Assembly: GCA_028687915.1 (NCBI GenBank)
Contig: JAQTZF010000001.1
Location: 802,634-866,633 of the forward strand
Direction of reading: 5' to 3'
DNA: 64,000 nt
From: Candidatus Daviesbacteria bacterium
GTDB taxonomy: Bacteria; Patescibacteriota; Microgenomatia; Daviesbacterales; UBA10151
In this document: one piece after another, positions 1 through 64,000 of the stretch
How the letters are laid out: each line of letters begins with the position of its first letter
How positions within the stretch are numbered: position 1 is the first letter of the stretch
Notes under the pieces: generated by a model
Databases searched by the model: none
Told to the model about the DNA's origin: nothing
Seen by the model: the letters and a program-made list of their open reading frames with translations, nothing else
Made by a program: the position numbers and the translations under genes

Positions 1-1
1 C

Positions 2-1099
2 ACCAGAAATCTGGAAGAGGTTTTGACTGAAGAAGAATTAAAAAAACTTATAGAATCAGGTACCCCTTTAAAACATTATATCGGCTATGAAATTTCCGGA
101 AAACTACATATTGGGCATTTTTTTACTTTGCTTAAAGTAAAGGACATGCAGGATGCGGGAGCAGATACCATTATCTGGATGGCTGATTTACACTCTGCTA
201 TAAACGATAAGCTTGACGGAAATTTGGAAACTATCTCCAGGTTGGCAAAAGAATATTTTGAGCAAACTATGAAAGTTTTGTTCAAATCAATTGGGGGAGA
301 TCCGGAAAAACTGGATTTTCAGCTAACTTCTGAAACATATGCCAAAAATCCAAGTATTTGGCAAACTCTTTTGGAAATCGGCAAAAACACATCACTTTCA
401 CGGATAATGAGGTCAATTACTATCATGGGTAGGGAAGAAGCTGACGGCATAGATTCAGCCAAGATTATGTATCCTTTAATGCAGGCTGCTGATATATTTT
501 TGCTTCAGGTAAATATTGCTCAAGCCGGATTAGATCAAAGAAAAGTGCATGTAATTGCTATTGACTCTGCCAATCAGGTAAAAACAAATGCTATCAAGGA
601 CAAGAATGGTAAAACCATTAAGCCAATTGCAATTCACACCCCAATTTTACTTGGCTTAACTCCACCTGAAGCAGTTTCAGAGAATTTATCTGATGATGAA
701 ATTGCCATGAAAACCAAAATGAGCAAGTCCAAGGCTGATTCTGGAGTATCTGTTCATGAAACACCAGAGGATATTAGAGCCAAAATTAACAAGGCTTTTG
801 CACCAGAAGGAGAGACAGAAAATAATCCAATTTTAAACTGGACTAAACATCTGATTTTTTATTATCCTGACTCAAAACTGGAAATAAAAAGGGATGAAAA
901 GTTTGGAGGAAATGTAACTTATAACTCTTATGAAGATTTAGAAAAAGATTACCAGGATAAGAAACTGCACCCAATGGACTTAAAAAACGCAGTTGCTGAA
1001 TGGTTGATTAAAACTATGGAACCAGTCAGAACCTTTTTTGAAGATCCAAAAAGAAAAGCATCTTTAGAAGAAATAGAGAGTTTAGCCTCAAGAGCCTGA
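2..1099 (+). CDS. tyrS: Tyrosyl-tRNA synthetase, archaeal/eukaryotic-type class I (5' end probably outside window; annotated start is TTG at 23 but the frame stays open to the window edge)
   Basis: HIGH motif (KLHIGHFF), ADLHS, LDQRKVH and KMSKS motifs; colinear with M. jannaschii and human TyrRS. Confidence 0.75.
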   Translation, partial: TRNLEEVLTEEELKKLIESGTPLKHYIGYEISGKLHIGHFFTLLKVKDMQDAGADTIIWMADLHSAINDKLDGNLETISRLAKEYFEQTMKVLFKSIGGDPEKLDFQLTSETYAKNPSIWQTLLEIGKNTSLSRIMRSITIMGREEADGIDSAKIMYPLMQAADIFLLQVNIAQAGLDQRKVHVIAIDSANQVKTNAIKDKNGKTIKPIAIHTPILLGLTPPEAVSENLSDDEIAMKTKMSKSKADSGVSVHETPEDIRAKINKAFAPEGETENNPILNWTKHLIFYYPDSKLEIKRDEKFGGNVTYNSYEDLEKDYQDKKLHPMDLKNAVAEWLIKTMEPVRTFFEDPKRKASLEEIESLASRA

Positions 1100-1300
1100 T
1101 TGATCTATACCCAAAGCCTTCTTTAGAGTCTTAGTAAAATTTGAAATACGTTCTTGCGCATTTTCTACAGAGAAACGTTTACTTCCCTGGGGAAGAGGTA
1201 TTGGTTCTGCATCGGAAATAACCTCAGGCTCGACTTCTGCTTTATGGACAGCAGTAAAATTATGCTCGTGATGCGGATGAAAGCTATCATGGTTTGGCAT
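1088..1300 (-). CDS. Hypothetical His-rich small protein (70 aa), convergent and 12 nt overlapping with tyrS
   Basis: ORF only; N-terminal HDSFHPHHEHNF; no SD seen. Confidence 0.2.
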   Translation of the reverse strand: MPNHDSFHPHHEHNFTAVHKAEVEPEVISDAEPIPLPQGSKRFSVENAQERISNFTKTLKKALGIDQSGS

Positions 1301-1352
1301 AAAAGAAATATAACTATATAATTTTTATCTGACAAGAGTTAAAATAAAAATC

Positions 1353-1457
1353 ATGATGTATTCAAAGAAATTTAGAGTATTTTGGATTATTTTATCTGTT
1401 GTGGCAGGAGCATCTATTTTGCTTTTTTCCTTGCTTCCTCTTTTAACTACACTCTGA
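1353..1457 (+). CDS. Candidate 34-aa hydrophobic peptide MMYSKKFRVFWIILSVVAGASILLFSLLPLLTTL
   Basis: ATG ORF with basic N-terminus and one TM-like segment, immediately followed by a palindromic repeat; below the ORF-track cutoff. Confidence 0.2.
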   Translation: MMYSKKFRVFWIILSVVAGASILLFSLLPLLTTL

Positions 1458-1472
1458 ATTAATACACCACGC

Positions 1473-1544
1473 GTCATCCTGAGGAACGAAGTGACGAAGG
1501 ATCTATTCTATTAACGAGATTCTTCGCTTATCGCTCAGAATGAC
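1473..1544. repeat. Copy A of a ~70-bp imperfect palindromic repeat (nested stems GTCATYCTGAG/CTCAGRATGAC and GAAGRATC/GATYCTTC)
   Basis: Reverse complement nearly identical to 54793-54860 except in the central loop; sits between convergent genes. Confidence 0.65.
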
Positions 1545-1552
1545 AGAGGGGA

Positions 1553-2233
1553 TTAAGCTTTTAGCATTTTAGCTATAAAGATAAATAATAAATCTATAGT
1601 AATTGGAATTAACAATAGTAATGAGAAAACCTTAAATAATTCAGATAAATTTGGAAAATGTAGTGCTCCTAACCAATTTAAAAAAGGAATTAAAAGATTA
1701 GAAAAATATAAAGCTCCAAAGAATGAGAATAAAATAATAAAAGTCACTATAAATAAAGCTAAAGCTCCTTCCATATCTTTTTTACTGGAAAACATGGTAT
1801 TAGCAATCTCAAATACCACAAAAACAACTAAAGCTAACTGCCACCATGGAGTTTCTGAGCTATAAAATTGCAGACTGGTAAATAAAAGTGCCAGTATTAT
1901 AAACATCCCAAAAATAATCGGGGCTGCCCCAATAAAGAATCTTTTAACAGGTTCTGTTTCAGCTATTTTAATACTCCCAAATCTTACCTCATCTCCATCA
2001 ATCTCCGGAAAAATACTAATTTCTCCGGAAGGCACAAGAAACATTCCTGCAATAAGCATGTGTGCAAGCTCATGAACCAATGTTCCAGGTAAAAAGATTA
2101 CTGCTAAAGCATTATAAGTAAATATCCTGCTGTGGCTGATTCTATATAACAAACGAGCTAAACTATTTGTTAAAGAACGGGAGAAAAGAAACAAAAATAA
2201 TATTTCTAAAACAAAAATCAAAAAGAAAATCAT
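1553..2233 (-). CDS. Polytopic membrane protein with intramembrane HExxH (LVHELAHMLIAG); putative membrane zinc metalloprotease (M50 / DUF3267-like)
   Basis: HExxH inside a hydrophobic segment; multiple TM helices. Confidence 0.45.
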   Translation of the reverse strand: MIFFLIFVLEILFLFLFSRSLTNSLARLLYRISHSRIFTYNALAVIFLPGTLVHELAHMLIAGMFLVPSGEISIFPEIDGDEVRFGSIKIAETEPVKRFFIGAAPIIFGMFIILALLFTSLQFYSSETPWWQLALVVFVVFEIANTMFSSKKDMEGALALFIVTFIILFSFFGALYFSNLLIPFLNWLGALHFPNLSELFKVFSLLLLIPITIDLLFIFIAKMLKA

Positions 2234-2261
2234 ATATCCAGTATATTGATCTCCACCTCTC

Positions 2262-2290
2262 TTGACAACACTATATTAATAAGAAATACT
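2262..2290 (+). promoter_or_regulatory. Candidate sigma70-type promoter (TTGACA-17-AATACT) for the 2309-11668 operon
   Basis: Perfect -35 hexamer at 2262-2267, 4/6 -10 at 2285-2290, in a divergent intergenic region. Confidence 0.3.
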
Positions 2291-2308
2291 GAGTATATAC
2301 AATAATTT

Positions 2309-2671
2309 ATGGATAATACTTTGGCTAACATCCCACCAGAAGTTATAAGCTATCTGGATAATCTTTTAAGAGAAGCAAATATTACCCCTGTTGATGAAAC
2401 AATGCGTGAACAATTATTACTCGAGCTATATGCCAGATTAGATAGCTTTATTACCACCACCATTGTTGAAAATATGGATCCACAAAATTTGGATGCATTT
2501 ATTAAATTAAATGAGGAAAATCACCCACGGGAAGAGATAGAAGCTTTTATCAAAGAAAAAATGCCGGATGCAGATCAGGTTTTTGCCAAAGCTTTTATAG
2601 ATTTCCGCGACCTCTATTTAGGAAATACAGGAGTCGAAGTGCCTCAAACTGAAAATCCATCAACTAATTAA
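2309..2671 (+). CDS. Small acidic hypothetical protein (120 aa), first gene of the operon
   Basis: ORF; its stop lies 3 nt before the next start. Confidence 0.5.
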   Translation: MDNTLANIPPEVISYLDNLLREANITPVDETMREQLLLELYARLDSFITTTIVENMDPQNLDAFIKLNEENHPREEIEAFIKEKMPDADQVFAKAFIDFRDLYLGNTGVEVPQTENPSTN

Positions 2672-2674
2672 CTT

Positions 2675-5600
2675 ATGTTAACATCTGCCGAAACCGGAAT
2701 AGATACATCTGCTGAGGCTGGAGCAAAACCAGAAATTACACAAGAAAAAGTTTTAAAAGATTTCAGATATGCAAAAGAAAAGTACAAAAGAGAAGTTGGA
2801 AATAAACCTAAAGCAGAATTAACCGCAGATGAAATATTTGATTTAAATGCTTTTAATGGTGCATTTGAAACAAATGAGCACCGCATTGGTGCAAATTTTG
2901 AAAAAAACAGATTTACTTACACAAACAAAATTACCAATCCTAATGGTGGACCTGATATTGAACAAGAAGAAGGTGTGCCCATAGAAGGAATGCTAAACTT
3001 CCTGGAAAAAAAGCTAAGTATATCAAAAAGTAAAGCAGAGAGGGACAAAATTGAAGAAGTATTAAAAACGTTAAAAAATCCCGATGTTTCAAAAACCTAT
3101 GAAGAGGCTCATGAGAACCAAATAATCGATATCCAGCCTGGTGAAACAGATGATCCTATTATGTTTGCCAGAAAAAGGCAGGAAGCTTTATTTGCTTCAA
3201 AAGACCACCGGGCAACGGGCAATATGCTTGAAAATTACAATGCAGGATTAGCTACCCTTAAAAGACGTAGAGAGTTGATAATTCCACCTAAAGTTGCAGC
3301 TACAGTGCCTGCAACAGGCACTGGATCCACCACTGCCCCAATTGCTGCACCACCAGTTACTACTGCAGGCCCAGAAGGAACCAGTATTATAGAAGCAGCT
3401 GAAGAATCTGAAGATGATTTAGCAGATACAGAAGAGGATACAGCAGCTGTAGAAGATATAAAACCAGCAGTAGCAGAAGGCACTGGAATTCCCGGGGACA
3501 CAATATTGCCTGAAACTCTAGAAACAGCTGAGGAGGATTCTGAAGAAGAAAATGCTCCTGTAACGTCAGAAGGTAATTTAGAGCCGGAGATATCAACAGA
3601 GCGAGGCACAAACACAACAGCTCAAACCCGAGGAAGATACGAATTTGGTGTTATCAGGGATGATGATGTAATTGATAAAAATGCCAGCTTACAAGCCAGA
3701 AAAGATTTCCACGAAAGAATTAGCAAGGGAAGATGGTTTGAATTCTGGAGATGGCCGGAAAAAATCGCCTTAAGGCTTAGTGAAGGTGGAATAGAAAATA
3801 TTCAGCAGGAAAAGCTTAGAAACGCCTGTATTGCAAATGGAGTTTCATTTTTAGATATAAAACAAATAAAAAGTGCTATAACTGAGGCAGACAGGATTCA
3901 ATCTAATGAACGACAAGAATCCCTCTTGGAAAGATTTGCAGCAGGAAGAATTGTTAAAAGAGAAGATGATAAAAAACCAATAATCGAAGAAAAAGTATTA
4001 TTGGCAGAAGATTCTCCTCTTAGGGCAGCTTTGTTAAGCGACATTATTAAGCCTGTGGTAGATGGCGAGATTACTGGTTCGCGCACTGAACAACAAAAGC
4101 AGATTCAGGAGAAATTAGCTGCAGTAATTAAAAAAAATCTCAATGATCCAAAAGTAAAAGAAATCTTTGGAGCAGAAGCCAGTGATTTTGGTTATGTTGC
4201 TGAATATTTTGCCACAGACCTTCTTGAAAAAAGCCTGGCAGTCAAAGAACAAATGGAGTTTCATAAAGAATCTCTGGAACAAATATCAGCTTATATAGAT
4301 ATCCATATTGGAATTGCCAGAGATCAAAGCAATACAGATACCAGAAACACTGTTGATAGGGCTGTAGCATGGGCTAGAAGCAGACAAAATGATCGAATGT
4401 TTACTAAGGGAGTACAGGAAGTAGTAGGGAATAGGGGATGGATTTTAAATCCTGCTGTAGTGGGTATAGCTACCAGCTTAGCAACCCATGGTTTATTAAG
4501 CAGTGTCGGTTTTGGAGGAAGAGTAGCTGGAATAGCAGCACCTATAGCTGGTGCTATGGGAGGTGCTGTTGTGGCTGGAGCCAGAAGGTATTTTGAAATC
4601 GGCGGTGACAGAAGAATGCAGGAAGCGGAACTTTCCATGGGAGAAGTACTTCCGGAAAAACGCCATGCCACAGACCGTATCGGAAAATGGATGGAACGAG
4701 CTATGGGTGGATACCGCAGAGAAGACTTGCTTCAATATAGATATGATTCTGTTAAGACAAGTGACCTTATTAATGGCAGCGGGGAAATTAATAATATATT
4801 TGACACAGATAGCACTAATCCAAAGAGAACGCTTAAGAGCGTTGACCAGTTGTTATCCCAACCTTTGGATATTCCAGCTGGAATTGATGATACTACCAAG
4901 GAAATAAGGGAATCTAATAGAAAAGCTGTTGCCGAAAGAATGGAAGAAATTCGTCTTAGAATTAACAGAGGTAAAAGACAAAAAGTTGATTTACTCACAT
5001 TCTCTGACAAAACTCAGGTTAACCAGGAGCTTAATGCTTTATATGATGCTGCAGATAAATTAGAACAGGCATTAACAGCTAGTGATGCAGATGTGGCAGC
5101 ATTAAAGTTTTTTGCTGACACCGCACTAAATGATGCCTTTGATAGAGATAAAAAACTAAAAGACAATGGTTTTAGAGGCTATAGAGCAAGACAAGCTGCT
5201 GGTGCAGCAGTTTTTGGAGGAACAGTAGGACTTGCAGGAGCACTAACCACAGGAGTCTTTTTACAACATGGAGCAGCAGAAATAGCCAGGCATAACCCAG
5301 GTATTTCTAAAGTACCTATTATTGGTGGGTTATTTCAACCAGGACAAACAGCGCTTGAAAAAACTGCACATAATATAGGTACAGTTTTAGGACATCCAGA
5401 AATAGGCACAGGACCAGCCAGTGTTGATACTTTCAAAGATATGTTTGATCACGGAGGCAGGGTAAATATTGGCAATACCACTCTTGAAGCAAACCCAGAC
5501 CACACTGTTACTTTTTTTGATCGAAACACAAACCAGCCACTTTCAAACATACCAAAAACATATTTGGAAGCTGATGGTAAATTAATTGTCCCTGGAAATA

Positions 5601-6079
5601 TTGGTGACTTACCTGGAGAAATGCACAGTTGGGCTCACAGTGAAACTTTTGAACATTCTATAAGACAACAAATTCAGGAAGCAATGGCAGTTAATGAAGT
5701 CACTAAAATTGATATTGGTGAACTTACAGTTGGTATCAAGGGTAATGAAGTACATATTTTAACAAGTGACCAAATAGATCCTATAACAGGGAAACTTATA
5801 CCAGGACAGAAACCTTTGATTGGAACAATTGACCAAAACTCTAACTTTCACTTTACCGGAGCTACTTCAGAAGAAATTAGTAAAGTTCAGGCAGAATTAG
5901 CAGCCCATGGTTTTAAAACCCAGGTTGAAGATATTCCTGGCAAATCTGAAATAAAAGGAGTCATAGATCATTTCAAGGAAAAAGGTATGGTTGAAAAGGC
6001 CAATAGGCTTTTTTGGCATGATAACAACACCACAATGCACTTAAATGCACAGGGAATTCTGGTGGGTGCAAGATGGTAA
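2675..6079 (+). CDS. Giant hypothetical membrane protein (1134 aa) with an acidic/Pro-rich linker and two Gly-zipper TM regions
   Basis: Long ORF; TM-like segments GWILNPAVVGIATSLATHGLL…AGIAAPIAGAMGGAVVAGA and AAGAAVFGGTVGLAGALTTGVFL. Confidence 0.6.
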   Translation: MLTSAETGIDTSAEAGAKPEITQEKVLKDFRYAKEKYKREVGNKPKAELTADEIFDLNAFNGAFETNEHRIGANFEKNRFTYTNKITNPNGGPDIEQEEGVPIEGMLNFLEKKLSISKSKAERDKIEEVLKTLKNPDVSKTYEEAHENQIIDIQPGETDDPIMFARKRQEALFASKDHRATGNMLENYNAGLATLKRRRELIIPPKVAATVPATGTGSTTAPIAAPPVTTAGPEGTSIIEAAEESEDDLADTEEDTAAVEDIKPAVAEGTGIPGDTILPETLETAEEDSEEENAPVTSEGNLEPEISTERGTNTTAQTRGRYEFGVIRDDDVIDKNASLQARKDFHERISKGRWFEFWRWPEKIALRLSEGGIENIQQEKLRNACIANGVSFLDIKQIKSAITEADRIQSNERQESLLERFAAGRIVKREDDKKPIIEEKVLLAEDSPLRAALLSDIIKPVVDGEITGSRTEQQKQIQEKLAAVIKKNLNDPKVKEIFGAEASDFGYVAEYFATDLLEKSLAVKEQMEFHKESLEQISAYIDIHIGIARDQSNTDTRNTVDRAVAWARSRQNDRMFTKGVQEVVGNRGWILNPAVVGIATSLATHGLLSSVGFGGRVAGIAAPIAGAMGGAVVAGARRYFEIGGDRRMQEAELSMGEVLPEKRHATDRIGKWMERAMGGYRREDLLQYRYDSVKTSDLINGSGEINNIFDTDSTNPKRTLKSVDQLLSQPLDIPAGIDDTTKEIRESNRKAVAERMEEIRLRINRGKRQKVDLLTFSDKTQVNQELNALYDAADKLEQALTASDADVAALKFFADTALNDAFDRDKKLKDNGFRGYRARQAAGAAVFGGTVGLAGALTTGVFLQHGAAEIARHNPGISKVPIIGGLFQPGQTALEKTAHNIGTVLGHPEIGTGPASVDTFKDMFDHGGRVNIGNTTLEANPDHTVTFFDRNTNQPLSNIPKTYLEADGKLIVPGNIGDLPGEMHSWAHSETFEHSIRQQIQEAMAVNEVTKIDIGELTVGIKGNEVHILTSDQIDPITGKLIPGQKPLIGTIDQNSNFHFTGATSEEISKVQAELAAHGFKTQVEDIPGKSEIKGVIDHFKEKGMVEKANRLFWHDNNTTMHLNAQGILVGARW

Positions 6080-9000
6080 GGAATTGCAGTTTTATCACCA
6101 CCTTTTACCCGGTGAAACTGTTGATTTGGATATGAGCAAGATGATTTCCCAAATGACTCCAGCAGGAGGGGTAAATTGGGATAACACCATTGATAGCCAA
6201 TATAGTCACCTTATGAATGACATCACAACCAACCCTGATGGAACCCACAATTACAAGAACTTTGAATTTTTAATTACCCCAAATGATGCTGCTGATAATG
6301 CCAGAGATATAATAAAAATTACCGTAGGGGCTGATGGACATGCACAAATCCCCAAAGGAGTAGATTTACACCAATTTTTTGATACCAAAAGTGGTGATGT
6401 GAAGCAATTAGCAAGGTTTATAGAAGTAGCTCATGTAGAAGCAGATGGGTCCAGAACAATTATTTCTACCTCAGTAGGGAAGGGAATTGATAATATTTTA
6501 GTAGAAGGTCCAGGTACTCATACTCTTAATGCTATACCCCCACTTGCTAAAGAATTAATCCCTCCATCATTTGAAGCTCCACCAATCATCCCAATCCCAT
6601 TCGCCCCAAGACATCCTTTAGAAGAAATTGGAGAGGAGGAGATAGGAGGAGGTTACTACCCTGAGGGAGTATTTCCGCGCGGAACAAGAATTGCAGACGT
6701 AATAAGAAGAGGAAGGGGAATCCGACGAGGACACTCGCCATATGAACTTTCAGAAAGAGACATAACCATTGATCATGAAGAAGGAATGGCTGCCTTAGCC
6801 GAGTTGAGACAGTCATTTGAAAATACTGATGGAGTTTATGTTGTTTTAGGTGGTGCTATAGGGGATGCTGTTATTAGTACCGCTTATATCAAAGGCATTC
6901 AACAAGCTCTAAACCAATCTGGAAAGAGTATACCTTTGACAATCATGGTAAGCCAGGATCAGGGAGATCTTTACGATGCTTGGGGACAGGGAAATATCAA
7001 AATAGTTAAAGTAGCTAGAAATAGCGGTTTGGCTGAAGCAACATCTGCGATTACCGCTTCTAGCTTAAAGAATCCTCTTATTTTTGACTTTGAACATGCA
7101 AGAGCTGCAAATCCTACTATTGAAATAGAGGAAGTAAATAATCAAAAAATCACAACCGTCGCAAATCTCTTAATCCCGGCAGTACACCTTTATAATAATG
7201 GCTCAGATAGTGAAAAAAGATATTCAAAATTCATTGAAGAATTATTGTCCCTTCCTGAAAACTCAGTTGATCCGCAAATTGCAAAACCAACAATTGAGCT
7301 GCCAAGTAATAAAGATCAACTCTATGAAAACCTTGCAAATCGTTGCGGAATTGATACTAATAATCCAAATCAAATTTCAATTATTGTAGAAGGATCACGT
7401 CCGGGAAAACGCTATGGTATGCAAAATTGGGCAACTGTCATTACTGAAATACAAAAACAATATCCCAACTATCAGTTCAATGTCCTCTTTAACAAACAAG
7501 ATAGACGCGTCGGTTATACAGAAGATGATATTAGAACAACATTAACTAACGCTGGTGTTATAAATAGCTGTCATTTAGTAGATGGCACTTTAATGGAGCT
7601 AGCAGTTCTTTTGGAAAAACAAAAGTTAACACTTACAAATGATAGTGGGCTTGCACACATCGCAGGTGCACTTAAAAATGGCCCTAGTGTAGTAATGCTA
7701 TTTTTACCAAAAGATTCGTCAGTAAACATGTGGGCTTCAAGCAAAAAGCACATACCTATAGCTTTATCAAAAGAGGAAGAACAAAATCTCAGTAATGTTG
7801 ATATTAATGATGAGAATGAAGACCGTAAATTAATGAATAAAATCCCTCCTGAAAGGATAATTCAAAAAGCTCTTGAAGTATTAAACTCACAACCTACAGC
7901 AATCTCAACACCAGCACCACGAAGAAGTACTGGAACAGGAGCTCCTCCGACCATAGATAATACATTTAGTCCTGGTACACCTGCTTATAATGCCATGGAA
8001 AATCATTCAGAAGCAGAAAGATTATTACCAGTTTGGCGAAACCTTTTACAAGTAAAAACTACAGGAGATCCGACTCAATTAGAAGAAACTATAAAAACAA
8101 TTGAAGCAAAGTGGCCAGATTTAGCAGCTTCTACTACACCACAAACGACACCAGCATCTACACAGCCAGTTGTAACAACACCTCCTATCGCGATAACTGA
8201 TGAGGAATTGGCAGCAACAACTCCAGAAAATCCTAATATCAACCCCTTCCGTCGCACACAATTAGCAGCCTGGAATTCTTTCGAAAACCATAGGGAAGCC
8301 GAACGATGGTTGCCAGTATTGAGAAACATTTTACAAGAAGGCGCTGAAAGGGATCCAGATCAATTAGAAAAAGATATAAAAACAATTGAAGCAAAATGGC
8401 CTGATTTGGCAATAACAATTCTGCCAGCCCCTACCGTAACCGCATCAGGAGGTCCAGCCCAGTCAAAAATGTCAATTTGGGGAAGAGAGATTCCTAGAAC
8501 TTTCCAACCTGACAGCTCAGGTTCTTTACCTCGCAGCATGGGAGGCAACCGTTATGATCTGGATATGAATGGAAATTTATACATCGACGAAAGACCAGCC
8601 TCTGAAAAAGAGGTCGAAGACTTCAATAAACTTCACCCTCATCCCAGAGGACTACAAGCCCGCGTTCCAATACTAGCACCACCAACAGCTGAAGAGTTAA
8701 ATGCTCCCGCACCAACCAAACCCGGAGGAACTTTACTTGTAAATCTACCAAGACCTGCCCCAGCTCCAACAACACCTCCAATAGCAATAACTGATGAGGA
8801 ATTGACTGCAGCAACGCCGCCAGAGCAACCACCTGTCGCAACCTCACCTTTACCTCAACCCGGTCCAAGACAAAGAGTTCTTCTGACAAATATGCCAAGA
8901 CCTACTGTTATTCCACCAACTCCAGCACCAACAACTGAACCCAATGAATCAGTTACTTCAGCTAATAATGAAGAAACTCTTAATATCAGTGAAGAACAAT

Positions 9001-9689
9001 CAAGGGTAATTAATAGTATCCAAAGGATTGCCCCTCAACTAAATCAAGAGAAAATACTAGAATTTATTGCAAGAGCCCACACTATAAACCCAAGCAGTAT
9101 TCTTAAAACCACCAGTTTATTAAGTGAAGAGTTAGCCATAGAAGAATTTATCCGCGAGTGGGAGACTGAATCAACTGCAGGTAAAACGAACGATCCGCTT
9201 GAAGTATGGCTAAACAATAAGCTTACTGCAACTGAACCAACACCTGTTGAAAACACAAGTACACCAGCTGCTTTTGAATTTACAGAGGAACAAAAAGCTC
9301 AGTTTGAAGATCAAAAAGAAAAAATTGCTGCAACTTTAGAAACTAATGGAATAATGGATGATAATAATTTAGGGGAGCTTTACCAAATTTATAATTTAAT
9401 TACAGATCAATGGTCTTTGATTGATATAGAACCTGCTGAAGATTTAAAAGAGCTTGCTACTTCCATTTCAGATAGAATCAAAGGAACTGATGATAAATTT
9501 AAGTTAGCTGGTCTTTTGGCTAACCTCTTTTCCAATCCTGATGTTCAAACCAAATATCCTGACTTAAACGATTACTTTAATAATAGATCCATTGATACTG
9601 CGGATCAAAGAGCTATTGTACGTAGACAGTTCTTTGAATTTATGTACTCCTTAAAAGCTGTTAATGATCTTGTCTCACCTCAGCCTTAA
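6045..9689 (+). CDS. Giant repeat-rich protein (1214 aa) with an embedded GT9 (heptosyltransferase-like) glycosyltransferase domain (about nt 6807-7725); start uncertain, may be a frameshifted continuation of the previous ORF
   Basis: GT9 motifs VVLGGAIGDAVIST, EGSRPGKRYGMQNW and LTNDSGLAHIAGALKNGPSVVMLF; Pro/Thr-rich C-terminal repeats. Confidence 0.6.
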   Translation: MHREFWWVQDGKELQFYHHLLPGETVDLDMSKMISQMTPAGGVNWDNTIDSQYSHLMNDITTNPDGTHNYKNFEFLITPNDAADNARDIIKITVGADGHAQIPKGVDLHQFFDTKSGDVKQLARFIEVAHVEADGSRTIISTSVGKGIDNILVEGPGTHTLNAIPPLAKELIPPSFEAPPIIPIPFAPRHPLEEIGEEEIGGGYYPEGVFPRGTRIADVIRRGRGIRRGHSPYELSERDITIDHEEGMAALAELRQSFENTDGVYVVLGGAIGDAVISTAYIKGIQQALNQSGKSIPLTIMVSQDQGDLYDAWGQGNIKIVKVARNSGLAEATSAITASSLKNPLIFDFEHARAANPTIEIEEVNNQKITTVANLLIPAVHLYNNGSDSEKRYSKFIEELLSLPENSVDPQIAKPTIELPSNKDQLYENLANRCGIDTNNPNQISIIVEGSRPGKRYGMQNWATVITEIQKQYPNYQFNVLFNKQDRRVGYTEDDIRTTLTNAGVINSCHLVDGTLMELAVLLEKQKLTLTNDSGLAHIAGALKNGPSVVMLFLPKDSSVNMWASSKKHIPIALSKEEEQNLSNVDINDENEDRKLMNKIPPERIIQKALEVLNSQPTAISTPAPRRSTGTGAPPTIDNTFSPGTPAYNAMENHSEAERLLPVWRNLLQVKTTGDPTQLEETIKTIEAKWPDLAASTTPQTTPASTQPVVTTPPIAITDEELAATTPENPNINPFRRTQLAAWNSFENHREAERWLPVLRNILQEGAERDPDQLEKDIKTIEAKWPDLAITILPAPTVTASGGPAQSKMSIWGREIPRTFQPDSSGSLPRSMGGNRYDLDMNGNLYIDERPASEKEVEDFNKLHPHPRGLQARVPILAPPTAEELNAPAPTKPGGTLLVNLPRPAPAPTTPPIAITDEELTAATPPEQPPVATSPLPQPGPRQRVLLTNMPRPTVIPPTPAPTTEPNESVTSANNEETLNISEEQSRVINSIQRIAPQLNQEKILEFIARAHTINPSSILKTTSLLSEELAIEEFIREWETESTAGKTNDPLEVWLNNKLTATEPTPVENTSTPAAFEFTEEQKAQFEDQKEKIAATLETNGIMDDNNLGELYQIYNLITDQWSLIDIEPAEDLKELATSISDRIKGTDDKFKLAGLLANLFSNPDVQTKYPDLNDYFNNRSIDTADQRAIVRRQFFEFMYSLKAVNDLVSPQP

Positions 9690-9694
9690 TCAAC

Positions 9695-11668
9695 ATGGAA
9701 GAAAAAGGTGCTGAACCGGCTATGATATCCAGAAGGCAGTTTTTTAATCTGGTAAAAGATAAAGCCCCTGCTGTTATTACTGCTCCTTTTGTATTGGACA
9801 ATATTTTAACAAACCAAACAACAAACCCTCCAGAAATAAACTCTAAGGAAAGTGAAGATTTTTTAGAAAAATCTACCTCACAATTGTCTAACAGCATATT
9901 GTCTTTGAGCCCTGATAAAAAACAATCCAGTTCAACAACAACTCTACTTGCATCAGCAGCTTTTCTAAGTTCTAAGAAAGATAGCCAACAAGAAAAACTT
10001 ACACCAAGTGACCCTTTTTTTGGGAACACACTGGAATTACTTCTACCGGAAATTGAAGATCCTTTTTTTGGAGGCGGTCTGGAACTACTTTTACCAGACT
10101 TGGAAGAGACAAAAGGCAAAAAAGAGGGAGTGTTAAATAAATTGTGGACCAGAAGACAAACTATTGGCGCATTAGGAGCTGGACTAATAACAGCAACTGC
10201 CTTATCCAAACTCACAATTCCTACAGTATCAGAATATATGAAGAAAGTGTTTAATACGGTTGAGGCAGAAGCAGTTGAATTTGATCCAAATAAGATCTTC
10301 CCTCCAGTCCCAACCCCTATCCCAGGTAAAAAAGAATCAAAACCTATCCAAAAACCCAATCCAGAAAAACCTAAACCTTTACCAACACCAGAAAAACCAC
10401 CCAAAGAAATTGTTGGTAATAAAAATTTAGCAGAATTTTTTCTTGGTGACCTTTTAGAAAAATTTAAAACTAGAAGACAGGAGAGAGTAAAAAATCCTGA
10501 CGCAGCCGAACGAATTAATAAAGAATTACTTGGATCAGATAGTATTTTCACGGTTTATATGGGAATAGATGAAACTCGTGACAGACCAAAAGTCTTTAGT
10601 TCTGTTGGATGGGGCAGATCAGACATTGTTCTTTTAACCGCTTTTAATATTCATACTTTTCAAACAAAAGTTGTTTCTATACCAAGGGATTTATTTGCAC
10701 CAGAACTCGCAAAATACTTTCCTAAAGATCCTAAAAATCCCAATGCAGCTCCACCTAAAGTTAATTCAATGACAACCGTTGAGTATGCAAAATCAATTGG
10801 AAATATTAAAGAAAGCGTAAATGAGTATGAATTAATTAAAAAAATCATTGAATCAGCAACCGGATGCCCGATTGATATGATGGTAAAAACTAATATCGAT
10901 TTTATGCAGGGATCATGGGATAGAAAAATACCAGGAATTTTTGACAGACTCACACCAAATGGAATTGATGTATTAATACCAGAAAGTTTTACAGATAAAG
11001 AATACCCAACACCTGGGGAAGGAGATGAAACTATCTTTTTTGAAAAAGGATGGCAAACACTTAGTACAGGAAAATACCCAAAAAGAGCTGGTAATCCAGG
11101 AAAAGGAGGTTATACAAATCCTGATACAGTTTCCAGAAACATTACTGCATATGCTAGATCAAGAAAAGGGGACTCTGATTTTGCCAGGTCAGACAGACAA
11201 AGACAGATACTTTCTGCTTCACTTAAGGCAATTATGCCTGACGTTCTAAAAGATTTAACTGCTGGGTCTTCAAAGTCATTGGATACAATTGTCTCTGCCC
11301 TTGAAGGACAAAAACAGGCTGCAAATCTCTTTTTTGACGTTGATATTATCGAGATTGTTAAAACACTAAACGCAAATATTTTAAAACTAAGACAAACTGC
11401 AAACGGCACAGCTGCACTAGGTGTGTTGATTGCAAATACTGCAGGTGTTGTAAGTAAAATCTCGAAAGATGACAAAAACTCGTTTGTCTCATATGGGCCC
11501 ACTTTTACTGATGGACTAGATAAAGTAGACGAAAAAGATCCGAATTTTTGGTTTGCTGAATCAAAGCCTGCTGGTTCTTCAACTAGCTTACCGCCCACTC
11601 AACTAGGTAATTATTTATCTTATTGGGCACCCTTAAGAAATAAAGTTATGAGTATAATGAAAAACTGA
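9695..11668 (+). CDS. LCP (LytR-CpsA-Psr) family glycopolymer phosphotransferase with Tat-like N-terminal motif
   Basis: LCP signature GIDETRDRPKVFSSVGWGRSDIVLLTAFN…VVSIPRDL; SRRQFF and TRRQTIGALGAGL motifs. Confidence 0.7.
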   Translation: MEEKGAEPAMISRRQFFNLVKDKAPAVITAPFVLDNILTNQTTNPPEINSKESEDFLEKSTSQLSNSILSLSPDKKQSSSTTTLLASAAFLSSKKDSQQEKLTPSDPFFGNTLELLLPEIEDPFFGGGLELLLPDLEETKGKKEGVLNKLWTRRQTIGALGAGLITATALSKLTIPTVSEYMKKVFNTVEAEAVEFDPNKIFPPVPTPIPGKKESKPIQKPNPEKPKPLPTPEKPPKEIVGNKNLAEFFLGDLLEKFKTRRQERVKNPDAAERINKELLGSDSIFTVYMGIDETRDRPKVFSSVGWGRSDIVLLTAFNIHTFQTKVVSIPRDLFAPELAKYFPKDPKNPNAAPPKVNSMTTVEYAKSIGNIKESVNEYELIKKIIESATGCPIDMMVKTNIDFMQGSWDRKIPGIFDRLTPNGIDVLIPESFTDKEYPTPGEGDETIFFEKGWQTLSTGKYPKRAGNPGKGGYTNPDTVSRNITAYARSRKGDSDFARSDRQRQILSASLKAIMPDVLKDLTAGSSKSLDTIVSALEGQKQAANLFFDVDIIEIVKTLNANILKLRQTANGTAALGVLIANTAGVVSKISKDDKNSFVSYGPTFTDGLDKVDEKDPNFWFAESKPAGSSTSLPPTQLGNYLSYWAPLRNKVMSIMKN

Positions 11669-11682
11669 AGTATAATCTCCTC

Positions 11683-13686
11683 ATGGATTTAAGTACTAAA
11701 TTAGTTCACACATCTGGCATTGGACCATCGCTCCAGGCTAAATTAGATAAATTAAACCTTACAACAGTTGAAGATTTAGTTACTCATTATCCTTTTAGAT
11801 ATGAAGATTTTGCTAAAATCTCCAAAATTGCTGAAGCCAGGGCAGGGGAGATTGTCACATTTTCTGGTGATGTTTTGTCTATTAAAAATACTTATACAAA
11901 ATCACATAAAATTTTAACCAAAGCTATATTAAATGATGGTTCCGGATCTGTAGAAATAATTTGGTTTAACAACCGCTGGATTATCAAAAATATTAAAGTA
12001 GGGGATAAGATCCAAACTTCCGGGAAATTAGACTTTTTTGCTGGAAAATTAGGCTTAATTGCTCCTGAGTGGGAAAAAGTAGACATTAATCAAGCATTAC
12101 ACACTGGAAGATTAGTACCAGTTTATCCTGAAACATATGGTTTAACCTCAAAATGGTTAAGAGCAAAAATCCATCAATTCTTACCACAAATTACTCCTAC
12201 TATTGTGGACCCTATTCCTGTTGAAGCCACCAAAGATTTCCTACCTTTAGCCAAAGCATTAGAAAAAATACATTTTCCAGATACTTATTCTGAGATTTTA
12301 CAAGCTAAAAAAAGACTTTCCTTTGATGAACTTTTCTATATCCAGCTTTCTACTTTAAAGAAGCGGGAAGACTGGCAAAATAAACAGGTTACCAAAGCAT
12401 TTAAAATTGATAAGGAAAAATTACAGGAATTTATAGATAAATTACCTTTTAAACTAACAAAAGCACAAGATAAAGTAATTCAGGAAGTATTAAAGGATGT
12501 GAATAAAACAAGCCCTGCTAATAGATTAATCCAGGGAGAAGTAGGTTCAGGAAAAACAGTAGTAGCAGCAGTAATTATCTATTTAGCTTATCTTAATGGG
12601 CTAAAGTCGTTACTTATGGCACCAACAGAAATTCTGGCATTTCAGCATAATGCTACTTTAACAAAATTACTAGAACCTTTTGGTATTAGCGTTGGCCTTT
12701 ACACTGGTAGCAAAAAGTTTACTAATATACCAGATGTTATTGTAGGAACCCATGCTCTCTTATCAGAAAAGTTAGAGTTAAATGATATTGGTTTAATTGT
12801 GGTAGATGAACAACAAAGATTTGGTGTTGCCCAAAGAAGTTTACTTCGGGCAAGAGCAAAAAGCCCACATTTTATTACTATGACAGCCACACCAATCCCC
12901 CGAACTGTTGCCTTAACAATTTATGGAGATTTAGATTTATCTGTTATCGATGAAATGCCTGTGGGCAGGCTTGAAGTTAAAACTCACTATGTTCCTGAGA
13001 TAAAAAGAGAAGATTCATATAAGTTTATGGAAAAAGTTGTTCAAGAAGGGCAACAAATTTATATTATCACTCCATTAATTGATGAATCTGAGACATTAGT
13101 TTCTGCCAAAGCTGCTAAAGCTGAATTTGAAAAACTTCAAACTAAAATCTTCCCAAATCTTAAGTTAGGATTATTGCATGGTAAATTAAAGCCAAAAGAA
13201 AAAGAAGAAGTAATTAATGCTTTTAAGAACCATAAAATTGATATTTTAGTATCCACTTCTGTGGTGGAAGTGGGAATGGATATTCCCAACGCAACCATCA
13301 TGGTTATAGAAGGAGCAGAAAGATTTGGCTTATCCCAATTACACCAGTTAAGGGGAAGGGTGGGCAGGGGAAACCTGCAATCATATTGCTTCTTATTTGC
13401 TGAGCAGGAAATTCCTCAAGTAATAAGCAGGTTAAAGAATCTTGAACATATTCATGATGGTTTGAAGTTAGCAGAACTTGATCTGCAAATTAGAGGCTCA
13501 GGAGAAATCTTTGGAACCAGACAAAGTGGTGATTGGGACCTTAAAATTGCTTCATTATCTAATTTAGAATTAATTGAACAAGCCAGAAATGAAGCTAAAA
13601 AAATACTACAGGACGATTTAACCCTTGACAAACATCAACCACTTCTGGGAAAATTGTTAAACTTAGAAAATATAATGCCCGATTAA
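11683..13686 (+). CDS. recG: ATP-dependent DNA helicase RecG
   Basis: Walker A GEVGSGKTVVA, DEQQRFGV motif, 667 aa; wedge/OB N-terminus. Confidence 0.85.
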   Translation: MDLSTKLVHTSGIGPSLQAKLDKLNLTTVEDLVTHYPFRYEDFAKISKIAEARAGEIVTFSGDVLSIKNTYTKSHKILTKAILNDGSGSVEIIWFNNRWIIKNIKVGDKIQTSGKLDFFAGKLGLIAPEWEKVDINQALHTGRLVPVYPETYGLTSKWLRAKIHQFLPQITPTIVDPIPVEATKDFLPLAKALEKIHFPDTYSEILQAKKRLSFDELFYIQLSTLKKREDWQNKQVTKAFKIDKEKLQEFIDKLPFKLTKAQDKVIQEVLKDVNKTSPANRLIQGEVGSGKTVVAAVIIYLAYLNGLKSLLMAPTEILAFQHNATLTKLLEPFGISVGLYTGSKKFTNIPDVIVGTHALLSEKLELNDIGLIVVDEQQRFGVAQRSLLRARAKSPHFITMTATPIPRTVALTIYGDLDLSVIDEMPVGRLEVKTHYVPEIKREDSYKFMEKVVQEGQQIYIITPLIDESETLVSAKAAKAEFEKLQTKIFPNLKLGLLHGKLKPKEKEEVINAFKNHKIDILVSTSVVEVGMDIPNATIMVIEGAERFGLSQLHQLRGRVGRGNLQSYCFLFAEQEIPQVISRLKNLEHIHDGLKLAELDLQIRGSGEIFGTRQSGDWDLKIASLSNLELIEQARNEAKKILQDDLTLDKHQPLLGKLLNLENIMPD

Positions 13687-13694
13687 GGAAAAAT

Positions 13695-13898
13695 ATGGCT
13701 GCAGAACCAAAAAGAAGACATAGTAAAGCAAGAAAAAGAACCAGAAGAGCCTCCATTAAGTTGGAGCCTAATCAATTGATTAAATGCACAAGTTGTGGAG
13801 AATTAAAGTTATCTCATATCGTTTGTGCTGCTTGTGGTATGTACAACGATAAACAGGTTATTACAAAGACAAAGGCCAAGATAACCCGAGCAGAGTGA
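13695..13898 (+). CDS. rpmF: 50S ribosomal protein L32
   Basis: Strong similarity to B. subtilis L32 (…RRHSKARKRTRR…CTSCGE…CAACG zinc ribbon); AAGGA SD upstream. Confidence 0.85.
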   Translation: MAAEPKRRHSKARKRTRRASIKLEPNQLIKCTSCGELKLSHIVCAACGMYNDKQVITKTKAKITRAE

Positions 13899-14269
13899 AG
13901 ACTTCTAACGACCCTAGACATCTAAAACGAGAGGCTATAGTCAAGGAATTATTTACATGGGCGTTTACAGATACTTATAAACTGCAAACAAAAGAGGCGG
14001 CTTTGATAGTTGATAATTTAACTAAAATTGACAAGGAGATTGAAGGTGGAGCACCAAGTTGGCCTCTAAACCAGATTAATCGCATTGATTTAGCTATCTT
14101 GCGTTTAGCAGTTTTTGAGTTAATAATGGTTAAAGATACCCCTTTTAAAGTGGTAGTAGATGAGGCCGTAGAAATGGCCAAAAAATATGGGGCAGATACC
14201 AGTTCTTCGTTTATTAATGGAGTTTTGGGAAACATAATAACTGCACATAAATTAAATATTAAAAAATAA
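13895..14269 (+). CDS. nusB: Transcription antitermination factor NusB
   Basis: NusB-like helical protein (ILRLAVFELI…SSSFINGVLG); ATGA overlap with rpmF. Confidence 0.75.
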   Translation: MKTSNDPRHLKREAIVKELFTWAFTDTYKLQTKEAALIVDNLTKIDKEIEGGAPSWPLNQINRIDLAILRLAVFELIMVKDTPFKVVVDEAVEMAKKYGADTSSSFINGVLGNIITAHKLNIKK

Positions 14270-14271
14270 AA

Positions 14272-14508
14272 ATGTTAGACCAAAAGAAAATTACAGAAGC
14301 AATAGCAGATAATCTGGGTTTACCACCTGCGGATATTGACGCGGAATCACATCTCCAGGATGATTTAGGATTAAATGCAGTGGAAATAGCAGATCTTTTG
14401 GGAGATTTAGCAGATAAATTCCAAATTGCTTTTCATCCATCTGAACCTGCTCAGGTAAAAACAGTAGGGGATTTAATTGAACTTGTTGAAGATAAGTTAC
14501 TAGAGTAA
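14272..14508 (+). CDS. Acyl carrier protein-like (78 aa) lacking the phosphopantetheine-attachment Ser (DSL replaced by LNAV)
   Basis: Acidic four-helix ACP-like sequence DDLGLNAVEIADLL; conserved rpmF…acpP…rnc synteny. Confidence 0.55.
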   Translation: MLDQKKITEAIADNLGLPPADIDAESHLQDDLGLNAVEIADLLGDLADKFQIAFHPSEPAQVKTVGDLIELVEDKLLE

Positions 14509-14514
14509 TTCTCC

Positions 14515-15207
14515 ATGGACAGCGAACTTTTAAATATCCTAACAAAAAACGGGATTAAACCTAAAGACATTGCCTTTTATAAAACAGCTTTTACTCATAG
14601 GTCATATCTTAATGAATCTAAAAGTGCCATGGAATCAAATGAAAGAATGGAATTTTTAGGTGATTCTGTATTGTCTTTTATTACCTCCTCATACCTTTTT
14701 AATAAAAGACTTAAAGATACTGAGGGTGATTTAACAAACCTCAGGGCTTTTATTGTTAAAACAGATTCCCTTGCTAAAGCCTCCAGTAAACTCGGACTGG
14801 GTGAGCTATTAAATCTTTCCAAAGGAGAAGAGATATCTGGTGGCAGAAACAACCCTCAACTTTTAGCTAATACCTTTGAAGCTCTTTTAGGAGCAGTCTA
14901 TCTTGATTTAGGCATTGAAGAAGCCACCAAATTTGTGGAGAGCACTCTATTACCAATATTTAAAGAAGAGATGGAAAAAGGGGCTCCTAAGGACTCTAAA
15001 AGCCTATTACAGGAACAAATACAAGCAAGAATGCAGACTTCACCTAAATATAAAATATTGGGCACTACAGGCCCAGATCATGCTAAGAAATTTACTGTAG
15101 GGGTTTTTATCAATAATACTTTATCAGGACAGGGAACAGGATCCAATAAACAACAGGCAGAAGAAGCTGCAGCCGAACAGGCACTAATTAGCCTTGAGAA
15201 GCATTAA
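14515..15207 (+). CDS. rnc: Ribonuclease III
   Basis: Signature ERMEFLGDSVL and C-terminal dsRBD. Confidence 0.85.
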   Translation: MDSELLNILTKNGIKPKDIAFYKTAFTHRSYLNESKSAMESNERMEFLGDSVLSFITSSYLFNKRLKDTEGDLTNLRAFIVKTDSLAKASSKLGLGELLNLSKGEEISGGRNNPQLLANTFEALLGAVYLDLGIEEATKFVESTLLPIFKEEMEKGAPKDSKSLLQEQIQARMQTSPKYKILGTTGPDHAKKFTVGVFINNTLSGQGTGSNKQQAEEAAAEQALISLEKH

Positions 15208-15255
15208 AGTACTCCCAAAATTGCTTATTTAAATATCTTATAGTAAAATACTGCA

Positions 15256-16047
15256 ATGACTTACGATCTTGAGCCACGCAGCTTCGTTTACAATAGAACT
15301 GGAAATCTTTCTAAATCAACAACTTTAAACACAACAATTGCTGAAAAGTTTATGAAGGAAGCAGATATCCGACGCGATATAATTATTCTTGATTCAGGCA
15401 AGGAACCTGAACGCCAGTCTGTTTCTGTTGGAGATGATATTTTAGCCTGGAGAACTATTGCCCCTATAACCGAGCTTACTAAAAAAATCCTCAAGCCTAA
15501 AAAATACCATCAAGTTGAGCTTGTTGATGACCAATACCGAGTTTTAATACACGACAAAATAATCGATGCAGACATCAACGAAAAAGGTTATGAGAGTAGA
15601 GAAGATTATGAGTATAAATTTCTTTCAAAAATAAAGGGAGAGGTCAGAGATTCTGTCAAGGAAATCCTTTTCAGCGAAAAATTGGGCTTCCACGAACATA
15701 TGTTCTTTTATTTCTTTTATGGTTTGGAGGCAGCTAATATTATCAGTACTCTTACTTCCCAAAATTTTACCGGTGCTGCTATAAACGCAGGAATTACTTT
15801 TTTTATAGTACCCGCTCTAAACAATTTACATGCTATCACTTCTTATAGAAGGTCGCAGCATTGGGATGAATTAGGAAAACATTTATTCAAAGACTATAAA
15901 GGGGTGCCATTAAATCCTATCTTAAACCCAAGACCATGGAACAAAGCTTTTTATCCTTTAATACCAGTAGATAAATGGATAAAAGGTAATAAAGTTCTTC
16001 ATGATCATGGTAGTGATTTAATCATTATCAGAAACGAAAAAGAATAA
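15256..16047 (+). CDS. Hypothetical protein (263 aa) with a C-terminal hydrophobic region
   Basis: ORF only. Confidence 0.4.
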   Translation: MTYDLEPRSFVYNRTGNLSKSTTLNTTIAEKFMKEADIRRDIIILDSGKEPERQSVSVGDDILAWRTIAPITELTKKILKPKKYHQVELVDDQYRVLIHDKIIDADINEKGYESREDYEYKFLSKIKGEVRDSVKEILFSEKLGFHEHMFFYFFYGLEAANIISTLTSQNFTGAAINAGITFFIVPALNNLHAITSYRRSQHWDELGKHLFKDYKGVPLNPILNPRPWNKAFYPLIPVDKWIKGNKVLHDHGSDLIIIRNEKE

Positions 16048-16080
16048 TCTTTGTTTCTTATAAAATCCAGCACAATTAGA

Positions 16081-16109
16081 TTGACGAAGAAGCTAGGTTA
16101 GGTTATACT
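16081..16109 (+). promoter_or_regulatory. rpsP promoter TTGACG-17-TATACT, with the -10 box ending 7 nt before the ATG (leaderless)
   Basis: Near-consensus sigma70 hexamers with 17-nt spacing; no SD. Confidence 0.5.
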
Positions 16110-16116
16110 ATCCCAC

Positions 16117-16566
16117 ATGCCAGTAAAGATTAGATTAATGCGAATAGGTGCCAAGAAACGTCCATTCTATAGGATTGTGGCAATTGATGAGCGAAAAAAG
16201 AGATCAGGAGAATACCTGGAACTTTTGGGAACCTATAATCCTTTAACAAATCCTAAAGAAATTATCTTAAAACAAGATAAAATTGATGAGTGGATTAAAA
16301 AAGGTGCAGTGTTATCTGATGGATATTTAAGAATTACCAAACAAGCACCACAAAAGCAACCAAGAGCTCCTAAAAAAGAAAAGAAAGAAGAACCAGCAAA
16401 AGTAGAAGAAGCTAAAGAAGAAACAAAAGAAGAGGCACCAGAAGCTGAGACCACAGCAGAAGAAGTTACAACAGAAACTCCAGTTGAATCAGAAACAGTT
16501 GAAACTACAGAAATAACCGAAGAAGCTCCTGTAGAAGAAACAAAAACAGAAGAAGAGACAAAATAA
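16117..16566 (+). CDS. rpsP: 30S ribosomal protein S16 with an E/K/T-rich C-terminal extension
   Basis: MPVKIRLMRIGAKKRPFYRIVAIDERKKRSGEYLELLGTYNP. Confidence 0.85.
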   Translation: MPVKIRLMRIGAKKRPFYRIVAIDERKKRSGEYLELLGTYNPLTNPKEIILKQDKIDEWIKKGAVLSDGYLRITKQAPQKQPRAPKKEKKEEPAKVEEAKEETKEEAPEAETTAEEVTTETPVESETVETTEITEEAPVEETKTEEETK

Positions 16567-16805
16567 TGGAAGAACTAGTCTTATATATTGTTAAAAGCCT
16601 GGTATCAAAACCTGACGATGTAAAACTTGATACCAAAAACGAAGATGGAATGGTATCTATCCAACTAACTGTTTCCCCTGATGATATGGGAGTTGTAATC
16701 GGAAAAAACGGACAAACTATAAGATCTATCAGAAAGTTACTTGTTGCCCGGGTTATGGCTGAAAACAATAATTTAAGAGTAAATCTGACATTGCAGGAAA
16801 ATTAA
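16566..16805 (+). CDS. KH-domain RNA-binding protein (YlqC/UPF0109-like)
   Basis: VIGKNGQTIRSIRKLL KH motif; position between rpsP and trmD. Confidence 0.7.
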   Translation: MEELVLYIVKSLVSKPDDVKLDTKNEDGMVSIQLTVSPDDMGVVIGKNGQTIRSIRKLLVARVMAENNNLRVNLTLQEN

Positions 16806-16813
16806 GCACACCA

Positions 16814-17506
16814 GTGAAAATTTCCATTATCACCCTGTTCCCAAATCAAATCCAAGTCACAATAGACACATCCATGTTAGGCCGAGCTCAAAAAAAGGGT
16901 TTAGTTAATTTTGAGATTATTGATTTGAGAGAGTTTGGAGAAGGAGTACATCAAATTGTTGATGGTAGACCCTATGGTGGAGGACCAGGAATGTTATTTA
17001 GAGCAGATATTCTAGCAAAAGCATGGAAAGAAGCCGCCAGCCGTCAGCCATTAGATACAAAACAAAAACCTTATACTATATTAACATCAGCTTCCGGAAC
17101 ACCCTTTAAACAACCAAAGGCACAAGAGCTATCAAAACTAGAACATTTAATTATTATTTGTGGTCATTATGAGGGTGTTGATCAAAGATTTATTGATAAG
17201 TATATTATGGAGGAAATCTCTATTGGTGATTATGTTTTAACAGGAGGAGAATTACCAGCTCTTGTAATTACAGATGCAGTAACACGCCTAATCCCTGGTG
17301 TCCTTAAATCAGAGGAAGCAAGTATTGATGAAAGTTTTACAGAAAATCTGCTTGAACATCCACAATATACAAGGCCAGAAGTTTTTGAAGAAATGAGGGT
17401 ACCTGAAATCTTATTATCAGGTCATCATGGTCAAATTAAAACCTGGAAAAAAGAAAAATCAATAGAAAAAACCACTAAAATCAGACCTGATATCTTAAAT
17501 AAATAA
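16814..17506 (+). CDS. trmD: tRNA (guanine37-N1)-methyltransferase TrmD (GTG start)
   Basis: ITLFP…GRPYGGGPGML SPOUT motifs. Confidence 0.85.
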   Translation: MKISIITLFPNQIQVTIDTSMLGRAQKKGLVNFEIIDLREFGEGVHQIVDGRPYGGGPGMLFRADILAKAWKEAASRQPLDTKQKPYTILTSASGTPFKQPKAQELSKLEHLIIICGHYEGVDQRFIDKYIMEEISIGDYVLTGGELPALVITDAVTRLIPGVLKSEEASIDESFTENLLEHPQYTRPEVFEEMRVPEILLSGHHGQIKTWKKEKSIEKTTKIRPDILNK

Positions 17507-18190
17507 TTACTGGAAAAGATCAACCTTACCCAATGGAGTGGATGAAGCACTTGATTCTGCCACAGACTGAATTTTATATTTAGACAAACTTTGAATTAAT
17601 GTATTCTCCTTTTCAGTAATCTCCGCAATTGGCTGATCCATTGTTAAAACAGTTGAAGGAGCTGCCTGATAATAAACACTTAAAGGAATATCTGCTACAA
17701 GTGATCCCTCTCCACTTTGAAACTTTAATGCGATTGATTCAACCTTAAACAACCGCGCAGCATCCTGCAGGCTATTTAAAAAATTCCTGGTGGCTGGCAG
17801 GGAACCTGCTACGGAAATAGCAAAGGAAAAATTTTCCTGGTTAGCAGTTTTGGCACTTGATGAATAAGAAGTACTTTTTAAAGTTAAATTTGATTTAGCA
17901 ACTAATTCCTGTAAAACTGCCATGGCCTGAGGGACATCACGTCCGGTTGGCAAAACAGTTAAGGCTGTAACTAAATCCTGTTCTAGTTTAGTTTGATCAA
18001 GGCTTTCTAACTCTGATGATTTTTTATTTAATAATTCAATTCTATTTAAAACTAAATCAGCTTTTTCTTTATCTTTAAAGAAATCCATCATTTGCGGAAT
18101 AATAACAAATATTATTATGGCTAAACAAATAAAACCTACTACAGAGGGGATAATATATATTCGATATTTAAGATAAAATTCTTTTACCAT
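17507..18190 (-). CDS. pilO: Type IV pilus assembly protein PilO-like
   Basis: N-terminal TM, coiled coil, location after pilM-pilN. Confidence 0.5.
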   Translation of the reverse strand: MVKEFYLKYRIYIIPSVVGFICLAIIIFVIIPQMMDFFKDKEKADLVLNRIELLNKKSSELESLDQTKLEQDLVTALTVLPTGRDVPQAMAVLQELVAKSNLTLKSTSYSSSAKTANQENFSFAISVAGSLPATRNFLNSLQDAARLFKVESIALKFQSGEGSLVADIPLSVYYQAAPSTVLTMDQPIAEITEKENTLIQSLSKYKIQSVAESSASSTPLGKVDLFQ

Positions 18191-18191
18191 T

Positions 18192-18743
18192 TTATTTTAC
18201 TGCAGCAATCCTCAACGAAAAACGATAGGTTGATTCTTTCCCCAAAGATATACCGGCTAAATCAACTTTAGATACCAAATTCATATTTGTTTCTTTATTG
18301 GAAAGGCCTAAAAAAAGCTTATCAATACCTGCAAGCGACTTACTGTTAAAGGAAGCCGTAATAGATCCATTCTTATCAACAGACACATCTGTTAAGGTTA
18401 CCTCCGGAGGTGTTAAATATACGATCAAATTAAACATCGTTTTGACCTTTTCATCAGTTCCAAGTTTTGATGAAATTGCATCTAATCTATTTTTCAGAGC
18501 ATATACTGCAACCTCTTTATTTCTAAATGATAAAACTTTATCTTCTGCAACCTTAACCTCATCCATCATCTTGCTACTTTCACGATTTTGGTTGATTCGA
18601 AGAAGCAATACACCCACGGTTAAAATAATCACCAAAACCAATACACCAATACTTAATTTATTAACCAAACTAAGCTTGCTGCTTTGAATTCTTTCTAATA
18701 ATACTGTTTGTGGTAATAAGTTAATAGAAATCTTATTCATCAC
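18192..18743 (-). CDS. pilN: Type IV pilus assembly protein PilN-like
   Basis: INLLP motif, single TM; 4-nt overlap with pilM. Confidence 0.55.
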   Translation of the reverse strand: MMNKISINLLPQTVLLERIQSSKLSLVNKLSIGVLVLVIILTVGVLLLRINQNRESSKMMDEVKVAEDKVLSFRNKEVAVYALKNRLDAISSKLGTDEKVKTMFNLIVYLTPPEVTLTDVSVDKNGSITASFNSKSLAGIDKLFLGLSNKETNMNLVSKVDLAGISLGKESTYRFSLRIAAVK

Positions 18744-19768
18744 TCTTCCCTTAGGGCTAAGCCTACAGCAATGGTATACTGGGCAGAATCAACAAGTTTT
18801 GAAGCAAGGGCTTTATCTTTACCAATAAAATACCAGGGATCAGCCTCCTGAATTTCCAATCCTAAGGTATTAGCAAAATATATTACCAAACCAGGTAATT
18901 TTGCTCCTCCTCCGGATAAAACAATTCTCTTAATCGGATTTTGAACATTTTTTGATTGGAATGCCTGAATCACTCTTTGCGCTTCAGATAAAATCATATC
19001 AATTAAAGGCTTCAGTACCTCATAAATCTTACCACCCAACTGATCTTCCAGTAATCCATAAACCTTTTTATATTCTTCTGCCTGAACTGGCTCAAAGTTT
19101 AAATATTGGGAAATTGCTCTGGTTAAAGCCATTCCACCTGTTCCAATAGATCTGGTCAATAAAATTAAACCTTTTGAAACAACAGCAAAGTCTGTGGAGT
19201 GAGATCCTAGCTGAACAATTAAAGTGGTTGGGGCATAAGGATTATTGCCTACCAAAGCCCTTGTGGCAGCAATTAATTCTGTTTCCAGGGCTTGAGGCTT
19301 TAATTTAACATAATCTAATACCTGTAAATATTTATTTACAGTATTTTTGGGAGATGCTACCACAAACACCGAGGTATTATTTTGAGGTTTAGACCGATTA
19401 ATAACCTGCCAATACAGGTTAACCTGATCAGCCGGCAGAGGAACAAATTCCTCAGCAGAGTAGTGAATAGAAGAAGATAATTCTTCATCAGATAAAAAGG
19501 GCAGGTCATTAATAACTCTGGTAAAAATTTTTGATTCAGGAAGGGCTAAAACTACTGGTAAATCTGGTGCTTTAATAGAGGTTAATAAGGTTTTAATTGC
19601 CTTAGCTTCTCCCTCTAAATCAAATGGATTTTCAGAACTTATTCCAGGCTGAGGCGCGGCAATAGACCCAAAAGACACTAAAGAAGCAGGCTTTGTTTTG
19701 TGGGACAAAACAACCGCTTTTATCGAAAAACTTCCAATATCTAATCCAATAGAATAATCTTGAGCCAT
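18740..19768 (-). CDS. pilM: Type IV pilus assembly ATPase-fold protein PilM
   Basis: Actin-like fold motifs (IGLDIGSFSIKAVV…; SGGGAKLPGL). Confidence 0.75.
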   Translation of the reverse strand: MAQDYSIGLDIGSFSIKAVVLSHKTKPASLVSFGSIAAPQPGISSENPFDLEGEAKAIKTLLTSIKAPDLPVVLALPESKIFTRVINDLPFLSDEELSSSIHYSAEEFVPLPADQVNLYWQVINRSKPQNNTSVFVVASPKNTVNKYLQVLDYVKLKPQALETELIAATRALVGNNPYAPTTLIVQLGSHSTDFAVVSKGLILLTRSIGTGGMALTRAISQYLNFEPVQAEEYKKVYGLLEDQLGGKIYEVLKPLIDMILSEAQRVIQAFQSKNVQNPIKRIVLSGGGAKLPGLVIYFANTLGLEIQEADPWYFIGKDKALASKLVDSAQYTIAVGLALREE

Positions 19769-19791
19769 AGGCAGTAATATTATTGTATCAT

Positions 19792-21558
19792 CTACTTTAT
19801 CTGATAGGTACCCTTAACAATTGAGTATGACCCGGATGGACCTGAACTAAAAAAGGGCGAAGAAAGCCCTGTATCATAATTGATTGTAACCCCATTATCC
19901 AACTTTACCTTCCAGGCAGTTAGCTCTGTTAAATGACTGACATTAGCAATATGTGCTATACCTAAACCCGCATATAGTATTCCCTGGCTTGTACTGTTAT
20001 TTACAGACAGAGCAGTCTGACCATTTACCCTGGAATCATAAGTAGTTAATACCATTATGTAACTTCCAGCAGTTCCTGAACCATTTATGTTTACATTATT
20101 TGCCATGGTAATTATTCCATCTACCACAATTACCCCTGATGATTCTGCATAATTTGAATTTAACCTTAATATACTATTGTTATTTAAATCTAAATTACCT
20201 GTAATCCAAATAGGATCATTGATTACCACATTACAACCATTAGCAAATGTAACATTCCCAACATATTTACCTGGTCCAAGAGTTGTTCTGCAACTGCTTA
20301 TATCTCCGGTGTAAACAACAGCATCCTGTGCCCGTTGTTTCCATTCAGAAATATTTCCTTCAGAAACAGGTAAGTTAGCAGGTAAGGGATCAGTGGAATT
20401 TGGATAATATTTAGCTGCAGTAATATTATTCTTAGTTTGATAATACGCAGAACCGGAAATAGCTAAGTTTTCTAAATTGTCAGCATGAGCACTGCCTCCG
20501 ATAGTTACACCAGGAGCCCCAATAATTGAAGTTACAACACCTCCCATATATGTTTTAAAATCAAGGTCATAAAGGGCAGAGGTCCAGACTGGATTTCTAA
20601 CAGACCAATTAGAAGACCAGGCTGTATTACCTCTGGTATAAGATTGTAAGGAATCAGCTGACCAAACCCAATAATTGCTATTATTAGATGAAGTATCCAG
20701 CATAATCCAATATGTAGTATCTAAAGAGAGACTAACAGGAGAATTAAATGTAATATCTACCCAATTATAGCTAGTGGTGACTAAATTTGCAGTTAAAGTA
20801 CCTGTTGTTAAAACATTACCTTTATCTGGTTTACCACCACTATCAGCCATTAACCGGACAACAATATCCGAAGGAGTACCAACCTTCTTAAGCCTTAACG
20901 ATATTTTATTAATATTACCGCTTATACTCGGTTTAAAACTTTGAGCAACATCCAATACATCATTTCCGGCAATGTTTTTCCCAAAAGTATAATCACTACA
21001 ACTTGGGCTGCTACAAATATTTTGCTGATCAGATAGAGGAGCGGTGCCACCGGCAACAAAAACATCACCGGTAATAAAGGCATTATTACTCATTGAAATA
21101 TTGCCATTTGAATAAACAGATCCATTAATACTGCTATTATTCTCCATCTCAAAGCCACCTTCTCCTACCAAAACACCATAATTAAAAGCATACCCCACAC
21201 CTTTGGAAGCAGTAATCTTTACTGTTTTTTGAGATTTTGGATTTTGCTTAGAAGGATAATAGCCAGTTGATTCAATAATTTTAGATGACTGATTAGGGCT
21301 GGTTACTTTAATAGAAACAGATCCATTATCTAAATTTAATTCTGTATCACCTGAATAAGAGCCCCCAAGGTTTAAAGAAGCCAGCGCCTTATCAACACCA
21401 GCTTCTGCTAAGTCTACTGCGTGAGTAGACTGAACAGAATAATATGTATTTTGAGAGTAAATATTTGCTCCGCCAATAATTGCCAAAGAGTTTAATAAGA
21501 CTAAACCTACAACAATAATTGCCAATACTAATACTTGTCCGGATTCACTTTTTTTCAT
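19792..21558 (-). CDS. Large (588 aa) pilus-associated protein with a prepilin-like N-terminus (SGQVLVLAIIVVGL, no Glu5) and a beta-helix-like repetitive body; putative tip adhesin
   Basis: N-terminal hydrophobic segment after Gly; Asn/Gly-rich turn repeats; position in the pilin gene array. Confidence 0.4.
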   Translation of the reverse strand: MKKSESGQVLVLAIIVVGLVLLNSLAIIGGANIYSQNTYYSVQSTHAVDLAEAGVDKALASLNLGGSYSGDTELNLDNGSVSIKVTSPNQSSKIIESTGYYPSKQNPKSQKTVKITASKGVGYAFNYGVLVGEGGFEMENNSSINGSVYSNGNISMSNNAFITGDVFVAGGTAPLSDQQNICSSPSCSDYTFGKNIAGNDVLDVAQSFKPSISGNINKISLRLKKVGTPSDIVVRLMADSGGKPDKGNVLTTGTLTANLVTTSYNWVDITFNSPVSLSLDTTYWIMLDTSSNNSNYWVWSADSLQSYTRGNTAWSSNWSVRNPVWTSALYDLDFKTYMGGVVTSIIGAPGVTIGGSAHADNLENLAISGSAYYQTKNNITAAKYYPNSTDPLPANLPVSEGNISEWKQRAQDAVVYTGDISSCRTTLGPGKYVGNVTFANGCNVVINDPIWITGNLDLNNNSILRLNSNYAESSGVIVVDGIITMANNVNINGSGTAGSYIMVLTTYDSRVNGQTALSVNNSTSQGILYAGLGIAHIANVSHLTELTAWKVKLDNGVTINYDTGLSSPFFSSGPSGSYSIVKGTYQIK

Positions 21559-22121
21559 ATATTCCTTAAGTTTGTTACTATTATTGAACTTCTGGATTTA
21601 TCAGAAACATTACTTCCGGGCAAAACAGTTATTTGAGTTTTAACTTTTTCTGCTGAAGTTGCAGTAACAATGTTATCGTTTTTATCAAGATATATAAACT
21701 CTACCGACTGCAAAATACTACTTAAAACTCTGTTTTGACTACTTCTGTCGCTTAAAGCATCAGGAAAAATATACTCCCAAAGCAAATTAGTTTTTGCATT
21801 ATCTTTTGTAAAAACTACATAATCATACGTATTAGCAATTACACCCAAAGCATTAAAGGCAGGAACTTTTAACACTAAAGTAGTACTGTTTGAAATATAC
21901 GTTGGAGAAACATCTGGATATCCACTAACCACTGACGATGCCTGACGAGTAAAGTTTTCAATTTCATGAATTGCATCATTAGTATTTAAACCGGATGTTA
22001 CCAAAGAACTCTGACTGTTATATATACCTGTATTATTAACTAAAATACCAGCCAGAACTGTACCAACTATTAAGAATATAGCTGTTACTATTAAAATCTC
22101 CACCAATGTAAATCCTTTCAT
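21555..22121 (-). CDS. Type IV pilin-like protein (MKGFTLVEILIV)
   Basis: Class III signal peptide G|FTLVE. Confidence 0.6.
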   Translation of the reverse strand: MKGFTLVEILIVTAIFLIVGTVLAGILVNNTGIYNSQSSLVTSGLNTNDAIHEIENFTRQASSVVSGYPDVSPTYISNSTTLVLKVPAFNALGVIANTYDYVVFTKDNAKTNLLWEYIFPDALSDRSSQNRVLSSILQSVEFIYLDKNDNIVTATSAEKVKTQITVLPGSNVSDKSRSSIIVTNLRNI

Positions 22122-22522
22122 TGACCTATTCCTCCTTCAGTAACCAAAGTTTCTAAACTTAATTCTTTAGTTTGCCCTTGTTCCTGCCAATTAATTTTAA
22201 CTTTAACTTTTTTTGCCTCTTCTCCGGATAAGCATACAGTTACAGGACAATCATCTATTTCGTATTCAGCTATGGAAGAGGGGAGCTTGGATAAGCTAAC
22301 ATCACTAAATGAGTTGGATCCATTTGATAAACTTTCATAAGGTTGTTTTCTAAAATAATCCAATTCTTTACTGGCAATTTCCCTGGCTAAAGAAACATTT
22401 CCACTGTGACTAATACTTTGAATAGAAGAGGGGAGAGAGGAAACAATTATTGCCAACACTGCAATTGCTCCAATCACTAAAATAAGCTCAATCAAAGAAA
22501 TTCCGCGCTCGTGGTTTCTCAT
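22118..22522 (-). CDS. Type IV pilin-like protein (ERGISLIELILVIG)
   Basis: Prepilin N-terminus with Glu5. Confidence 0.55.
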   Translation of the reverse strand: MRNHERGISLIELILVIGAIAVLAIIVSSLPSSIQSISHSGNVSLAREIASKELDYFRKQPYESLSNGSNSFSDVSLSKLPSSIAEYEIDDCPVTVCLSGEEAKKVKVKINWQEQGQTKELSLETLVTEGGIGQ

Positions 22523-23466
22523 TATTTAGTTAAATTATTTGCAGAAAATAAAACATAATCAAAGAAAAACGGCATTACGTTTTTATAACTTGTTACTTTA
22601 AGAGTTCTTTTTACTTCTCCGGAAGTACCATCAGAAGAATAAACAGTTGCCTGTTTAGGGAAAGAAGCTTCAGCAGTTGTTTCTGGCTTTAAAGCCACAT
22701 CATGATCAAGCTCTGAGTATAAGATTCTTACTCTGACTACAACCGGAAAAACAGTATCCGAATTTATAAAAGGTAGGGTAAATGTGGCTTTGCAATAATA
22801 ATCTTTTGAAGTTCCATCATTAATGTATGTTGTTGTATTTGTGTGATCACAACCACTAAATCCAGAACCTGCACGAAGCGGAGTAGGAACAAAACCATCT
22901 CTGTCTAAAAAAGAATCATAGTATTTTCTTGATGATTTATACTGCCCAGCTGTATTATCCCAATATATAACAGTAATCTCTATAGCAGGTTGATTATCAA
23001 GATTCCCAGGGGGAGAGGGGCGATAATTTGCATTAGGATCTCCAAAATAAAGATCAAATGAATTCCCGGTATATTTTTGAACAGTAATATTATTTGGATC
23101 TGCTAACCAAAATTGAGCAAAATTTCGTTTAGTTAAAGGCTCATCCCAGGCCAAAGCATAATTAGAAGCAGCAGGAATACTCATACCTGTAACTGCTCCT
23201 GCTGCCTGATTATTGCTTGAACTAAAGCCTGTCACCGGAAGATAAGTTCCTCCAATATTATTCTCATTAGCCTTCATTGCTCTTTCTATTGCAGCTTCTG
23301 CTGCAGAAAAAGCCCGGGACGAATCCTCACTTTTTCTTGATGTAGAAACCTCTAAAATACTTCTGCCAATAGTTGATAAACCAATAGCTAAAGCTACCAC
23401 CATGATCAGTAGTAATAAAATTACCACTTGTCCGGAACTATTCTGTTTAAAGGCTTGTTTATTCAT
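22522..23466 (-). CDS. GspK/PilX-like large minor (pseudo)pilin (314 aa, no Glu5)
   Basis: SSGQVVILLLLIMVVALAIG N-terminus; size and missing E5 as in GspK-type tip pseudopilins. Confidence 0.4.
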   Translation of the reverse strand: MNKQAFKQNSSGQVVILLLLIMVVALAIGLSTIGRSILEVSTSRKSEDSSRAFSAAEAAIERAMKANENNIGGTYLPVTGFSSSNNQAAGAVTGMSIPAASNYALAWDEPLTKRNFAQFWLADPNNITVQKYTGNSFDLYFGDPNANYRPSPPGNLDNQPAIEITVIYWDNTAGQYKSSRKYYDSFLDRDGFVPTPLRAGSGFSGCDHTNTTTYINDGTSKDYYCKATFTLPFINSDTVFPVVVRVRILYSELDHDVALKPETTAEASFPKQATVYSSDGTSGEVKRTLKVTSYKNVMPFFFDYVLFSANNLTK

Positions 23467-23468
23467 GT

Positions 23469-24197
23469 TTATCTGGAAATACCTCTTACTTGTACAGATG
23501 TTGAAAAAGGTATTCCACCTTCTACTACAGTAACATCATATGCGTATCCTGCAGAGACACCAGCTGAAGCATTAAATTTAACAAGTATATTGTCACCGTT
23601 TTTCTTAAATACATCTTCAAAAGTTCCTAAGCCAAGTGGGGTATAGCTTACTGAAACTCCGTTTACAGGGTCTGAATCAGTCAGGGATTGCTTATAATTA
23701 GTCCCACCGGTAATAAAATCCTGTGAAGAACAAAGACTAGAATCAAGAGTACCATCTGCTAAATCAGATCTGATAAAACTTATTTTTTGAATTTTACCAT
23801 TACTTGGAGGAGTACTCGTTAAATTTGGCGGAATAAATCTAAATTGAGTATAAGTCCCACCATTTGTTACCACTATAGTATTATTTACAACATTACTATC
23901 TGCAGCATCTATAAATTTTCCAACACAAACCACTCCATCAGCATTCCTAATTTCATTTGATAACTGATCCAAAACAACCTGACCATTTTGCTTAACTTGA
24001 TTTATAGCCTTAACTTTATTCCTTCCCCTTAAAGCATCAATTAGAATATTGGTAAAAATTACCCCTAAAATTACCATAATTGAAACAACTACTAAAAGTT
24101 CAATAATGGTGAAGCCATTACAAGATCTCCGACTTCGTCGGAACAGACCTATTATAGTAAATCCTTTAGAATTTTCTTCTTTATAAAATGCAGTCAT
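23469..24197 (-). CDS. Type IV pilin-like protein (NGFTIIELLVVVS); start uncertain
   Basis: Prepilin motif; the ORF extends further upstream, start trimmed to an internal Met. Confidence 0.5.
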   Translation of the reverse strand: MTAFYKEENSKGFTIIGLFRRSRRSCNGFTIIELLVVVSIMVILGVIFTNILIDALRGRNKVKAINQVKQNGQVVLDQLSNEIRNADGVVCVGKFIDAADSNVVNNTIVVTNGGTYTQFRFIPPNLTSTPPSNGKIQKISFIRSDLADGTLDSSLCSSQDFITGGTNYKQSLTDSDPVNGVSVSYTPLGLGTFEDVFKKNGDNILVKFNASAGVSAGYAYDVTVVEGGIPFSTSVQVRGISR

Positions 24198-24696
24198 AAT
24201 TTGGTTTAGTAATAATTGTCTCCAGGGTTGAATTATGATCTCCTGATGAATCACTCCAACTAATTATTGCAGTTACAGCAACCTCATTTGGAAAAGGTTG
24301 AGTTACTTTAATCTGTCTTAAAAATGACCCTGTTAAACTAACCACTGATGAAGCTAAAGTAACTTTGTTTAAAACAGTCCCAGTATTATTGAGGGAATAA
24401 TAACAATAACCACCAGCTCCACAATATAAAGGGTCACCAACACCTCCCCATAATTTGTTAAAGCAATAATATGTACCATCATCATTAATAGTACTCTCCT
24501 TATTATTATCTCTGAGTATTCTAATTCTATCAATTGTATCTTGAGCGTATTTAGTTGCCTGTGTCTGGTTTTGCGCAAATTGGGCATTCTTTAAGCTATT
24601 TAAAATAATAGCTATTAAGGCAATAATCATGATGGCAGAAACCACGCCTACCACTAGTACCTCAATTAAACTTTGTCCTGATTGTTTAGTATCCAT
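24181..24696 (-). CDS. Type IV pilin-like protein (MDTKQSGQSLIEVLVV); start uncertain
   Basis: Prepilin motif G|QSLIE. Confidence 0.5.
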   Translation of the reverse strand: MDTKQSGQSLIEVLVVGVVSAIMIIALIAIILNSLKNAQFAQNQTQATKYAQDTIDRIRILRDNNKESTINDDGTYYCFNKLWGGVGDPLYCGAGGYCYYSLNNTGTVLNKVTLASSVVSLTGSFLRQIKVTQPFPNEVAVTAIISWSDSSGDHNSTLETIITKPNYDCIL

Positions 24697-26245
24697 AAAC
24701 TTGGAATTCATATAACGAGTAGCCATAAGTCGTTCCTCTGGCAGTCCCATACATTCTCACATATCTGCCTACACCAGAAACATTTAATGTCTCATTCCCA
24801 CCAACACCATTTGGTTGGGTATAGATAGTTGTCCAGTTAATTGCATCATCTGAAGTCTGAATTGTGTAATTTCTACCATAAGCAGCTTCCCAATACAATT
24901 TTATCTGCGTTATGGTGCTTGTAACTCCTAAATCTACATAAATCCATTGGGGATCACTATATGCTGAGGACCAGCGTGAAGTTGTAAGATCATTATCTAC
25001 AGCTTTAGCGCCTTCATGCCCTCCATAATCAATACTTGAAACAGTAGTTATTTTATTTAATGAGATATTTGTGCTGGCAGGAGTAGGGGTGGGGGTAGGA
25101 GGTGGTGTTGATGTTGGCGTAGGTGCTGGTGTGCCTGCAGCTCCATATACTTCAAATTCATACAATGAATAACCATAAATCGTGCCCCTGGCAGTTCCAT
25201 ACATTCTAATATATCTACCGTTGCCAATTGCATTAATTGTATCCACACCACCATCACCATTTACTTGTGTGTAAATCGTTGTCCAATTAGTTGCATCCGG
25301 CGATGTTTGAATCAAATAATCCTTGCCATTTGCAGTTTCCCACCTGAGTATAACCTGAGAAATATCATAACTTGCACCTAAATCTACATAAATCCATTGG
25401 GGATCACTCCACGCAGACGCCCATCTGCTCGTACCAACCCCATCAACAGCTTTGGAACCATTGCTTGAGGAACTTTCGTCCGAAGATGTTGTTGTTATTC
25501 TATTTAAAGCCAGGTTTGCCCCTGCTGGAGGCGGAGTAGCCGTAGGGGTGGGAATAGAGGTAGTAGTTGGTGATGCAGTAGGAGCGGCTGAAGAAGTAGG
25601 CGTTACAGAGGGGGTTGCTGTTGGGGTTGGCGTTGGAGTTGGTGATGAAACAGGAATAGTAATGCCAACAGGAAGATGATCTGTTGTATTTACAAAAACA
25701 GGGCCTCCTTTTTCCACTATTACATTTCTTACATTATTTGTCCCCTGTAATCCAAGTGTTACTTCCAGATATTTATTAGTTGTATCCGTACAACCACTAC
25801 TTGAATCATATAAATGCACTTCAGAGCTAATATTAGTATATCTAACTTGTGCGTTACTGGGCTCACATGGAGTACCACCAACACTTTCCTTAAAACTTAT
25901 CTTATAAATAACTACACCCTGAGGTAAAGGTGTTTCTTGAGCAACAGGAGCTGTACCTACACAATTAGCTAAAAGAGAATAGGAATTATTAGAACCTTCA
26001 GTACTATCTAAACTTACATACCAATAATTTGCTTTACTTACGCTGGCACCGTTTTTACATTGGGTACCAGTTTGAGCATTATTTTGAGCTTGACGTAAGA
26101 CTACCTGAAGCTGATTGGCGGCTTCACTTAATTTTTGATTTTTGCTGTAGTCATTGTAACTTGGCACAGCAACCACTGTTAGGATTGAGATAATACCAAT
26201 AACTATGATTAACTCAATAAGAGTGAAACCCTTTATTCCCCACAT
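24686..26245 (-). CDS. Type IV pilin fused to two tandem discoidin (F5/8 type C / CBM32-like) lectin domains joined by Pro/Thr linkers
   Basis: N-terminal GFTLIELIIVIG; two ~130-aa repeats carrying SRW-S…DPQWIYVDLG…RYVRMYGTARGT-YGYSLYEF-VYG. Confidence 0.65.
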   Translation of the reverse strand: MWGIKGFTLIELIIVIGIISILTVVAVPSYNDYSKNQKLSEAANQLQVVLRQAQNNAQTGTQCKNGASVSKANYWYVSLDSTEGSNNSYSLLANCVGTAPVAQETPLPQGVVIYKISFKESVGGTPCEPSNAQVRYTNISSEVHLYDSSSGCTDTTNKYLEVTLGLQGTNNVRNVIVEKGGPVFVNTTDHLPVGITIPVSSPTPTPTPTATPSVTPTSSAAPTASPTTTSIPTPTATPPPAGANLALNRITTTSSDESSSSNGSKAVDGVGTSRWASAWSDPQWIYVDLGASYDISQVILRWETANGKDYLIQTSPDATNWTTIYTQVNGDGGVDTINAIGNGRYIRMYGTARGTIYGYSLYEFEVYGAAGTPAPTPTSTPPPTPTPTPASTNISLNKITTVSSIDYGGHEGAKAVDNDLTTSRWSSAYSDPQWIYVDLGVTSTITQIKLYWEAAYGRNYTIQTSDDAINWTTIYTQPNGVGGNETLNVSGVGRYVRMYGTARGTTYGYSLYEFQVYGY

Positions 26246-26280
26246 ATATTAAACGTATCAACTTTTAGCAAAATTAGCAA

Positions 26281-26763
26281 TTATTGAGAAGAAATACCCA
26301 TGTCACAATCTCCTCCACAACTGGATAATGGAACCAGGCTGGTATTTGCACAATCAATATTCGTATAAGTACTCTCTGAACCATCTTTTTTTGCACAAAG
26401 AACAAAACCAGTACAGGCTGTTGCCTGGGAAGTATTATTACAGCTTACCGGAGTTGCTGCATAAAAGTATCGCTTGTTGGGATTTATATCAATTGGAATC
26501 TGACTTAAATAAATTCGACTTCCATCATCAGAATCTAAGGGAGCAGTAATATCAGCTAAGTTTAAATCACCTGTAGCAGGGTATTTATGTTCATCGCTTC
26601 TATAAAGTTCTAAGGCTTGCTTTACTACCTGTAAATCCTTAATTCTTTGTCCATCTCTGACTTTAGCAGTAACACCACTATAAACAGCAAAACCAACAGT
26701 TGCCATAATAGCAAGAATTGATATAACCACAAGGAGTTCAATTACAGTAAAACCTCTTTTCAT
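26281..26763 (-). CDS. Type IV pilin-like protein (MKRGFTVIELLVVIS)
   Basis: Prepilin motif; C-terminal Cys pairs. Confidence 0.55.
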   Translation of the reverse strand: MKRGFTVIELLVVISILAIMATVGFAVYSGVTAKVRDGQRIKDLQVVKQALELYRSDEHKYPATGDLNLADITAPLDSDDGSRIYLSQIPIDINPNKRYFYAATPVSCNNTSQATACTGFVLCAKKDGSESTYTNIDCANTSLVPLSSCGGDCDMGISSQ

Positions 26764-27260
26764 GGTGCTTGAACTTGATAAGTTGATGCGGGAGCTGATA
26801 CCGGTGCTGTAGAGCATAGAGAGAGGGAGGGTGTAGTAGCGTTTGAACTATTCTCTAATGTTGCATATAAACAGTAATTTATACAACGAGTAGTAGTGTT
26901 ATCACAAGAGACAACTGATGGCCCAGTAACATTAGAGGCTGTATAAGAATATGTTCCTGAAGCAGGAAGTGGCATTTTTGAAATATATACTTTTGATCCA
27001 AAAGAAATAGTACTACTGCTTGTAAAGGTAATACTGGCAGTAGTAGGGTAATAACCTTGATCAGCATGGTATTGTTCTAAGGCAGACTGGATAGTTGAAA
27101 TATCAGATTTTCTCTTATTATCCCTAGCATTTTTTTGAAGGTTTTGAAAAGAAATAATTGCAATAGTCATTAAAACAGCTAAGATAGAAATTGTTACTAA
27201 TAGCTCTATAAGAGTGAAGCCTTTACTTCTCGCTTGTGCACTAAACCCCTTTTCCCTCAT
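26760..27260 (-). CDS. Type IV pilin-like protein (KGFTLIELLVTIS)
   Basis: Prepilin motif. Confidence 0.55.
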   Translation of the reverse strand: MREKGFSAQARSKGFTLIELLVTISILAVLMTIAIISFQNLQKNARDNKRKSDISTIQSALEQYHADQGYYPTTASITFTSSSTISFGSKVYISKMPLPASGTYSYTASNVTGPSVVSCDNTTTRCINYCLYATLENSSNATTPSLSLCSTAPVSAPASTYQVQAP

Positions 27261-27287
27261 ATATTTACAATATCATATTTAATGAGA

Positions 27288-28931
27288 TTATTTTAGACTT
27301 ACCTTGTATAAGTTACATTTACCATCACATCCATCTGCTACTTTATCCAGACGAAAGTAATAATTAATTTTCATTAAGTCAAAAGAATATACAAAGTTCG
27401 GATCAGTTTTAAATGCAGAAACATATAGTGAATAGCCAGAATTTAAATACTTTCTATATAAGTTTATCAAGTCAGAGTAGTCATCTGTTCCCCATGCAGC
27501 ATCCGCAATACCCATAAACACCTGTCTTTGTGATAACGGTAGTAACTTATAATTAGGTTTTTCATAATAATCAAATAAATAAGGGGGAATTACAGATATA
27601 ATAACTACCTTTTTACTGTTTGTTAAACCTTTAAAGCTACTATTCAATGTTTTTATCACAAGTCGGTTAGAATCGCCTTTAATTAAGTTGTTTTTACCGG
27701 TTAATTCATTAACTACAGGTGGCACCTGACTAAAGAGAATGAAGCCTGCAATAATAACTGCGGTTAAGTATATTAAATATAATTTATCTTTACCTTGAAA
27801 AAAAATCCATAACCGATCTACAAAAATTGCAAAACTTAAAATAAGTACAGGAATAACAAAGAATATATACCTACCCTCTACAATGTAAAAAAATAAACAA
27901 AAAATCAAAGTACTCATAAATGTTAATAAAAAGTACGATGTAATAAGTCTATACTCTTTATTAAAGGGATTAAGAAACAAACCAATTAAACCAAGCATCC
28001 CAATAATAGGGGATGCAATAATTAAACCTTGCCCTGCTGTAGTTAATTCTCCACCTAATATACCTGCCAAATATTGATAAAGGTTAAAGTCGATATTTGC
28101 AATATCCATATAGCCAACAAGAGGCAGACTAAGCTGACTAGAACCAGTTACACCGAAATTAAAAAAACGGAATATATCAGATAGCGGCCATATATGAGAG
28201 CCTTTAGTGTAATATTCAATTAAATCAAAAAATAATAAGGGAACAGTAATAGAAAGGATAAAGATAAACAAACTAGTAATTAGTTTCTTTTTATTTTTAA
28301 TTGATAAAGATATTTTTAAAAAATAACTAGCTGCTAATATACCGCTAACTATAATTTCAACGTATTTTGTAGCATAAAGACAAATTACAACCAAACCAGC
28401 TACAATTATATTTCGTTTATTTACTTCACTTATTAATAACCAAACGGACAAAAGATATAAAAACAAAAATAAGTTCTCTGCCATTGCAGCAGAGGGATAC
28501 CAGTACAAAGCAATATTTGTACAAAAAGCAAAGAATGAAAGCACTTTTAATATAGGATTTAGTTTAAGCTTAGATAATAAAAGGTAGAATAAAACTGCCG
28601 AAAGCAAGCTTAATACAACATTTGCAAAATAATATGTTCGGGCATCATTATTAATAAGATAATAAGGAGCTAAATACAAAGAATAGAGTGGGGGTACTGC
28701 CGCGCTTGCTGACCTACCTTCATAATATAAGTTTAAGCCAAAGCCTAAAGCTAAACTACGAGCAGGAGTAACATAATGAATTGCATCAGGTAAAGGTAAA
28801 AAATCTGAAATAATATTCTCATCCGAATAAGGATTCTTCAGAAGAAGCAAAAATAATAAGAAAATAATTAACAGGATTAAAACCGAACTTATTTCATAAC
28901 GAAATTTATATAAAAAGGAGAACAATTTCAA
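27288..28931 (-). CDS. Polytopic GT-C fold glycosyltransferase (PMT/ArnT GT39/GT83-like); candidate pilin O-glycosyltransferase
   Basis: More than 10 TM segments, DE motif in the first extracytoplasmic loop (YSDENIISDF), embedded among pilin genes. Confidence 0.45.
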   Translation of the reverse strand: MKLFSFLYKFRYEISSVLILLIIFLLFLLLLKNPYSDENIISDFLPLPDAIHYVTPARSLALGFGLNLYYEGRSASAAVPPLYSLYLAPYYLINNDARTYYFANVVLSLLSAVLFYLLLSKLKLNPILKVLSFFAFCTNIALYWYPSAAMAENLFLFLYLLSVWLLISEVNKRNIIVAGLVVICLYATKYVEIIVSGILAASYFLKISLSIKNKKKLITSLFIFILSITVPLLFFDLIEYYTKGSHIWPLSDIFRFFNFGVTGSSQLSLPLVGYMDIANIDFNLYQYLAGILGGELTTAGQGLIIASPIIGMLGLIGLFLNPFNKEYRLITSYFLLTFMSTLIFCLFFYIVEGRYIFFVIPVLILSFAIFVDRLWIFFQGKDKLYLIYLTAVIIAGFILFSQVPPVVNELTGKNNLIKGDSNRLVIKTLNSSFKGLTNSKKVVIISVIPPYLFDYYEKPNYKLLPLSQRQVFMGIADAAWGTDDYSDLINLYRKYLNSGYSLYVSAFKTDPNFVYSFDLMKINYYFRLDKVADGCDGKCNLYKVSLK

Positions 28932-28939
28932 TATCTTCT

Positions 28940-29395
28940 TTAATTAGCTTGCGTTGAGGAACAAACCACCTGTGGTGATACTGTAGTATCTTCTAATGAA
29001 GCACAAACTCTGATTTTGGCAGCACCAGCTGCGGGTACACCATTGCCCATAACAGCCCAACTTCCAGAACAACCACCTGTTGCCCAGGCTGTTGGATCAG
29101 TAGCAAAAGCTGCTCCGCTAGAAGCTGCTGTTGTTACACAGTAATTCTTACCTGTAACTGGATCAGTAGGTACCTTACCAGGAGTAAACAAAGTATCAAC
29201 TAACGCAGGGAATACGGCATTATCAGCTCCTTTTGCTACATCTAATGCTTTTGTTACTTCATGTACATCAGATCTTCTTTTTGCGTCTCTGCCTTTGCTT
29301 TGAACACTTGAGAAAACTGCCATACCAATTGTTGCAAGAATTGCTAAAATTGCGATAACTACCAGAAGTTCAATTAAGGTAAAACCTTTTTTCAT
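28940..29395 (-). CDS. Major type IVa pilin paralog 1 (151 aa)
   Basis: MKKGFTLIELLVVIAILAILATIG; C-terminal Cys pair. Confidence 0.7.
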   Translation of the reverse strand: MKKGFTLIELLVVIAILAILATIGMAVFSSVQSKGRDAKRRSDVHEVTKALDVAKGADNAVFPALVDTLFTPGKVPTDPVTGKNYCVTTAASSGAAFATDPTAWATGGCSGSWAVMGNGVPAAGAAKIRVCASLEDTTVSPQVVCSSTQAN

Positions 29396-29398
29396 GCT

Positions 29399-29884
29399 CT
29401 AATTAGCTTGCGTTGAGGAACAAACCACTTGTGGTGATGCTGTGGTATCTTCTAATGAAGCACAAACTCTGATTTTAGCAGCACCAGCTGCTGGTACACC
29501 ATTTGTCAAAAGTGCCCAACTTCCAGAACAACCACCTGTTGCCCAGGCTGTTGGATCAGTAGCAAAAGCTGCTCCGCTAGAAGCTGCTGTTGTTACACAG
29601 TAATTCTTACCTGTAACTGGATCAGTAGGTACCTTACCAGTTGTAAATTGTGTATCAAGTACTGCTGGAAATGTAGCATTATCAGCTCCTTTTGCTACAT
29701 CTAATGCTTTTGTTACTTCTGCAACATCTTGTCTTCTTTTAGCATCTCTGCCTTTGCTTTGAACACTTGAGAAAACTGCCATACCAATTGTTGCAAGAAT
29801 TGCTAAAATTGCGATAACTACCAGAAGTTCAATAAGTGTGAAACCTTGAGTATTTGTTGATGTCTTGGGCAGAACTTTTTTCAT
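29399..29884 (-). CDS. Major type IVa pilin paralog 2 (161 aa); tandem near-duplicate of 28940-29395
   Basis: Same N-terminus; long identical DNA tracts with paralog 1. Confidence 0.7.
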   Translation of the reverse strand: MKKVLPKTSTNTQGFTLIELLVVIAILAILATIGMAVFSSVQSKGRDAKRRQDVAEVTKALDVAKGADNATFPAVLDTQFTTGKVPTDPVTGKNYCVTTAASSGAAFATDPTAWATGGCSGSWALLTNGVPAAGAAKIRVCASLEDTTASPQVVCSSTQAN

Positions 29885-29932
29885 TTATTTTTCTTTATCT
29901 TTCTCATTATTGTCATAGGGCAATATACTCTG

Positions 29933-30862
29933 TCAATACCCCAGTTTGAAGCTATTTAAATACCAATTTAGAATTTGAGGACCCCAAAGCAGGGCAATAT
30001 AAGCCCCAAGACTTAAGAAAGGACCAAAGGGAATTGTTTGTCCAAAATGCTTTTTACCAAAACCCATAAGAATGACGGAGAAAACTGCTCCTATTAGAAA
30101 AGCCAGAAATAAACCAATGATGGCATTAGGAAAACCCAATGCAATTCCTAAAAATAAAACATATTTAACATCACCCCAACCCATCCCTCTTCCTTTGGTT
30201 ATTATTATAAGAAAAGCAAAGAATAAAGCAGAAACTATTCCTATAATAATAGAGAAAATCGCTGGTTCCCAAATTCTGTAAATTAAAGTCCAAAAATAAT
30301 TAGAGTATGGAGGCATCAAATACTTACCAAGAAAGTTAGATTTTAAACTTAAATAAAACAACCAGGAATTCAAGCCACAAGCCACTAACCAATACCCAAT
30401 AGCTATACCCACAGCAGGATAGGTAACCTTATCCGGCAATAATCCTGTTTTAATATCCGTCAGAAAGAGAATGAATAAAACTAAAACAATAAATATTTTA
30501 AATATAAAATTTAAAATAAGTGGTATTGATTGGACTGTAGGATTTAAAAGAATATTAAAATCAAAGGCTTGAGTTAAAAAAAGACCTGCAACTAAAAACC
30601 CCATCACTAATTCTGCAGCTAGATTGGTAAAAGGGATTGATTTACGACAATATCTACATTTACCAAGTAACATAATGTAGGAAAAAACAGGAAAGAGGTC
30701 GTACCATGCAAGTATATGTTTACACTTTACGCAATACGACCTTCCCCTCAAACTATCCTGCTTGTTTAGCCGATCGGCTACAGCTTTAGCAAAACTTCCT
30801 AAAATTGTACCTATCAAAAAGCCAAAAAAACTTAAACCAATCCACATAATTAATAAGTACAA
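29933..30862 (-). CDS. pilD: Prepilin peptidase / N-methyltransferase PilD (A24 family)
   Basis: CxxC…CxxC zinc site, GMGWGDVKYVLFLG catalytic motif, 8 TM. Confidence 0.8.
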   Translation of the reverse strand: MYLLIMWIGLSFFGFLIGTILGSFAKAVADRLNKQDSLRGRSYCVKCKHILAWYDLFPVFSYIMLLGKCRYCRKSIPFTNLAAELVMGFLVAGLFLTQAFDFNILLNPTVQSIPLILNFIFKIFIVLVLFILFLTDIKTGLLPDKVTYPAVGIAIGYWLVACGLNSWLFYLSLKSNFLGKYLMPPYSNYFWTLIYRIWEPAIFSIIIGIVSALFFAFLIIITKGRGMGWGDVKYVLFLGIALGFPNAIIGLFLAFLIGAVFSVILMGFGKKHFGQTIPFGPFLSLGAYIALLWGPQILNWYLNSFKLGY

Positions 30863-31404
30863 GCAAGCAACATATTAGAACCAACTTCATAAGACAAAGG
30901 ATCTGTTCCTCCGTCATTTGCTCTTCTGTCATTTGGAGCTGTTGTTTGTTGTTCAGATTCTAAATGTGTCATTATCTTCCAATGCGTTCCAGACCCACAA
31001 TATGTGTAATGTAAGGGTGTGGTATTTGTCGGATCTACTGGTAAGGTAGGCACTGTAACGTTTGATTGACCAGCAAAGTTAATGCTAACCCAACCTCCGC
31101 CATTAGTAAGCCTCTTAGTAGTATTTCCTGCTGGAATAATACTATTGTCTGTACAAGTTACGTCTGGAGTACCACTATTACATGCCGGACTTGCCTGACC
31201 TGCTGCTGTACCTTCCTGTAAAGCAACATTAATTGCTTGTTGGATGTTTGCCAAGTCAGTTAATCTGGAGGCATCCCTTGTTCTTCTTGTAAGTTCCAAT
31301 GGATTAATAATAAGTACTACGACCGCTGCTAAAATTGCAATAATTGCAATAACGACTAAAAGTTCTACAAGTGTAAAACCACGGGCAGTTTTTTTCAAAT
31401 TCAT
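30850..31404 (-). CDS. Type IV pilin (ARGFTLVELLVVIAIIAILAAVVV)
   Basis: Prepilin motif. Confidence 0.6.
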   Translation of the reverse strand: MNLKKTARGFTLVELLVVIAIIAILAAVVVLIINPLELTRRTRDASRLTDLANIQQAINVALQEGTAAGQASPACNSGTPDVTCTDNSIIPAGNTTKRLTNGGGWVSINFAGQSNVTVPTLPVDPTNTTPLHYTYCGSGTHWKIMTHLESEQQTTAPNDRRANDGGTDPLSYEVGSNMLLACTY

Positions 31405-31472
31405 TCACCTCCTTTCATCTACTTATTTAAGATTGTCACAGTTTTAAATTTTCGTCAAGTCTCTTTAAACTA

Positions 31473-32681
31473 CTATTTTATGTTTGTAGTTAACTGGTAA
31501 ATTGGTAAAATAATTGATACTACTAAAAAGCCTACCCCAATACCTAAAATCACTAAAACAACTGGTTCAATTAATGTTGTTATATTCTTTAATGAATTAT
31601 CTGATTCTGATTCAAAATAATCAGCTAATTTAAACATGATTTCATCTAACTTCCCAGTCTCCTCACCGGTTTTTATCATCTGTCCGATAATACGGGGGAA
31701 TTCTGGCAACCTAAGCACCTGGCTGGAGAAAGACAAACCTCTTTCAACTCCCTGATAAGCTAATATCAATCCATCTTGATAAACTCTGTTACCGGTAATT
31801 GCAGAAACAATTTTAATTGAGTCCAAAATCGAAAGGCCGGAAGAAACCAATAATCCAAAAGTCCTGGTAAAACTTGTTAAGATAACCAAAGAAGTAATTT
31901 TACCAATTGCCGGTGCTTTTAATAAAAACTCGTCAACCCGTAAGCGACCATCCTGGGTTTGTGAATACCTTCTAAATGATACTAAAGCTACTACAATTAC
32001 TACTAATATTAACCACCAATAACCTAACATAAAATTTGAAAAACCCATTAAAATCTTTGTTGGCAGCGGTAATTCTATATTTGAGTCACCATATAAACTT
32101 AAAAGCTTTGGCATCACAAAAAATACCATAATTAGCATGACCCCAACCATCATTGTTACCACGACGATTGGATAAATCATGGCACCTCTGATTTTTCCCT
32201 TAAACTCCCTTTCTTTTTCTAAATTATTAGCCAGCTGAAGTAATATAATATCTAACTTTCCTGATGCCTGACCTGCAGCAACCAACTGACCATATATCGC
32301 AGGAAAAACATCCGGATGTTTTTGCAATGCTGCTGCAAAATCCAAACCACCTTTAATATCTGCCAATATATCTATTAATACTTTTTTAAATTTCTTATTT
32401 TCCTGTTGGTCTTGCAAAATATCCAAAGCCTCAGATAAAACAAGACCAGCTTGTACCATAGTTGCCAGCTGTCTTGTCATAACAACTACCACACTAAAAG
32501 GTATTCTGTTAAAGTATTTATCAAATAAATTTTCCTGATTTTTATTCTTCTCTTTTATGGAAATAATAATCAGTCTTTTGCGACGCAAAAGCGTGGCTGC
32601 CTGAAACTGATCAACAGTCTCAACTTCACCTTTGTGATATTCTCCATTCATATCCTTGGTTGTGTAAGAAAATATAGGCAT
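31473..32681 (-). CDS. pilC: Type IV pilus platform protein PilC (GspF family)
   Basis: GspF-type duplicated domain architecture with TM segments. Confidence 0.8.
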   Translation of the reverse strand: MPIFSYTTKDMNGEYHKGEVETVDQFQAATLLRRKRLIIISIKEKNKNQENLFDKYFNRIPFSVVVVMTRQLATMVQAGLVLSEALDILQDQQENKKFKKVLIDILADIKGGLDFAAALQKHPDVFPAIYGQLVAAGQASGKLDIILLQLANNLEKEREFKGKIRGAMIYPIVVVTMMVGVMLIMVFFVMPKLLSLYGDSNIELPLPTKILMGFSNFMLGYWWLILVVIVVALVSFRRYSQTQDGRLRVDEFLLKAPAIGKITSLVILTSFTRTFGLLVSSGLSILDSIKIVSAITGNRVYQDGLILAYQGVERGLSFSSQVLRLPEFPRIIGQMIKTGEETGKLDEIMFKLADYFESESDNSLKNITTLIEPVVLVILGIGVGFLVVSIILPIYQLTTNIK

Positions 32682-32685
32682 AATA

Positions 32686-33738
32686 TTACCCTAAGATTTT
32701 GGCTAACAAATCTGGCCGCAGGCTATAAGCCTGACCCATTTCAAGAGAGATTTTTCCTTCCCGAACTAATTTAGCAAGAGAAGCTTCCATTGAAACCATT
32801 CCTAATTCACCGGAGGTTTGAATTAAGTTATCAATCATGTGAGTTTTTGCATCTCTGATTAATGAAGAAAGAGCATTAGTTTTAAGCAGTAGCTCAACTG
32901 CCAAAGCCCTGCCAGGAACAATTGTTGGGATTAGTCTTTGTGAAATAATTGCTTCAAGTACTGCTGCCAGCTGCAGCCTGATCTGTGGTTGTTGATTTTG
33001 GGGAAAAACATCAATCATTCTGTCAATGGATTGCGCAGCAGAATTAGTGTGTAGCGTAGCAAAAACCAAATGACCTGTTTCAGCTATAGTTATTGCAGCA
33101 GCAATGGTTTCATAATCACGCATTTCTCCAACTAAAACCACATCAGGATCTTCCCGAAGAGCAGATCTCAAAGCATTAGGCCAGGTTTTAGTATCCAAAA
33201 GAAGTTCTCTTTGCGTCACGATAGACTTTCCCTTGGGATAAATATATTCGATTGGATCTTCTATAGTTAATATATTTGCGTTGTGTTTTAAATTAATTTG
33301 ATTAATCATGGAAGCTAAAGTGGTAGATTTACCATGCCCGGTTGGACCAGTAATTAAAATAAAGCCCTGGCGGGGAACAATCAATTTATTAGCTACTTCA
33401 GGCAAACCCAAAGTAGACATCTCCGGAATCTGAAGAGGAATTAGCCTTAAAGCAGCTGCTAAATGCCCCTGTTCTTTAAATAAATTAATTCTAAATCTGG
33501 CTTTATCTTCAAATGAAAAACCAAAATCAAGTTCAAAATTTTCATCAAAAGCTTTTTTTTGAACAACAGATAAAAGTGGAGTGACTAAACCAAGTATGTC
33601 AGCATCAAGAAGGGGGGTAGTACCAGTAATTGGCAATAACTCTCCATTTAAACGAAGTGAGGGAGGATATCCGACCACTAAATGTAAATCTGATGCTTTC
33701 CTGGCAACTGCAATGTCTAATAATTGATGTATATTCAT
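32686..33738 (-). CDS. pilT: Twitching-motility / retraction ATPase PilT
   Basis: Walker A GPTGHGKSTT; PilT-length GspE-family ATPase. Confidence 0.8.
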   Translation of the reverse strand: MNIHQLLDIAVARKASDLHLVVGYPPSLRLNGELLPITGTTPLLDADILGLVTPLLSVVQKKAFDENFELDFGFSFEDKARFRINLFKEQGHLAAALRLIPLQIPEMSTLGLPEVANKLIVPRQGFILITGPTGHGKSTTLASMINQINLKHNANILTIEDPIEYIYPKGKSIVTQRELLLDTKTWPNALRSALREDPDVVLVGEMRDYETIAAAITIAETGHLVFATLHTNSAAQSIDRMIDVFPQNQQPQIRLQLAAVLEAIISQRLIPTIVPGRALAVELLLKTNALSSLIRDAKTHMIDNLIQTSGELGMVSMEASLAKLVREGKISLEMGQAYSLRPDLLAKILG

Positions 33739-35442
33739 TTATTCCTCTGCAACCCTCAAAACCTCCTCTAAACTGGTAGTTCCTTCTAAAGCTTTCATAT
33801 AACCATCTTGTTTCAAAGTAATCATTCCTTCTTTTATAGATTCTTCTTCAATAGCCTGAGACGAGGCTCTTTCCAGTACCATTGGCATAATTTTAGAGGA
33901 AACAACTAATACTTCATAAATACCTATTCTTCCCTGATAACCTGTTCCACCACATTCTGCACAACCTGTTCCTTTATAAAGTATGATTGGTTTTTCTTTT
34001 GGATAGAGATTTCCCAATACTCTTCTAAAATTTTCAGCAATCTCAGGCACAGGAGTATAAGTACTCTTGCAATGAGTACAAAGTTTTCTTAATATCCTTT
34101 GTCCAACACAAGCGTTGATAGAGGAAGCCAAAAGAAATGGCTCAATACCCATATCTAAAAGTCGGGGAAGCGCACCGGCAGCAGTATTTGTATGAAGTGT
34201 AGAAAAGACCTGATGCCCTGTTAAAGCAGCCTGAACAGCTAACTCTGCTGTCTCTGTGTCACGAACCTCTCCTACTAACATAATATTAGGATCTTGTCGT
34301 AAAAATGAACGCAAAGCAGAAGCAAAAGTTAAACCTATTGCCGGATTAACCTGAACCTGATTTGCTCCGGGAATTTGATACTCAACCGGATCTTCTACTG
34401 TAACCATATTTACTTTTGTGGTTGATAATCTGGTTAGAACAGAATATAAAGTTGTTGTTTTACCACTACCCGTTGGTCCGCAAATTAAAACAATACCATG
34501 TGGCCTAAGTATTTGTGTTTCAAAATTCTTTAATGCAATGCCACGAAGACCAAGTTCTTGCAAAGTAGGGGGGACAGTAGTTTTTGGCAATAACCTCATA
34601 ACCACTTTCTCACCATAGATTGTAGGAACTGTTGAAACACGAAGGTCATAAATATCCTTCCCAGCACTGTAACTAAAACGTCCATCCTGAGGTAAACGTT
34701 TTTCCTCAATTTTTAGATTTGACAGGATTTTAATTCGTGAGACAAGAGCATCATGCACAGTTCTTGGTAAAATAATCTTTTCATGCAAGATACCATCAAT
34801 ACGATAACGAACCCTGGTCCGATCATCCAGTGGTTCTATATGAATATCAGAAGCTCTGGATGAAACAGCAAACTGAAGAAGTTGGGTAATAATATTTGCC
34901 ACCGGAGCTTCATGAATAACTTCAGCTTTCTCTTCAACAGCTGTTTCCGTAGCCTGAAGTTCACTTACTTCCTTTAAAGCAGAAGTTACCTCAGAAGTTA
35001 AATTTTGAGAATACTGGTCTCCAATAGCCTTCATAATATCTTCCGGAACAGCCAGATAAGGCTTTACATACAGAGCGGATTTTTTCTCAATAAACTGAAT
35101 TACCTGTAAATCCAGAGGGTCAGCCATAGCAACAAATAATTTATCGCCCTTTTTATCAAATGGAATAATTCGATAGCGCCTGGCAACTACTTCAGGTACG
35201 AAATTTAATACTTCTGAAGAGACGGCTTTTCCTTCCAGATTAATAAAAGGCACACCCATCAAAGATGCTCGGGCAGCAGTCATTTTTGCAGGAGCTACGA
35301 GCTGATGTTGGGTAATTACCTGTTCTGTAGAGGAACCACTGTTAATGGATTCTAGTTTAACTGCAGATAGTTGTTGAGCTGTAAGTAAGCCTTGTTTAAA
35401 TAAAACATCTTCAATGCCAAATTGTTCTTGGGCAGTAGCCAT
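33739..35442 (-). CDS. pilB: Type IV pilus assembly ATPase PilB (GspE family)
   Basis: Walker A GPTGSGKTTT, tetracysteine motif CTHCK…CAECGGTG, N1/N2 domains. Confidence 0.85.
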   Translation of the reverse strand: MATAQEQFGIEDVLFKQGLLTAQQLSAVKLESINSGSSTEQVITQHQLVAPAKMTAARASLMGVPFINLEGKAVSSEVLNFVPEVVARRYRIIPFDKKGDKLFVAMADPLDLQVIQFIEKKSALYVKPYLAVPEDIMKAIGDQYSQNLTSEVTSALKEVSELQATETAVEEKAEVIHEAPVANIITQLLQFAVSSRASDIHIEPLDDRTRVRYRIDGILHEKIILPRTVHDALVSRIKILSNLKIEEKRLPQDGRFSYSAGKDIYDLRVSTVPTIYGEKVVMRLLPKTTVPPTLQELGLRGIALKNFETQILRPHGIVLICGPTGSGKTTTLYSVLTRLSTTKVNMVTVEDPVEYQIPGANQVQVNPAIGLTFASALRSFLRQDPNIMLVGEVRDTETAELAVQAALTGHQVFSTLHTNTAAGALPRLLDMGIEPFLLASSINACVGQRILRKLCTHCKSTYTPVPEIAENFRRVLGNLYPKEKPIILYKGTGCAECGGTGYQGRIGIYEVLVVSSKIMPMVLERASSQAIEEESIKEGMITLKQDGYMKALEGTTSLEEVLRVAEE

Positions 35443-35451
35443 AAAATATAT

Positions 35452-35469
35452 GTCCGAAATATTTCGGAC
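35452..35469. promoter_or_regulatory. 18-bp perfect palindrome GTCCGAAATATTTCGGAC 10 nt upstream of the pilB ATG (operator and/or 5'UTR hairpin)
   Basis: Perfect dyad in the 60-bp divergent pilB | holB' intergenic region; a TTGACA -35 box for pilB lies upstream on the minus strand. Confidence 0.4.
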
Positions 35470-35508
35470 CCCTCATATCTATTATTGCTTGAGTGACTAG
35501 AGGTGTCA

Positions 35509-36171
35509 ATGATATATAATCTGTTCATGATTCCAACATTATTAATTCATCCTGAGCCAGCTGAGCGTGAACAACATACCCTTAAAATAATAACCAGCCT
35601 TGGATTTCATGCAAACCATCCAGATTTAATGTGGTTTGGACCGGATGAAAAATTAGGGGTAGAACAAACTAAAAAGATTAAAAATTTTCTTAAGCTTAAG
35701 CCGTATCAGGCAAAAGGCCAAATGATTGTAATCATTGCTGCTGAAAACCTAACAACAGATGCCCAAAATGTATTACTTAAAACCCTGGAGGAACACGAAG
35801 ACCAGGTTAATTTGATGTTAGGTGCAGCCAGTGAAGAGCAACTCTTACCAACATTACTTTCCAGATGTCAGATAAAAAGTTTATCTATTAATCCCACACC
35901 TGAAATAGAAACAAAATATCAAAAGGATATTGATAAACTTTTAAGTTCTGCCACTGAAGAAAGATTTCAATTTATCGAAAAAATAAAGGATAGAGAAGAA
36001 CTTTTACCAGCTTTATTAATCTATTCAAGACAAAAACTATTAGAAAATCCATCCTCAGAAATATGGATAGATTTTTTAAAAGCACTTATGGAGGCAGAAA
36101 AATGGGCTACAAACAATGTTAATCTTAGAGCAATTTTAGAATATTTGATGTTAAAACTACCTGAAAATTAG
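35509..36171 (+). CDS. holB: DNA polymerase III delta'-like clamp-loader subunit (AAA+ lacking Walker A)
   Basis: NVLLKTLEE…LLPTLLSRCQ sensor motifs; AGAGGTG SD 4 nt upstream of the ATG. Confidence 0.55.
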   Translation: MIYNLFMIPTLLIHPEPAEREQHTLKIITSLGFHANHPDLMWFGPDEKLGVEQTKKIKNFLKLKPYQAKGQMIVIIAAENLTTDAQNVLLKTLEEHEDQVNLMLGAASEEQLLPTLLSRCQIKSLSINPTPEIETKYQKDIDKLLSSATEERFQFIEKIKDREELLPALLIYSRQKLLENPSSEIWIDFLKALMEAEKWATNNVNLRAILEYLMLKLPEN

Positions 36172-36229
36172 ATTAGCTTAAAATGTTATTGTTTAGATTG
36201 CTGCAATAAGCTAATCTAGCTATACATAT

Positions 36230-36258
36230 TTGCATAAATCATGTTTTCCTGCTAATAT
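36230..36258 (+). promoter_or_regulatory. gyrB promoter TTGCAT-17-TAATAT, with the -10 box ending 8 nt before the ATG (leaderless)
   Basis: Hexamers with 17-nt spacing; no SD. Confidence 0.4.
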
Positions 36259-36260
36259 GA

Positions 36261-38222
<1,962 letters not shown>

Positions 38223-38230
38223 ACCACACC

Positions 38231-38998
38231 ATGGATAAATCTGATCCACAAAATTTAGCTGCCATCGTACTTGCCGGAGGTAAGGGAACCCGAATGCAGG
38301 CAACCTTACCCAAAGTTCTTCACCACATAGCTGATCAACCAATGATTTTTTACACCCTGGAAACCATTAATAAATTAGGGTTATCACAAGTTTATGTAGT
38401 AGTAGGTCATCAATCTAAAGAAGTTAGAAAAAGAATTTCTTCTAAATTTAAATGTAAATTTGCTTATCAACCAAAACCACTGGGAACAGGACATGCTGTT
38501 GAATGTGCTTTGGAAAAAATAGGAGATAATACTTCTACTATTATTGTTTTAAACGGTGATGATTCCGCTTTCTATAAAATTTCTACTTTACAAAAACTTT
38601 TAACATCTCATTTTGAAAGCAACTGTCCAGTTAGTATGATGACACTAAATATAAACCGAAATAGACGCTTGGGTCGAATTATCCGGGATGAACAGGGGAA
38701 TTTTGAAAAAATAGTTGAAGCAGAAAAAGACCCTGCAAATGGAATTAACAGCGATGAAATTAACTGTGGTTTATATGTATTTAATGTTAAATGGTTAAAA
38801 GAAAATATTGATAATATAAAATTAAGTGACAGAGGAGAATATTATCTAACAGATATTTTTAATCTTGCTAAGACAAATAATATTTGCATAAATTTATTTA
38901 ACCTCAAAAGCAAAGATGAGTGGGTTGGAGTTAATACACCTGATGAATTAAGCTTAGCTAATGAGAAAATGAAAAAGAAATTAACTAAGGGTAAATGA
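38231..38998 (+). CDS. Sugar-1-phosphate nucleotidyltransferase (GlmU N-terminal-like, no LbH domain)
   Basis: AAIVLAGGKGTRM nucleotide-binding motif. Confidence 0.6.
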   Translation: MDKSDPQNLAAIVLAGGKGTRMQATLPKVLHHIADQPMIFYTLETINKLGLSQVYVVVGHQSKEVRKRISSKFKCKFAYQPKPLGTGHAVECALEKIGDNTSTIIVLNGDDSAFYKISTLQKLLTSHFESNCPVSMMTLNINRNRRLGRIIRDEQGNFEKIVEAEKDPANGINSDEINCGLYVFNVKWLKENIDNIKLSDRGEYYLTDIFNLAKTNNICINLFNLKSKDEWVGVNTPDELSLANEKMKKKLTKGK

Positions 38999-40275
38999 AA
39001 AAAATACACTTTTTAGGCATTGGAGGGAGCGGGGCTTCTGCCATTGCTAAAATTGCCGAAGCACAAGGGTACGAAGTAACAGGCTGTGATCTTTACCCTA
39101 ATAATGAATTTACTATTGTTTTTCAAAAAGACCAGATTTTTGAGGGTCATTCTCCAAACCACCTTAAAAATGTTGATATTTTAGCTGTTACTCCTGCCAT
39201 TTATTCTTTAGACCCAAACAATATAGAACTTCAAGAAGCCAAAGAAAAAAATATTGAAATATTAACCTGGCAGGAATTTATGGGTAAATATTTACAAAAA
39301 GAAAAACAAGTAATCGCTGTTTGTGGCACCCATGGAAAATCAACCACTACTGCTATGATAGGTTTACTACTGGAAGATGTTGGTCTTGATCCAACAGTAC
39401 AACTTGGTGCAATCATTCCACAATGGGGACATAATTACCGAATTGGAAACAGTAAATATTTTGTAACAGAGGCTGACGAATTTAATGATAACTTTTTATC
39501 AACACATCCAAACATTACTGTTGTAACTACTGTGGAAATGGATCATCCGGAATATTTTAAAGACTTTGAAGCTTATAAAAAATCTTTTACTAATTTTTTA
39601 AACCAAACAAAAGATAAAATTATTGCTAATTTGCAAGATAAAGGAGTGGTAGATATATTGTCTTCAGACTCAAGTTTAAAAGATAAAACAATAGACTACT
39701 CAAAAGAAATCATAGATTTTGAATTAAAGATTCCAGGAGAACATAATAAATTAAATGCTTCTGCAGCATTTCAGGTTGGTCTTAACTTAGGAATTAAACC
39801 GGAAATTATCCAAAAAAGTTTAGAAAATTTTACCGGAATTGGGCGCAGATTTGAATACTTGGGAAACTTTCAGGGATCTGAAGTCTATAGTGATTTTGGT
39901 CATCATCCAACAGAACTTAAAGTAACATTAGAAGCAGCTATTTCAAAATTTCCTGATAAAAAAATTACAGTAATTTTTCAACCACACATGTTCTCACGAA
40001 CTCTTGCCTTATTTAATGATTTTGTTAATGTATTAAAAAATCTGGCTGTTGATAAAATCTTTATTATGGATATTTATAAATCACGGGAATTAGACAAAGG
40101 TTTAGTTAATAGTAAACAACTAGTTGAAGCAATTAATAAGGAAAATGTTTTTTATACTGGTAGTGAAAAAGATATACTTAATAAAATTGAATCAATGAAT
40201 AAAGATAATCAAATCATATTTTTTATTGGAGCAGGGGATATACATGACTTAGCAAAAAAATTAGTTACAAATTAG
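38995..40275 (+). CDS. murC: UDP-N-acetylmuramate--L-alanine ligase
   Basis: GIGGSGASAIA…; VCGTHGKSTTTAMIG P-loop; Mur ligase domains; ATGA overlap with upstream gene. Confidence 0.75.
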   Translation: MKKIHFLGIGGSGASAIAKIAEAQGYEVTGCDLYPNNEFTIVFQKDQIFEGHSPNHLKNVDILAVTPAIYSLDPNNIELQEAKEKNIEILTWQEFMGKYLQKEKQVIAVCGTHGKSTTTAMIGLLLEDVGLDPTVQLGAIIPQWGHNYRIGNSKYFVTEADEFNDNFLSTHPNITVVTTVEMDHPEYFKDFEAYKKSFTNFLNQTKDKIIANLQDKGVVDILSSDSSLKDKTIDYSKEIIDFELKIPGEHNKLNASAAFQVGLNLGIKPEIIQKSLENFTGIGRRFEYLGNFQGSEVYSDFGHHPTELKVTLEAAISKFPDKKITVIFQPHMFSRTLALFNDFVNVLKNLAVDKIFIMDIYKSRELDKGLVNSKQLVEAINKENVFYTGSEKDILNKIESMNKDNQIIFFIGAGDIHDLAKKLVTN

Positions 40276-41071
40276 CTAAGACAACTTCCTTTAATCCCCC
40301 TGGTAAAGGATCTCCCAAAAACTGCTCAGCAATTATTTGAACCCTTTGTGGAGCATCAGTCACATGAATTTCCAGCTTTCCTGAAAGGCTTCCATTATTT
40401 AACAAACCTTTTTCCTGTAACATTACTTCAAGGGTTTCTGCAGCAGGTTTAGCAGAATCAACTAAGGTAATATTTTCTCCCAACACCTCTTTAATAGTAT
40501 TAGATAAAAGAGGGTAGTGTGTACAACCCAAAATTAATGTATCTACATCCTGATCTTTAAAAATTGATAAATAATCTTTGGCAATAAGCCTAGTACCAGG
40601 GTGATCACCCAAACCCTCTTCTGCAATTGGTACAAACAGAGGACAACTTGCTACAACAACCTGAGCCTTGTTATCTTTTTGTTTAATTTCTGTTTCATAA
40701 ATCCCTGAACCAATTGTTGCTCTGGTACCAATTACTCCAATTCTTTTACTCTTACTGGTTTTTAATGCATGATCTACTGTAGGATCAATAACCCCAAGGA
40801 CAGGAACAGGGGAGACAGCGATAATTTTATCAAGACAAACAGCAGAAATAGTATTACAGGCAACTACTAAAAACTTAACATCTTTGGATAACAAAAAATC
40901 TACCATTTCCAAAGCAAACTGAGTAATTACATCCTTGCCTCTGGTTCCATAAGGAACCCTGGCAGTATCTCCTAAATATATGATATTTTCATTTGGAAGT
41001 GACTTAACTATCTCTTTAACTACTGTTAAGCCACCAATTCCTGAATCAAGTACACCAATAGATCTAACCAT
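40265..41071 (-). CDS. murI: Glutamate racemase
   Basis: IGVLDSGIGGLTV and GCTHYP motifs. Confidence 0.8.
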   Translation of the reverse strand: MVRSIGVLDSGIGGLTVVKEIVKSLPNENIIYLGDTARVPYGTRGKDVITQFALEMVDFLLSKDVKFLVVACNTISAVCLDKIIAVSPVPVLGVIDPTVDHALKTSKSKRIGVIGTRATIGSGIYETEIKQKDNKAQVVVASCPLFVPIAEEGLGDHPGTRLIAKDYLSIFKDQDVDTLILGCTHYPLLSNTIKEVLGENITLVDSAKPAAETLEVMLQEKGLLNNGSLSGKLEIHVTDAPQRVQIIAEQFLGDPLPGGLKEVVLANL

Positions 41072-41110
41072 AATGTTGTTAATTTTAACAGATTTGACTA
41101 ATATATAGAT

Positions 41111-42472
41111 ATGGCAAATCTTAAATCTCCTCAGGAAATTATTAAGGAGAATTTTAGTGGTAAAAAAGTATTAATATTAGGCTTGGGAGTAAACCAGGGG
41201 GGGATAGGTGCTACCAAGTTTTTTGTGAGCAATGGCTCAAAAGTTAAAGTCACAGATATTAAAGATCAGGATACTCTAGCAAGCTCACTTAGAGAATTGG
41301 AAGAATATGCCGGAATTGAATATACCCTTGGAGAACACAAATATGAAGATATAGATTGGGCTGACCTAATTATCAAAAATCCTGCTATTAAGCCAGATAA
41401 TCCATACTTACTATATGCACAAAAACATAATAAACAAGTTGAGATGGACATGGGTATTTTTCTACAAATTGCTTCTCAGACACAAATAATTGGAATAACA
41501 GGCACCAAAGGAAAATCAACCACCTCGAGTTTAATATATGAAATTCTTAAAAAATCTGATGAAAAAGTAATTTTTGCCGGCAATATCGGTAAAAGTGTCC
41601 TTGATACTATTCCGTTAGTTAAACCAGACAGTACAATTATTTTAGAATTATCTTCCTTTCAGCTTGAAGCTTTTGAACAACATAAAATTTCACCTCATGT
41701 TGCGGTTATAACTAATATTTACCCTGACCATTTAAACTATTATGGAACTATTGAACAATATGTTGAATCTAAAAAAATAATTGCCAAAGAACAGGCACTT
41801 AGCGATTTCTTAGTATTAAAGAAAGATGATCCTGTAACCAGTATGCCAAACTTTCAAAATGGAATATCATCACAAATAATTTATTTTTCTCCGGAAGACC
41901 TGCCATCTGATTTTACTCTAAAGTTACCAGGAGAATATAACTTATGGAACGCAGCCGCTGCTTTAAAAGTAGCAGAGATCTATGGTATTGAAAAAGCAGA
42001 TGCTTTAGAAGTAATAAAAGATTTTAATGGGGTAGAGTACAGACTCCAATTAATTAAAGAAATAAATGGTATAAAAATTTATAATGATTCTGCTTCTACC
42101 ATGCCTGAATCAGCTATCTGGGCTATTAAAAGTTTACAGCAAAGTATCTTAATTTGTGGAGGAATGAATAAAAACCTGGATTATCAGGAACTCGCAAAAG
42201 TTATTACAACTAATGCAAAAATGATTTTCTTTGTTGATGGAGATGCAACTGATGAAATAAAAAAACATCTATCTTTAATAGATCCTAAATCTTCAGATAA
42301 AATCAAAGGAACCTACTCTGATTTAGAAAAATTATTAACTGATGTAAAAGCAGTAGCACAACCCGGGGATACAATATTATTTTCCCCAGGAGCAACTTCG
42401 TTTAATTTCTTTCAAAATGAATTTGACAGGGCAAGAAAATTTAATGAAGCAGTAACAAAAATCTTCGGATAA
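41111..42472 (+). CDS. murD: UDP-N-acetylmuramoylalanine--D-glutamate ligase
   Basis: GITGTKGKSTT P-loop; Mur ligase architecture. Confidence 0.8.
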   Translation: MANLKSPQEIIKENFSGKKVLILGLGVNQGGIGATKFFVSNGSKVKVTDIKDQDTLASSLRELEEYAGIEYTLGEHKYEDIDWADLIIKNPAIKPDNPYLLYAQKHNKQVEMDMGIFLQIASQTQIIGITGTKGKSTTSSLIYEILKKSDEKVIFAGNIGKSVLDTIPLVKPDSTIILELSSFQLEAFEQHKISPHVAVITNIYPDHLNYYGTIEQYVESKKIIAKEQALSDFLVLKKDDPVTSMPNFQNGISSQIIYFSPEDLPSDFTLKLPGEYNLWNAAAALKVAEIYGIEKADALEVIKDFNGVEYRLQLIKEINGIKIYNDSASTMPESAIWAIKSLQQSILICGGMNKNLDYQELAKVITTNAKMIFFVDGDATDEIKKHLSLIDPKSSDKIKGTYSDLEKLLTDVKAVAQPGDTILFSPGATSFNFFQNEFDRARKFNEAVTKIFG

Positions 42473-42480
42473 TTAAAGTA

Positions 42481-42508
42481 TTGACAAATATTTCAAGATA
42501 AGTAAAAT
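42481..42508 (+). promoter_or_regulatory. Promoter TTGACA-16-TAAAAT, with the -10 box ending 6 nt before the ATG of the 97-aa ORF (leaderless)
   Basis: Perfect -35 hexamer, 5/6 -10. Confidence 0.45.
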
Positions 42509-42514
42509 CTCAAT

Positions 42515-42808
42515 ATGGCAGAAAGAATTCAAAAATTAACTCTTGCATCAGCAAAAGCACTTGTTTTCCAATCAGAATTTCTAGCACAATCTACCCTTGG
42601 AGAATCCAGAGATCCAAGAGTTCCATTAGCCTACAAGGCTATAGAGCAAGAAGAGAGCAGGGTAGCACGAATATTTGAAAATGCAAAATATAATGCTCAA
42701 GAAAAACGTAGAAGAAGATTTGAGACAGGTAATGTCTATATACCTAAAGAGAGGACATCACGAGAAACTTATAAAAGCCCTTATTCCCGTCCTTTCCGCT
42801 GGTACTAA
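42515..42808 (+). CDS. Hypothetical basic small protein (97 aa)
   Basis: ORF preceded by a near-consensus promoter. Confidence 0.4.
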   Translation: MAERIQKLTLASAKALVFQSEFLAQSTLGESRDPRVPLAYKAIEQEESRVARIFENAKYNAQEKRRRRFETGNVYIPKERTSRETYKSPYSRPFRWY

Positions 42809-42870
42809 TTAACTTTTATTCCAATTCATCTCAAAAATAGCTTTTTATGCTGTGGAAAAAATTTTTGGAT

Positions 42871-42924
42871 GAGTTATAATCGTCTCGATTACATCTCGCG
42901 CTTGAAACTCTAGCGAGTTATAAT
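42871..42924 (+). promoter_or_regulatory. def upstream region: two GAGTTATAAT direct repeats (each a perfect TATAAT -10 box) flanking a small hairpin; the second -10 ends 8 nt before the def ATG
   Basis: Direct 10-mers at 42871-42880 and 42915-42924; CTCGCG…CGCGAG-type dyad between them. Confidence 0.4.
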
Positions 42925-42932
42925 TGCTCCAA

Positions 42933-43562
42933 ATGCCACATCAAATCAAAGATTACTTTGTTAAGCCATCTGATCCAATTTTGAAAAATATAGCAAAACC
43001 CATCCCTCAGGAAAAAATACATTTACCAAAAACCAAACAAATAATTAAAAAAATGCTGTCTATTGCTTACGGGGAACAGATGGATAAATCTAAACCATTT
43101 TTAGTTGGAGTAGCTGCCCCACAACTGGGAATATCAGAAAGAATTGTTTTGGTAGATAGATTAGCTGATGGTAAAGGCAAAGCAGGGGATTTAAATGTTT
43201 ATATTAATCCAGAAATTACTTGGAAATCAGAAGAAGAATGGGAATGGTACGAAGGCTGTTATAGTGCTGATCGAGTTTGTGGAATAGTATCAAGGCCTAT
43301 TGCTATCAAAATTAAGGCCCATGATCAAAACGGAAATATAATAGAAGAAGATTTTGAGTATTACACAGCCCGAATTTTTCAACATGAAATTGATCATCTA
43401 AACGGACATGAATTTGTAGAATTAGTTTTAACTCAAAATCCAAACAACCTACATTGGGTAGAGGATAAGGAATTTATGAATTACAGAAATAATGAAGCCT
43501 GGCGTAACTGGCCAAAAAAATGTTCCAGAGAAAAATGGGAAAAAATCAAAGGAATTAAATAA
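42933..43562 (+). CDS. def: Peptide deformylase (start reassigned to the ATG at 42933)
   Basis: Motifs GVAAPQLG, EGCYS, HEIDHLNG. Confidence 0.85.
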   Translation: MPHQIKDYFVKPSDPILKNIAKPIPQEKIHLPKTKQIIKKMLSIAYGEQMDKSKPFLVGVAAPQLGISERIVLVDRLADGKGKAGDLNVYINPEITWKSEEEWEWYEGCYSADRVCGIVSRPIAIKIKAHDQNGNIIEEDFEYYTARIFQHEIDHLNGHEFVELVLTQNPNNLHWVEDKEFMNYRNNEAWRNWPKKCSREKWEKIKGIK

Positions 43563-44310
43563 TCGAATTCCAAAGCATTTCAAACAAAGTTTTTTGAGCT
43601 TCAGTTATTGGCTGACTTTCTATGATAACTCCAATAATATCTTTGTTGTAATCTAAAGTTGCTATCTTATTATCATAAATATAAATTTCAGGACTAAATT
43701 TATAACCCTCTGAAAGTAATTTCGTTTGACGCAAACATTCTTTATCTGATTTCATTAATTTTTTCCCTTCTTTGTTATCCACTGCCAAAACCCGGATTGA
43801 AATATTACGCTTTATTCTTTCCTCAATAAATTTTAAATGTAATTTTTCATTAAAAAATAAGTTTTCAGTTTCCTGATTAGTCCAAAGTAAAACTTCGCCC
43901 CTGGAAGAGAGAATGTCTTTCCAAACAGAAAGCAAGCCATTATTCCCTTCATAGACTTTAACTTTTGGGCGAATTTCTGAGGTTTGATATAAAGCCTGAA
44001 GTTCTGGTAAATTATCTATAATTTCAGCTTCCTGTCTTTTAAGTAATTTTCCCCTGTTTTCAATCATCTGTAACAACCTTTCAGGTTTAATACAAGTTAC
44101 TTTCTTTTTATAGCTTTTGAGATCTTCTTCTAAATAACCTGATTTTAAAAGCTTCTCAGCAATAAGATAAGCAGTAGATCGCTGTAATTTAGATGCAGAA
44201 GCAACCTCATTAATAGAGGAGGGACCTGATTTTAAACAGGTTACAAAAAACTTAATTTCTTTTGGGTTTAAACCAAGTAGATCAAGAGAAGCTAAAATTA
44301 TTTTTTCCAT
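43555..44310 (-). CDS. TrmB-family transcriptional regulator
   Basis: N-terminal wHTH (LKSGPSSINEVASASKLQRSTAYLIAEKLLKSGYL) plus C-terminal TrmB-like domain. Confidence 0.55.
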   Translation of the reverse strand: MEKIILASLDLLGLNPKEIKFFVTCLKSGPSSINEVASASKLQRSTAYLIAEKLLKSGYLEEDLKSYKKKVTCIKPERLLQMIENRGKLLKRQEAEIIDNLPELQALYQTSEIRPKVKVYEGNNGLLSVWKDILSSRGEVLLWTNQETENLFFNEKLHLKFIEERIKRNISIRVLAVDNKEGKKLMKSDKECLRQTKLLSEGYKFSPEIYIYDNKIATLDYNKDIIGVIIESQPITEAQKTLFEMLWNSII

Positions 44311-44459
44311 AATATTTAGATTAAATTATAGCACAAAATTAATTACATGTCTGATTATTTTGGACAACAAATTTATCAAGCTCAAAACAAAGCTGGAAAT
44401 TTTATATATATTAATTAAAAATTGCTTTAATAGATTTCTTAAGGATAAAATAACAGTCA

Positions 44460-45392
44460 ATGAATATTTTACTTATTACAGGAGGCATATCCAGTGAAAG
44501 AAGTGTGTCTTTGATTTCTGCAAAAGAAGTTAAAAAAGCGCTTGAAGAAAACAAACACAAAGTTAAGATGTTTGATATTAAACATGGGACTGATGAGATG
44601 GTCAAGTTAATTAAAAACTGTGATCTGGTTTTTCCTGTACTACACGGCGAAGAAGGTGAGGGAGGAGATTTACAAAAATTATTACAAAAATCAGGCAAAC
44701 TTTACATTGGAGGTGATCCTGAGGGTTTAAAAGTGGGCTGGTATAAAATTCCATTTAAACAATTTTGTGATAAAAATAACGTCCCTTCAGCCCCCTGGAA
44801 AGAAGTTAATACTATTGATGAAGTTATTAAATTTGGTTTACCATGTGTGGTAAAAAGCACCAATGGGGGATCCTCAAAGGAAGTGGCTATTTTAAAAACA
44901 AATGCAGATTTAAAGCAAAAAATGTTTTTAGATTTATTTAAACTGAATCAACCCTTATATGCAGAAAAATTCTTACCTGGGATAGAAATTACTGTAGGAA
45001 TTTTAGGAAATAAGGCTTTACCTGTTGTAGAAATTGTTCCACCAGAGGGAAGTTGGTTTGATTTTAAAAATAAATATTCAGGAGAAACGAAGGAAATAGT
45101 TAATACCCCAAATTTAACTCCTAAAATTAAAAAACAGGTTCAGGAAATTGCTTTAAAAATTCACAAAGACTTAAACCTTGGGCCATATTCCAGAATAGAC
45201 TTTATAGTTTCAGATTTACCTTCCCACATATCAGGCGGGGAAGCTAAACCATATGTTCTTGAAGTTAATATTATTCCGGGCATGACCCCCAATAGTCTTT
45301 TTCCTAAAGCAGCACTTGGAGCAGGATATACCTTCCCTCAGCTTATTCAAAAGTTGATTAAGCTAGCTATTCAGAATACTAAGAACCAGTAA
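44460..45392 (+). CDS. ddl: D-alanine--D-alanine ligase
   Basis: VFPVLHGEEGEGG; ATP-grasp motifs. Confidence 0.8.
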   Translation: MNILLITGGISSERSVSLISAKEVKKALEENKHKVKMFDIKHGTDEMVKLIKNCDLVFPVLHGEEGEGGDLQKLLQKSGKLYIGGDPEGLKVGWYKIPFKQFCDKNNVPSAPWKEVNTIDEVIKFGLPCVVKSTNGGSSKEVAILKTNADLKQKMFLDLFKLNQPLYAEKFLPGIEITVGILGNKALPVVEIVPPEGSWFDFKNKYSGETKEIVNTPNLTPKIKKQVQEIALKIHKDLNLGPYSRIDFIVSDLPSHISGGEAKPYVLEVNIIPGMTPNSLFPKAALGAGYTFPQLIQKLIKLAIQNTKNQ

Positions 45393-45645
45393 GTATTGAA
45401 GAAAAAACTTCTGTGTGAGTAAAAAAAGCAGATGTGTTTCTGTGCGTATAACCTGTTCGTCTTCTTAAAGAAACAATAAAGCTATCAGGTTCATACATTC
45501 CGGATTCTAGAAGAGTTTCTTTCCTATTAAGAAACCAATTTAAACAATATGCGGCTGATTTATCGATTATATAATCATCACCTTTTACAGTAAGTATGTC
45601 TCCAATATCAAATCTTACAACACTTCCTTTTTCATCAAACTCCAT
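45379..45645 (-). CDS. Hypothetical 88-aa protein
   Basis: ORF only. Confidence 0.25.
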   Translation of the reverse strand: MEFDEKGSVVRFDIGDILTVKGDDYIIDKSAAYCLNWFLNRKETLLESGMYEPDSFIVSLRRRTGYTHRNTSAFFTHTEVFSSILTGS

Positions 45646-45903
45646 TATTTTTACCTCCTAAATCAAAATTATATCATGACAATTAATCCCATAAACTTCT
45701 ACAGAAGTTTGAAAGCTACGCTTATAATAATATACTCTTTTTGCTTCCAAAAGGCTTGTTTTTATGCCTCAAAAAAGGGTATAATAGCTGAACAGCTTAA
45801 GGCTTTTTTTAATGTCTTTTTAGGCTAATTTTATGAGCAACATAAGCAACTGTTCGATCGTTTGGATCTCACAGCGCTTGAGTTGCAAGAAAGAATTAAT
45901 AAT

Positions 45904-48471
45904 ATGAGCAACATTGGTAAGATTGAACTAACACCTATAGTAGAAGAGATGCGCAGGTCATACCTTGATTATGCCATGTCTGTTATTGTTTCCCGTGCCT
46001 TACCAGATGTCCGCGATGGTCTTAAACCAGTACAAAGAAGGATTATCTTTGTGATGTATGAGTTAGGGTTATTGCATTCATCTACTTTTAGAAAATGTGC
46101 CAAGATTGCCGGAGACACTTCTGGTAACTACCATCCACACGGAGAATCAAATGTTTACGGAGCTTTGGTTAACTTAGTACAAGACTTCTCCATGCGTTAT
46201 CCTCTGATTGATGGTCAGGGAAACTTTGGTTCTGTTGATGGTGATATGCCTGCTGCCATGAGGTACACAGAAGCACGTCTTGCCAATATTTCAGAAGAAA
46301 TGCTTCGGGATATTAACAAGGGAACTGTTGATTTTATTCCAAACTATGACCAAACCAAAAATGAACCAACTGTTCTACCAGCCGGAATTCCAAATCTTTT
46401 ATTAAACGGCGCTTCTGGTATTGCTGTAGGTATGGCAACTCAAATTCCACCACATAATTTAGGAGAACTTATTAATGCGATCACATTCATGATCGACAAA
46501 CCAGTCAAACCAGAAAATCAGAAAGTCAGCGGTTCAGCAATTCAGCAGGAAAGCAATGCTGATTCTGCCGAAATAGCCGACGTTGCCGATACTCAGATTC
46601 CAGCTGAAACTACTGGAAAATTCCGTTCTGAAGCAACAGTAGAAGATTTACTCCAGTTTGTAAAAGGACCTGATTTTCCAACTGGTGGCTCAATCTATGA
46701 CCAATCAGAAATCATAAATGCTTATGCTACTGGTAAAGGTAGAATTGTGATGAGAGCCAAAGCAGAAATTGAAGAAGCTAAAAATGGCAGGTTTGATATT
46801 ATTGTTACAGAATTACCATATCAGGTTAATAAAGCAACACTTATTACCAGAATTGCAGAATTACATAAAGATAAAAAGATTGAAGGAATCTCTGATTTAA
46901 GGGATGAATCAGACAGAAGGGGAATGAGGATTGTAATGGAACTTAAGCGCGATGCAAAGCCCCAATCTCTACTTAATAACCTCTATAAGCATACTTCAAT
47001 GCAATCAGTTTTTAATGTAAACATGGTGGCTTTGGTAGATGGGGTGCCACATTTATTACCACTTAAATATATATTGGAAGAATTTATAACCCACAGGCAA
47101 GTTATTGTCCGCCGCAGGTCTGAATATGAATTGGCAGAAGCCAGAGCCAGAGAACATATCCTGGAAGGATTAAAAATTGCTGTTGATAATATTGATGAAG
47201 TCATTGCTACAATCCGAAAAAGCAAGGATGCAGAAGACGCTAAACTTAACTTAATGACCAAATTTAAATTAAGTGATTTACAATCCCAGGCAATCCTGGA
47301 CATGCAACTTCGAAGACTGGCAGCATTGGAGCGACAAAAGATTGAAGATGAGTTAAAAACAGTTCGCGAAACAATTGCTTATTTAGTAGATTTATTAGCC
47401 CATCCTGAAAAGATTTTAGGAGTAATTAAAGATGAACTTACCAGAATTAAAGATAAATATGCAGATGAGAGAAAAACCAGAGTCTACAAACAAAAAATTG
47501 GTGAATTTTCAGAAGAAGATTTGATTGCAGATGAACAAACAATAGTCACCATTACAGAGGGCGGTTATATAAAGAGGCAGCTTCCATCTACTTTTAGAGT
47601 TCAAAATAGGGGAGGCAAGGGAGTTTCTGGTATTACTACTAAGGAAGAAGATGCAGTTTCACATATTTTTTACACTAAAACTTTAGATAATATTTTATTC
47701 TTTACTGATCGGGGCAGAGTATTCCAAATGAAGGTTTGGGAAATACCAGAAGCCTCCAGAATAGCCAAAGGTCAGGCAATAGTTAACCTTATTAATATTG
47801 AGCAAGGTGAAAAAATTACTGCCATCTTAACTCTTAGACAAAAAGACACAACTAAATACCTATTTATGTGTACCAAGTTTGGGAACGTCAAAAAGACAGA
47901 AATTGCAGAATACTCTTCTATTAGAAAAAATGGTTTAATTTCTATTAAATTAGATGATGGAGATGAATTGGGTTGGGTTAATCCAACAACAGGTGAGGAT
48001 GAGATGATAATTGTTTCAAGGGATGGTCAATCAATCAGATTTAGTGAAAAAGATGTTCGTTCCACCCACAGAGATACTGCTGGTGTTAGAGGAGTAAAAC
48101 TTGGAAAAGATGATACTGTAGTATCAGCACAAAAGATTGATGACCCTAAATCAGATACAGTGCTAGTGGTAATGGCTAATGGTTTAGGTAAGAAAACTAT
48201 GATCTCTAATTGGACTAAACAAATCAGGGGAGGTATGGGAGTCAAAGCAGCCCAGGTAACTGCAAAAACAGGACCAATTATGACTGCTCAAATTGTAGAA
48301 AAAGGTGTTGATACCTTAGTTCTAACTTCAAATAAAGGCCAAATAATAAAATTAAATTTAAATGATGTTCCAACTTTACAAAGACAAACTCAGGGAGTAA
48401 TCTTGATGAGAATGAGAGAAGGCGAAAAAGTAGCTGCAGCAGCTATTGTCTCATCAAAAGAAAAAGAGTAA
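45904..48471 (+). CDS. gyrA: DNA gyrase subunit A (likely start MSNIGK…; the ORF is open from 45862)
   Basis: SYLDYAMSVIVSRALPDVRDGLKPVQRRI; active-site Tyr region; C-terminal beta-pinwheel repeats. Confidence 0.9.
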   Translation: MSNIGKIELTPIVEEMRRSYLDYAMSVIVSRALPDVRDGLKPVQRRIIFVMYELGLLHSSTFRKCAKIAGDTSGNYHPHGESNVYGALVNLVQDFSMRYPLIDGQGNFGSVDGDMPAAMRYTEARLANISEEMLRDINKGTVDFIPNYDQTKNEPTVLPAGIPNLLLNGASGIAVGMATQIPPHNLGELINAITFMIDKPVKPENQKVSGSAIQQESNADSAEIADVADTQIPAETTGKFRSEATVEDLLQFVKGPDFPTGGSIYDQSEIINAYATGKGRIVMRAKAEIEEAKNGRFDIIVTELPYQVNKATLITRIAELHKDKKIEGISDLRDESDRRGMRIVMELKRDAKPQSLLNNLYKHTSMQSVFNVNMVALVDGVPHLLPLKYILEEFITHRQVIVRRRSEYELAEARAREHILEGLKIAVDNIDEVIATIRKSKDAEDAKLNLMTKFKLSDLQSQAILDMQLRRLAALERQKIEDELKTVRETIAYLVDLLAHPEKILGVIKDELTRIKDKYADERKTRVYKQKIGEFSEEDLIADEQTIVTITEGGYIKRQLPSTFRVQNRGGKGVSGITTKEEDAVSHIFYTKTLDNILFFTDRGRVFQMKVWEIPEASRIAKGQAIVNLINIEQGEKITAILTLRQKDTTKYLFMCTKFGNVKKTEIAEYSSIRKNGLISIKLDDGDELGWVNPTTGEDEMIIVSRDGQSIRFSEKDVRSTHRDTAGVRGVKLGKDDTVVSAQKIDDPKSDTVLVVMANGLGKKTMISNWTKQIRGGMGVKAAQVTAKTGPIMTAQIVEKGVDTLVLTSNKGQIIKLNLNDVPTLQRQTQGVILMRMREGEKVAAAAIVSSKEKE

Positions 48472-48482
48472 ATTATATATAG

Positions 48483-48686
48483 ATGGAGAAAAAAATTACT
48501 GCCATAGCTATCGTGTATTTTGTAATTGGACTAATCGTCGCTATCACTTTTGCTACTTTTTATCACTGGCCACCTTTATCATATTTCAGCCCTAATTTTT
48601 ATTCTGTAGTCTTAACCTGGCCTTTTCAACTTAGTGGTTTGATTAGTGATTTCCAATATTACGGCTTCGCAGGCAAACCATTCTAA
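48483..48686 (+). CDS. Small hydrophobic protein (67 aa)
   Basis: ORF with one or two TM segments. Confidence 0.3.
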   Translation: MEKKITAIAIVYFVIGLIVAITFATFYHWPPLSYFSPNFYSVVLTWPFQLSGLISDFQYYGFAGKPF

Positions 48687-48732
48687 ATATCCTTATTTCC
48701 TGAATGAAAAGATTTGTGCACGTCTTTCAAAT

Positions 48733-48759
48733 GCTTAAGACAACGAAGTTGTCGCAAGC
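48733..48759. terminator. Hairpin GCTTaaGACAACgaaGTTGTCgcAAGC between convergent genes (candidate bidirectional terminator)
   Basis: 6-bp plus 4-bp stem; 3 nt beyond the xerC stop. Confidence 0.35.
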
Positions 48760-48761
48760 AT

Positions 48762-49685
48762 TTATTCCTTATTATTGCCGGAGTGAAACGACTTATGAAC
48801 ATCTTTTAAATGCTTATTGGTAACATGGGTATATATTTGGGTTGTAGCAATATTTGAATGACCTAGCATCTCCTGAACAGATCTGATATCAGCCCCATTA
48901 ATAAGCAAATCTGTAGCAAAACTGTGTCTTAATGTATGAGGAGTGGCTTTTACTAAAATACCAGTACCCTTAACATACTTTTCTACAATCCTTTCTATAG
49001 AGCGGGGAGTGAGCCTCATAGCTTCACCACCAGGAGTTATATCAACCTTACCCTGAAACCTAATAAACAGGGGAGAAAAATTATCTTTTCTATTTTTCAA
49101 ATATTGATCCAACCAATGAATAGCAGAATCAGATAAAAAAACCACTCTTTCTTTAGATCCTTTTCCCACCACGGAAAATTCAGATCTTTCTAAATTAATA
49201 GATTCACGATTTAAGGAAGCCAACTCTGCTACACGTAGTCCTGTTGAAAATAATGTTTCAAGCAAAGCTCTATCCCGAAGACCAGCAAGATCTGAGGTCT
49301 GGGGAGCCTCAAGCAGCTTTTTTAATGATTCATCATCCAGTATTTTAATAGGGGAGGCATCAGACTCACCTAACTCTATTTGTTCAGCAGAGAGTGATTC
49401 TATACCTTGTTTAGAAAGATAGCGTAAAAAAGCACGTAAAGCTATCATAAAATAATTTTGAGTAACTCTTTTTAAAGGTTCTTTAGTTTTGGGATCAAGC
49501 CAGCGGTTTAAAAATAAACGATATTTTCGAACAAGCGCCAGATTAATATCTGCAGGCTTAATATCCCCGGCATATTCGAGGAATCTTTTAAGATAGTGAT
49601 CGTAATTTTGTATTGTTTTTTGAGACGTATTACGTTCAATTTCTAAATATTCTAAAAAATCTGTTATTAAAGCGGAGAGCGTCAT
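48762..49685 (-). CDS. Tyrosine site-specific recombinase XerC/XerD family
   Basis: C-terminal catalytic HTLRHSFATDLL…LGHSNIATTQIYTHV. Confidence 0.8.
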   Translation of the reverse strand: MTLSALITDFLEYLEIERNTSQKTIQNYDHYLKRFLEYAGDIKPADINLALVRKYRLFLNRWLDPKTKEPLKRVTQNYFMIALRAFLRYLSKQGIESLSAEQIELGESDASPIKILDDESLKKLLEAPQTSDLAGLRDRALLETLFSTGLRVAELASLNRESINLERSEFSVVGKGSKERVVFLSDSAIHWLDQYLKNRKDNFSPLFIRFQGKVDITPGGEAMRLTPRSIERIVEKYVKGTGILVKATPHTLRHSFATDLLINGADIRSVQEMLGHSNIATTQIYTHVTNKHLKDVHKSFHSGNNKE

Positions 49686-49686
49686 G

Positions 49687-50382
49687 CTAACGTCTGGCTA
49701 GGCTAAAGAAACCTAGAAAAGTTAAAGAGCCCCCAATTCCGACCAATATTAAGGTAGGATTTACATCAGCTGTCCCAGGTAAAGGGGCCTGTGTTGGAGT
49801 CCATCTTGGTGGTTGAGTAATAGTAGCAGACCCAGTTGAAATAGGTCCGCCTTGTCCACAACTACCAGTTCCAATTACATAGTTACCATTTACAACCTGA
49901 TTTAAGGTTTCTACCATTGTAGTAATCTCAACCACATTTGTATCAGTGGTCTTACTTTTATCATTAGGATCAAAATCAAATTTAATCTGAGTGGCTCCAA
50001 CAGGAGCAGTTTCCAAAACCGTAAAATCAATAGTAGCAAATGTTCCTGCACCCTTAAAGAATGAGGTTGCAGAAGCTAAACCAGAGATAAGTATAGTACC
50101 TGTTAATGTATCAATACTATTTCCTGTATAATCCGGATAGATACTACCATTACTAATTTTATTAGCCACAAAACGGGTGGTATCATAATTAATAATCACA
50201 TCTGTACCAGCTGTTTCAAAAGTACTTGTATCTAAATTAACTGTTAATGAAAAATTACAATTTTTATTAAAAGTCCCGGTAGGAGGGGAGAGTGATAAGG
50301 TTGATCCGGCAGCAAAAGCTAAAGCAGGATTCATAAATATTAAGCTTAATGCACTTAAAAAAGAGATAAGTATTTTTTTCAT
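49687..50382 (-). CDS. Secreted cohesin-like domain protein with a C-terminal sortase-type sorting signal (LPGTA, hydrophobic stretch, RR)
   Basis: Signal peptide; cohesin-like beta-sandwich region; tripartite C-terminus PLPGTADVNPTLILVGIGGSLTFLGFFSLARR. Confidence 0.5.
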   Translation of the reverse strand: MKKILISFLSALSLIFMNPALAFAAGSTLSLSPPTGTFNKNCNFSLTVNLDTSTFETAGTDVIINYDTTRFVANKISNGSIYPDYTGNSIDTLTGTILISGLASATSFFKGAGTFATIDFTVLETAPVGATQIKFDFDPNDKSKTTDTNVVEITTMVETLNQVVNGNYVIGTGSCGQGGPISTGSATITQPPRWTPTQAPLPGTADVNPTLILVGIGGSLTFLGFFSLARR

Positions 50383-51008
50383 TGATTTATTTTAAGATCA
50401 AGATTTTTAACCTGTTCCAAAACATCAGCAGACTTTTTATTCTCTATAATATTACTGTCATTTGTTTTTCCTTTAGTGAATTCAATAAATACTTTAGCAG
50501 AGCCTGCAGCTTTTGCCTGAAATAAAATAGTACCAAATAAACCATTAGGAATAACTCCTGCTATATTATTTGTAATACCGGAAACTGTAATTACACCACT
50601 TTTTGATTCACTTTGATTAATGGGGTATTCATCATAAAGAGTACCCACAGTAACTGCACTTTTTGAAGAGGTAGGTGTAAGAGCTAATAAATTAGCATCA
50701 TAATGAATAATAATATCCGCCCCAGCTGTAGTTTTATCAGACTCAATGTTTATACCAACCGGTATCATTTCTCCAACCTTAAAATCAGTTTTAGGAACTG
50801 TTAAAGAAATAGTATTTAAGGCTTTAGTCTCTATTCCGGTTTTATTAGATTTAGGCTCAGACTGTTCAAATTGATCAGTTACCCTTAATGCCTGATAAGC
50901 CCAGGCACCCTGAATAGCAATCACAATTACCACAAAAATAATTACATAAAGTGGCTTAATATTACCAAGGAAGGTAGCTAATTTTGTTTTGATATTGGAC
51001 AGTTCCAT
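50379..51008 (-). CDS. Membrane-anchored cohesin-like domain protein
   Basis: N-terminal TM; cohesin-like region (…GADIIIHYDANLLAL…). Confidence 0.45.
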   Translation of the reverse strand: MELSNIKTKLATFLGNIKPLYVIIFVVIVIAIQGAWAYQALRVTDQFEQSEPKSNKTGIETKALNTISLTVPKTDFKVGEMIPVGINIESDKTTAGADIIIHYDANLLALTPTSSKSAVTVGTLYDEYPINQSESKSGVITVSGITNNIAGVIPNGLFGTILFQAKAAGSAKVFIEFTKGKTNDSNIIENKKSADVLEQVKNLDLKINQ

Positions 51009-51070
51009 TAATTTAAATCCTTACTATAATTGAACCACAAAGAGTTGTCTTCTGTCTAGTTTTATCATAC

Positions 51071-51316
51071 TTATGGTGCTGGTGGACCTAAAGGGGAGCG
51101 CAACTCAATAGTGAAGGTAGTACTGGTAGTAGTTCTTTTGTCAGGGCTAACACTATCTCCTGAAAAAGTAATTGGATCTGCTGCAGCCCTGGATTTAAAT
51201 AATTGCTGCTCACTAGCAAGCTTCACTCCAACCGGAATAACCAACAACATAATTCCAATAACCAGTAATGCAATAATATTTTTCTTATTCAATAAACCTT
51301 TATTTACTTCTTCCAT
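51071..51316 (-). CDS. 81-aa protein paralogous to the N-terminal anchor module of 53875-54567
   Basis: Shared motif KKNI…IPVGV-L…QLFK[SP][RK]AA…I-FSGD/SG. Confidence 0.35.
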   Translation of the reverse strand: MEEVNKGLLNKKNIIALLVIGIMLLVIPVGVKLASEQQLFKSRAAADPITFSGDSVSPDKRTTTSTTFTIELRSPLGPPAP

Positions 51317-53875
51317 TTATTCTCCTCCTTTATTGTAATTATTTTGTAAACAAGAGTAATCTACAGAATTAACCCGTGAGTCAGTATTTAAATCAGCAGT
51401 CCTGCTAACATCACTATTTAATGCCCACTCTCTAGACATTTCTCCTTTATCAAAAGCATTAACCTTATTATCAGGAGCAGCCACCGGATAAATATCTCCC
51501 ACATATAAAATTATATCACCCAAATTAGTAGTACCTTCTTCTGCTATAAACTCTACTTTTCTACTAACTGTTTTTGGTGCTTTAAGGCTTAAGACATACG
51601 TTTTTCCAATTTCTATACCAGGGGTAAAATCAACTGGTTTACCTTCTTTATCTATATTAATTTTCTTCTTGATAAGTGATTTAGCACCATCAACTTTTTC
51701 TTTAATTTCAACAGCCACATCTGTTGCTGATAAGTCACCAGATTGTGCTAAACAGGTAGTTTTCTCAGTAAAATCAACAGTGGTTAAATCCAATGAACAA
51801 TAGCCATTTATCACTGTACCATCATCAGTAGTTAATACTATCTGATGCCTGCCTCCGGTTAACCTGTCATTTAGGCTGGATTTAATCTCATACCTTGTAT
51901 CTTTATTAGAAGATACTGGAGTAGCGGATAGAGTAGCAGATGAAGTTGAACTTGTATCTTTTCCTAAAGAAACCCAGGAACTAATATTAGCCTGCTTGCC
52001 TTCAACTTTAATATTTCCGGTACCCTGATCATCGTGTAAGCCAAAGTTTATTCCCCTAACAGTTACTAAAGTTCCGGTACCAATAGGACTAAAGGTACAA
52101 TTAGCTGAAGTTATCCTTGGTTCTCCACCAATATACTTAATACTCTTTGAGGTTACTGTGCTTTTATTATCTTTATTATCTTTAAACTGACAAAACAAAG
52201 TTAAATTTCCACCTGGAACAACATTATAAGTAAATTCTTTTGTGAATGTGATAGGAGCACCAGATCCATCTCTATTTCTATATGGCTCCCATTGTGGGGC
52301 GCTGCTACCAGTATCATCTTTATCAAAGCTTTGTTCAGAACACCTATATTCTGTGGTATAAGTTGGAACTGGTGGAGGAGTTGGGGTTACATAGGTAATC
52401 TGGCGGGAGAAAACCTGACTGGTTGTTTCATCTGGCTTTTTAAATTGAACACAAACATTATAAACCTTACCAACAACAGGATTTGCTAATTGATAATTAT
52501 TAATTGATAGGGCATCTGTATTACCAGCAGCCGCATAAGATTCCCATGTAGGGGAAGCATCGCCTGCATTAAAACAGGCATCACCAACTGTGTAACGATA
52601 TTGATAAGTCCTGTCTGTAGGAGCGGCCGTAACGGTTGGTGGTGGTGTTGATGTAGTACTACTGGTTATATCAACAACTTTCCAGCCAACATTTTGACCA
52701 CCACAACTAAAATCTGATATTGTTCCACAATCAACGCATTGGCTTGCAGGTGAACCTAAAGAAGCTGCTGGGCAAGTAGAAGCTCCATACCATTTACAAA
52801 AAGGATTGCCGGAACACCAAACTCTTGGTGCACCACCTATACCAAGTTTGTAGGCTTGGTATTCTGTAGAAGCAGTAGAAACAAAAGGATTAATATAATA
52901 CCTGCCAGTAGACCTGGGGGTCCATTTGGCTGTAAGTATATATCTGTTTTCACCTGTAGTAAAAGTTGACTGATTAAAGGTAAATCCTTTTACGCCAAAA
53001 TTACAATATTGCCTATTAACATTATCTATAGTTGCAGGACTACCTCCACTTGCAACACAATCTGGATTAGGAACATTGTTATTATGATCTTGATCTGCCC
53101 GAACCCAAAGAAGACTTGTTGATAATAGACCGCCCAGTACACTAGTATTAGCAGTTGAGGTAAAGGAGAGCTCTTGACCCACCACACCGCTACTAGGACC
53201 TTCAACAGAGGCGCTGATGGCAGGATTTGTTCCATCTGGATTTCTAGCAGGTGCTCCAGAAGCTATGGATTGTCTAGTAAACCAAACATGATTCCATCTA
53301 CAATTACCCCAGTCATCTGTAGATGATGTTGGTTTCCTAACAGCTTTAATTTCAATTGACTGATCATTAGAAGGTGTTGCAAAAGTTCCTTGCTGAATAG
53401 GTACGCCACATTCATTACCAAGATTATCAGTCACTTTATGAAACCATTTGGTTAACTTAAAATTAGGGTCATCAACATGAATAGAAACTCTTGTTGGTAC
53501 ACCATCTACTGTACCCAAAGGAATACTTATACGTTCAAAAGTATAAAAAGGTTCATCATGGACAAAAGTGCTACCTTTTCCAGAAGGGTCAGGGTTGCAG
53601 CCACTGGAAAATGAATCACCATCAGATCCTTGACTCCATGTCACTTTATAAGTTGGAGTACCTTGACAAGCAGGGCCACCACAAGAACCGCCAATTATTT
53701 TTCTCTGATTAGTACAGCTACCATAAAGTGATGGATTCTCATCTGTCACCTGACCAAGTAAAACAGCACCCTCTCGTGAGCCATTCCAAACAGCAGATGC
53801 TTTTTGGGCAGAAAAAATAAAAAAGACAACCAATATTAAACTAAATAAATATGTAAATACTTTAATTTTTTTCAT
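51317..53875 (-). CDS. Large secreted Cys-rich protein (852 aa), hypothetical surface protein
   Basis: Signal peptide; many Cys pairs; Ig/fibronectin-like repetitive beta-rich regions. Confidence 0.55.
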   Translation of the reverse strand: MKKIKVFTYLFSLILVVFFIFSAQKASAVWNGSREGAVLLGQVTDENPSLYGSCTNQRKIIGGSCGGPACQGTPTYKVTWSQGSDGDSFSSGCNPDPSGKGSTFVHDEPFYTFERISIPLGTVDGVPTRVSIHVDDPNFKLTKWFHKVTDNLGNECGVPIQQGTFATPSNDQSIEIKAVRKPTSSTDDWGNCRWNHVWFTRQSIASGAPARNPDGTNPAISASVEGPSSGVVGQELSFTSTANTSVLGGLLSTSLLWVRADQDHNNNVPNPDCVASGGSPATIDNVNRQYCNFGVKGFTFNQSTFTTGENRYILTAKWTPRSTGRYYINPFVSTASTEYQAYKLGIGGAPRVWCSGNPFCKWYGASTCPAASLGSPASQCVDCGTISDFSCGGQNVGWKVVDITSSTTSTPPPTVTAAPTDRTYQYRYTVGDACFNAGDASPTWESYAAAGNTDALSINNYQLANPVVGKVYNVCVQFKKPDETTSQVFSRQITYVTPTPPPVPTYTTEYRCSEQSFDKDDTGSSAPQWEPYRNRDGSGAPITFTKEFTYNVVPGGNLTLFCQFKDNKDNKSTVTSKSIKYIGGEPRITSANCTFSPIGTGTLVTVRGINFGLHDDQGTGNIKVEGKQANISSWVSLGKDTSSTSSATLSATPVSSNKDTRYEIKSSLNDRLTGGRHQIVLTTDDGTVINGYCSLDLTTVDFTEKTTCLAQSGDLSATDVAVEIKEKVDGAKSLIKKKINIDKEGKPVDFTPGIEIGKTYVLSLKAPKTVSRKVEFIAEEGTTNLGDIILYVGDIYPVAAPDNKVNAFDKGEMSREWALNSDVSRTADLNTDSRVNSVDYSCLQNNYNKGGE

Positions 53876-54567
53876 TAGTGTTGCGGTGGCATCTCCAGTC
53901 TATCATTTGGTCCACATCGTGGGTTTTGTGAAATAGTTGCAACCGGATTACCACTACAATAAACCATACCATTAAATGTCTGAGCATTAGCTACAATATA
54001 ATAACGTTGGTTATCATTTGGATATGCCCATGTACCTGTAGCAGTACAAGTACTAGCCCCAGCACAGTCATTATTAACACCTATTAAAGTCCAGGAGTTT
54101 GGATCTTTTAAATCTTTAGCTTGATTGGCTACATATACCCATGCTTTTCGCAGATTTACTCCTGTTGCAGTTGTAGTATATGTATTACCAGATACCGATA
54201 ATGAAGCAGAAAGACCCGGAGCTGGAGTAGAGGTTGGAACTGATGTAGTAGTAGGAGTTGGGCTAGCTGAAGGAGTTGGTGCTTGAGTTCCAGTTGGATT
54301 CCCGCCCGAGCCAGGAGCTCCATAAGGACCATATGGGGAATGAAAAGTTATATTTACCTTAGGATCAGTGGTTTTACATCCACTTGCAATGCAATCAAAT
54401 ACCCCAGATCCACTAATTTCTATTGTTTCTCCTGCTGCTTTTGGTTTAAAAAGTTGTGTTTGTTGAACTAAATAAACTCCAATCGGAATTGATAAGGCAA
54501 TAAGACCTAAAATAATAGCAGAAGTAATATTTTTTTTCGTCAGAAGATAATTTAATGAGTCATTCAT
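53875..54567 (-). CDS. N-terminally anchored secreted protein with a Pro/Thr-rich linker and a Cys-containing C-terminal domain
   Basis: Conserved N-terminal anchor motif shared with 51071-51316. Confidence 0.5.
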   Translation of the reverse strand: MNDSLNYLLTKKNITSAIILGLIALSIPIGVYLVQQTQLFKPKAAGETIEISGSGVFDCIASGCKTTDPKVNITFHSPYGPYGAPGSGGNPTGTQAPTPSASPTPTTTSVPTSTPAPGLSASLSVSGNTYTTTATGVNLRKAWVYVANQAKDLKDPNSWTLIGVNNDCAGASTCTATGTWAYPNDNQRYYIVANAQTFNGMVYCSGNPVATISQNPRCGPNDRLEMPPQH

Positions 54568-54792
54568 CTATAATAGGGCATTAAGATCTAGATTAGAGTA
54601 AAAGGGCAAGTAATGTCAAGCACAGGCAGTGAATCAACAGGTAAGGGAATCGGCAGATCAGCAAGATCAGTGTATCAGAGAAGACTTTATATTGTGCGAC
54701 AACGATTATATTCAGATAGATCAGATAGAACCGGAAAGATACCAGTTTAAACTAAAGAATATCTATTTAAAATCATAAAGATCAAAAAGATA

Positions 54793-54860
54793 CACACTAA
54801 ACATATATAAAATGTCATTCTGAGCATAAGCGAAGAATCAATACTTATGAGATCCTTCGT
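54793..54860. repeat. Copy B of the ~70-bp imperfect palindromic repeat (inverted relative to copy A)
   Basis: GTCATTCTGAGC…GAAGAATC…GATCCTTC…CCTCAGGATGAC; immediately downstream of the GIY-YIG gene. Confidence 0.65.
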
Positions 54861-54903
54861 CATTTTATTCCTCAGGATGACAAGAACGTATTTATTAGAA
54901 CAT

Positions 54904-55179
54904 TCAACAAAGATCATCCCAGTTAGGGTTTTTAGATTCAATAAGCTTTATTTTCTTAATTCTTAGCCATCCTTTAATGCGTTTTTCAGCAGAAATTGCA
55001 TCATTAACATCTGTAAATTCCTCATAATAAACAAGCTTATTTAAGTTGTATTTATGGGTAAAACTAGGAATTAGTTTTATTTTATGTTCATGAATTCTTC
55101 TTTGAATATTATTAGTAACTCCCGTATATAAAACATTATTTGATTTGTTAGTTAGTATATAAACGAAAAAACTTCTCAT
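54904..55179 (-). CDS. GIY-YIG family nuclease (UPF0213/YhbQ-like, 91 aa)
   Basis: FVYILTNKSNNVLYTGVTNNIQRRIHEH motif. Confidence 0.8.
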   Translation of the reverse strand: MRSFFVYILTNKSNNVLYTGVTNNIQRRIHEHKIKLIPSFTHKYNLNKLVYYEEFTDVNDAISAEKRIKGWLRIKKIKLIESKNPNWDDLC

Positions 55180-55200
55180 AAATTTATACTCTCAAACATA

Positions 55201-55350
55201 AACTACCAGTCAAGAGATGTTTCGCTTTGCTCAACATGACGCTTTAAGGCTCCGTAGCCATGAGGCGCTACAATGGCCCTAAACCGGCTGGAAAGCAGGG
55301 CAGTGCTATGGTAAGCTATCCATAGTTTAGGCTGTCCTAAAGCCCCAAGC
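55201..55350 (+). ncRNA. Candidate structured ncRNA (GC-rich island with nested helices and a GCU-GGAA-AGC GNRA hairpin); family and strand unassigned
   Basis: GC content about 55% against the AT-rich surroundings; helices CCTAAAC/GTTTAGG, CTATGG/CCATAG, GCCAT/ATGGC; no ORF. Confidence 0.25.
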
Positions 55351-55850
55351 TAATTATATAGAAAAACAATAAAAACTCAAAAACAGATAAGAAAATTATT
55401 GAAGAAAAGTAGCAAAATATGGCACAAATAAATACTACTTAAAAACCAATAAAAATTGATTCAGGTACAAATTTATATATTTTTACCTCTCCTCCGGCTA
55501 GCCTCCACGACGTCGTATAAGATACATTGTGCGACGTCGTAATTGGGAAGTAAACTTACTCACTACATTCAGAGTAGAGCTAAGGCTAAATTAGGAGTAG
55601 TTTGTGGCTTCTATTCTTCTTATTTAGCCTCATTTTATGTATCTAAAGCAACCCCTGCCTCTCCTCCGTACTAGTAACTACTTATCTTTTCACGCGTGAA
55701 AATAGATGTTAGCAGTCTTACAGTTACTGTAGTAAGTTTAGCTTCAAAAAGAGAGTACTCCACTCCTGAATATATTTGCTAAAAAATGTATATTTATTGA
55801 GGCTAAATTGAAGCTACAGAAAAAGTCCAGAGAACACTATACCCTATAGT

Positions 55851-55871
55851 TTAGCCACAAAGTTATCCACA
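55851..55871 (+). promoter_or_regulatory. Tandem DnaA-box-like 9-mers TTAGCCACA-aag-TTATCCACA (second is a perfect consensus) next to an AT-rich tract
   Basis: Direct match to TTATCCACA; lies within an 840-bp gene-free region. Confidence 0.3.
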
Positions 55872-56022
55872 ACTGTCCTCTATCTGTATCAGACTATATC
55901 AAATATACTATCCTATAGTTTTTTATATTCACGAAATCTTATTTTTGATCAAAGGTATCAAACTATATCATTTGAAGCTAAAAATACCACTTCCCCTCTT
56001 CTCCACCTTCTTGCTCTGAATT

Positions 56023-56889
56023 TTATCCTGTCCAGGAAGTTGTTAAAACTGCAATTAAGAATACCCCCAAACCCCAGCCCAAAAATTGCCAAACGTCTAC
56101 TCTATTCAACCTGTCTTTTAGGGTGTGTGTAGCAATACCAAGAGTCACATAAAGTCCGGTTGAAATTATGAGTGATGACATAGGTTTAGCAATTGGCCAA
56201 AATGATAAAGAGAGCGCCATCTCCCCCACAATTAAAGCTAAAATTGCAGACCATACTAAAATAAAGCTGTTTAAGCCTTCCATATCCAAAGACCAAATTA
56301 CCTGTAAAATCAATGGAAAACTTATTAAAAATACTGCTACCCCATTCCAGATAAAAAATAAGTTTAGAGAAAAGACTACATTAAACAACATATAAGCAGT
56401 TATTAATGTCAGAACAAATACAGTAGTAGATGCTACACGATATAAAGGTATAGTTCTAATAGATGCAACATTAAATACATTTTGAGAAAGCAACAAAGTA
56501 TAGAATACCAATCCAAAGGCAATAGCTACAGGAAATCTGGTTAGCCATCTTACTGGTAACAAAAAATAATAGCTTGCAACAGCCAGAGTGAATGCAGTTG
56601 GTAAGATCATCAATACTATTGCTTTAAGACTGTTTAGACCCTCCCACAGAGCCCAAATAGATAAAGCAAATGCTAAAAGTGCCAGCCCTGCAATAAAGCG
56701 GTAAGTTAGATAAAATGGAACTAATTGTGTGGACAATAATCCAAAAGATAAAACAATAGAAACAATAATTATCTTATGGCGTTTACCCAAAGATAATCTT
56801 TCATGGCTTAAAGCAATAAAAACCTTAATTATGTAATCACTTACTCTAAAAATAAAATTCATTTCGCGACTAATTTTAGAACATGACAA
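56023..56889 (-). CDS. Polytopic membrane protein, hypothetical (start probably at a downstream Met)
   Basis: About 8 TM helices. Confidence 0.5.
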   Translation of the reverse strand: MSCSKISREMNFIFRVSDYIIKVFIALSHERLSLGKRHKIIIVSIVLSFGLLSTQLVPFYLTYRFIAGLALLAFALSIWALWEGLNSLKAIVLMILPTAFTLAVASYYFLLPVRWLTRFPVAIAFGLVFYTLLLSQNVFNVASIRTIPLYRVASTTVFVLTLITAYMLFNVVFSLNLFFIWNGVAVFLISFPLILQVIWSLDMEGLNSFILVWSAILALIVGEMALSLSFWPIAKPMSSLIISTGLYVTLGIATHTLKDRLNRVDVWQFLGWGLGVFLIAVLTTSWTG

Positions 56890-57410
56890 ATAGCAATAGC
56901 AAGTGCATCAACCGCATCATCAGAAAATTTCTTATCTCTTCTTGCTACACCGGACATTGGTTTTAAAAGTTCACGGGTTTTATTACCATTTTTTCCCAAA
57001 AACTTTCTTACCCCTTCATGAACTTCTTTTTTATCTGCCCTTCCCCCGCCTGCTACCATCAATTTTACCTGTGGACCTGTATATTCATGAATAGGAATAC
57101 TCCTCATCCCGGCAGAAAGCATTATGACTCCCCTGGCCTGACCTACTGAAATAGCAGTTCTGGTATTCGCCCCAAAAAATAACATCTCAATTACTATCAT
57201 ATCAGGCTTAAACTTATCTACAATCTTTTCTAACTCATGATGTAAAACAACTAATCTTTTTTCCATCACCTGATCTTTTTCTGTAGTGATAAAACCATAA
57301 TCAACCAATTCCAGATCATAGTTAAATTCCCGTTCCAAAATATCATCAGGAATTTTTATTAAACCATAACCAGTCGTCGCTGTTCCGGGATCAATGCCAA
57401 GTATTATCAT
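56859..57410 (-). CDS. ruvC: Holliday junction resolvase RuvC
   Basis: MIILGIDPGTATTGYGLI and catalytic acidic residues. Confidence 0.85.
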   Translation of the reverse strand: MIILGIDPGTATTGYGLIKIPDDILEREFNYDLELVDYGFITTEKDQVMEKRLVVLHHELEKIVDKFKPDMIVIEMLFFGANTRTAISVGQARGVIMLSAGMRSIPIHEYTGPQVKLMVAGGGRADKKEVHEGVRKFLGKNGNKTRELLKPMSGVARRDKKFSDDAVDALAIAICHVLKLVAK

Positions 57411-57423
57411 AGATGTTAAATCA

Positions 57424-58167
57424 CTATATCAGAATATCAAAGTTTGCGTAGACTTTATGAATATCTTCATGTTCTTCTAATTTCTCTGTAAAATTCATTA
57501 CCCTTTCCGCTAAACCTTCATCTTTAATTTCCACAACTATATTTGGTTTGTAGATTACTTCAGCCTCTTCTACTTCATATCCAGCCTGAGTAATTTTTGT
57601 ACTCATAGTATTTAACTCTGGGCTATCTACATATACTAAATACATCTTATTGCCCTCATCTTCAAAATCTTCAATATCATTTGCTCCAAGATCTATTAAC
57701 TCTAAAGTTTCCTCATCAATACTCTGACCTTTGCTTTTTACTTTTATCTCCCCTGTCTTATCAAACATATATGCAGTAGAACCAGGTACTCCTAGAACTC
57801 CCCCATTCTTATCAAAAAAATGTTTAATTTCCTGATTAGTTCTTAATCTATTATCAGTAACTCCCTGGATATAAAAAGCTACTTTGCCAGGCCCAAATCC
57901 CTCATATGTAACTTCTTCCAGTGTTTGTCCTGGTAACTTTCCTAAACCACGGTCTATAGCCCTTTGAACATTCTCTTTTGGCATATTAACTTTCTTGGCA
58001 GCATCAAGCTCCATTCTTAATCTGGGATTAAAATTTGGATCACCGGAATTTCCCAATCTGGCTGCAATAGAGATAGCATTAGCTGTTTTGGTGAAAGTTG
58101 CGGAACGTTTTACATCGGCTGCACCTTTTGCACGCTTAATAGTTGACCACTTAGAATGTCCTGACAT
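57424..58167 (-). CDS. yebC: YebC/PmpR family transcriptional regulator (start reassigned to MSGHSKW)
   Basis: MSGHSKWSTIKRAKGAADVKR… family signature. Confidence 0.85.
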   Translation of the reverse strand: MSGHSKWSTIKRAKGAADVKRSATFTKTANAISIAARLGNSGDPNFNPRLRMELDAAKKVNMPKENVQRAIDRGLGKLPGQTLEEVTYEGFGPGKVAFYIQGVTDNRLRTNQEIKHFFDKNGGVLGVPGSTAYMFDKTGEIKVKSKGQSIDEETLELIDLGANDIEDFEDEGNKMYLVYVDSPELNTMSTKITQAGYEVEEAEVIYKPNIVVEIKDEGLAERVMNFTEKLEEHEDIHKVYANFDILI

Positions 58168-58182
58168 ACGTTTAGATATTAC

Positions 58183-58977
58183 TTGAATACTTCGGGATTG
58201 ACAAGGTGCTTGAAAACCCGATATACTCCTTTCTTGATGACTGTCGACTCCAACAAATCTCTGCACCAACTAGCTATTAACGCTGCATTAAGTTCAAATT
58301 GGTTACAAGCCATTGATTTTAATTTAGAAATTTTGGCAGAAGAACCAAAAAGTGTTGAGGCTCTAAACAGGCTCGGAAGAGCTTACTTTGAGCTAGGTAA
58401 ATTACCAGAATCCAAAGAATCTTTTGATAAGTCATTAGCTTTTGACCCTTATAATCAAATCGCTGCTAAATTTATTAAAAGAATTGAAACTTGTAAAAAG
58501 AAAAATCCTAAAGCAAAAAGCAATAATGGAACCAACCATAATTGTGCTCAGGTTGATAGCGATTTATTTATTGAAGAACCAGGAAAAACAAAGTTAGTAT
58601 CCTTACTCAAGGTAGCTGAACCACAAAAACTATCTCTTCTATCACCTGGTGCACTCGTTAGTTTAATTATCAAAAATAAAGTCATTGCAATAACTGATCA
58701 GGATGAAGAATATTTAGGAGTATTACCTGATGATTTATCAAGATTGTTAGTTAGGCTTATTAATGGCGGAAATAAATATCAGGCCATTATTAAAACAGCC
58801 AAAATCAATGGGTTATCAATTTTAATAAGAGAAACATATCGCTCATCCAGATTTAAAAACCAACCATCATTCTTAGACAACTTAAATATGGCACAAACTT
58901 ATTCATCTGATAATATCGTAATCATTGATGATGAAGAAGATCCAGGCACTGAAAGTGATGAAGAAGAAAGAAGCTAA
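58183..58977 (+). CDS. TPR-repeat protein with an acidic C-terminus, hypothetical
   Basis: TPR-like helices (ALNRLGRAYFELGKLPESKESFDKSLAFDPYN). Confidence 0.4.
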   Translation: MNTSGLTRCLKTRYTPFLMTVDSNKSLHQLAINAALSSNWLQAIDFNLEILAEEPKSVEALNRLGRAYFELGKLPESKESFDKSLAFDPYNQIAAKFIKRIETCKKKNPKAKSNNGTNHNCAQVDSDLFIEEPGKTKLVSLLKVAEPQKLSLLSPGALVSLIIKNKVIAITDQDEEYLGVLPDDLSRLLVRLINGGNKYQAIIKTAKINGLSILIRETYRSSRFKNQPSFLDNLNMAQTYSSDNIVIIDDEEDPGTESDEEERS

Positions 58978-58981
58978 TACT

Positions 58982-59767
58982 TTAACTTAATAAATCTTTT
59001 ATATCATCCACTCCCACAATAAAATGTCCACCTTCTTTATCCAATAAATGTTGTGGTAAAGATCTTTTTTGGTAATTTTTAATTATTTGTTCGCTTGAAT
59101 AAGATTGAGGAATAGCTAATAAGTTTGTTTGCTTAACCTGATTATCTATTTTAGATTTAATTTCTTGTGCCTTATTATTATCACCAGCAATCACAACTAC
59201 TCTAATTAAAGCTTTAAAAATTGGCTGTAACCCATTTTTTTCACATTTAGGCTGAATCACCAGCTGCCACCATAATTCCTCCTGATCAGATAAGGCAAGT
59301 GGTATATTAGCTAAATCTATAATAGGAGCATCAGATTTTTGATAAGCAATTGGTTTGTCTGATTTGTGAAAATCCTTTGAACTAACCTCCCATGCCAAGA
59401 TACCAGCTTGTAAGTGGTTGCTATATTTTAAACTATAATCTTCCAGCTCCACTAAATTTAGGATATCAGCAAATTGTTTTAAAATAATAACAGGTCCATA
59501 TATAACTAAAGCTTGTTTAGACCCTCTGTACAACCTTTCTAAAGAAACAATCAGCCTTTTTTGATCAATAATATGATCTATCTTCATTAATAATTCATCA
59601 GTCAAGCCTGCTTCATTTTTAATTAGATATAAAGAATAATGTGTGTCTGTATGAACTGGCGCTTCTGTGTAATCACGCATTGAACGAAATGCTAAAAATA
59701 GTGAAATAAAAATAACAATGAAAAACAATAATACCCAAATGATCATAATTACCCACAATGATACCAC
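58982..59767 (-). CDS. N-terminally anchored hypothetical protein (261 aa)
   Basis: ORF with N-terminal TM. Confidence 0.4.
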   Translation of the reverse strand: MVSLWVIMIIWVLLFFIVIFISLFLAFRSMRDYTEAPVHTDTHYSLYLIKNEAGLTDELLMKIDHIIDQKRLIVSLERLYRGSKQALVIYGPVIILKQFADILNLVELEDYSLKYSNHLQAGILAWEVSSKDFHKSDKPIAYQKSDAPIIDLANIPLALSDQEELWWQLVIQPKCEKNGLQPIFKALIRVVVIAGDNNKAQEIKSKIDNQVKQTNLLAIPQSYSSEQIIKNYQKRSLPQHLLDKEGGHFIVGVDDIKDLLS

Positions 59768-59785
59768 AGAGAATGATTCTTAGAA

Positions 59786-60937
59786 TTATTTTTGATATTT
59801 TAAGAAGGTATCTTCACCTAAAATAATTGTAATATCAGCCCTTGTCGTATCCAAACTTACATTATCCAAAACACAATCCCCACCCTTTCCCAGACCTGGT
59901 AATGGAATGTTTTGCCAAAAGCTTACCAGCTTTTTCTGTGGACAGGATAAATTTAATTTTTCAGTTAAATATTTTGTTGTGTAACTATGTTTAGCTAAAA
60001 TTATACTTTTATCAACTTTTTCAGGAGCATTAGCAGTAAAGATAACCCGAGCTCCCATATTTGTTAATAGTTTAGCAGCCTGTTCTGCTAAACCAGGTAC
60101 CTCTGTAGCATTAAATATTCCAATAGTTTGACCATCCTTTTTAATTTGACCGGTTTCGAAATGCCCTTCTTCAAAGCGGTCTATTTTGATTTCATCTAAA
60201 GCGATTACCCTACTACCATCCGGCAGAAGCAGCCATTCTGTTAAATCTGATTTTTCCAAATCAATACTACTTATTTTATCTTCACGCACCTCTTTAATTG
60301 CCCACCATATCTTAAAGAACTCAATTAAATTTAAATCAGTTTTAGCACTCGCTAAAATATCCACTCCTGGTAATAAACTCCCTCTCTCTTTTTGTAATAA
60401 ATCTGATAACTTGCCATCACCATTATTAAATATTAAATAACCATCTGCCAAAATATCAAAGGAGCGGTTAATTGAATCCCTGAGTAGCTGAGGACCCATG
60501 GGGATGCTTTCTGACTGGCCAAGATCATAAATACTTCTCATTGGCCATCTGCCAAAATCATAAGGAACATTCAAATGAATATCTTCAGGAAATTTAATAA
60601 CAGTTAACTCTTTCCCTTCCGGCTGATAAGATAATAAATAAGAATCTTTCATCTTTACAACTAAATTAAATTGGCTTTGTCCATCCCAGGAATAAAGTTT
60701 TGGTTGATTGTTTTTAGTAATAGTTGTATTTAGCCCTCCCAAAAAGCCAAAAAGCTTACCTACTAAAATAAGAGCTATTAAGAAAAACAAAGCAGTGATG
60801 CCTAAGGTGATTTGATTGTTGCTGCGTGCAACTTTAAGTTTTTTCTTTTTCGGGGTTGATTGAAGCCGGATTGATGCTTTCCGTTCGTATTTTTTCCAAT
60901 TTAACTTAACGCTAGTTCTTCGGGCAGTTCTAGACAT
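59786..60937 (-). CDS. Membrane-anchored protein with a C-terminal LytR_C domain and a degenerate LCP-like core
   Basis: C-terminal GIFNATEVPGLAEQAAKLLTNMGARVIFTANAP; basic N-terminus plus TM. Confidence 0.5.
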   Translation of the reverse strand: MSRTARRTSVKLNWKKYERKASIRLQSTPKKKKLKVARSNNQITLGITALFFLIALILVGKLFGFLGGLNTTITKNNQPKLYSWDGQSQFNLVVKMKDSYLLSYQPEGKELTVIKFPEDIHLNVPYDFGRWPMRSIYDLGQSESIPMGPQLLRDSINRSFDILADGYLIFNNGDGKLSDLLQKERGSLLPGVDILASAKTDLNLIEFFKIWWAIKEVREDKISSIDLEKSDLTEWLLLPDGSRVIALDEIKIDRFEEGHFETGQIKKDGQTIGIFNATEVPGLAEQAAKLLTNMGARVIFTANAPEKVDKSIILAKHSYTTKYLTEKLNLSCPQKKLVSFWQNIPLPGLGKGGDCVLDNVSLDTTRADITIILGEDTFLKYQK

Positions 60938-60949
60938 AAAAAAACAATA

Positions 60950-61081
60950 TTACCTTTCTTTCTTTTCTTTGCTAATTACTTCTGGCGGAGTAAAAACGGG
61001 AGCGAATCCCGAATATCCTTCTGAAGCACTTTTCTTTTTCTTCTTTTTTTCGCCTTTATAAAAGCTACCAAATGATCCCAT
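60950..61081 (-). CDS. 43-aa Lys-rich small protein MGSFGSFYKGEKKKKKKSASEGYSGFAPVFTPPEVISKEKKER
   Basis: Perfect SD AAGGAGGTG 7 nt upstream of the ATG; stop 12 nt before the downstream gene start. Confidence 0.4.
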   Translation of the reverse strand: MGSFGSFYKGEKKKKKKSASEGYSGFAPVFTPPEVISKEKKER

Positions 61082-61114
61082 TTATAACACCTCCTTTAGT
61101 CCTCCGTTGGAGGA

Positions 61115-61339
61115 TTACGTAAACAAATATATTAACACTGTCATAATTAGCAAAGCAATTCCAGAATATAAAGTTAAACTTCGGGTTAACTCAATGAGGC
61201 CAACACCAGACAAAGTTAAGAGCAATCCTGAAACGCCAATCAAAAGAATTAGAATTACTTTTTTGAATCTATTAAACCCTTGCTCAAGAAAAATATTTAC
61301 TCTCTCCATAATTAAGTTTAGAGTAAAAGCCACACCCAA
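61115..61339 (-). CDS. Small two-TM membrane protein (TTG start, or 64 aa from the internal ATG)
   Basis: Hydrophobic ORF on the same strand as its neighbours; no SD. Confidence 0.25.
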   Translation of the reverse strand: MGVAFTLNLIMERVNIFLEQGFNRFKKVILILLIGVSGLLLTLSGVGLIELTRSLTLYSGIALLIMTVLIYLFT

Positions 61340-61349
61340 ATCAAGTGTT

Positions 61350-63059
61350 TCAATTAAATGTAGTATGCTTGCGGGAGAGCTTATTTATTTCTACTTTAGA
61401 ACGATCTTTAAAAAAGTCCATGTTTGGCCAATGACTTCTTAACATTTGTGTGACAAAATCTCCTGAAACTACATCCGGCAGGATTACATAATCAGCTCCT
61501 GCTTTATATAATTCCTCTGCTTCGGTCGTATCAGAAGCTCTGATAACAATTGCTGCTTTAGCATTTTTACGTCTTAACTCTGTTACCAGCACTAAATTAT
61601 CATCAGAACTATCGGTGGTAGAAATAATTAATTTAGCAGTATGCAAATCTAAAAACTCTAAAACCTCGGGATCACCAATATCACCAAAAAGAACATGTAC
61701 TCTTTCCCCAACTAATTTTTTAACAACATCCGGATCAATATCCACAACCAAAAATGGAATCCCTTCCCGTTTTAAGTATTTTACTATTTCTCCACCCATC
61801 CACTTTGCTCCAATCAATACCACATGGTCTTCTAACCCCACTACTTTTTTATCTACAGGTTTTGCTACCCCACTATGTTCAAAAAATCCTACAAATCCGC
61901 TCATTTTCTCATAAATCTGCCTGGAATAAGAAATCATAATGGATGAAAAAATAATAGAAATTACACCCACCAAAGCCATTGCAGTTAGGGCGCTTTGGGG
62001 AACTATACCCAAACGCACCCCTACCACCATGATGATTAGGGAAAATTCAGAAACTTGTGAAAGATTGATTGCTGTTTGAAACATTGTGTGTTTGCGGAAA
62101 CCAAAAGAGCCTAGTATTAAAAGAAAGATTAATGGTTTTAAAACAATGGCATAAAGAGTAAAAAGAATAATGATAGGTAAAACCTCTGATACATTTGAAA
62201 ACATAACCTGAGACCCTAGATAAACAAAAAATAATGTCACAAAGAAATCTCTTAATGGCTTTACTTTACCTTGAATTTCATAATGGAAAGGAGAATTAGC
62301 TAATGCTATTCCAGCCAGAAAGGCACCTATCACCACTGAAAATCCCATGGCCTGAGCTAAAACAATATAGATGAAACACCAGGCTAATGCTGTTAAAAAT
62401 AATAGTTCTGCAGATTTGGCAACAGCATTGAAAATTTTTGTTAATACATAGTGGGATAAAATTACAGCCAGAACAAAAAGCAAAATTCCTTTTAGAACAA
62501 GGGCCACCAATGGTAAGCTGCTTTGTAAGCCAGTATTAGCAAAAGAGGTAGAAACAGTCATAGCCATTAACACCATGATTGCAACCAAATCCTCTACTAA
62601 TAAAATACCAATACTTAATTTTCCATATAAGGAACCAAGATCTTTTTTCTCTAACAACATTTTAACAACCACTATAGTTGATGAAAAAGAAAGACCAGCC
62701 CCTAAATAAAAGCTAATAGTTTGAGAATACCCTAAGAATGTAGAGATTAAGAATCCTGTTAAAAAGGCAAATAATATTTGTCCTAAAGAGGCTGCTGCAA
62801 TAGGCTTACCCAGACTTTTTAACTCTTTTAAATCTAACTCCATACCAATAAAAAACAACACAAAAGCCACACCGATATCTGGTAAAAAGGTAGCAAATTG
62901 AAAAGTTGAGGAATTAAAAATTTGGAATAAAGATAAAACTACTCCTGCAACTAAATAAGCTACCACTAAAGGAAATTTAAAAATCCTTACTATAAATCCC
63001 AGGGCAGAAGATAAACCTAAAACTATTGCTAGCTGTATAAATAAAGAATTTGATGCCAT
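61350..63059 (-). CDS. CPA2-family monovalent cation/H+ antiporter (Kef-type) with a C-terminal RCK/TrkA-N domain
   Basis: 12 or more TM helices; Rossmann motif VVLIGAKWMGGEIVKYL…VVDIDPD. Confidence 0.8.
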   Translation of the reverse strand: MASNSLFIQLAIVLGLSSALGFIVRIFKFPLVVAYLVAGVVLSLFQIFNSSTFQFATFLPDIGVAFVLFFIGMELDLKELKSLGKPIAAASLGQILFAFLTGFLISTFLGYSQTISFYLGAGLSFSSTIVVVKMLLEKKDLGSLYGKLSIGILLVEDLVAIMVLMAMTVSTSFANTGLQSSLPLVALVLKGILLFVLAVILSHYVLTKIFNAVAKSAELLFLTALAWCFIYIVLAQAMGFSVVIGAFLAGIALANSPFHYEIQGKVKPLRDFFVTLFFVYLGSQVMFSNVSEVLPIIILFTLYAIVLKPLIFLLILGSFGFRKHTMFQTAINLSQVSEFSLIIMVVGVRLGIVPQSALTAMALVGVISIIFSSIMISYSRQIYEKMSGFVGFFEHSGVAKPVDKKVVGLEDHVVLIGAKWMGGEIVKYLKREGIPFLVVDIDPDVVKKLVGERVHVLFGDIGDPEVLEFLDLHTAKLIISTTDSSDDNLVLVTELRRKNAKAAIVIRASDTTEAEELYKAGADYVILPDVVSGDFVTQMLRSHWPNMDFFKDRSKVEINKLSRKHTTFN

Positions 63060-63064
63060 AAATA

Positions 63065-63847
63065 CTATTTTATTATTTGTAAATTATCCAAGGCTTCCTG
63101 TAAATCGTTAGGAAGAGGGCTGTCAAAGCTCATCCTTTTTCCTGTTGTGGGATGATCAAATTCCAAATGAGCAGCATGTAAAAATTGCCGTTTAACCCAT
63201 CTATGATCTAATCTGGTAGTTTTTCGACCACCATATTTATCATCCCCTACAATAGGAAAACCCAGGTACTTTAAATGTACCCTAATTTGATGAGTCCGTC
63301 CAGTCCGCGGAAAACAACGAAGTAATGTAAATTTTCCATAACCAGTTCTTTCCAGTTTTCGCATTTGGATTGAATTAAACCCTTCAAATATTTGCTGAAG
63401 ACTGACGACTGAAAGCTGAAAGCTATTCATTGGTTTATATTCAGTAACAGCTTCTTTTACTGTTAAACCTTCACCTTTAAATTTCAGCTGGTCTATTGTT
63501 GTAAATTTTTCTCTGTCACCAGGATGTCTTAAAATACTTGCTTCAATTATTCCTTCTTTTTCTACTAAACCATGAACTAATGCTAAATATTCTTTTTGGA
63601 CATTACGCTCTTTAAACTGTGACTGAAGATTTTCCAGAGACTCTTTAGTTTTTGCTACTACCAAAAGACCCGAAGTATCTTTATCCAATCTATGTACAAT
63701 CCCTGAACGATCAAGATTTATACTAAATTCTTTACCAAGAATATCCTCAAGTGAAGGTTCTATCTGAGTTTCAGAGGAGGTGGAAACTATACCAGCTGGT
63801 TTTTCTAAAACCAGGATTTGATCATCTTGGAAAACTACAGAAATCAT
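63065..63847 (-). CDS. RluA-family pseudouridine synthase
   Basis: Catalytic motif VHRLDKDTSGLLVVAKT. Confidence 0.8.
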   Translation of the reverse strand: MISVVFQDDQILVLEKPAGIVSTSSETQIEPSLEDILGKEFSINLDRSGIVHRLDKDTSGLLVVAKTKESLENLQSQFKERNVQKEYLALVHGLVEKEGIIEASILRHPGDREKFTTIDQLKFKGEGLTVKEAVTEYKPMNSFQLSVVSLQQIFEGFNSIQMRKLERTGYGKFTLLRCFPRTGRTHQIRVHLKYLGFPIVGDDKYGGRKTTRLDHRWVKRQFLHAAHLEFDHPTTGKRMSFDSPLPNDLQEALDNLQIIK

Positions 63848-64000
63848 TGTTTAGTCAGAAAGTTTTTGATTTCCTTTAAAATCTCATCAGGGTTCATTGC
63901 TGATTTAATTAAATAACCAGATGCCCCTAATTCAAAAGCCTGATTAATAACAGTGTTATTGCCTAAGTTTGTGAGAACAATAATTGGCCCATTAGAATTT
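63844..64000 (-). CDS. Response-regulator receiver domain protein, C-terminal part only (N-terminus beyond window end)
   Basis: …PIIVLTNLGNN…AFELGASGYLIKS… REC-domain end; ATGA overlap with the RluA gene. Confidence 0.45.
   Translation of the reverse strand, partial: NSNGPIIVLTNLGNNTVINQAFELGASGYLIKSAMNPDEILKEIKNFLTKQ

Follow-up and report, generated by a model that had tools for sequence, protein, structure and literature searches.

In a 64,000-nucleotide stretch of a Candidatus Daviesbacteria genome (hereafter the window), we found a six-gene operon that probably uses a cohesin-dockerin interaction to present a single variable, adhesin-like protein at the cell surface. Surface hanging of this protein by a cohesin-dockerin 'plug and socket' is the most likely function of the locus, which also encodes a previously undescribed N-terminal module of ~80 residues. 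Little has been explained of how the ultra-small bacteria of the candidate phyla radiation (CPR) attach to partner cells, except in a handful of cultivated Saccharibacteria, in which pili are implicated. The Daviesbacteria operon is a concrete candidate: it occupies one fixed chromosomal site in essentially all sampled genomes of the lineage, and its anchoring parts are conserved while its putatively outward-facing head diverges fast.

The operon comprises five open reading frames, g1 to g5, all on the minus strand and spaced, in that order, by -1, 0, 62 and -4 nt; the coordinates and sizes that an earlier note on this DNA had given for them proved correct. One nucleotide downstream of g5 lies a gene for a 307-aa Xer-type tyrosine recombinase (48762-49685, minus strand), which looks like a sixth operon member. 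No Rfam family was matched anywhere in the window, including the 1.45-kb spacer upstream of the operon, and a promoter and terminator scan returned fewer matches than shuffled sequence did.

The products of g4 (50379-51008, minus strand, 209 aa) and g5 (49687-50382, minus strand, 231 aa) are paralogous (E=3e-12), and both exceed the Pfam Cohesin (PF00963) gathering cut-off of 24.1 bits, with 28.2 bits for g4 and 34.4 for g5, in agreement with the earlier description of a cohesin-like pair. Their domain make-up predicts that g4 has one cohesin (aa 68-185), which an N-terminal signal-anchor helix (aa ~19-41) keeps in the membrane, and no C-terminal tail. It predicts that g5 is secreted by means of a signal peptide (aa 1-24) and that its one cohesin (aa 40-146) precedes a linker, a conserved LP-x-x-[GA] motif and a transmembrane (TM) tail. 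The N-terminal helix of g4, with an internal conserved Glu/Gln, is found in most of the 25 family members listed, and in mapped loci g4 always sits between the cargo gene and g5. The g5 family numbers at least 238 proteins, and PF00963 is precomputed on nearly all of the 120 homologues listed. A putative cognate dockerin-bearing protein is encoded directly upstream of the cohesins, both in the window and in more than 50 related loci.

In the window this protein is g2 (51317-53875, minus strand, 852 aa), a putative secreted cargo composed of a signal peptide, head, centre, stalk and dockerin. The earlier note had proposed a search for dockerin domains and had itself missed the one at the g2 C-terminus (aa ~795-852, 51320-51493, minus strand). 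This region matches Pfam Dockerin_1 at 21.8 bits (E=2e-4), 1.1 bits under the 22.9-bit cut-off, and the homologous cargo C-termini score 29.6-36.7 bits, above the cut-off in six of six cases; protein P0005 carries a precomputed PF00404 match. In a search of PDB sequences, dockerins were the sole matches, aligned at g2 residues 797-845. We took as the dockerin criterion two tandem calcium-binding loop-helix repeats of the form D-x-N-x-D-x-x-[VI]-N-x-x-D. The second g2 repeat, DLNTDSRVNSVD, has a canonical calcium-binding loop, and the first, GDIYPVAAPDNKVNAFD, is atypical, carrying an insertion and lacking the first loop residues; its form, GDI-x-P...D-x-x-[VI]N-x-x-D, recurs in other loci. We read the g2 C-terminus as a predicted type-I-like dockerin. 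With a dockerin on g2 and cohesins on g4 and g5, the operon thus encodes both halves of a cohesin-dockerin pair, and the surface-display locus suggested by the earlier note can be read as cohesin-dockerin surface display.

The remainder of g2 resembles an adhesin. The protein begins with a classical signal peptide and contains 22 cysteines, 19 of which are kept in the orthologue from a second genome, as befits the Cys-rich secreted protein described previously. Its Cys-rich head (aa 29-200, 53276-53791, minus strand) is 82-98% identical to the orthologue and is restricted to this genome and the one most closely related to it; no homologue was found in any other mapped locus, nor any Pfam match, and the AlphaFold prediction, from a shallow alignment with pLDDT ~30, is not interpretable. 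Identity to the orthologue falls to 25-50% over aa 201-440 and is 55% over aa 441-480, within a hypervariable centre (aa 201-480, 52436-53275, minus strand) that includes a moderately confident beta-sandwich whose best Foldseek matches are a CARDB domain and antibody V domains. The sandwich recovered is generically Ig/CARDB-like. Two tandem repeats of ~80 aa lie one in the centre and one in the conserved stalk (aa 481-794, 51494-52435, minus strand), which also holds a beta-sandwich region and a weak TIG match (Pfam IPT/TIG, aa 586-641) and which, by its coverage profile, is common to ~64 cargo proteins of other loci. CarboxypepD_reg and TIG domains recur among proteins carrying the N-terminal module. 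A Pfam search of g2 detected no catalytic or carbohydrate-binding domain. Because a variable head stands on an Ig-like stalk with no enzyme domain, the cargo appears adhesin-like and not cellulosomal.

To see how widely this arrangement is kept, we scanned genome contigs with the g5 alignment and gathered 67 species-level loci. Most share one layout (module protein or proteins, dockerin cargo, TM-cohesin, tail-cohesin, Xer), which is retained at one chromosomal site in more than 50 species-level Daviesbacteria genomes; the genomic neighbourhood is RuvC/DUF5656 and Xer/GyrA, and the gene order was also seen in independently sampled contigs. In the second genome the whole cassette is present at 59-73% identity with its flanking genes unchanged. 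The module was found in all 52 assessable loci, fused to the cargo in 39 and encoded directly upstream in 13. In these 13 split loci the module gene lies -38 to +19 nt from the cargo gene, whose product starts with a classical signal peptide. Module and dockerin share a single reading frame in 44 ORFs of the mapped loci, and among the 74 long members of the module family Dockerin_1 is the most frequent partner domain (20 proteins, E<=0.01). Natural fusions, a module-cargo-dockerin-cohesin protein and a cohesin-dockerin adaptor, are in keeping with scaffoldin logic.

The module itself is shared by g1 (53875-54567, minus strand, 230 aa), where it precedes a Pro/Thr linker and a C-terminal Ig-like, Cys-containing domain, and g3 (51071-51316, minus strand, 81 aa), which consists of the module alone with no further domain. 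The two are indeed paralogous, as the earlier note had noticed: they share 47% identity over 49 aa in BLASTP (E=2e-13), and a common family HMM matches both over ~80 residues (E<=1e-32), at 105.6 bits for g1 and 116.8 bits for g3. The family comprises 654 protein clusters (E<=1e-3) whose named members all belong to Daviesbacteria; the motif that the note had suggested to be lineage-specific, and whose further carriers it had proposed to look for, is a genuine conserved, lineage-restricted module. Neither Pfam nor NCBIfam has a model of the module or a family matching g1, and a PDB sequence search with the module gave no informative match. The C-terminal domain of g1 (YY[IV]...CSGNP) is paralogous to the central region of g2. 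An orthologue of g1 is 64.5% identical by global alignment and 61% by BLASTP, and one of g3 is 71% identical.

The module consists of a leader (aa 1-46 of g1, 54430-54567, minus strand) and an ectodomain (aa 47-85, 54313-54429, minus strand). The g1 leader carries a KKN box, a TM helix ending in IP-x-GV, a QTQLFK stretch and then P-K-A with Ala44; its general form is KKN, TM helix, P-x-GV, QQ and S-x-A with an invariant Ala. Across the 233 sequences of the logo, A44 is present in 100%, P28 in 93%, L33 in 91% and S42 in 82%, with Pro at position 42 in 10%, including g1. The ectodomain follows the pattern I-x-[FI]-x-G-x-x-V ... C..C ... V-x-I-x-F-x-SP-x-GP. The AlphaFold model of g3 (mean pLDDT 79) has a helix from residue 11 to 39, a break at S-R-A and then two short strands without a globular fold. 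Signal peptidase I substrates have small residues at -3 and -1 just after a hydrophobic helix. In the module, ~13 residues separate the TM helix from the S-x-A motif, the predicted helix running on to residue 39, and the leader may be cleaved after Ala44 at this putative site. In one locus (L028) the leader part alone is fused to a cohesin.

Two other accounts of the module were rejected. The idea that g3 is a recently duplicated and truncated copy of g1, raised in the earlier note, fails because g3 is conserved in the orthologous locus (71% identity) and stand-alone modules of ~80-100 aa are common; proteins of at most 110 aa make up 72 of the 149 new family representatives among those listed, the window's g1 aside. 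A lineage-wide general secretion signal is excluded by the finding that all module proteins with readable context sit in this locus type; ordinary signal peptides are found on g2, on g5 and on the cargo of split loci. The module is specific to this type of locus, mostly fused to the cargo and otherwise encoded by a module-only gene directly upstream. Since a module protein is retained even in loci with a cargo that brings a signal peptide of its own, the module probably does more than direct export, and we consider it most likely to be a system-specific membrane anchor or assembly element associating with the cohesin anchors, an association that could run through the conserved TM/juxtamembrane helix or through the strand-like ectodomain. 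The extended signal peptides YSIRK-G/S and ESPR, each with a conserved motif and limited to one functional class of surface proteins, offer a partial parallel. Like them, the module has a conserved motif in its N-terminal/hydrophobic region and an S-x-A site after the helix. Unlike them, it is longer (a leader of ~46 residues plus a conserved ectodomain of ~35), occurs also as stand-alone proteins of 80-100 aa, is confined to a single locus type and is kept there even if the cargo has an ordinary signal peptide.

Taken as a display system, the operon would work as follows. Exported by Sec, g2 would plug its dockerin into one of the two operon cohesins, with g4 favoured; g5 may instead serve as an outer anchor similar to ScaE, which either its TM tail keeps in place or a sortase moves onto peptidoglycan; and the variable g2 head would project outward and bind a partner cell or surface. 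The choice of partner rests on co-variation with cargo parts, which, as Xer-controlled partial correlations, favours the adjacent TM-cohesin g4 (r 0.52-0.60) over g5 (0.23-0.36), values confounded by adjacency and block-wise recombination. That the surface bound would be a host is suggested by the lifestyle of the radiation, the organism itself being uncultivated. Counting against the display reading are the window dockerin, below cut-off and with an atypical first repeat, and the g5 family profile, which in a PDB sequence search matched no solved cohesin. Should the module remain in the membrane, fused module-cargo-dockerin proteins would also be tethered at both ends, which is awkward for an outward-projecting head. 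Cohesin-dockerin pairs are amenable to in vitro assay with recombinant domains, for which no culture is required.

The closest known counterpart is ScaE-CttA of Ruminococcus flavefaciens, in which a single-cohesin cell-surface anchor binds a dockerin-tipped adhesin (PMC5301203). ScaE, secreted and with one cohesin, uses a C-terminal LPXTG-type tail to fix dockerin-bearing proteins to an envelope of the Gram-positive type; CttA, one of its ligands, is an adhesin without enzymatic function that ends in a stalk (X module) and a dockerin; and the genes of the two are clustered (PMC5301203). Of our proteins, g5 resembles ScaE and g2 resembles CttA. The Daviesbacteria locus differs in adding a second, N-terminally membrane-anchored cohesin (g4), in a g5 family tail that is mostly not LPXTG and has no basic end, in a hypervariable cargo head with no recognisable carbohydrate-binding module, and in having no link to a multi-cohesin enzyme scaffold; its obligatory N-terminal module family has no counterpart there, and its genome is that of a CPR bacterium of ~1.1 Mb. 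Non-cellulosomal cohesin and dockerin modules across bacteria and archaea were reportedly described by Peer et al. 2009 (FEMS Microbiol Lett). Those, too, occur in organisms without cellulases and with adhesin-type or uncharacterised passengers, yet such surveys list scattered domains, in contrast to the fixed Daviesbacteria operon. We know of no other lineage-wide fixed operon of one dockerin cargo and two differently anchored cohesins, and our literature search found nothing on cohesin-dockerin operons or these motifs in CPR. With this locus, a plug-and-socket mechanism familiar above all from cellulosomes would also serve a conserved function without enzymes, in a minimal genome.

How g5 is anchored depends on its C-terminal tail (aa 201-231, 49690-49782, minus strand), which reads LPGTAD, hydrophobic helix, ARR. 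The earlier note called this a sortase-type sorting signal, and all three parts are present in variant form (LPGTA, 24 mainly hydrophobic residues with one Asp, RR); the combination of LPxT[GA] with a basic end is nonetheless a minority variant, found in 4 of 165 non-redundant tails, and the window's tail scores 13.8 bits against TIGR01167, under the 15.9-bit cut-off. The family tail is 31 residues long, with the consensus LPPAG[TS] followed by a membrane helix ending ...GILGLALL and no basic end, or more broadly LP-x-x-[GA]-[TSD]...GILGLALL, and the consensus tail does not match TIGR01167 at all. The g5 tail thus shares with the LPXTG signal an LP motif and a hydrophobic stretch of ~23 residues that closes the protein at its C-terminal end, plus RR in the window variant, and departs from it in score, in consensus and in being confined to one protein family. 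A search for the tail on other protein classes, by HMM and regular expression over every ORF of 74 sources plus 149 proteins of the module family, found none in this locus-biased sample; the further LPGTA-type proteins that the note had proposed to look for came down to g5-type cohesins.

It is possible, if somewhat doubtful, that g5 is a sortase substrate whose LPGTA tail would be cleaved and whose cohesin would be joined covalently to peptidoglycan, making this a sortase-dependent display locus; such a step would refine the anchoring in the cohesin-dockerin display reading and would not replace that reading. The canonical parts of the window tail and the 13.8 bits that it reaches against TIGR01167 point this way, as does the motif LP-x-[ATGS]-[GA] of the family, whose position 31 residues before the C-terminal end is fixed like that of a sorting signal. 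Against it, sortases generally cleave after Thr, where most family tails have Ala. The TM part of the tail is also unusually conserved (G-15, L-12, G-8, G-5), which suggests a helix that is retained and interacting and argues against cleavage. We detected no sortase within the 64-kb window or within 10 kb on either side of 67 related loci; a probe with S. aureus SrtA (an approximate sequence) and a TLxTC-type motif screen returned nothing in ~1.3 Mb of DNA, and Pfam found nothing in ten unannotated window ORFs. A sortase family is nevertheless reported to be almost universal among Microgenomates (PMC6744442), a closed genome from that group includes a sortase gene (PMC7143001), and this very mode of anchoring is used by the ScaE cohesin (PMC5301203).

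A more elaborate architecture, which we think unlikely, would have the module helix and ectodomain dock on a cohesin anchor, as a second, non-dockerin ligand or an intramembrane partner, so that module, dockerin, TM-cohesin and tail-cohesin form an envelope-spanning tether from membrane to wall and the tail (LP-x-x-G...LALL) is a new sorting or anchoring signal. If true, the tether would present a head that diversifies rapidly and by which this CPR lineage, as an episymbiont, would recognise its host. For annotation, profile models of the module family (654 clusters) and of the undescribed C-terminal tail could better describe many 'hypothetical proteins'.

We also considered, and hold to be improbable, a donor-strand-exchange fibre like the CPR Pam pilus, with the cohesin-like sandwiches as pilin- or chaperone-like acceptors, the module ectodomain as donated strand and the small stand-alone module proteins as membrane anchors or terminators. 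The ectodomain lacks an independent fold, with just two short strands predicted, and its alternating hydrophobics and conserved Gly are reminiscent of the N-terminal donor strands in chaperone-usher pilins. That the module stays obligatory beside a cargo with its own signal peptide fits the same scheme. Pam is likewise a CPR-specific surface apparatus of Sec-exported beta-sandwich proteins that needs no trans-envelope machine, with some parts held by C-terminal TM helices, an N-terminal-strand anchor, homologues in Microgenomatia and a presumed host-contact role (bioRxiv 10.64898/2026.03.03.709456). It is described, however, as relying on donor-strand exchange, truncated-Ig pilins and PapD-like chaperones next to ATP synthase genes (bioRxiv 10.64898/2026.03.03.709456), and this description sets it apart from the locus: g4 and g5 pass the Pfam Cohesin cut-off, their sequence extends beyond the Pfam match and seems to take in the last strands, with no sign of an incomplete sandwich, Pfam found no PapD-like chaperone or truncated-Ig pilin, and the neighbours are RuvC/DUF5656 and Xer/GyrA and not ATP synthase. 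The dockerin in the same operon explains the cohesins, with no new mechanism needed.

Cohesin-dockerin display leaves the recombinase to be accounted for, and in almost all mapped loci with a contig long enough to show it, Xer is the next gene after the cohesin pair. Very improbably, to our mind, this enzyme, joined in ~20 genomes by a second Xer at the other boundary, would invert or exchange cargo genes and so vary the surface protein. Such a role would suit its position 1 nt from g5, co-directional in essentially every locus, the second Xer-like gene bounding the cargo region in ~20 loci, the frequent assembly breaks in that region, and the hypervariability of the cargo between species, its divergence being decoupled from that of Xer (raw r ~0.1). 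Against it, the genes are all co-directional, no silent cassettes were seen, and the recombinases match XerC/XerD/XerA models over their full length, so the linked Xer is probably a housekeeping enzyme; the flanking RuvC and GyrA are equally conserved, and its linkage may merely reflect shared ancestry. We rejected an invertible or shufflon-like element driven by Xer for want of boundary repeats, a search for inverted and direct repeats in the window and four two-Xer loci having given only short AT-rich chance matches.

The faintest prospect is a minimal cellulosome, as the earlier note's 'cellulosome-like' would have it, in which the cohesins gather dockerin-bearing, polysaccharide-degrading enzymes on the surface: the cohesin-dockerin pair is there, and single module-family members do carry a GH5 cellulase, GH2-type, pectate-lyase-like beta-helix or similar enzyme domain, but one cohesin per anchor makes a multi-enzyme scaffold impossible, Pfam finds no catalytic or carbohydrate-binding domain in g2, and each enzyme domain occurs in ~1 of 74 members, compared with 20 that carry a dockerin and otherwise adhesin-type domains alone.

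Five co-directional minus-strand genes lie in the window, as the earlier note had claimed: g1 (230 aa, 53875-54567), g2 (852 aa, 51317-53875), g3 (81 aa, 51071-51316), g4 (209 aa, 50379-51008) and g5 (231 aa, 49687-50382). Intergenic distances from g1 to g5 are -1, 0, 62 and -4 nt, and a sixth gene, an Xer-type tyrosine recombinase (48762-49685), lies 1 nt past g5. The window also contains a type IV pilus cluster, gyrB/gyrA and cell-wall genes. GenBank lists identical proteins for a Candidatus Daviesbacteria genome (Microgenomates, candidate phyla radiation), where g1 has the locus tag PHQ59_04630. The best-supported reading of the locus is a cohesin-dockerin display system, in which exported cargo would be captured by a single-cohesin anchor encoded in the same operon.

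The cohesin-like pair recognized from sequence alone held up, as the mutually paralogous g4 and g5 both exceed the Pfam Cohesin cut-off of 24.1 bits (28.2 and 34.4 bits, respectively). The g2 product had been rightly described as Cys-rich, but its C-terminal dockerin had been overlooked: residues 802-845 match Dockerin_1 at 21.8 bits (E=2e-4; Pfam cut-off 22.9). We consider this C-terminus a real dockerin because Dockerin_1 scores reach 29.6-36.7 bits in all six homologous cargo C-termini examined from other loci, a lone distant g2 homologue carries a precomputed PF00404 match, and the three PDB sequences matching g2 are all dockerins, aligned at residues 797-845. Its second calcium loop (DLNTDSRVNSVD) is canonical, and the first (GDIYPVAAPDNKVNAFD) is a variant with an insertion. 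The cohesin naming was already known, NCBI product names being ‘cohesin domain-containing protein’ for g4 and g5 and ‘IPT/TIG domain-containing protein’ for g2. New here are the dockerin on g2, the conserved operon, the family of the N-terminal module shared by g1 and g3, and the consensus of the g5 tail, for none of which did we find mention in the searchable literature.

In a relative whose proteins are 59-73% identical, all five genes recur in unchanged order, flanked by RuvC/DUF5656 on one side and Xer/GyrA on the other. At least 238 proteins belong to the g5 family, and an alignment search with this family yielded 67 loci from species-representative genomes; all informative record titles among them were Daviesbacteria, Microgenomates or Patescibacteria. 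When all loci were scanned with HMMs built here for the module, the cohesins, the tail and the dockerin, one order recurred, all on one strand: between none and four module proteins, the cargo with its dockerin, a cohesin of ~200-280 aa with a TM anchor, a cohesin of ~230-265 aa with the tail, and Xer. Contigs found independently, via other proteins, have the same gene order, and apparently cargo-less loci are truncated or have assembly gaps precisely at the cargo position. Across these comparisons, the operon is a feature of the whole lineage.

Several further observations concern individual loci. In several MAGs (L013, L023, L026, L040 and L043), runs of N fall exactly at the expected cargo genes, which suggests that this region varies between strains and is hard to assemble. 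Co-assembly bins titled ‘uncultured Gammaproteobacteria bacterium’ (L008, L013, L015-L017 and many more) carry a Daviesbacteria-type locus with the same flanking synteny, and these titles are evidently generic or wrong. The anchor helix of g4-type cohesins (for example window 50886-50954 and its counterparts in L006, L045 and L047) has a conserved Glu with an aromatic residue after it (...L-x-E-x-I-[YF]-A...), Gln replacing Glu in the window; a simple membrane anchor does not usually have such a residue, which may point to a partner helix. One Daviesbacteria genome, the source of locus L067, has a second dockerin-rich locus away from the Xer site (L072, contig JAKFWZ010000078.1), which encodes four dockerin proteins and a cohesin-dockerin adaptor (274 aa) whose dockerin has the two repeats in textbook form.

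Neither g1 nor g3 matched Pfam or NCBIfam. A three-sequence profile of their ~80-residue module, searched against 1.84 billion representatives, retrieved 654 clusters at E<=1e-3 and 178 at E<=1e-10, nearly always at the N-terminus (first ~110 residues) of host proteins of 66-1,102 aa. Among the new representatives listed, with g1 of the window excluded, 72 of 149 were stand-alone module proteins like g3 (<=110 aa). The earlier suggestion that the shared motif is a lineage-specific element was borne out, in that the two module proteins carrying a source name are both from Daviesbacteria. Two long module proteins picked by N-terminus alone both lie in the same locus type. The motif defines a new domain family tied to the cohesin-dockerin operon. 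Across 233 non-redundant module sequences, Ala44 is invariant, Pro28 (93%), Leu33 (91%) and Ser42 (82%) are strongly conserved, and the KKN box, QQ pair, I-x-F-x-G and S-P-x-G are each ~75-90% conserved. AlphaFold modelled g3 (69 sequences, mean pLDDT 79) as a single helix at residues 11-39, comprising a TM segment and juxtamembrane part, then an S-R-A break and two short strands without a globular fold. The module consists of two separable parts, leader and ectodomain; one related locus (L028) joins the first ~46 residues alone to a g4-type cohesin.

The strand-like ectodomain would also suit a donor-strand fibre like that of the Pam system (bioRxiv 10.64898/2026.03.03.709456), a reading that we disfavour since Pfam assigns cohesin and dockerin domains, PapD-like proteins are absent and the genomic neighbourhood differs from that of Pam. 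Dockerin_1 is the top domain on long module proteins (20 of 74), and 44 ORFs in the mapped loci carry both module and dockerin. Where cargo lies beside cohesins, the module is fused to it in 39 assessable loci, and in 13 others, the window included, a module-only gene lies directly upstream (gap -38 to +19 nt) of a cargo that opens with a classical signal peptide of its own; three loci depart from this, each of them truncated or gapped. The module is therefore obligatory, and because the split loci keep it though their cargo has its own signal peptide, it must do more than export cargo.

The closest precedent for such a system is ScaE of R. flavefaciens, a single-cohesin protein anchored by sortase/LPXTG, to which the adhesin CttA is bound by its stalk-plus-dockerin end (PMC5301203). 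Fusions that occur naturally among the related loci, namely module-cargo-dockerin-cohesin and a small cohesin-dockerin adaptor, follow scaffoldin logic. In partial Mantel tests over 37 loci, controlled for Xer, the dockerin, module leader and module ectodomain co-varied more strongly with the TM-cohesin (r 0.52-0.60) than with the tail-cohesin (r 0.23-0.36), a difference confounded by gene adjacency. The module's role and the choice of cohesin partner for the dockerin are inferences, and the module may be cleaved after Ala44. A cellulosome, which would also employ these domains, is disfavoured by the single cohesin per anchor and the non-enzymatic cargo, Pfam detecting no enzyme or carbohydrate-binding domain in g2.

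An adhesin would be expected to be laid out like g2, whose attachment end is conserved and whose distal end diversifies. Its stalk and dockerin (last ~370 residues) are common to ~64 cargo proteins; residues 1-200 are confined to this genome and the one most closely related to it, and sharing of the centre is no more than patchy. Identity to the orthologue is 82-98% over residues 1-200, 25-50% over 201-440 and 65-90% over 481-852, with 19 of 22 Cys kept. The sharp drop marks a hypervariable centre (aa 201-480; window 52436-53275, minus strand) and suggests diversifying selection or recombination in this Ig-like region. The central sandwich model resembles CARDB and Ig V domains, the C-terminal domain of g1 is paralogous to part of this centre, and the head model (pLDDT ~30) is not interpretable. 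An Xer-driven variation cassette is disfavoured, as boundary repeats are absent in the window and around the cargo regions of the four two-Xer loci checked, and the recombinases match housekeeping Xer models at full length.

How g5 is anchored is a separate question. The earlier note took its LPGTA end for a sortase signal; the motif is present, but TIGR01167 gives this tail 13.8 bits where its cut-off is 15.9, and no curated sorting-signal model matched the consensus tail. Aligned from the C-terminus, g5-family tails comprise 31 residues counted from a conserved Leu, usually LPPAG[TS]-x-x-LT-...-G-x-x-L-x-x-LGILGLALL. Among 120 homologues listed, LPxT[GA] occurs in 9 and a basic residue within the last four positions in 26; the two coincide in only 4 of 165 non-redundant tails. 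Basic ends accompany the ‘T-A’ variant in 15 of 19 tails, all 15 from one sub-clade that includes the window, versus 11 of 146 other tails. The search for a sortase gene and for other proteins with such a tail came up empty: no sortase lies in the window or near any mapped locus, the tail is restricted to g5-type cohesins across all data available, and the 64-kb window holds no further copy of either terminal motif. Since a sortase family is reported as near ubiquitous in Microgenomates (Méheust et al., PMC6744442) and one closed Microgenomates genome encodes one (PMC7143001), sortase anchoring of g5 in the window's sub-lineage is possible, if on balance doubtful; it is no less likely that the TM helix is retained and interacts.

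The flanks of the operon have features of their own. About 20 genomes encode an additional Xer-like recombinase of ~335-350 aa at the upstream edge of the cargo region (L005, L006, L014, L016, L017, L019, L021-L023, L027, L030, L033, L035, L037, L045, L047, L049, L059, L070 and L075), so placed that two co-directional Xer paralogues flank the surface-protein genes. The 1.45-kb spacer upstream of the operon (54568-56022), which has no Rfam match, is apparently a minor hot spot where selfish genes settle, because it holds a 91-aa GIY-YIG nuclease ORF (54904-55179; Pfam 60 bits) where the relative's locus has a 23S_rRNA_IVP-family gene (L001 9432-9782). Directly after gyrA, before Xer, lies a conserved hydrophobic ORF of 67-69 aa without family assignment (window 48483-48686; L001 15825-16028; L005 17395-17604; L006 11713-11922). 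The GyrA ORF as listed (45862-48471) has a TTG start and an acidic, low-complexity insertion of ~50 residues (...KPENQKVSGSAIQQESNADSAEIADVADTQIPAETTGK...) that, to our knowledge, is absent from typical GyrA proteins. A second candidate for contact with the host is the large type IV pilus cluster (17507-35442, minus strand), which lies 15 kb away from the cohesin genes and contains eight or more pilin-like genes bearing a GFTLIELL class III signal. Its only Pfam-confirmed ORF is PilO-like, and for other ORFs gene order and N-terminal sequence suggest PilB, PilT, PilC, PilM/N and a prepilin peptidase.

Follow-up and report, generated by a model that had tools for sequence, protein, structure and literature searches.

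On the evidence of its homologues, the GC-rich block between the DUF5656 and GIY-YIG genes is a non-coding element, present in single copy and specific to the Candidatus Daviesbacteria lineage (Microgenomates, CPR). Comparison of the same sequences indicates that this island is conserved chiefly in its primary sequence, besides a single credible inverted repeat or hairpin and faint indications of minus-strand pairing. We tentatively read it as a small RNA or leader that is specific to this lineage and encoded on the minus strand. Its degree of conservation is about that of the neighboring protein genes, and Rfam has no entry for it. In the uncultured CPR bacteria, hardly any regulatory RNAs or cis elements are known to us; nothing relevant was found in the literature on CPR, Daviesbacteria and non-coding RNA.

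Conservation and setting of the island

The island and the features that border it are located as follows in the window, i.e., the whole stretch of 64,000 nt that was analyzed:

54904-55179, minus strand: GIY-YIG gene, 91 aa (Pfam PF01541, E 2e-16), left border of the gap
55216-55240, minus strand: copy of the dispersed hairpin repeat GTCATnnTGAG...GAAnnATC, outside the conserved element
55254-55349, minus strand: conserved non-coding element of ~95 nt (the island proper), with low column entropy only in columns ~8-102 of alignment A6
55259-55289, minus strand: most conserved core, GCCGUUUUAGGGGCCUUCUAGGGCCUCGUG (window copy AGCCGGUUUAGGGCCAUUGUAGCGCCUCAUG), with columns C71, G72, T74, T75, T76, T85 and T94 of alignment A4 invariant
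56023-56889, minus strand: DUF5656 gene, right border of the gap

The GC content was 0.51-0.54 at 55200-55349, as compared to 0.21-0.32 in the flanks (100-nt windows), and the 843-bp gap around it (55180-56022) contained no ORF beyond 43-44 aa. A sequence-only reading of the window had described the interval 55201-55350 as a GC-rich block without an ORF, lying in a gene-free region upstream of the GIY-YIG gene, and had proposed it as a candidate ncRNA. The GC-rich block, the ORF-free gap and the position upstream of the minus-strand GIY-YIG ORF were all borne out, and the block was also non-coding across the homologues. The interval itself proved to be composite: it comprises the conserved element at ~55254-55349 and, at 55216-55240, the hairpin repeat copy, which also lies within it.

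The DUF5656 protein next to the gap was identical (100 %) to a protein of a Candidatus Daviesbacteria MAG, the one with PHQ59_04640. Homologues were collected by anchoring on RuvC, which yielded ten Daviesbacteria/Microgenomates loci, by searching with the degenerate core pattern SCGTTTTNRRGNNNTTNTAGNNNCTCGTG, which yielded 12 further metagenome loci (12/12 true homologues), and from the contexts of DUF5656 homologues. With nhmmer and covariance model R1, 27 distinct island homologues were obtained, each locus having a single copy, invariably on the gene strand (the minus strand of the window). The profile found exactly one island copy in each of the 37 sources that reached the island (36 fetched loci and the window). 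The covariance model scored 64-114 bits over the 27 distinct sequences and had one match only in the 64-kb window, at 55232-55356 on the minus strand with 101 bits. Viral contigs gave no match.

In the homologous loci of Ca. Daviesbacteria the island was located ~600-650 nt downstream of yebC-ruvC-DUF5656, measured from the DUF5656 stop. The gap that follows DUF5656 spanned ~650-1400 nt in all nine uncut loci (9/9) and contained at most small or inserted ORFs. Pairwise identity of the island was 60-72 % across loci whose ruvC DNA was 65-79 % identical, and both BLAST and MAFFT placed the end of conservation at window position ~55245. No reading frame was open in all sequences and the variability of the island had no 3-nt periodicity. 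A small ORF of 21 aa, open in loci L004 and L006, was rejected, as it is interrupted in L005, L016, the window and others and shows no codon periodicity. The conserved, largely unpaired stretches of the island are AGAUGA, a C-rich tract and GCCGUUUU, and the core carries an imperfect palindrome, GGGGCC-TTCTAG-GGCCTC.

The dispersed hairpin repeat, GTCATnnTGAG-(3-20)-GAAnnATC, occurred five times in the window, with 0 copies expected by chance: 1473-1503(+), 1518-1544(-), 54814-54839(+), 54851-54881(-) and 55216-55240(-). The last of these was missing at that position in the homologous loci; copies were also present 3' of the island in L002, L003 and L007. The copies often form intergenic inverted pairs and border the GIY-YIG gene on either side, and their short stem covaries (ATTCT/AGAAT, ATCCT/AGGAT, ATGTT/AACAT). 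The repeat may be a mobile or terminator-like element.

Known RNA families and the plus-strand fold

As the sequence-only reading had suggested for the block, Rfam 15 was searched with cmscan; at gathering score there was no match in the whole window, the island included, nor in ten related loci. At E<=10, nothing overlapped the island (54500-56100 of the window and 8 homologous loci). ARAGORN detected no tRNA or tmRNA in the window or in the ten related loci. The 6S, RNase P, tmRNA and tRNA identities were ruled out by these missing covariance-model and ARAGORN matches, and the same searches gave no match to SRP RNA (Rfam RF00169 and related), either at gathering score or at E<=10 in 54500-56100 and the 8 loci. 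The entire window (1-64000) contained zero tRNA, tmRNA or Rfam-recognized RNA.

The sequence-only reading had further folded the plus strand into nested helices and had found the GGAA loop and the AGCAGGGCAG tract loosely reminiscent of helix 8 of SRP RNA. Every complementary segment that it listed exists in the sequence:

55248-55251 / 55256-55259, plus strand: GGCT / AGCC
55257-55261 / 55273-55277, plus strand: GCCAT / ATGGC
55278-55284 / 55326-55332, plus strand: CCTAAAC / GTTTAGG
55287-55296, plus strand: GCT-GGAA-AGC
55306-55311 / 55321-55326, plus strand: CTATGG / CCATAG

The nested fold was no better than chance and none of the listed helices was conserved. The minimum free energy of 55195-55355 was -46.7 kcal/mol on the plus strand (z -1.06, with 27 of 200 dinucleotide shuffles folding as well) and -50.0 kcal/mol on the minus strand (z -1.04, 30 of 200), and the mean z of the whole element over the 27 homologues was ~-0.8 on either strand. 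When the helices were placed on the plus-strand alignment of 27 sequences, 60.0 % of the cells were paired, vs. 59.2 % in shuffles, and their covariation score of 0.128, vs. 0.131 in shuffles, was reached by 309 of 500 shuffles. Only 53 % of the cells of GCU-GGAA-AGC and 48 % of those of CTATGG/CCATAG were paired across homologues, the latter helix was lost even in the closest relative (L001), and the middle segment that holds both had a z of ~0. The CCTAAAC/GTTTAGG helix was rejected: invariant A and U columns conserve its arms, yet U-to-A changes are uncompensated. The slight structural asymmetry that was found favors the minus strand over the plus strand as folded (G.U vs. A.C 26:9 and 28:5 in hairpins P5 and P4, described below). 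A plausible single-sequence fold, with a GNRA loop and nested helices, can be wholly unsupported by comparison.

A highly structured plus-strand housekeeping RNA, related to helix 8 of SRP RNA or to 6S, RNase P or tmRNA, could draw on the window copy, in which GCU-GGAA-AGC and AGCAGGGCAG occur and for which a set of nested helices can be drawn. Its likeness to SRP RNA (Rfam Bacteria_small_SRP) consists of a GGAA loop on a 3-bp stem, plus an AGCAG string. Among the homologues, however, the loop, its stem and the AGCAG string are unconserved and the AGCAGGGCAG tract varies freely; in alignment A7 (plus strand), the sequences at the loop positions include GGAA, GCAA, GAAA, TTTT, GATT and CCCG. 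The long hairpin of SRP type that would pair the 5' and 3' ends was absent from RNAalifold and from the averaged pair probabilities on both strands. Against such an RNA there are also the missing Rfam and tmRNA matches, the unremarkable z of its fold and the loss of pairs upon reading the plus strand, which turns G.U into A.C mismatches in 26 of 135 P5 cells and 28 of 161 P4 cells. We regard a housekeeping RNA as highly improbable and, within the reach of sequence and structure models, the SRP, 6S, RNase P and tmRNA identities as refuted.

The block is non-coding, conserved and syntenic in 27 homologues, which keeps a candidate ncRNA tenable as a reading, while the drawn fold, the SRP motifs, the link to a known family and the strand were not supported. 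Among the outcomes that had been named as speaking against it, the lack of an Rfam hit and the lack of convincing covariation were both observed, but a lack of conservation was not.

Candidate minus-strand hairpins and putative transcription signals

A minus-strand model of three hairpins (P1+P5+P4) was drawn by eye from these homologues. Together with the promoter-like site in front of it, it is made up of the following features, given in the direction of the minus strand:

55353-55380, minus strand: putative sigma-70-like promoter TTGAGT-16-TATAAT (10/12 consensus positions), directly upstream of P1
55326-55349, minus strand: P1, a recurrent 5' hairpin or inverted repeat (UUGGGGCU...AGCCUAA in the window; UUUAGAUUG/CAAUCUAAA and other variants in homologues)
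55262-55279, minus strand: P5, a small hairpin GGGGC/GCCUC with loop YUUSUAGR, 82 % of cells paired, one mismatch in the window copy
55248-55259, minus strand: P4, a 3' hairpin GGCU-ACGG-AGCC whose sequence varies among genomes, 62-64 % of cells paired (fixed columns)

P1 was the sole helix in the averaged pair probabilities (0.25-0.35), and its segment had mean z-scores, relative to shuffles, of -1.82 (minus strand) and -1.55 (plus strand) over the 27 sequences. Of its nine pairs, six vary on both sides, and 10-16 of the 27 sequences leave the inner pairs open (fixed columns). At pair 11-28, A or G stands opposite an invariant U (A-U 17, G.U 8). Since G.U and A.C combinations show no strand asymmetry (17:22), P1 could equally well be a DNA inverted repeat. 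P5 showed a G.U vs. A.C ratio of 26:9, favoring the minus strand. Its pair 80-95 was G.U in 20 and A-U in 7 of the 27 sequences and never unpaired, and a single C-G flip occurred, in L025. In P4, four of six pairs change on both sides and the G.U vs. A.C ratio was 28:5. The core and 3' segment had a z of -0.8 (27 sequences).

RNAalifold returned two to three pairs on the alignment of 10 sequences and 0 on that of 27, with no consensus structure on either strand. The P1+P5+P4 model had 71-72 % of its cells paired, vs. ~70 % in shuffles, and 47-51 of 500 shuffles reached this value. It beat slid controls, which paired at most 50 % of cells and which are biased toward a model derived from the same sequences. 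An unbiased scan of all column pairs found no stacked covarying pairs. The structured covariance model (R2) scored ~14.5 bits higher than the sequence-only model (R3) on all 14 of 14 held-out sequences, a gap that equals the difference between their information targets (0.59 vs. 0.464 bits × 125 positions). A further helix, P3 (CCCY/RGGG around GCCGUUUU), was rejected with 61 % of cells paired and was not preferred over P5; its register slips because its 5' arm is a C/U tract.

Across the 27 loci, the best match to TATAAT peaked 4 nt upstream of P1, with a mean of 3.15/6 vs. ~2.2-2.6 at most offsets (maximum elsewhere 2.96). A match of at least 4/6 was present in 37 % of the loci only; the -10 signal is modest and, on an AT-rich background, weak. 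An intrinsic terminator, i.e., a hairpin followed by a U-tract, was missing in most loci: most have a 3' hairpin and very few, e.g., L025, a U-tract.

We tentatively infer that the island itself is transcribed. Transcription would proceed on the minus strand, in the same direction as yebC-ruvC-DUF5656, from the putative promoter at ~55380-55353. The product would be an RNA of ~100-110 nt, which could serve on its own as a small RNA or belong to the downstream sequence as its conserved 5' leader. The RNA would act through its conserved, largely unpaired sequence (AGAUGA, the C-rich tract and GCCGUUUU), by base-pairing or protein binding, and not through an elaborate fold. A GC-rich block within an AT-rich genome is typical of RNA genes, and tRNA and tmRNA genes are landing places for selfish genes in other bacteria. 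A minus-strand RNA is favored because the island is GC-rich in AT-rich DNA, has a promoter-like site and a 5' hairpin, shows a minus-only wobble pattern in its two 3' hairpins and, by analogy, behaves as an insertion hotspot. Counting against an RNA are the 0-3 pairs of RNAalifold, the whole-element z of ~-0.8 that lacks a strand preference, the pairing of the P1+P5+P4 model close to that of shuffles, the absence of stacked covarying pairs, the lack of strand asymmetry in P1, the missing terminator in most loci and the weak -10 signal.

The Xer-linked neighborhood and competing readings

In gene orientation, the gap contains a DnaA-box-like site, a palindrome, a dif-like core, an AT-rich spacer of constant length and the island; a recombinase gene lies farther downstream:

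55687-55702: perfect 16-bp palindrome TTTTCACGCGTGAAAA, present in most loci and unique in the window
55508-55541, minus strand: dif-like Xer core ACGTCGCACAA-TGTATC-TTATACGACGT, ~250 nt upstream of the island core
48762-49685, minus strand: Xer-like tyrosine recombinase gene (Pfam Phage_int_SAM_1 + Phage_integrase) that closes the variable region

The dif-like element has the layout of an Xer/dif core site, with two ~11-bp inverted arms around a 6-bp center. When compared with E. coli dif (sequence as printed in PMC3025954), the window copy matched at 17/28 positions and at 15/18 of the inner part, and its arms were symmetric at 9/11; across loci the cores ranged over 14-19/28, 13-16/18 and 7-10/11, respectively. 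The full palindromic core was present in 18 of the 27 distinct loci and most others had the half-type site TTGTCGNACAAT instead; among the 27, neither was found in L012 and L034. The half-site TTGTCGNACAAT also recurs beside promoters, including that of the recombinase gene. A copy of the left arm only, TTGTCGCACAATAT, was observed at 54689-54702(-), upstream of a 230-aa gene, and in L008 and L009 TTGTCGCACAATAT abuts the -35 of the Xer gene promoter. The spacing between the dif-like core and the island core was 241-255 nt in the 15 loci measured, and the AT-rich DNA in between was unconserved.

The palindrome TTTTCACGCGTGAAAA was located at a constant 159-172 bp from the dif-like core, on the side away from the island. 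It resembles parS (TGTTNCACGTGAAACA) with two extra central bases; the window contained no canonical parS. Nearly all loci carried a DnaA-box-like site, TGTGGATAA, upstream of the island at a distance of 350-550 nt, and the window site at 55863-55871 was the only perfect box in 64 kb. It is the second of two adjacent DnaA-box-like sites in the window, TTAGCCACA and TTATCCACA, at 55851-55871(+). Direct repeats (TGATATAGTYTGATAC twice and AAACTATAGG twice) lie near these boxes. A replication origin was considered and rejected, with a single conserved DnaA box (two in the window) and no switch of skew or gene orientation; the GC skew in the window tracks gene orientation and shows no clean inversion. 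Three purine-rich tracts (GGAGGAGAGG on the minus strand), at 55486-55496 and 55658-55668 (plus strand CCTCTCCTCCG) and at ~55994-56010, are located after the dif-like core, the palindrome and the DUF5656 stop at conserved positions, and no conserved ORF follows them. Long-range pairing between the purine tract upstream (GGAGGAGAGG) and the pyrimidine tract of the island was rejected, at -18.0 kcal/mol for cognate vs. -18.4 kcal/mol for non-cognate combinations.

Synteny is lost once the 3' edge of the island is reached, and the BLAST alignment between the window and its closest relative, L001, is interrupted at 55249-54702. The slot after the island is occupied by the GIY-YIG gene in the window only, this gene being missing from all other loci, and by a 23S_rRNA_IVP family gene in L001 (9268-9618(-)) and L004 (9337-9960(-)). 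L027, which is the same contig region as L004, has its 23S_rRNA_IVP gene at 4781-5098(-). These small genes look selfish. Between the island and the Xer gene, a cluster at 49687-54567(-) encodes proteins of secreted or surface type that carry cohesin, dockerin and TIG domains, and the gene content of this segment differs among related genomes.

Every locus with sufficient flank (10/10) carried an orthologue of the Xer-like gene on the same strand, 1.0-5.5 kb downstream of the island. The proteins matched the XerC, XerD and XerA models over the full length, with scores under the equivalog cut-offs apart from L037, which was at the XerA cut-off. Six loci (L003 at 9333-10238, L012, L014, L020, L024 and L034) have a second Xer-like paralogue (XerB) 150-300 nt after the island. 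The two paralogues are ~30 % identical. The second gene comes with a TTGACA promoter and a core of its own, TGAGTATAA-TCAACC-TTATACTCA, and the -10 lies within the left arm of this core.

Instead of a free-standing sRNA, the island could be the conserved 5' leader, or a conserved regulatory region, of the downstream transcription unit, which ancestrally would have consisted of xer or surface-protein genes. Island and downstream genes are co-oriented in all loci, a promoter-like site precedes the island, no terminator follows it, and it starts with a hairpin; 5'-terminal hairpins are common in mRNAs. Further, XerB begins close to the island in its six loci and the GIY-YIG ORF of the window ~70 nt after it. 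The downstream gene differs by locus, though, being GIY-YIG, 23S_rRNA_IVP (on the opposite strand), XerB or a cohesin/dockerin protein, and no shared or functionally related gene, as expected of a riboswitch or cis-leader, follows the island across the homologous loci. The next gene on the same strand is ~70 to over 1000 nt away, a separate TTGACA / TATAAT-type promoter for XerB lies after the island and ahead of the XerB start codon, and the 230-aa gene of the window has its own TTGACA-16-TCTAAT. As the downstream gene varies and has promoters of its own, a leader is less likely, and we consider it unlikely overall.

A DNA-level reading would make the island a cis element of an Xer/dif-type locus that acts as dsDNA, by accessory or architectural binding or by fixing the boundary or attachment of the variable segment. 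This would fit its constant distance from the dif-like core although the DNA between is unconserved, the equally constant position of TTTTCACGCGTGAAAA on the other side of that core, and the Xer-like genes that flank the region, including the second paralogue with its own core. It would also fit the conservation of primary sequence with no convincing covariation, the imperfect palindrome within the core, the lack of strand asymmetry in P1 and a synteny break exactly at the 3' edge of the island. However, a GC-rich block of 95 nt is long for a protein-binding site, and no att-like second copy of the core was found in the 64 kb. The dif-like site is itself only a putative dif, given that the GC skew is uninformative and half-sites recur near promoters. 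The arms of P1 change jointly (GGGCU/AGCCC vs. GAUUG/CAAUC), whereas the third copy, which is TTTAGGG-like and lies within the core, does not vary; because of this, pairing fits better than recognition of half-sites, and G or A opposite an invariant U likewise fits RNA pairing. A DNA element is the main, though somewhat improbable, rival of the minus-strand RNA that we favor.

Whether RNA or DNA, the island may be the fixed landmark of an undescribed Xer-linked "platform" in Daviesbacteria of the CPR, composed of a dif-like core, a constant spacer, the island, an exchange hotspot for selfish and cohesin/dockerin genes and a closing Xer gene. The island would then serve as an attachment, expression or control element for cassettes, a proposal that we consider quite unlikely. 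Its position between the dif-like site and an Xer-closed variable region of surface-protein genes links the island to the plasticity of cell-surface genes in these episymbionts. The repeated landing of GIY-YIG, 23S_rRNA_IVP and Xer modules at this spot maybe makes its position the more interesting lead.

Several known systems invite comparison. The sites cer and psi are Xer sites with accessory sequences, and like them the island keeps a fixed distance from a core (here dif-like) and has Xer-like genes in its vicinity; in contrast to them, it has no recognizable accessory-protein sites. tRNA and tmRNA genes are known integration hotspots, which the 3' flank of the island would resemble by analogy, as the 3' edge of the island marks the onset of variable DNA and selfish genes; the island differs in being neither tRNA nor tmRNA and in lacking a duplicated att-like copy. 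For an RNA from the minus strand, a close parallel is offered by lineage-specific bacterial sRNAs with a conserved, unpaired seed, e.g., the C-rich RsaE/RoxS type of the Firmicutes. Named sRNAs showed no sequence relation to the island and no Rfam match, and the island differs from the RsaE/RoxS type in that it has no intrinsic terminator and its window copy no CCUCC tract. With this type, the island shares its length of ~100 nt, its intergenic, single-copy nature, a GC content raised above the flanks, conservation that lies more in sequence than in helices, small flanking hairpins and, in most of its homologues, a C-rich tract (CUCCCC).
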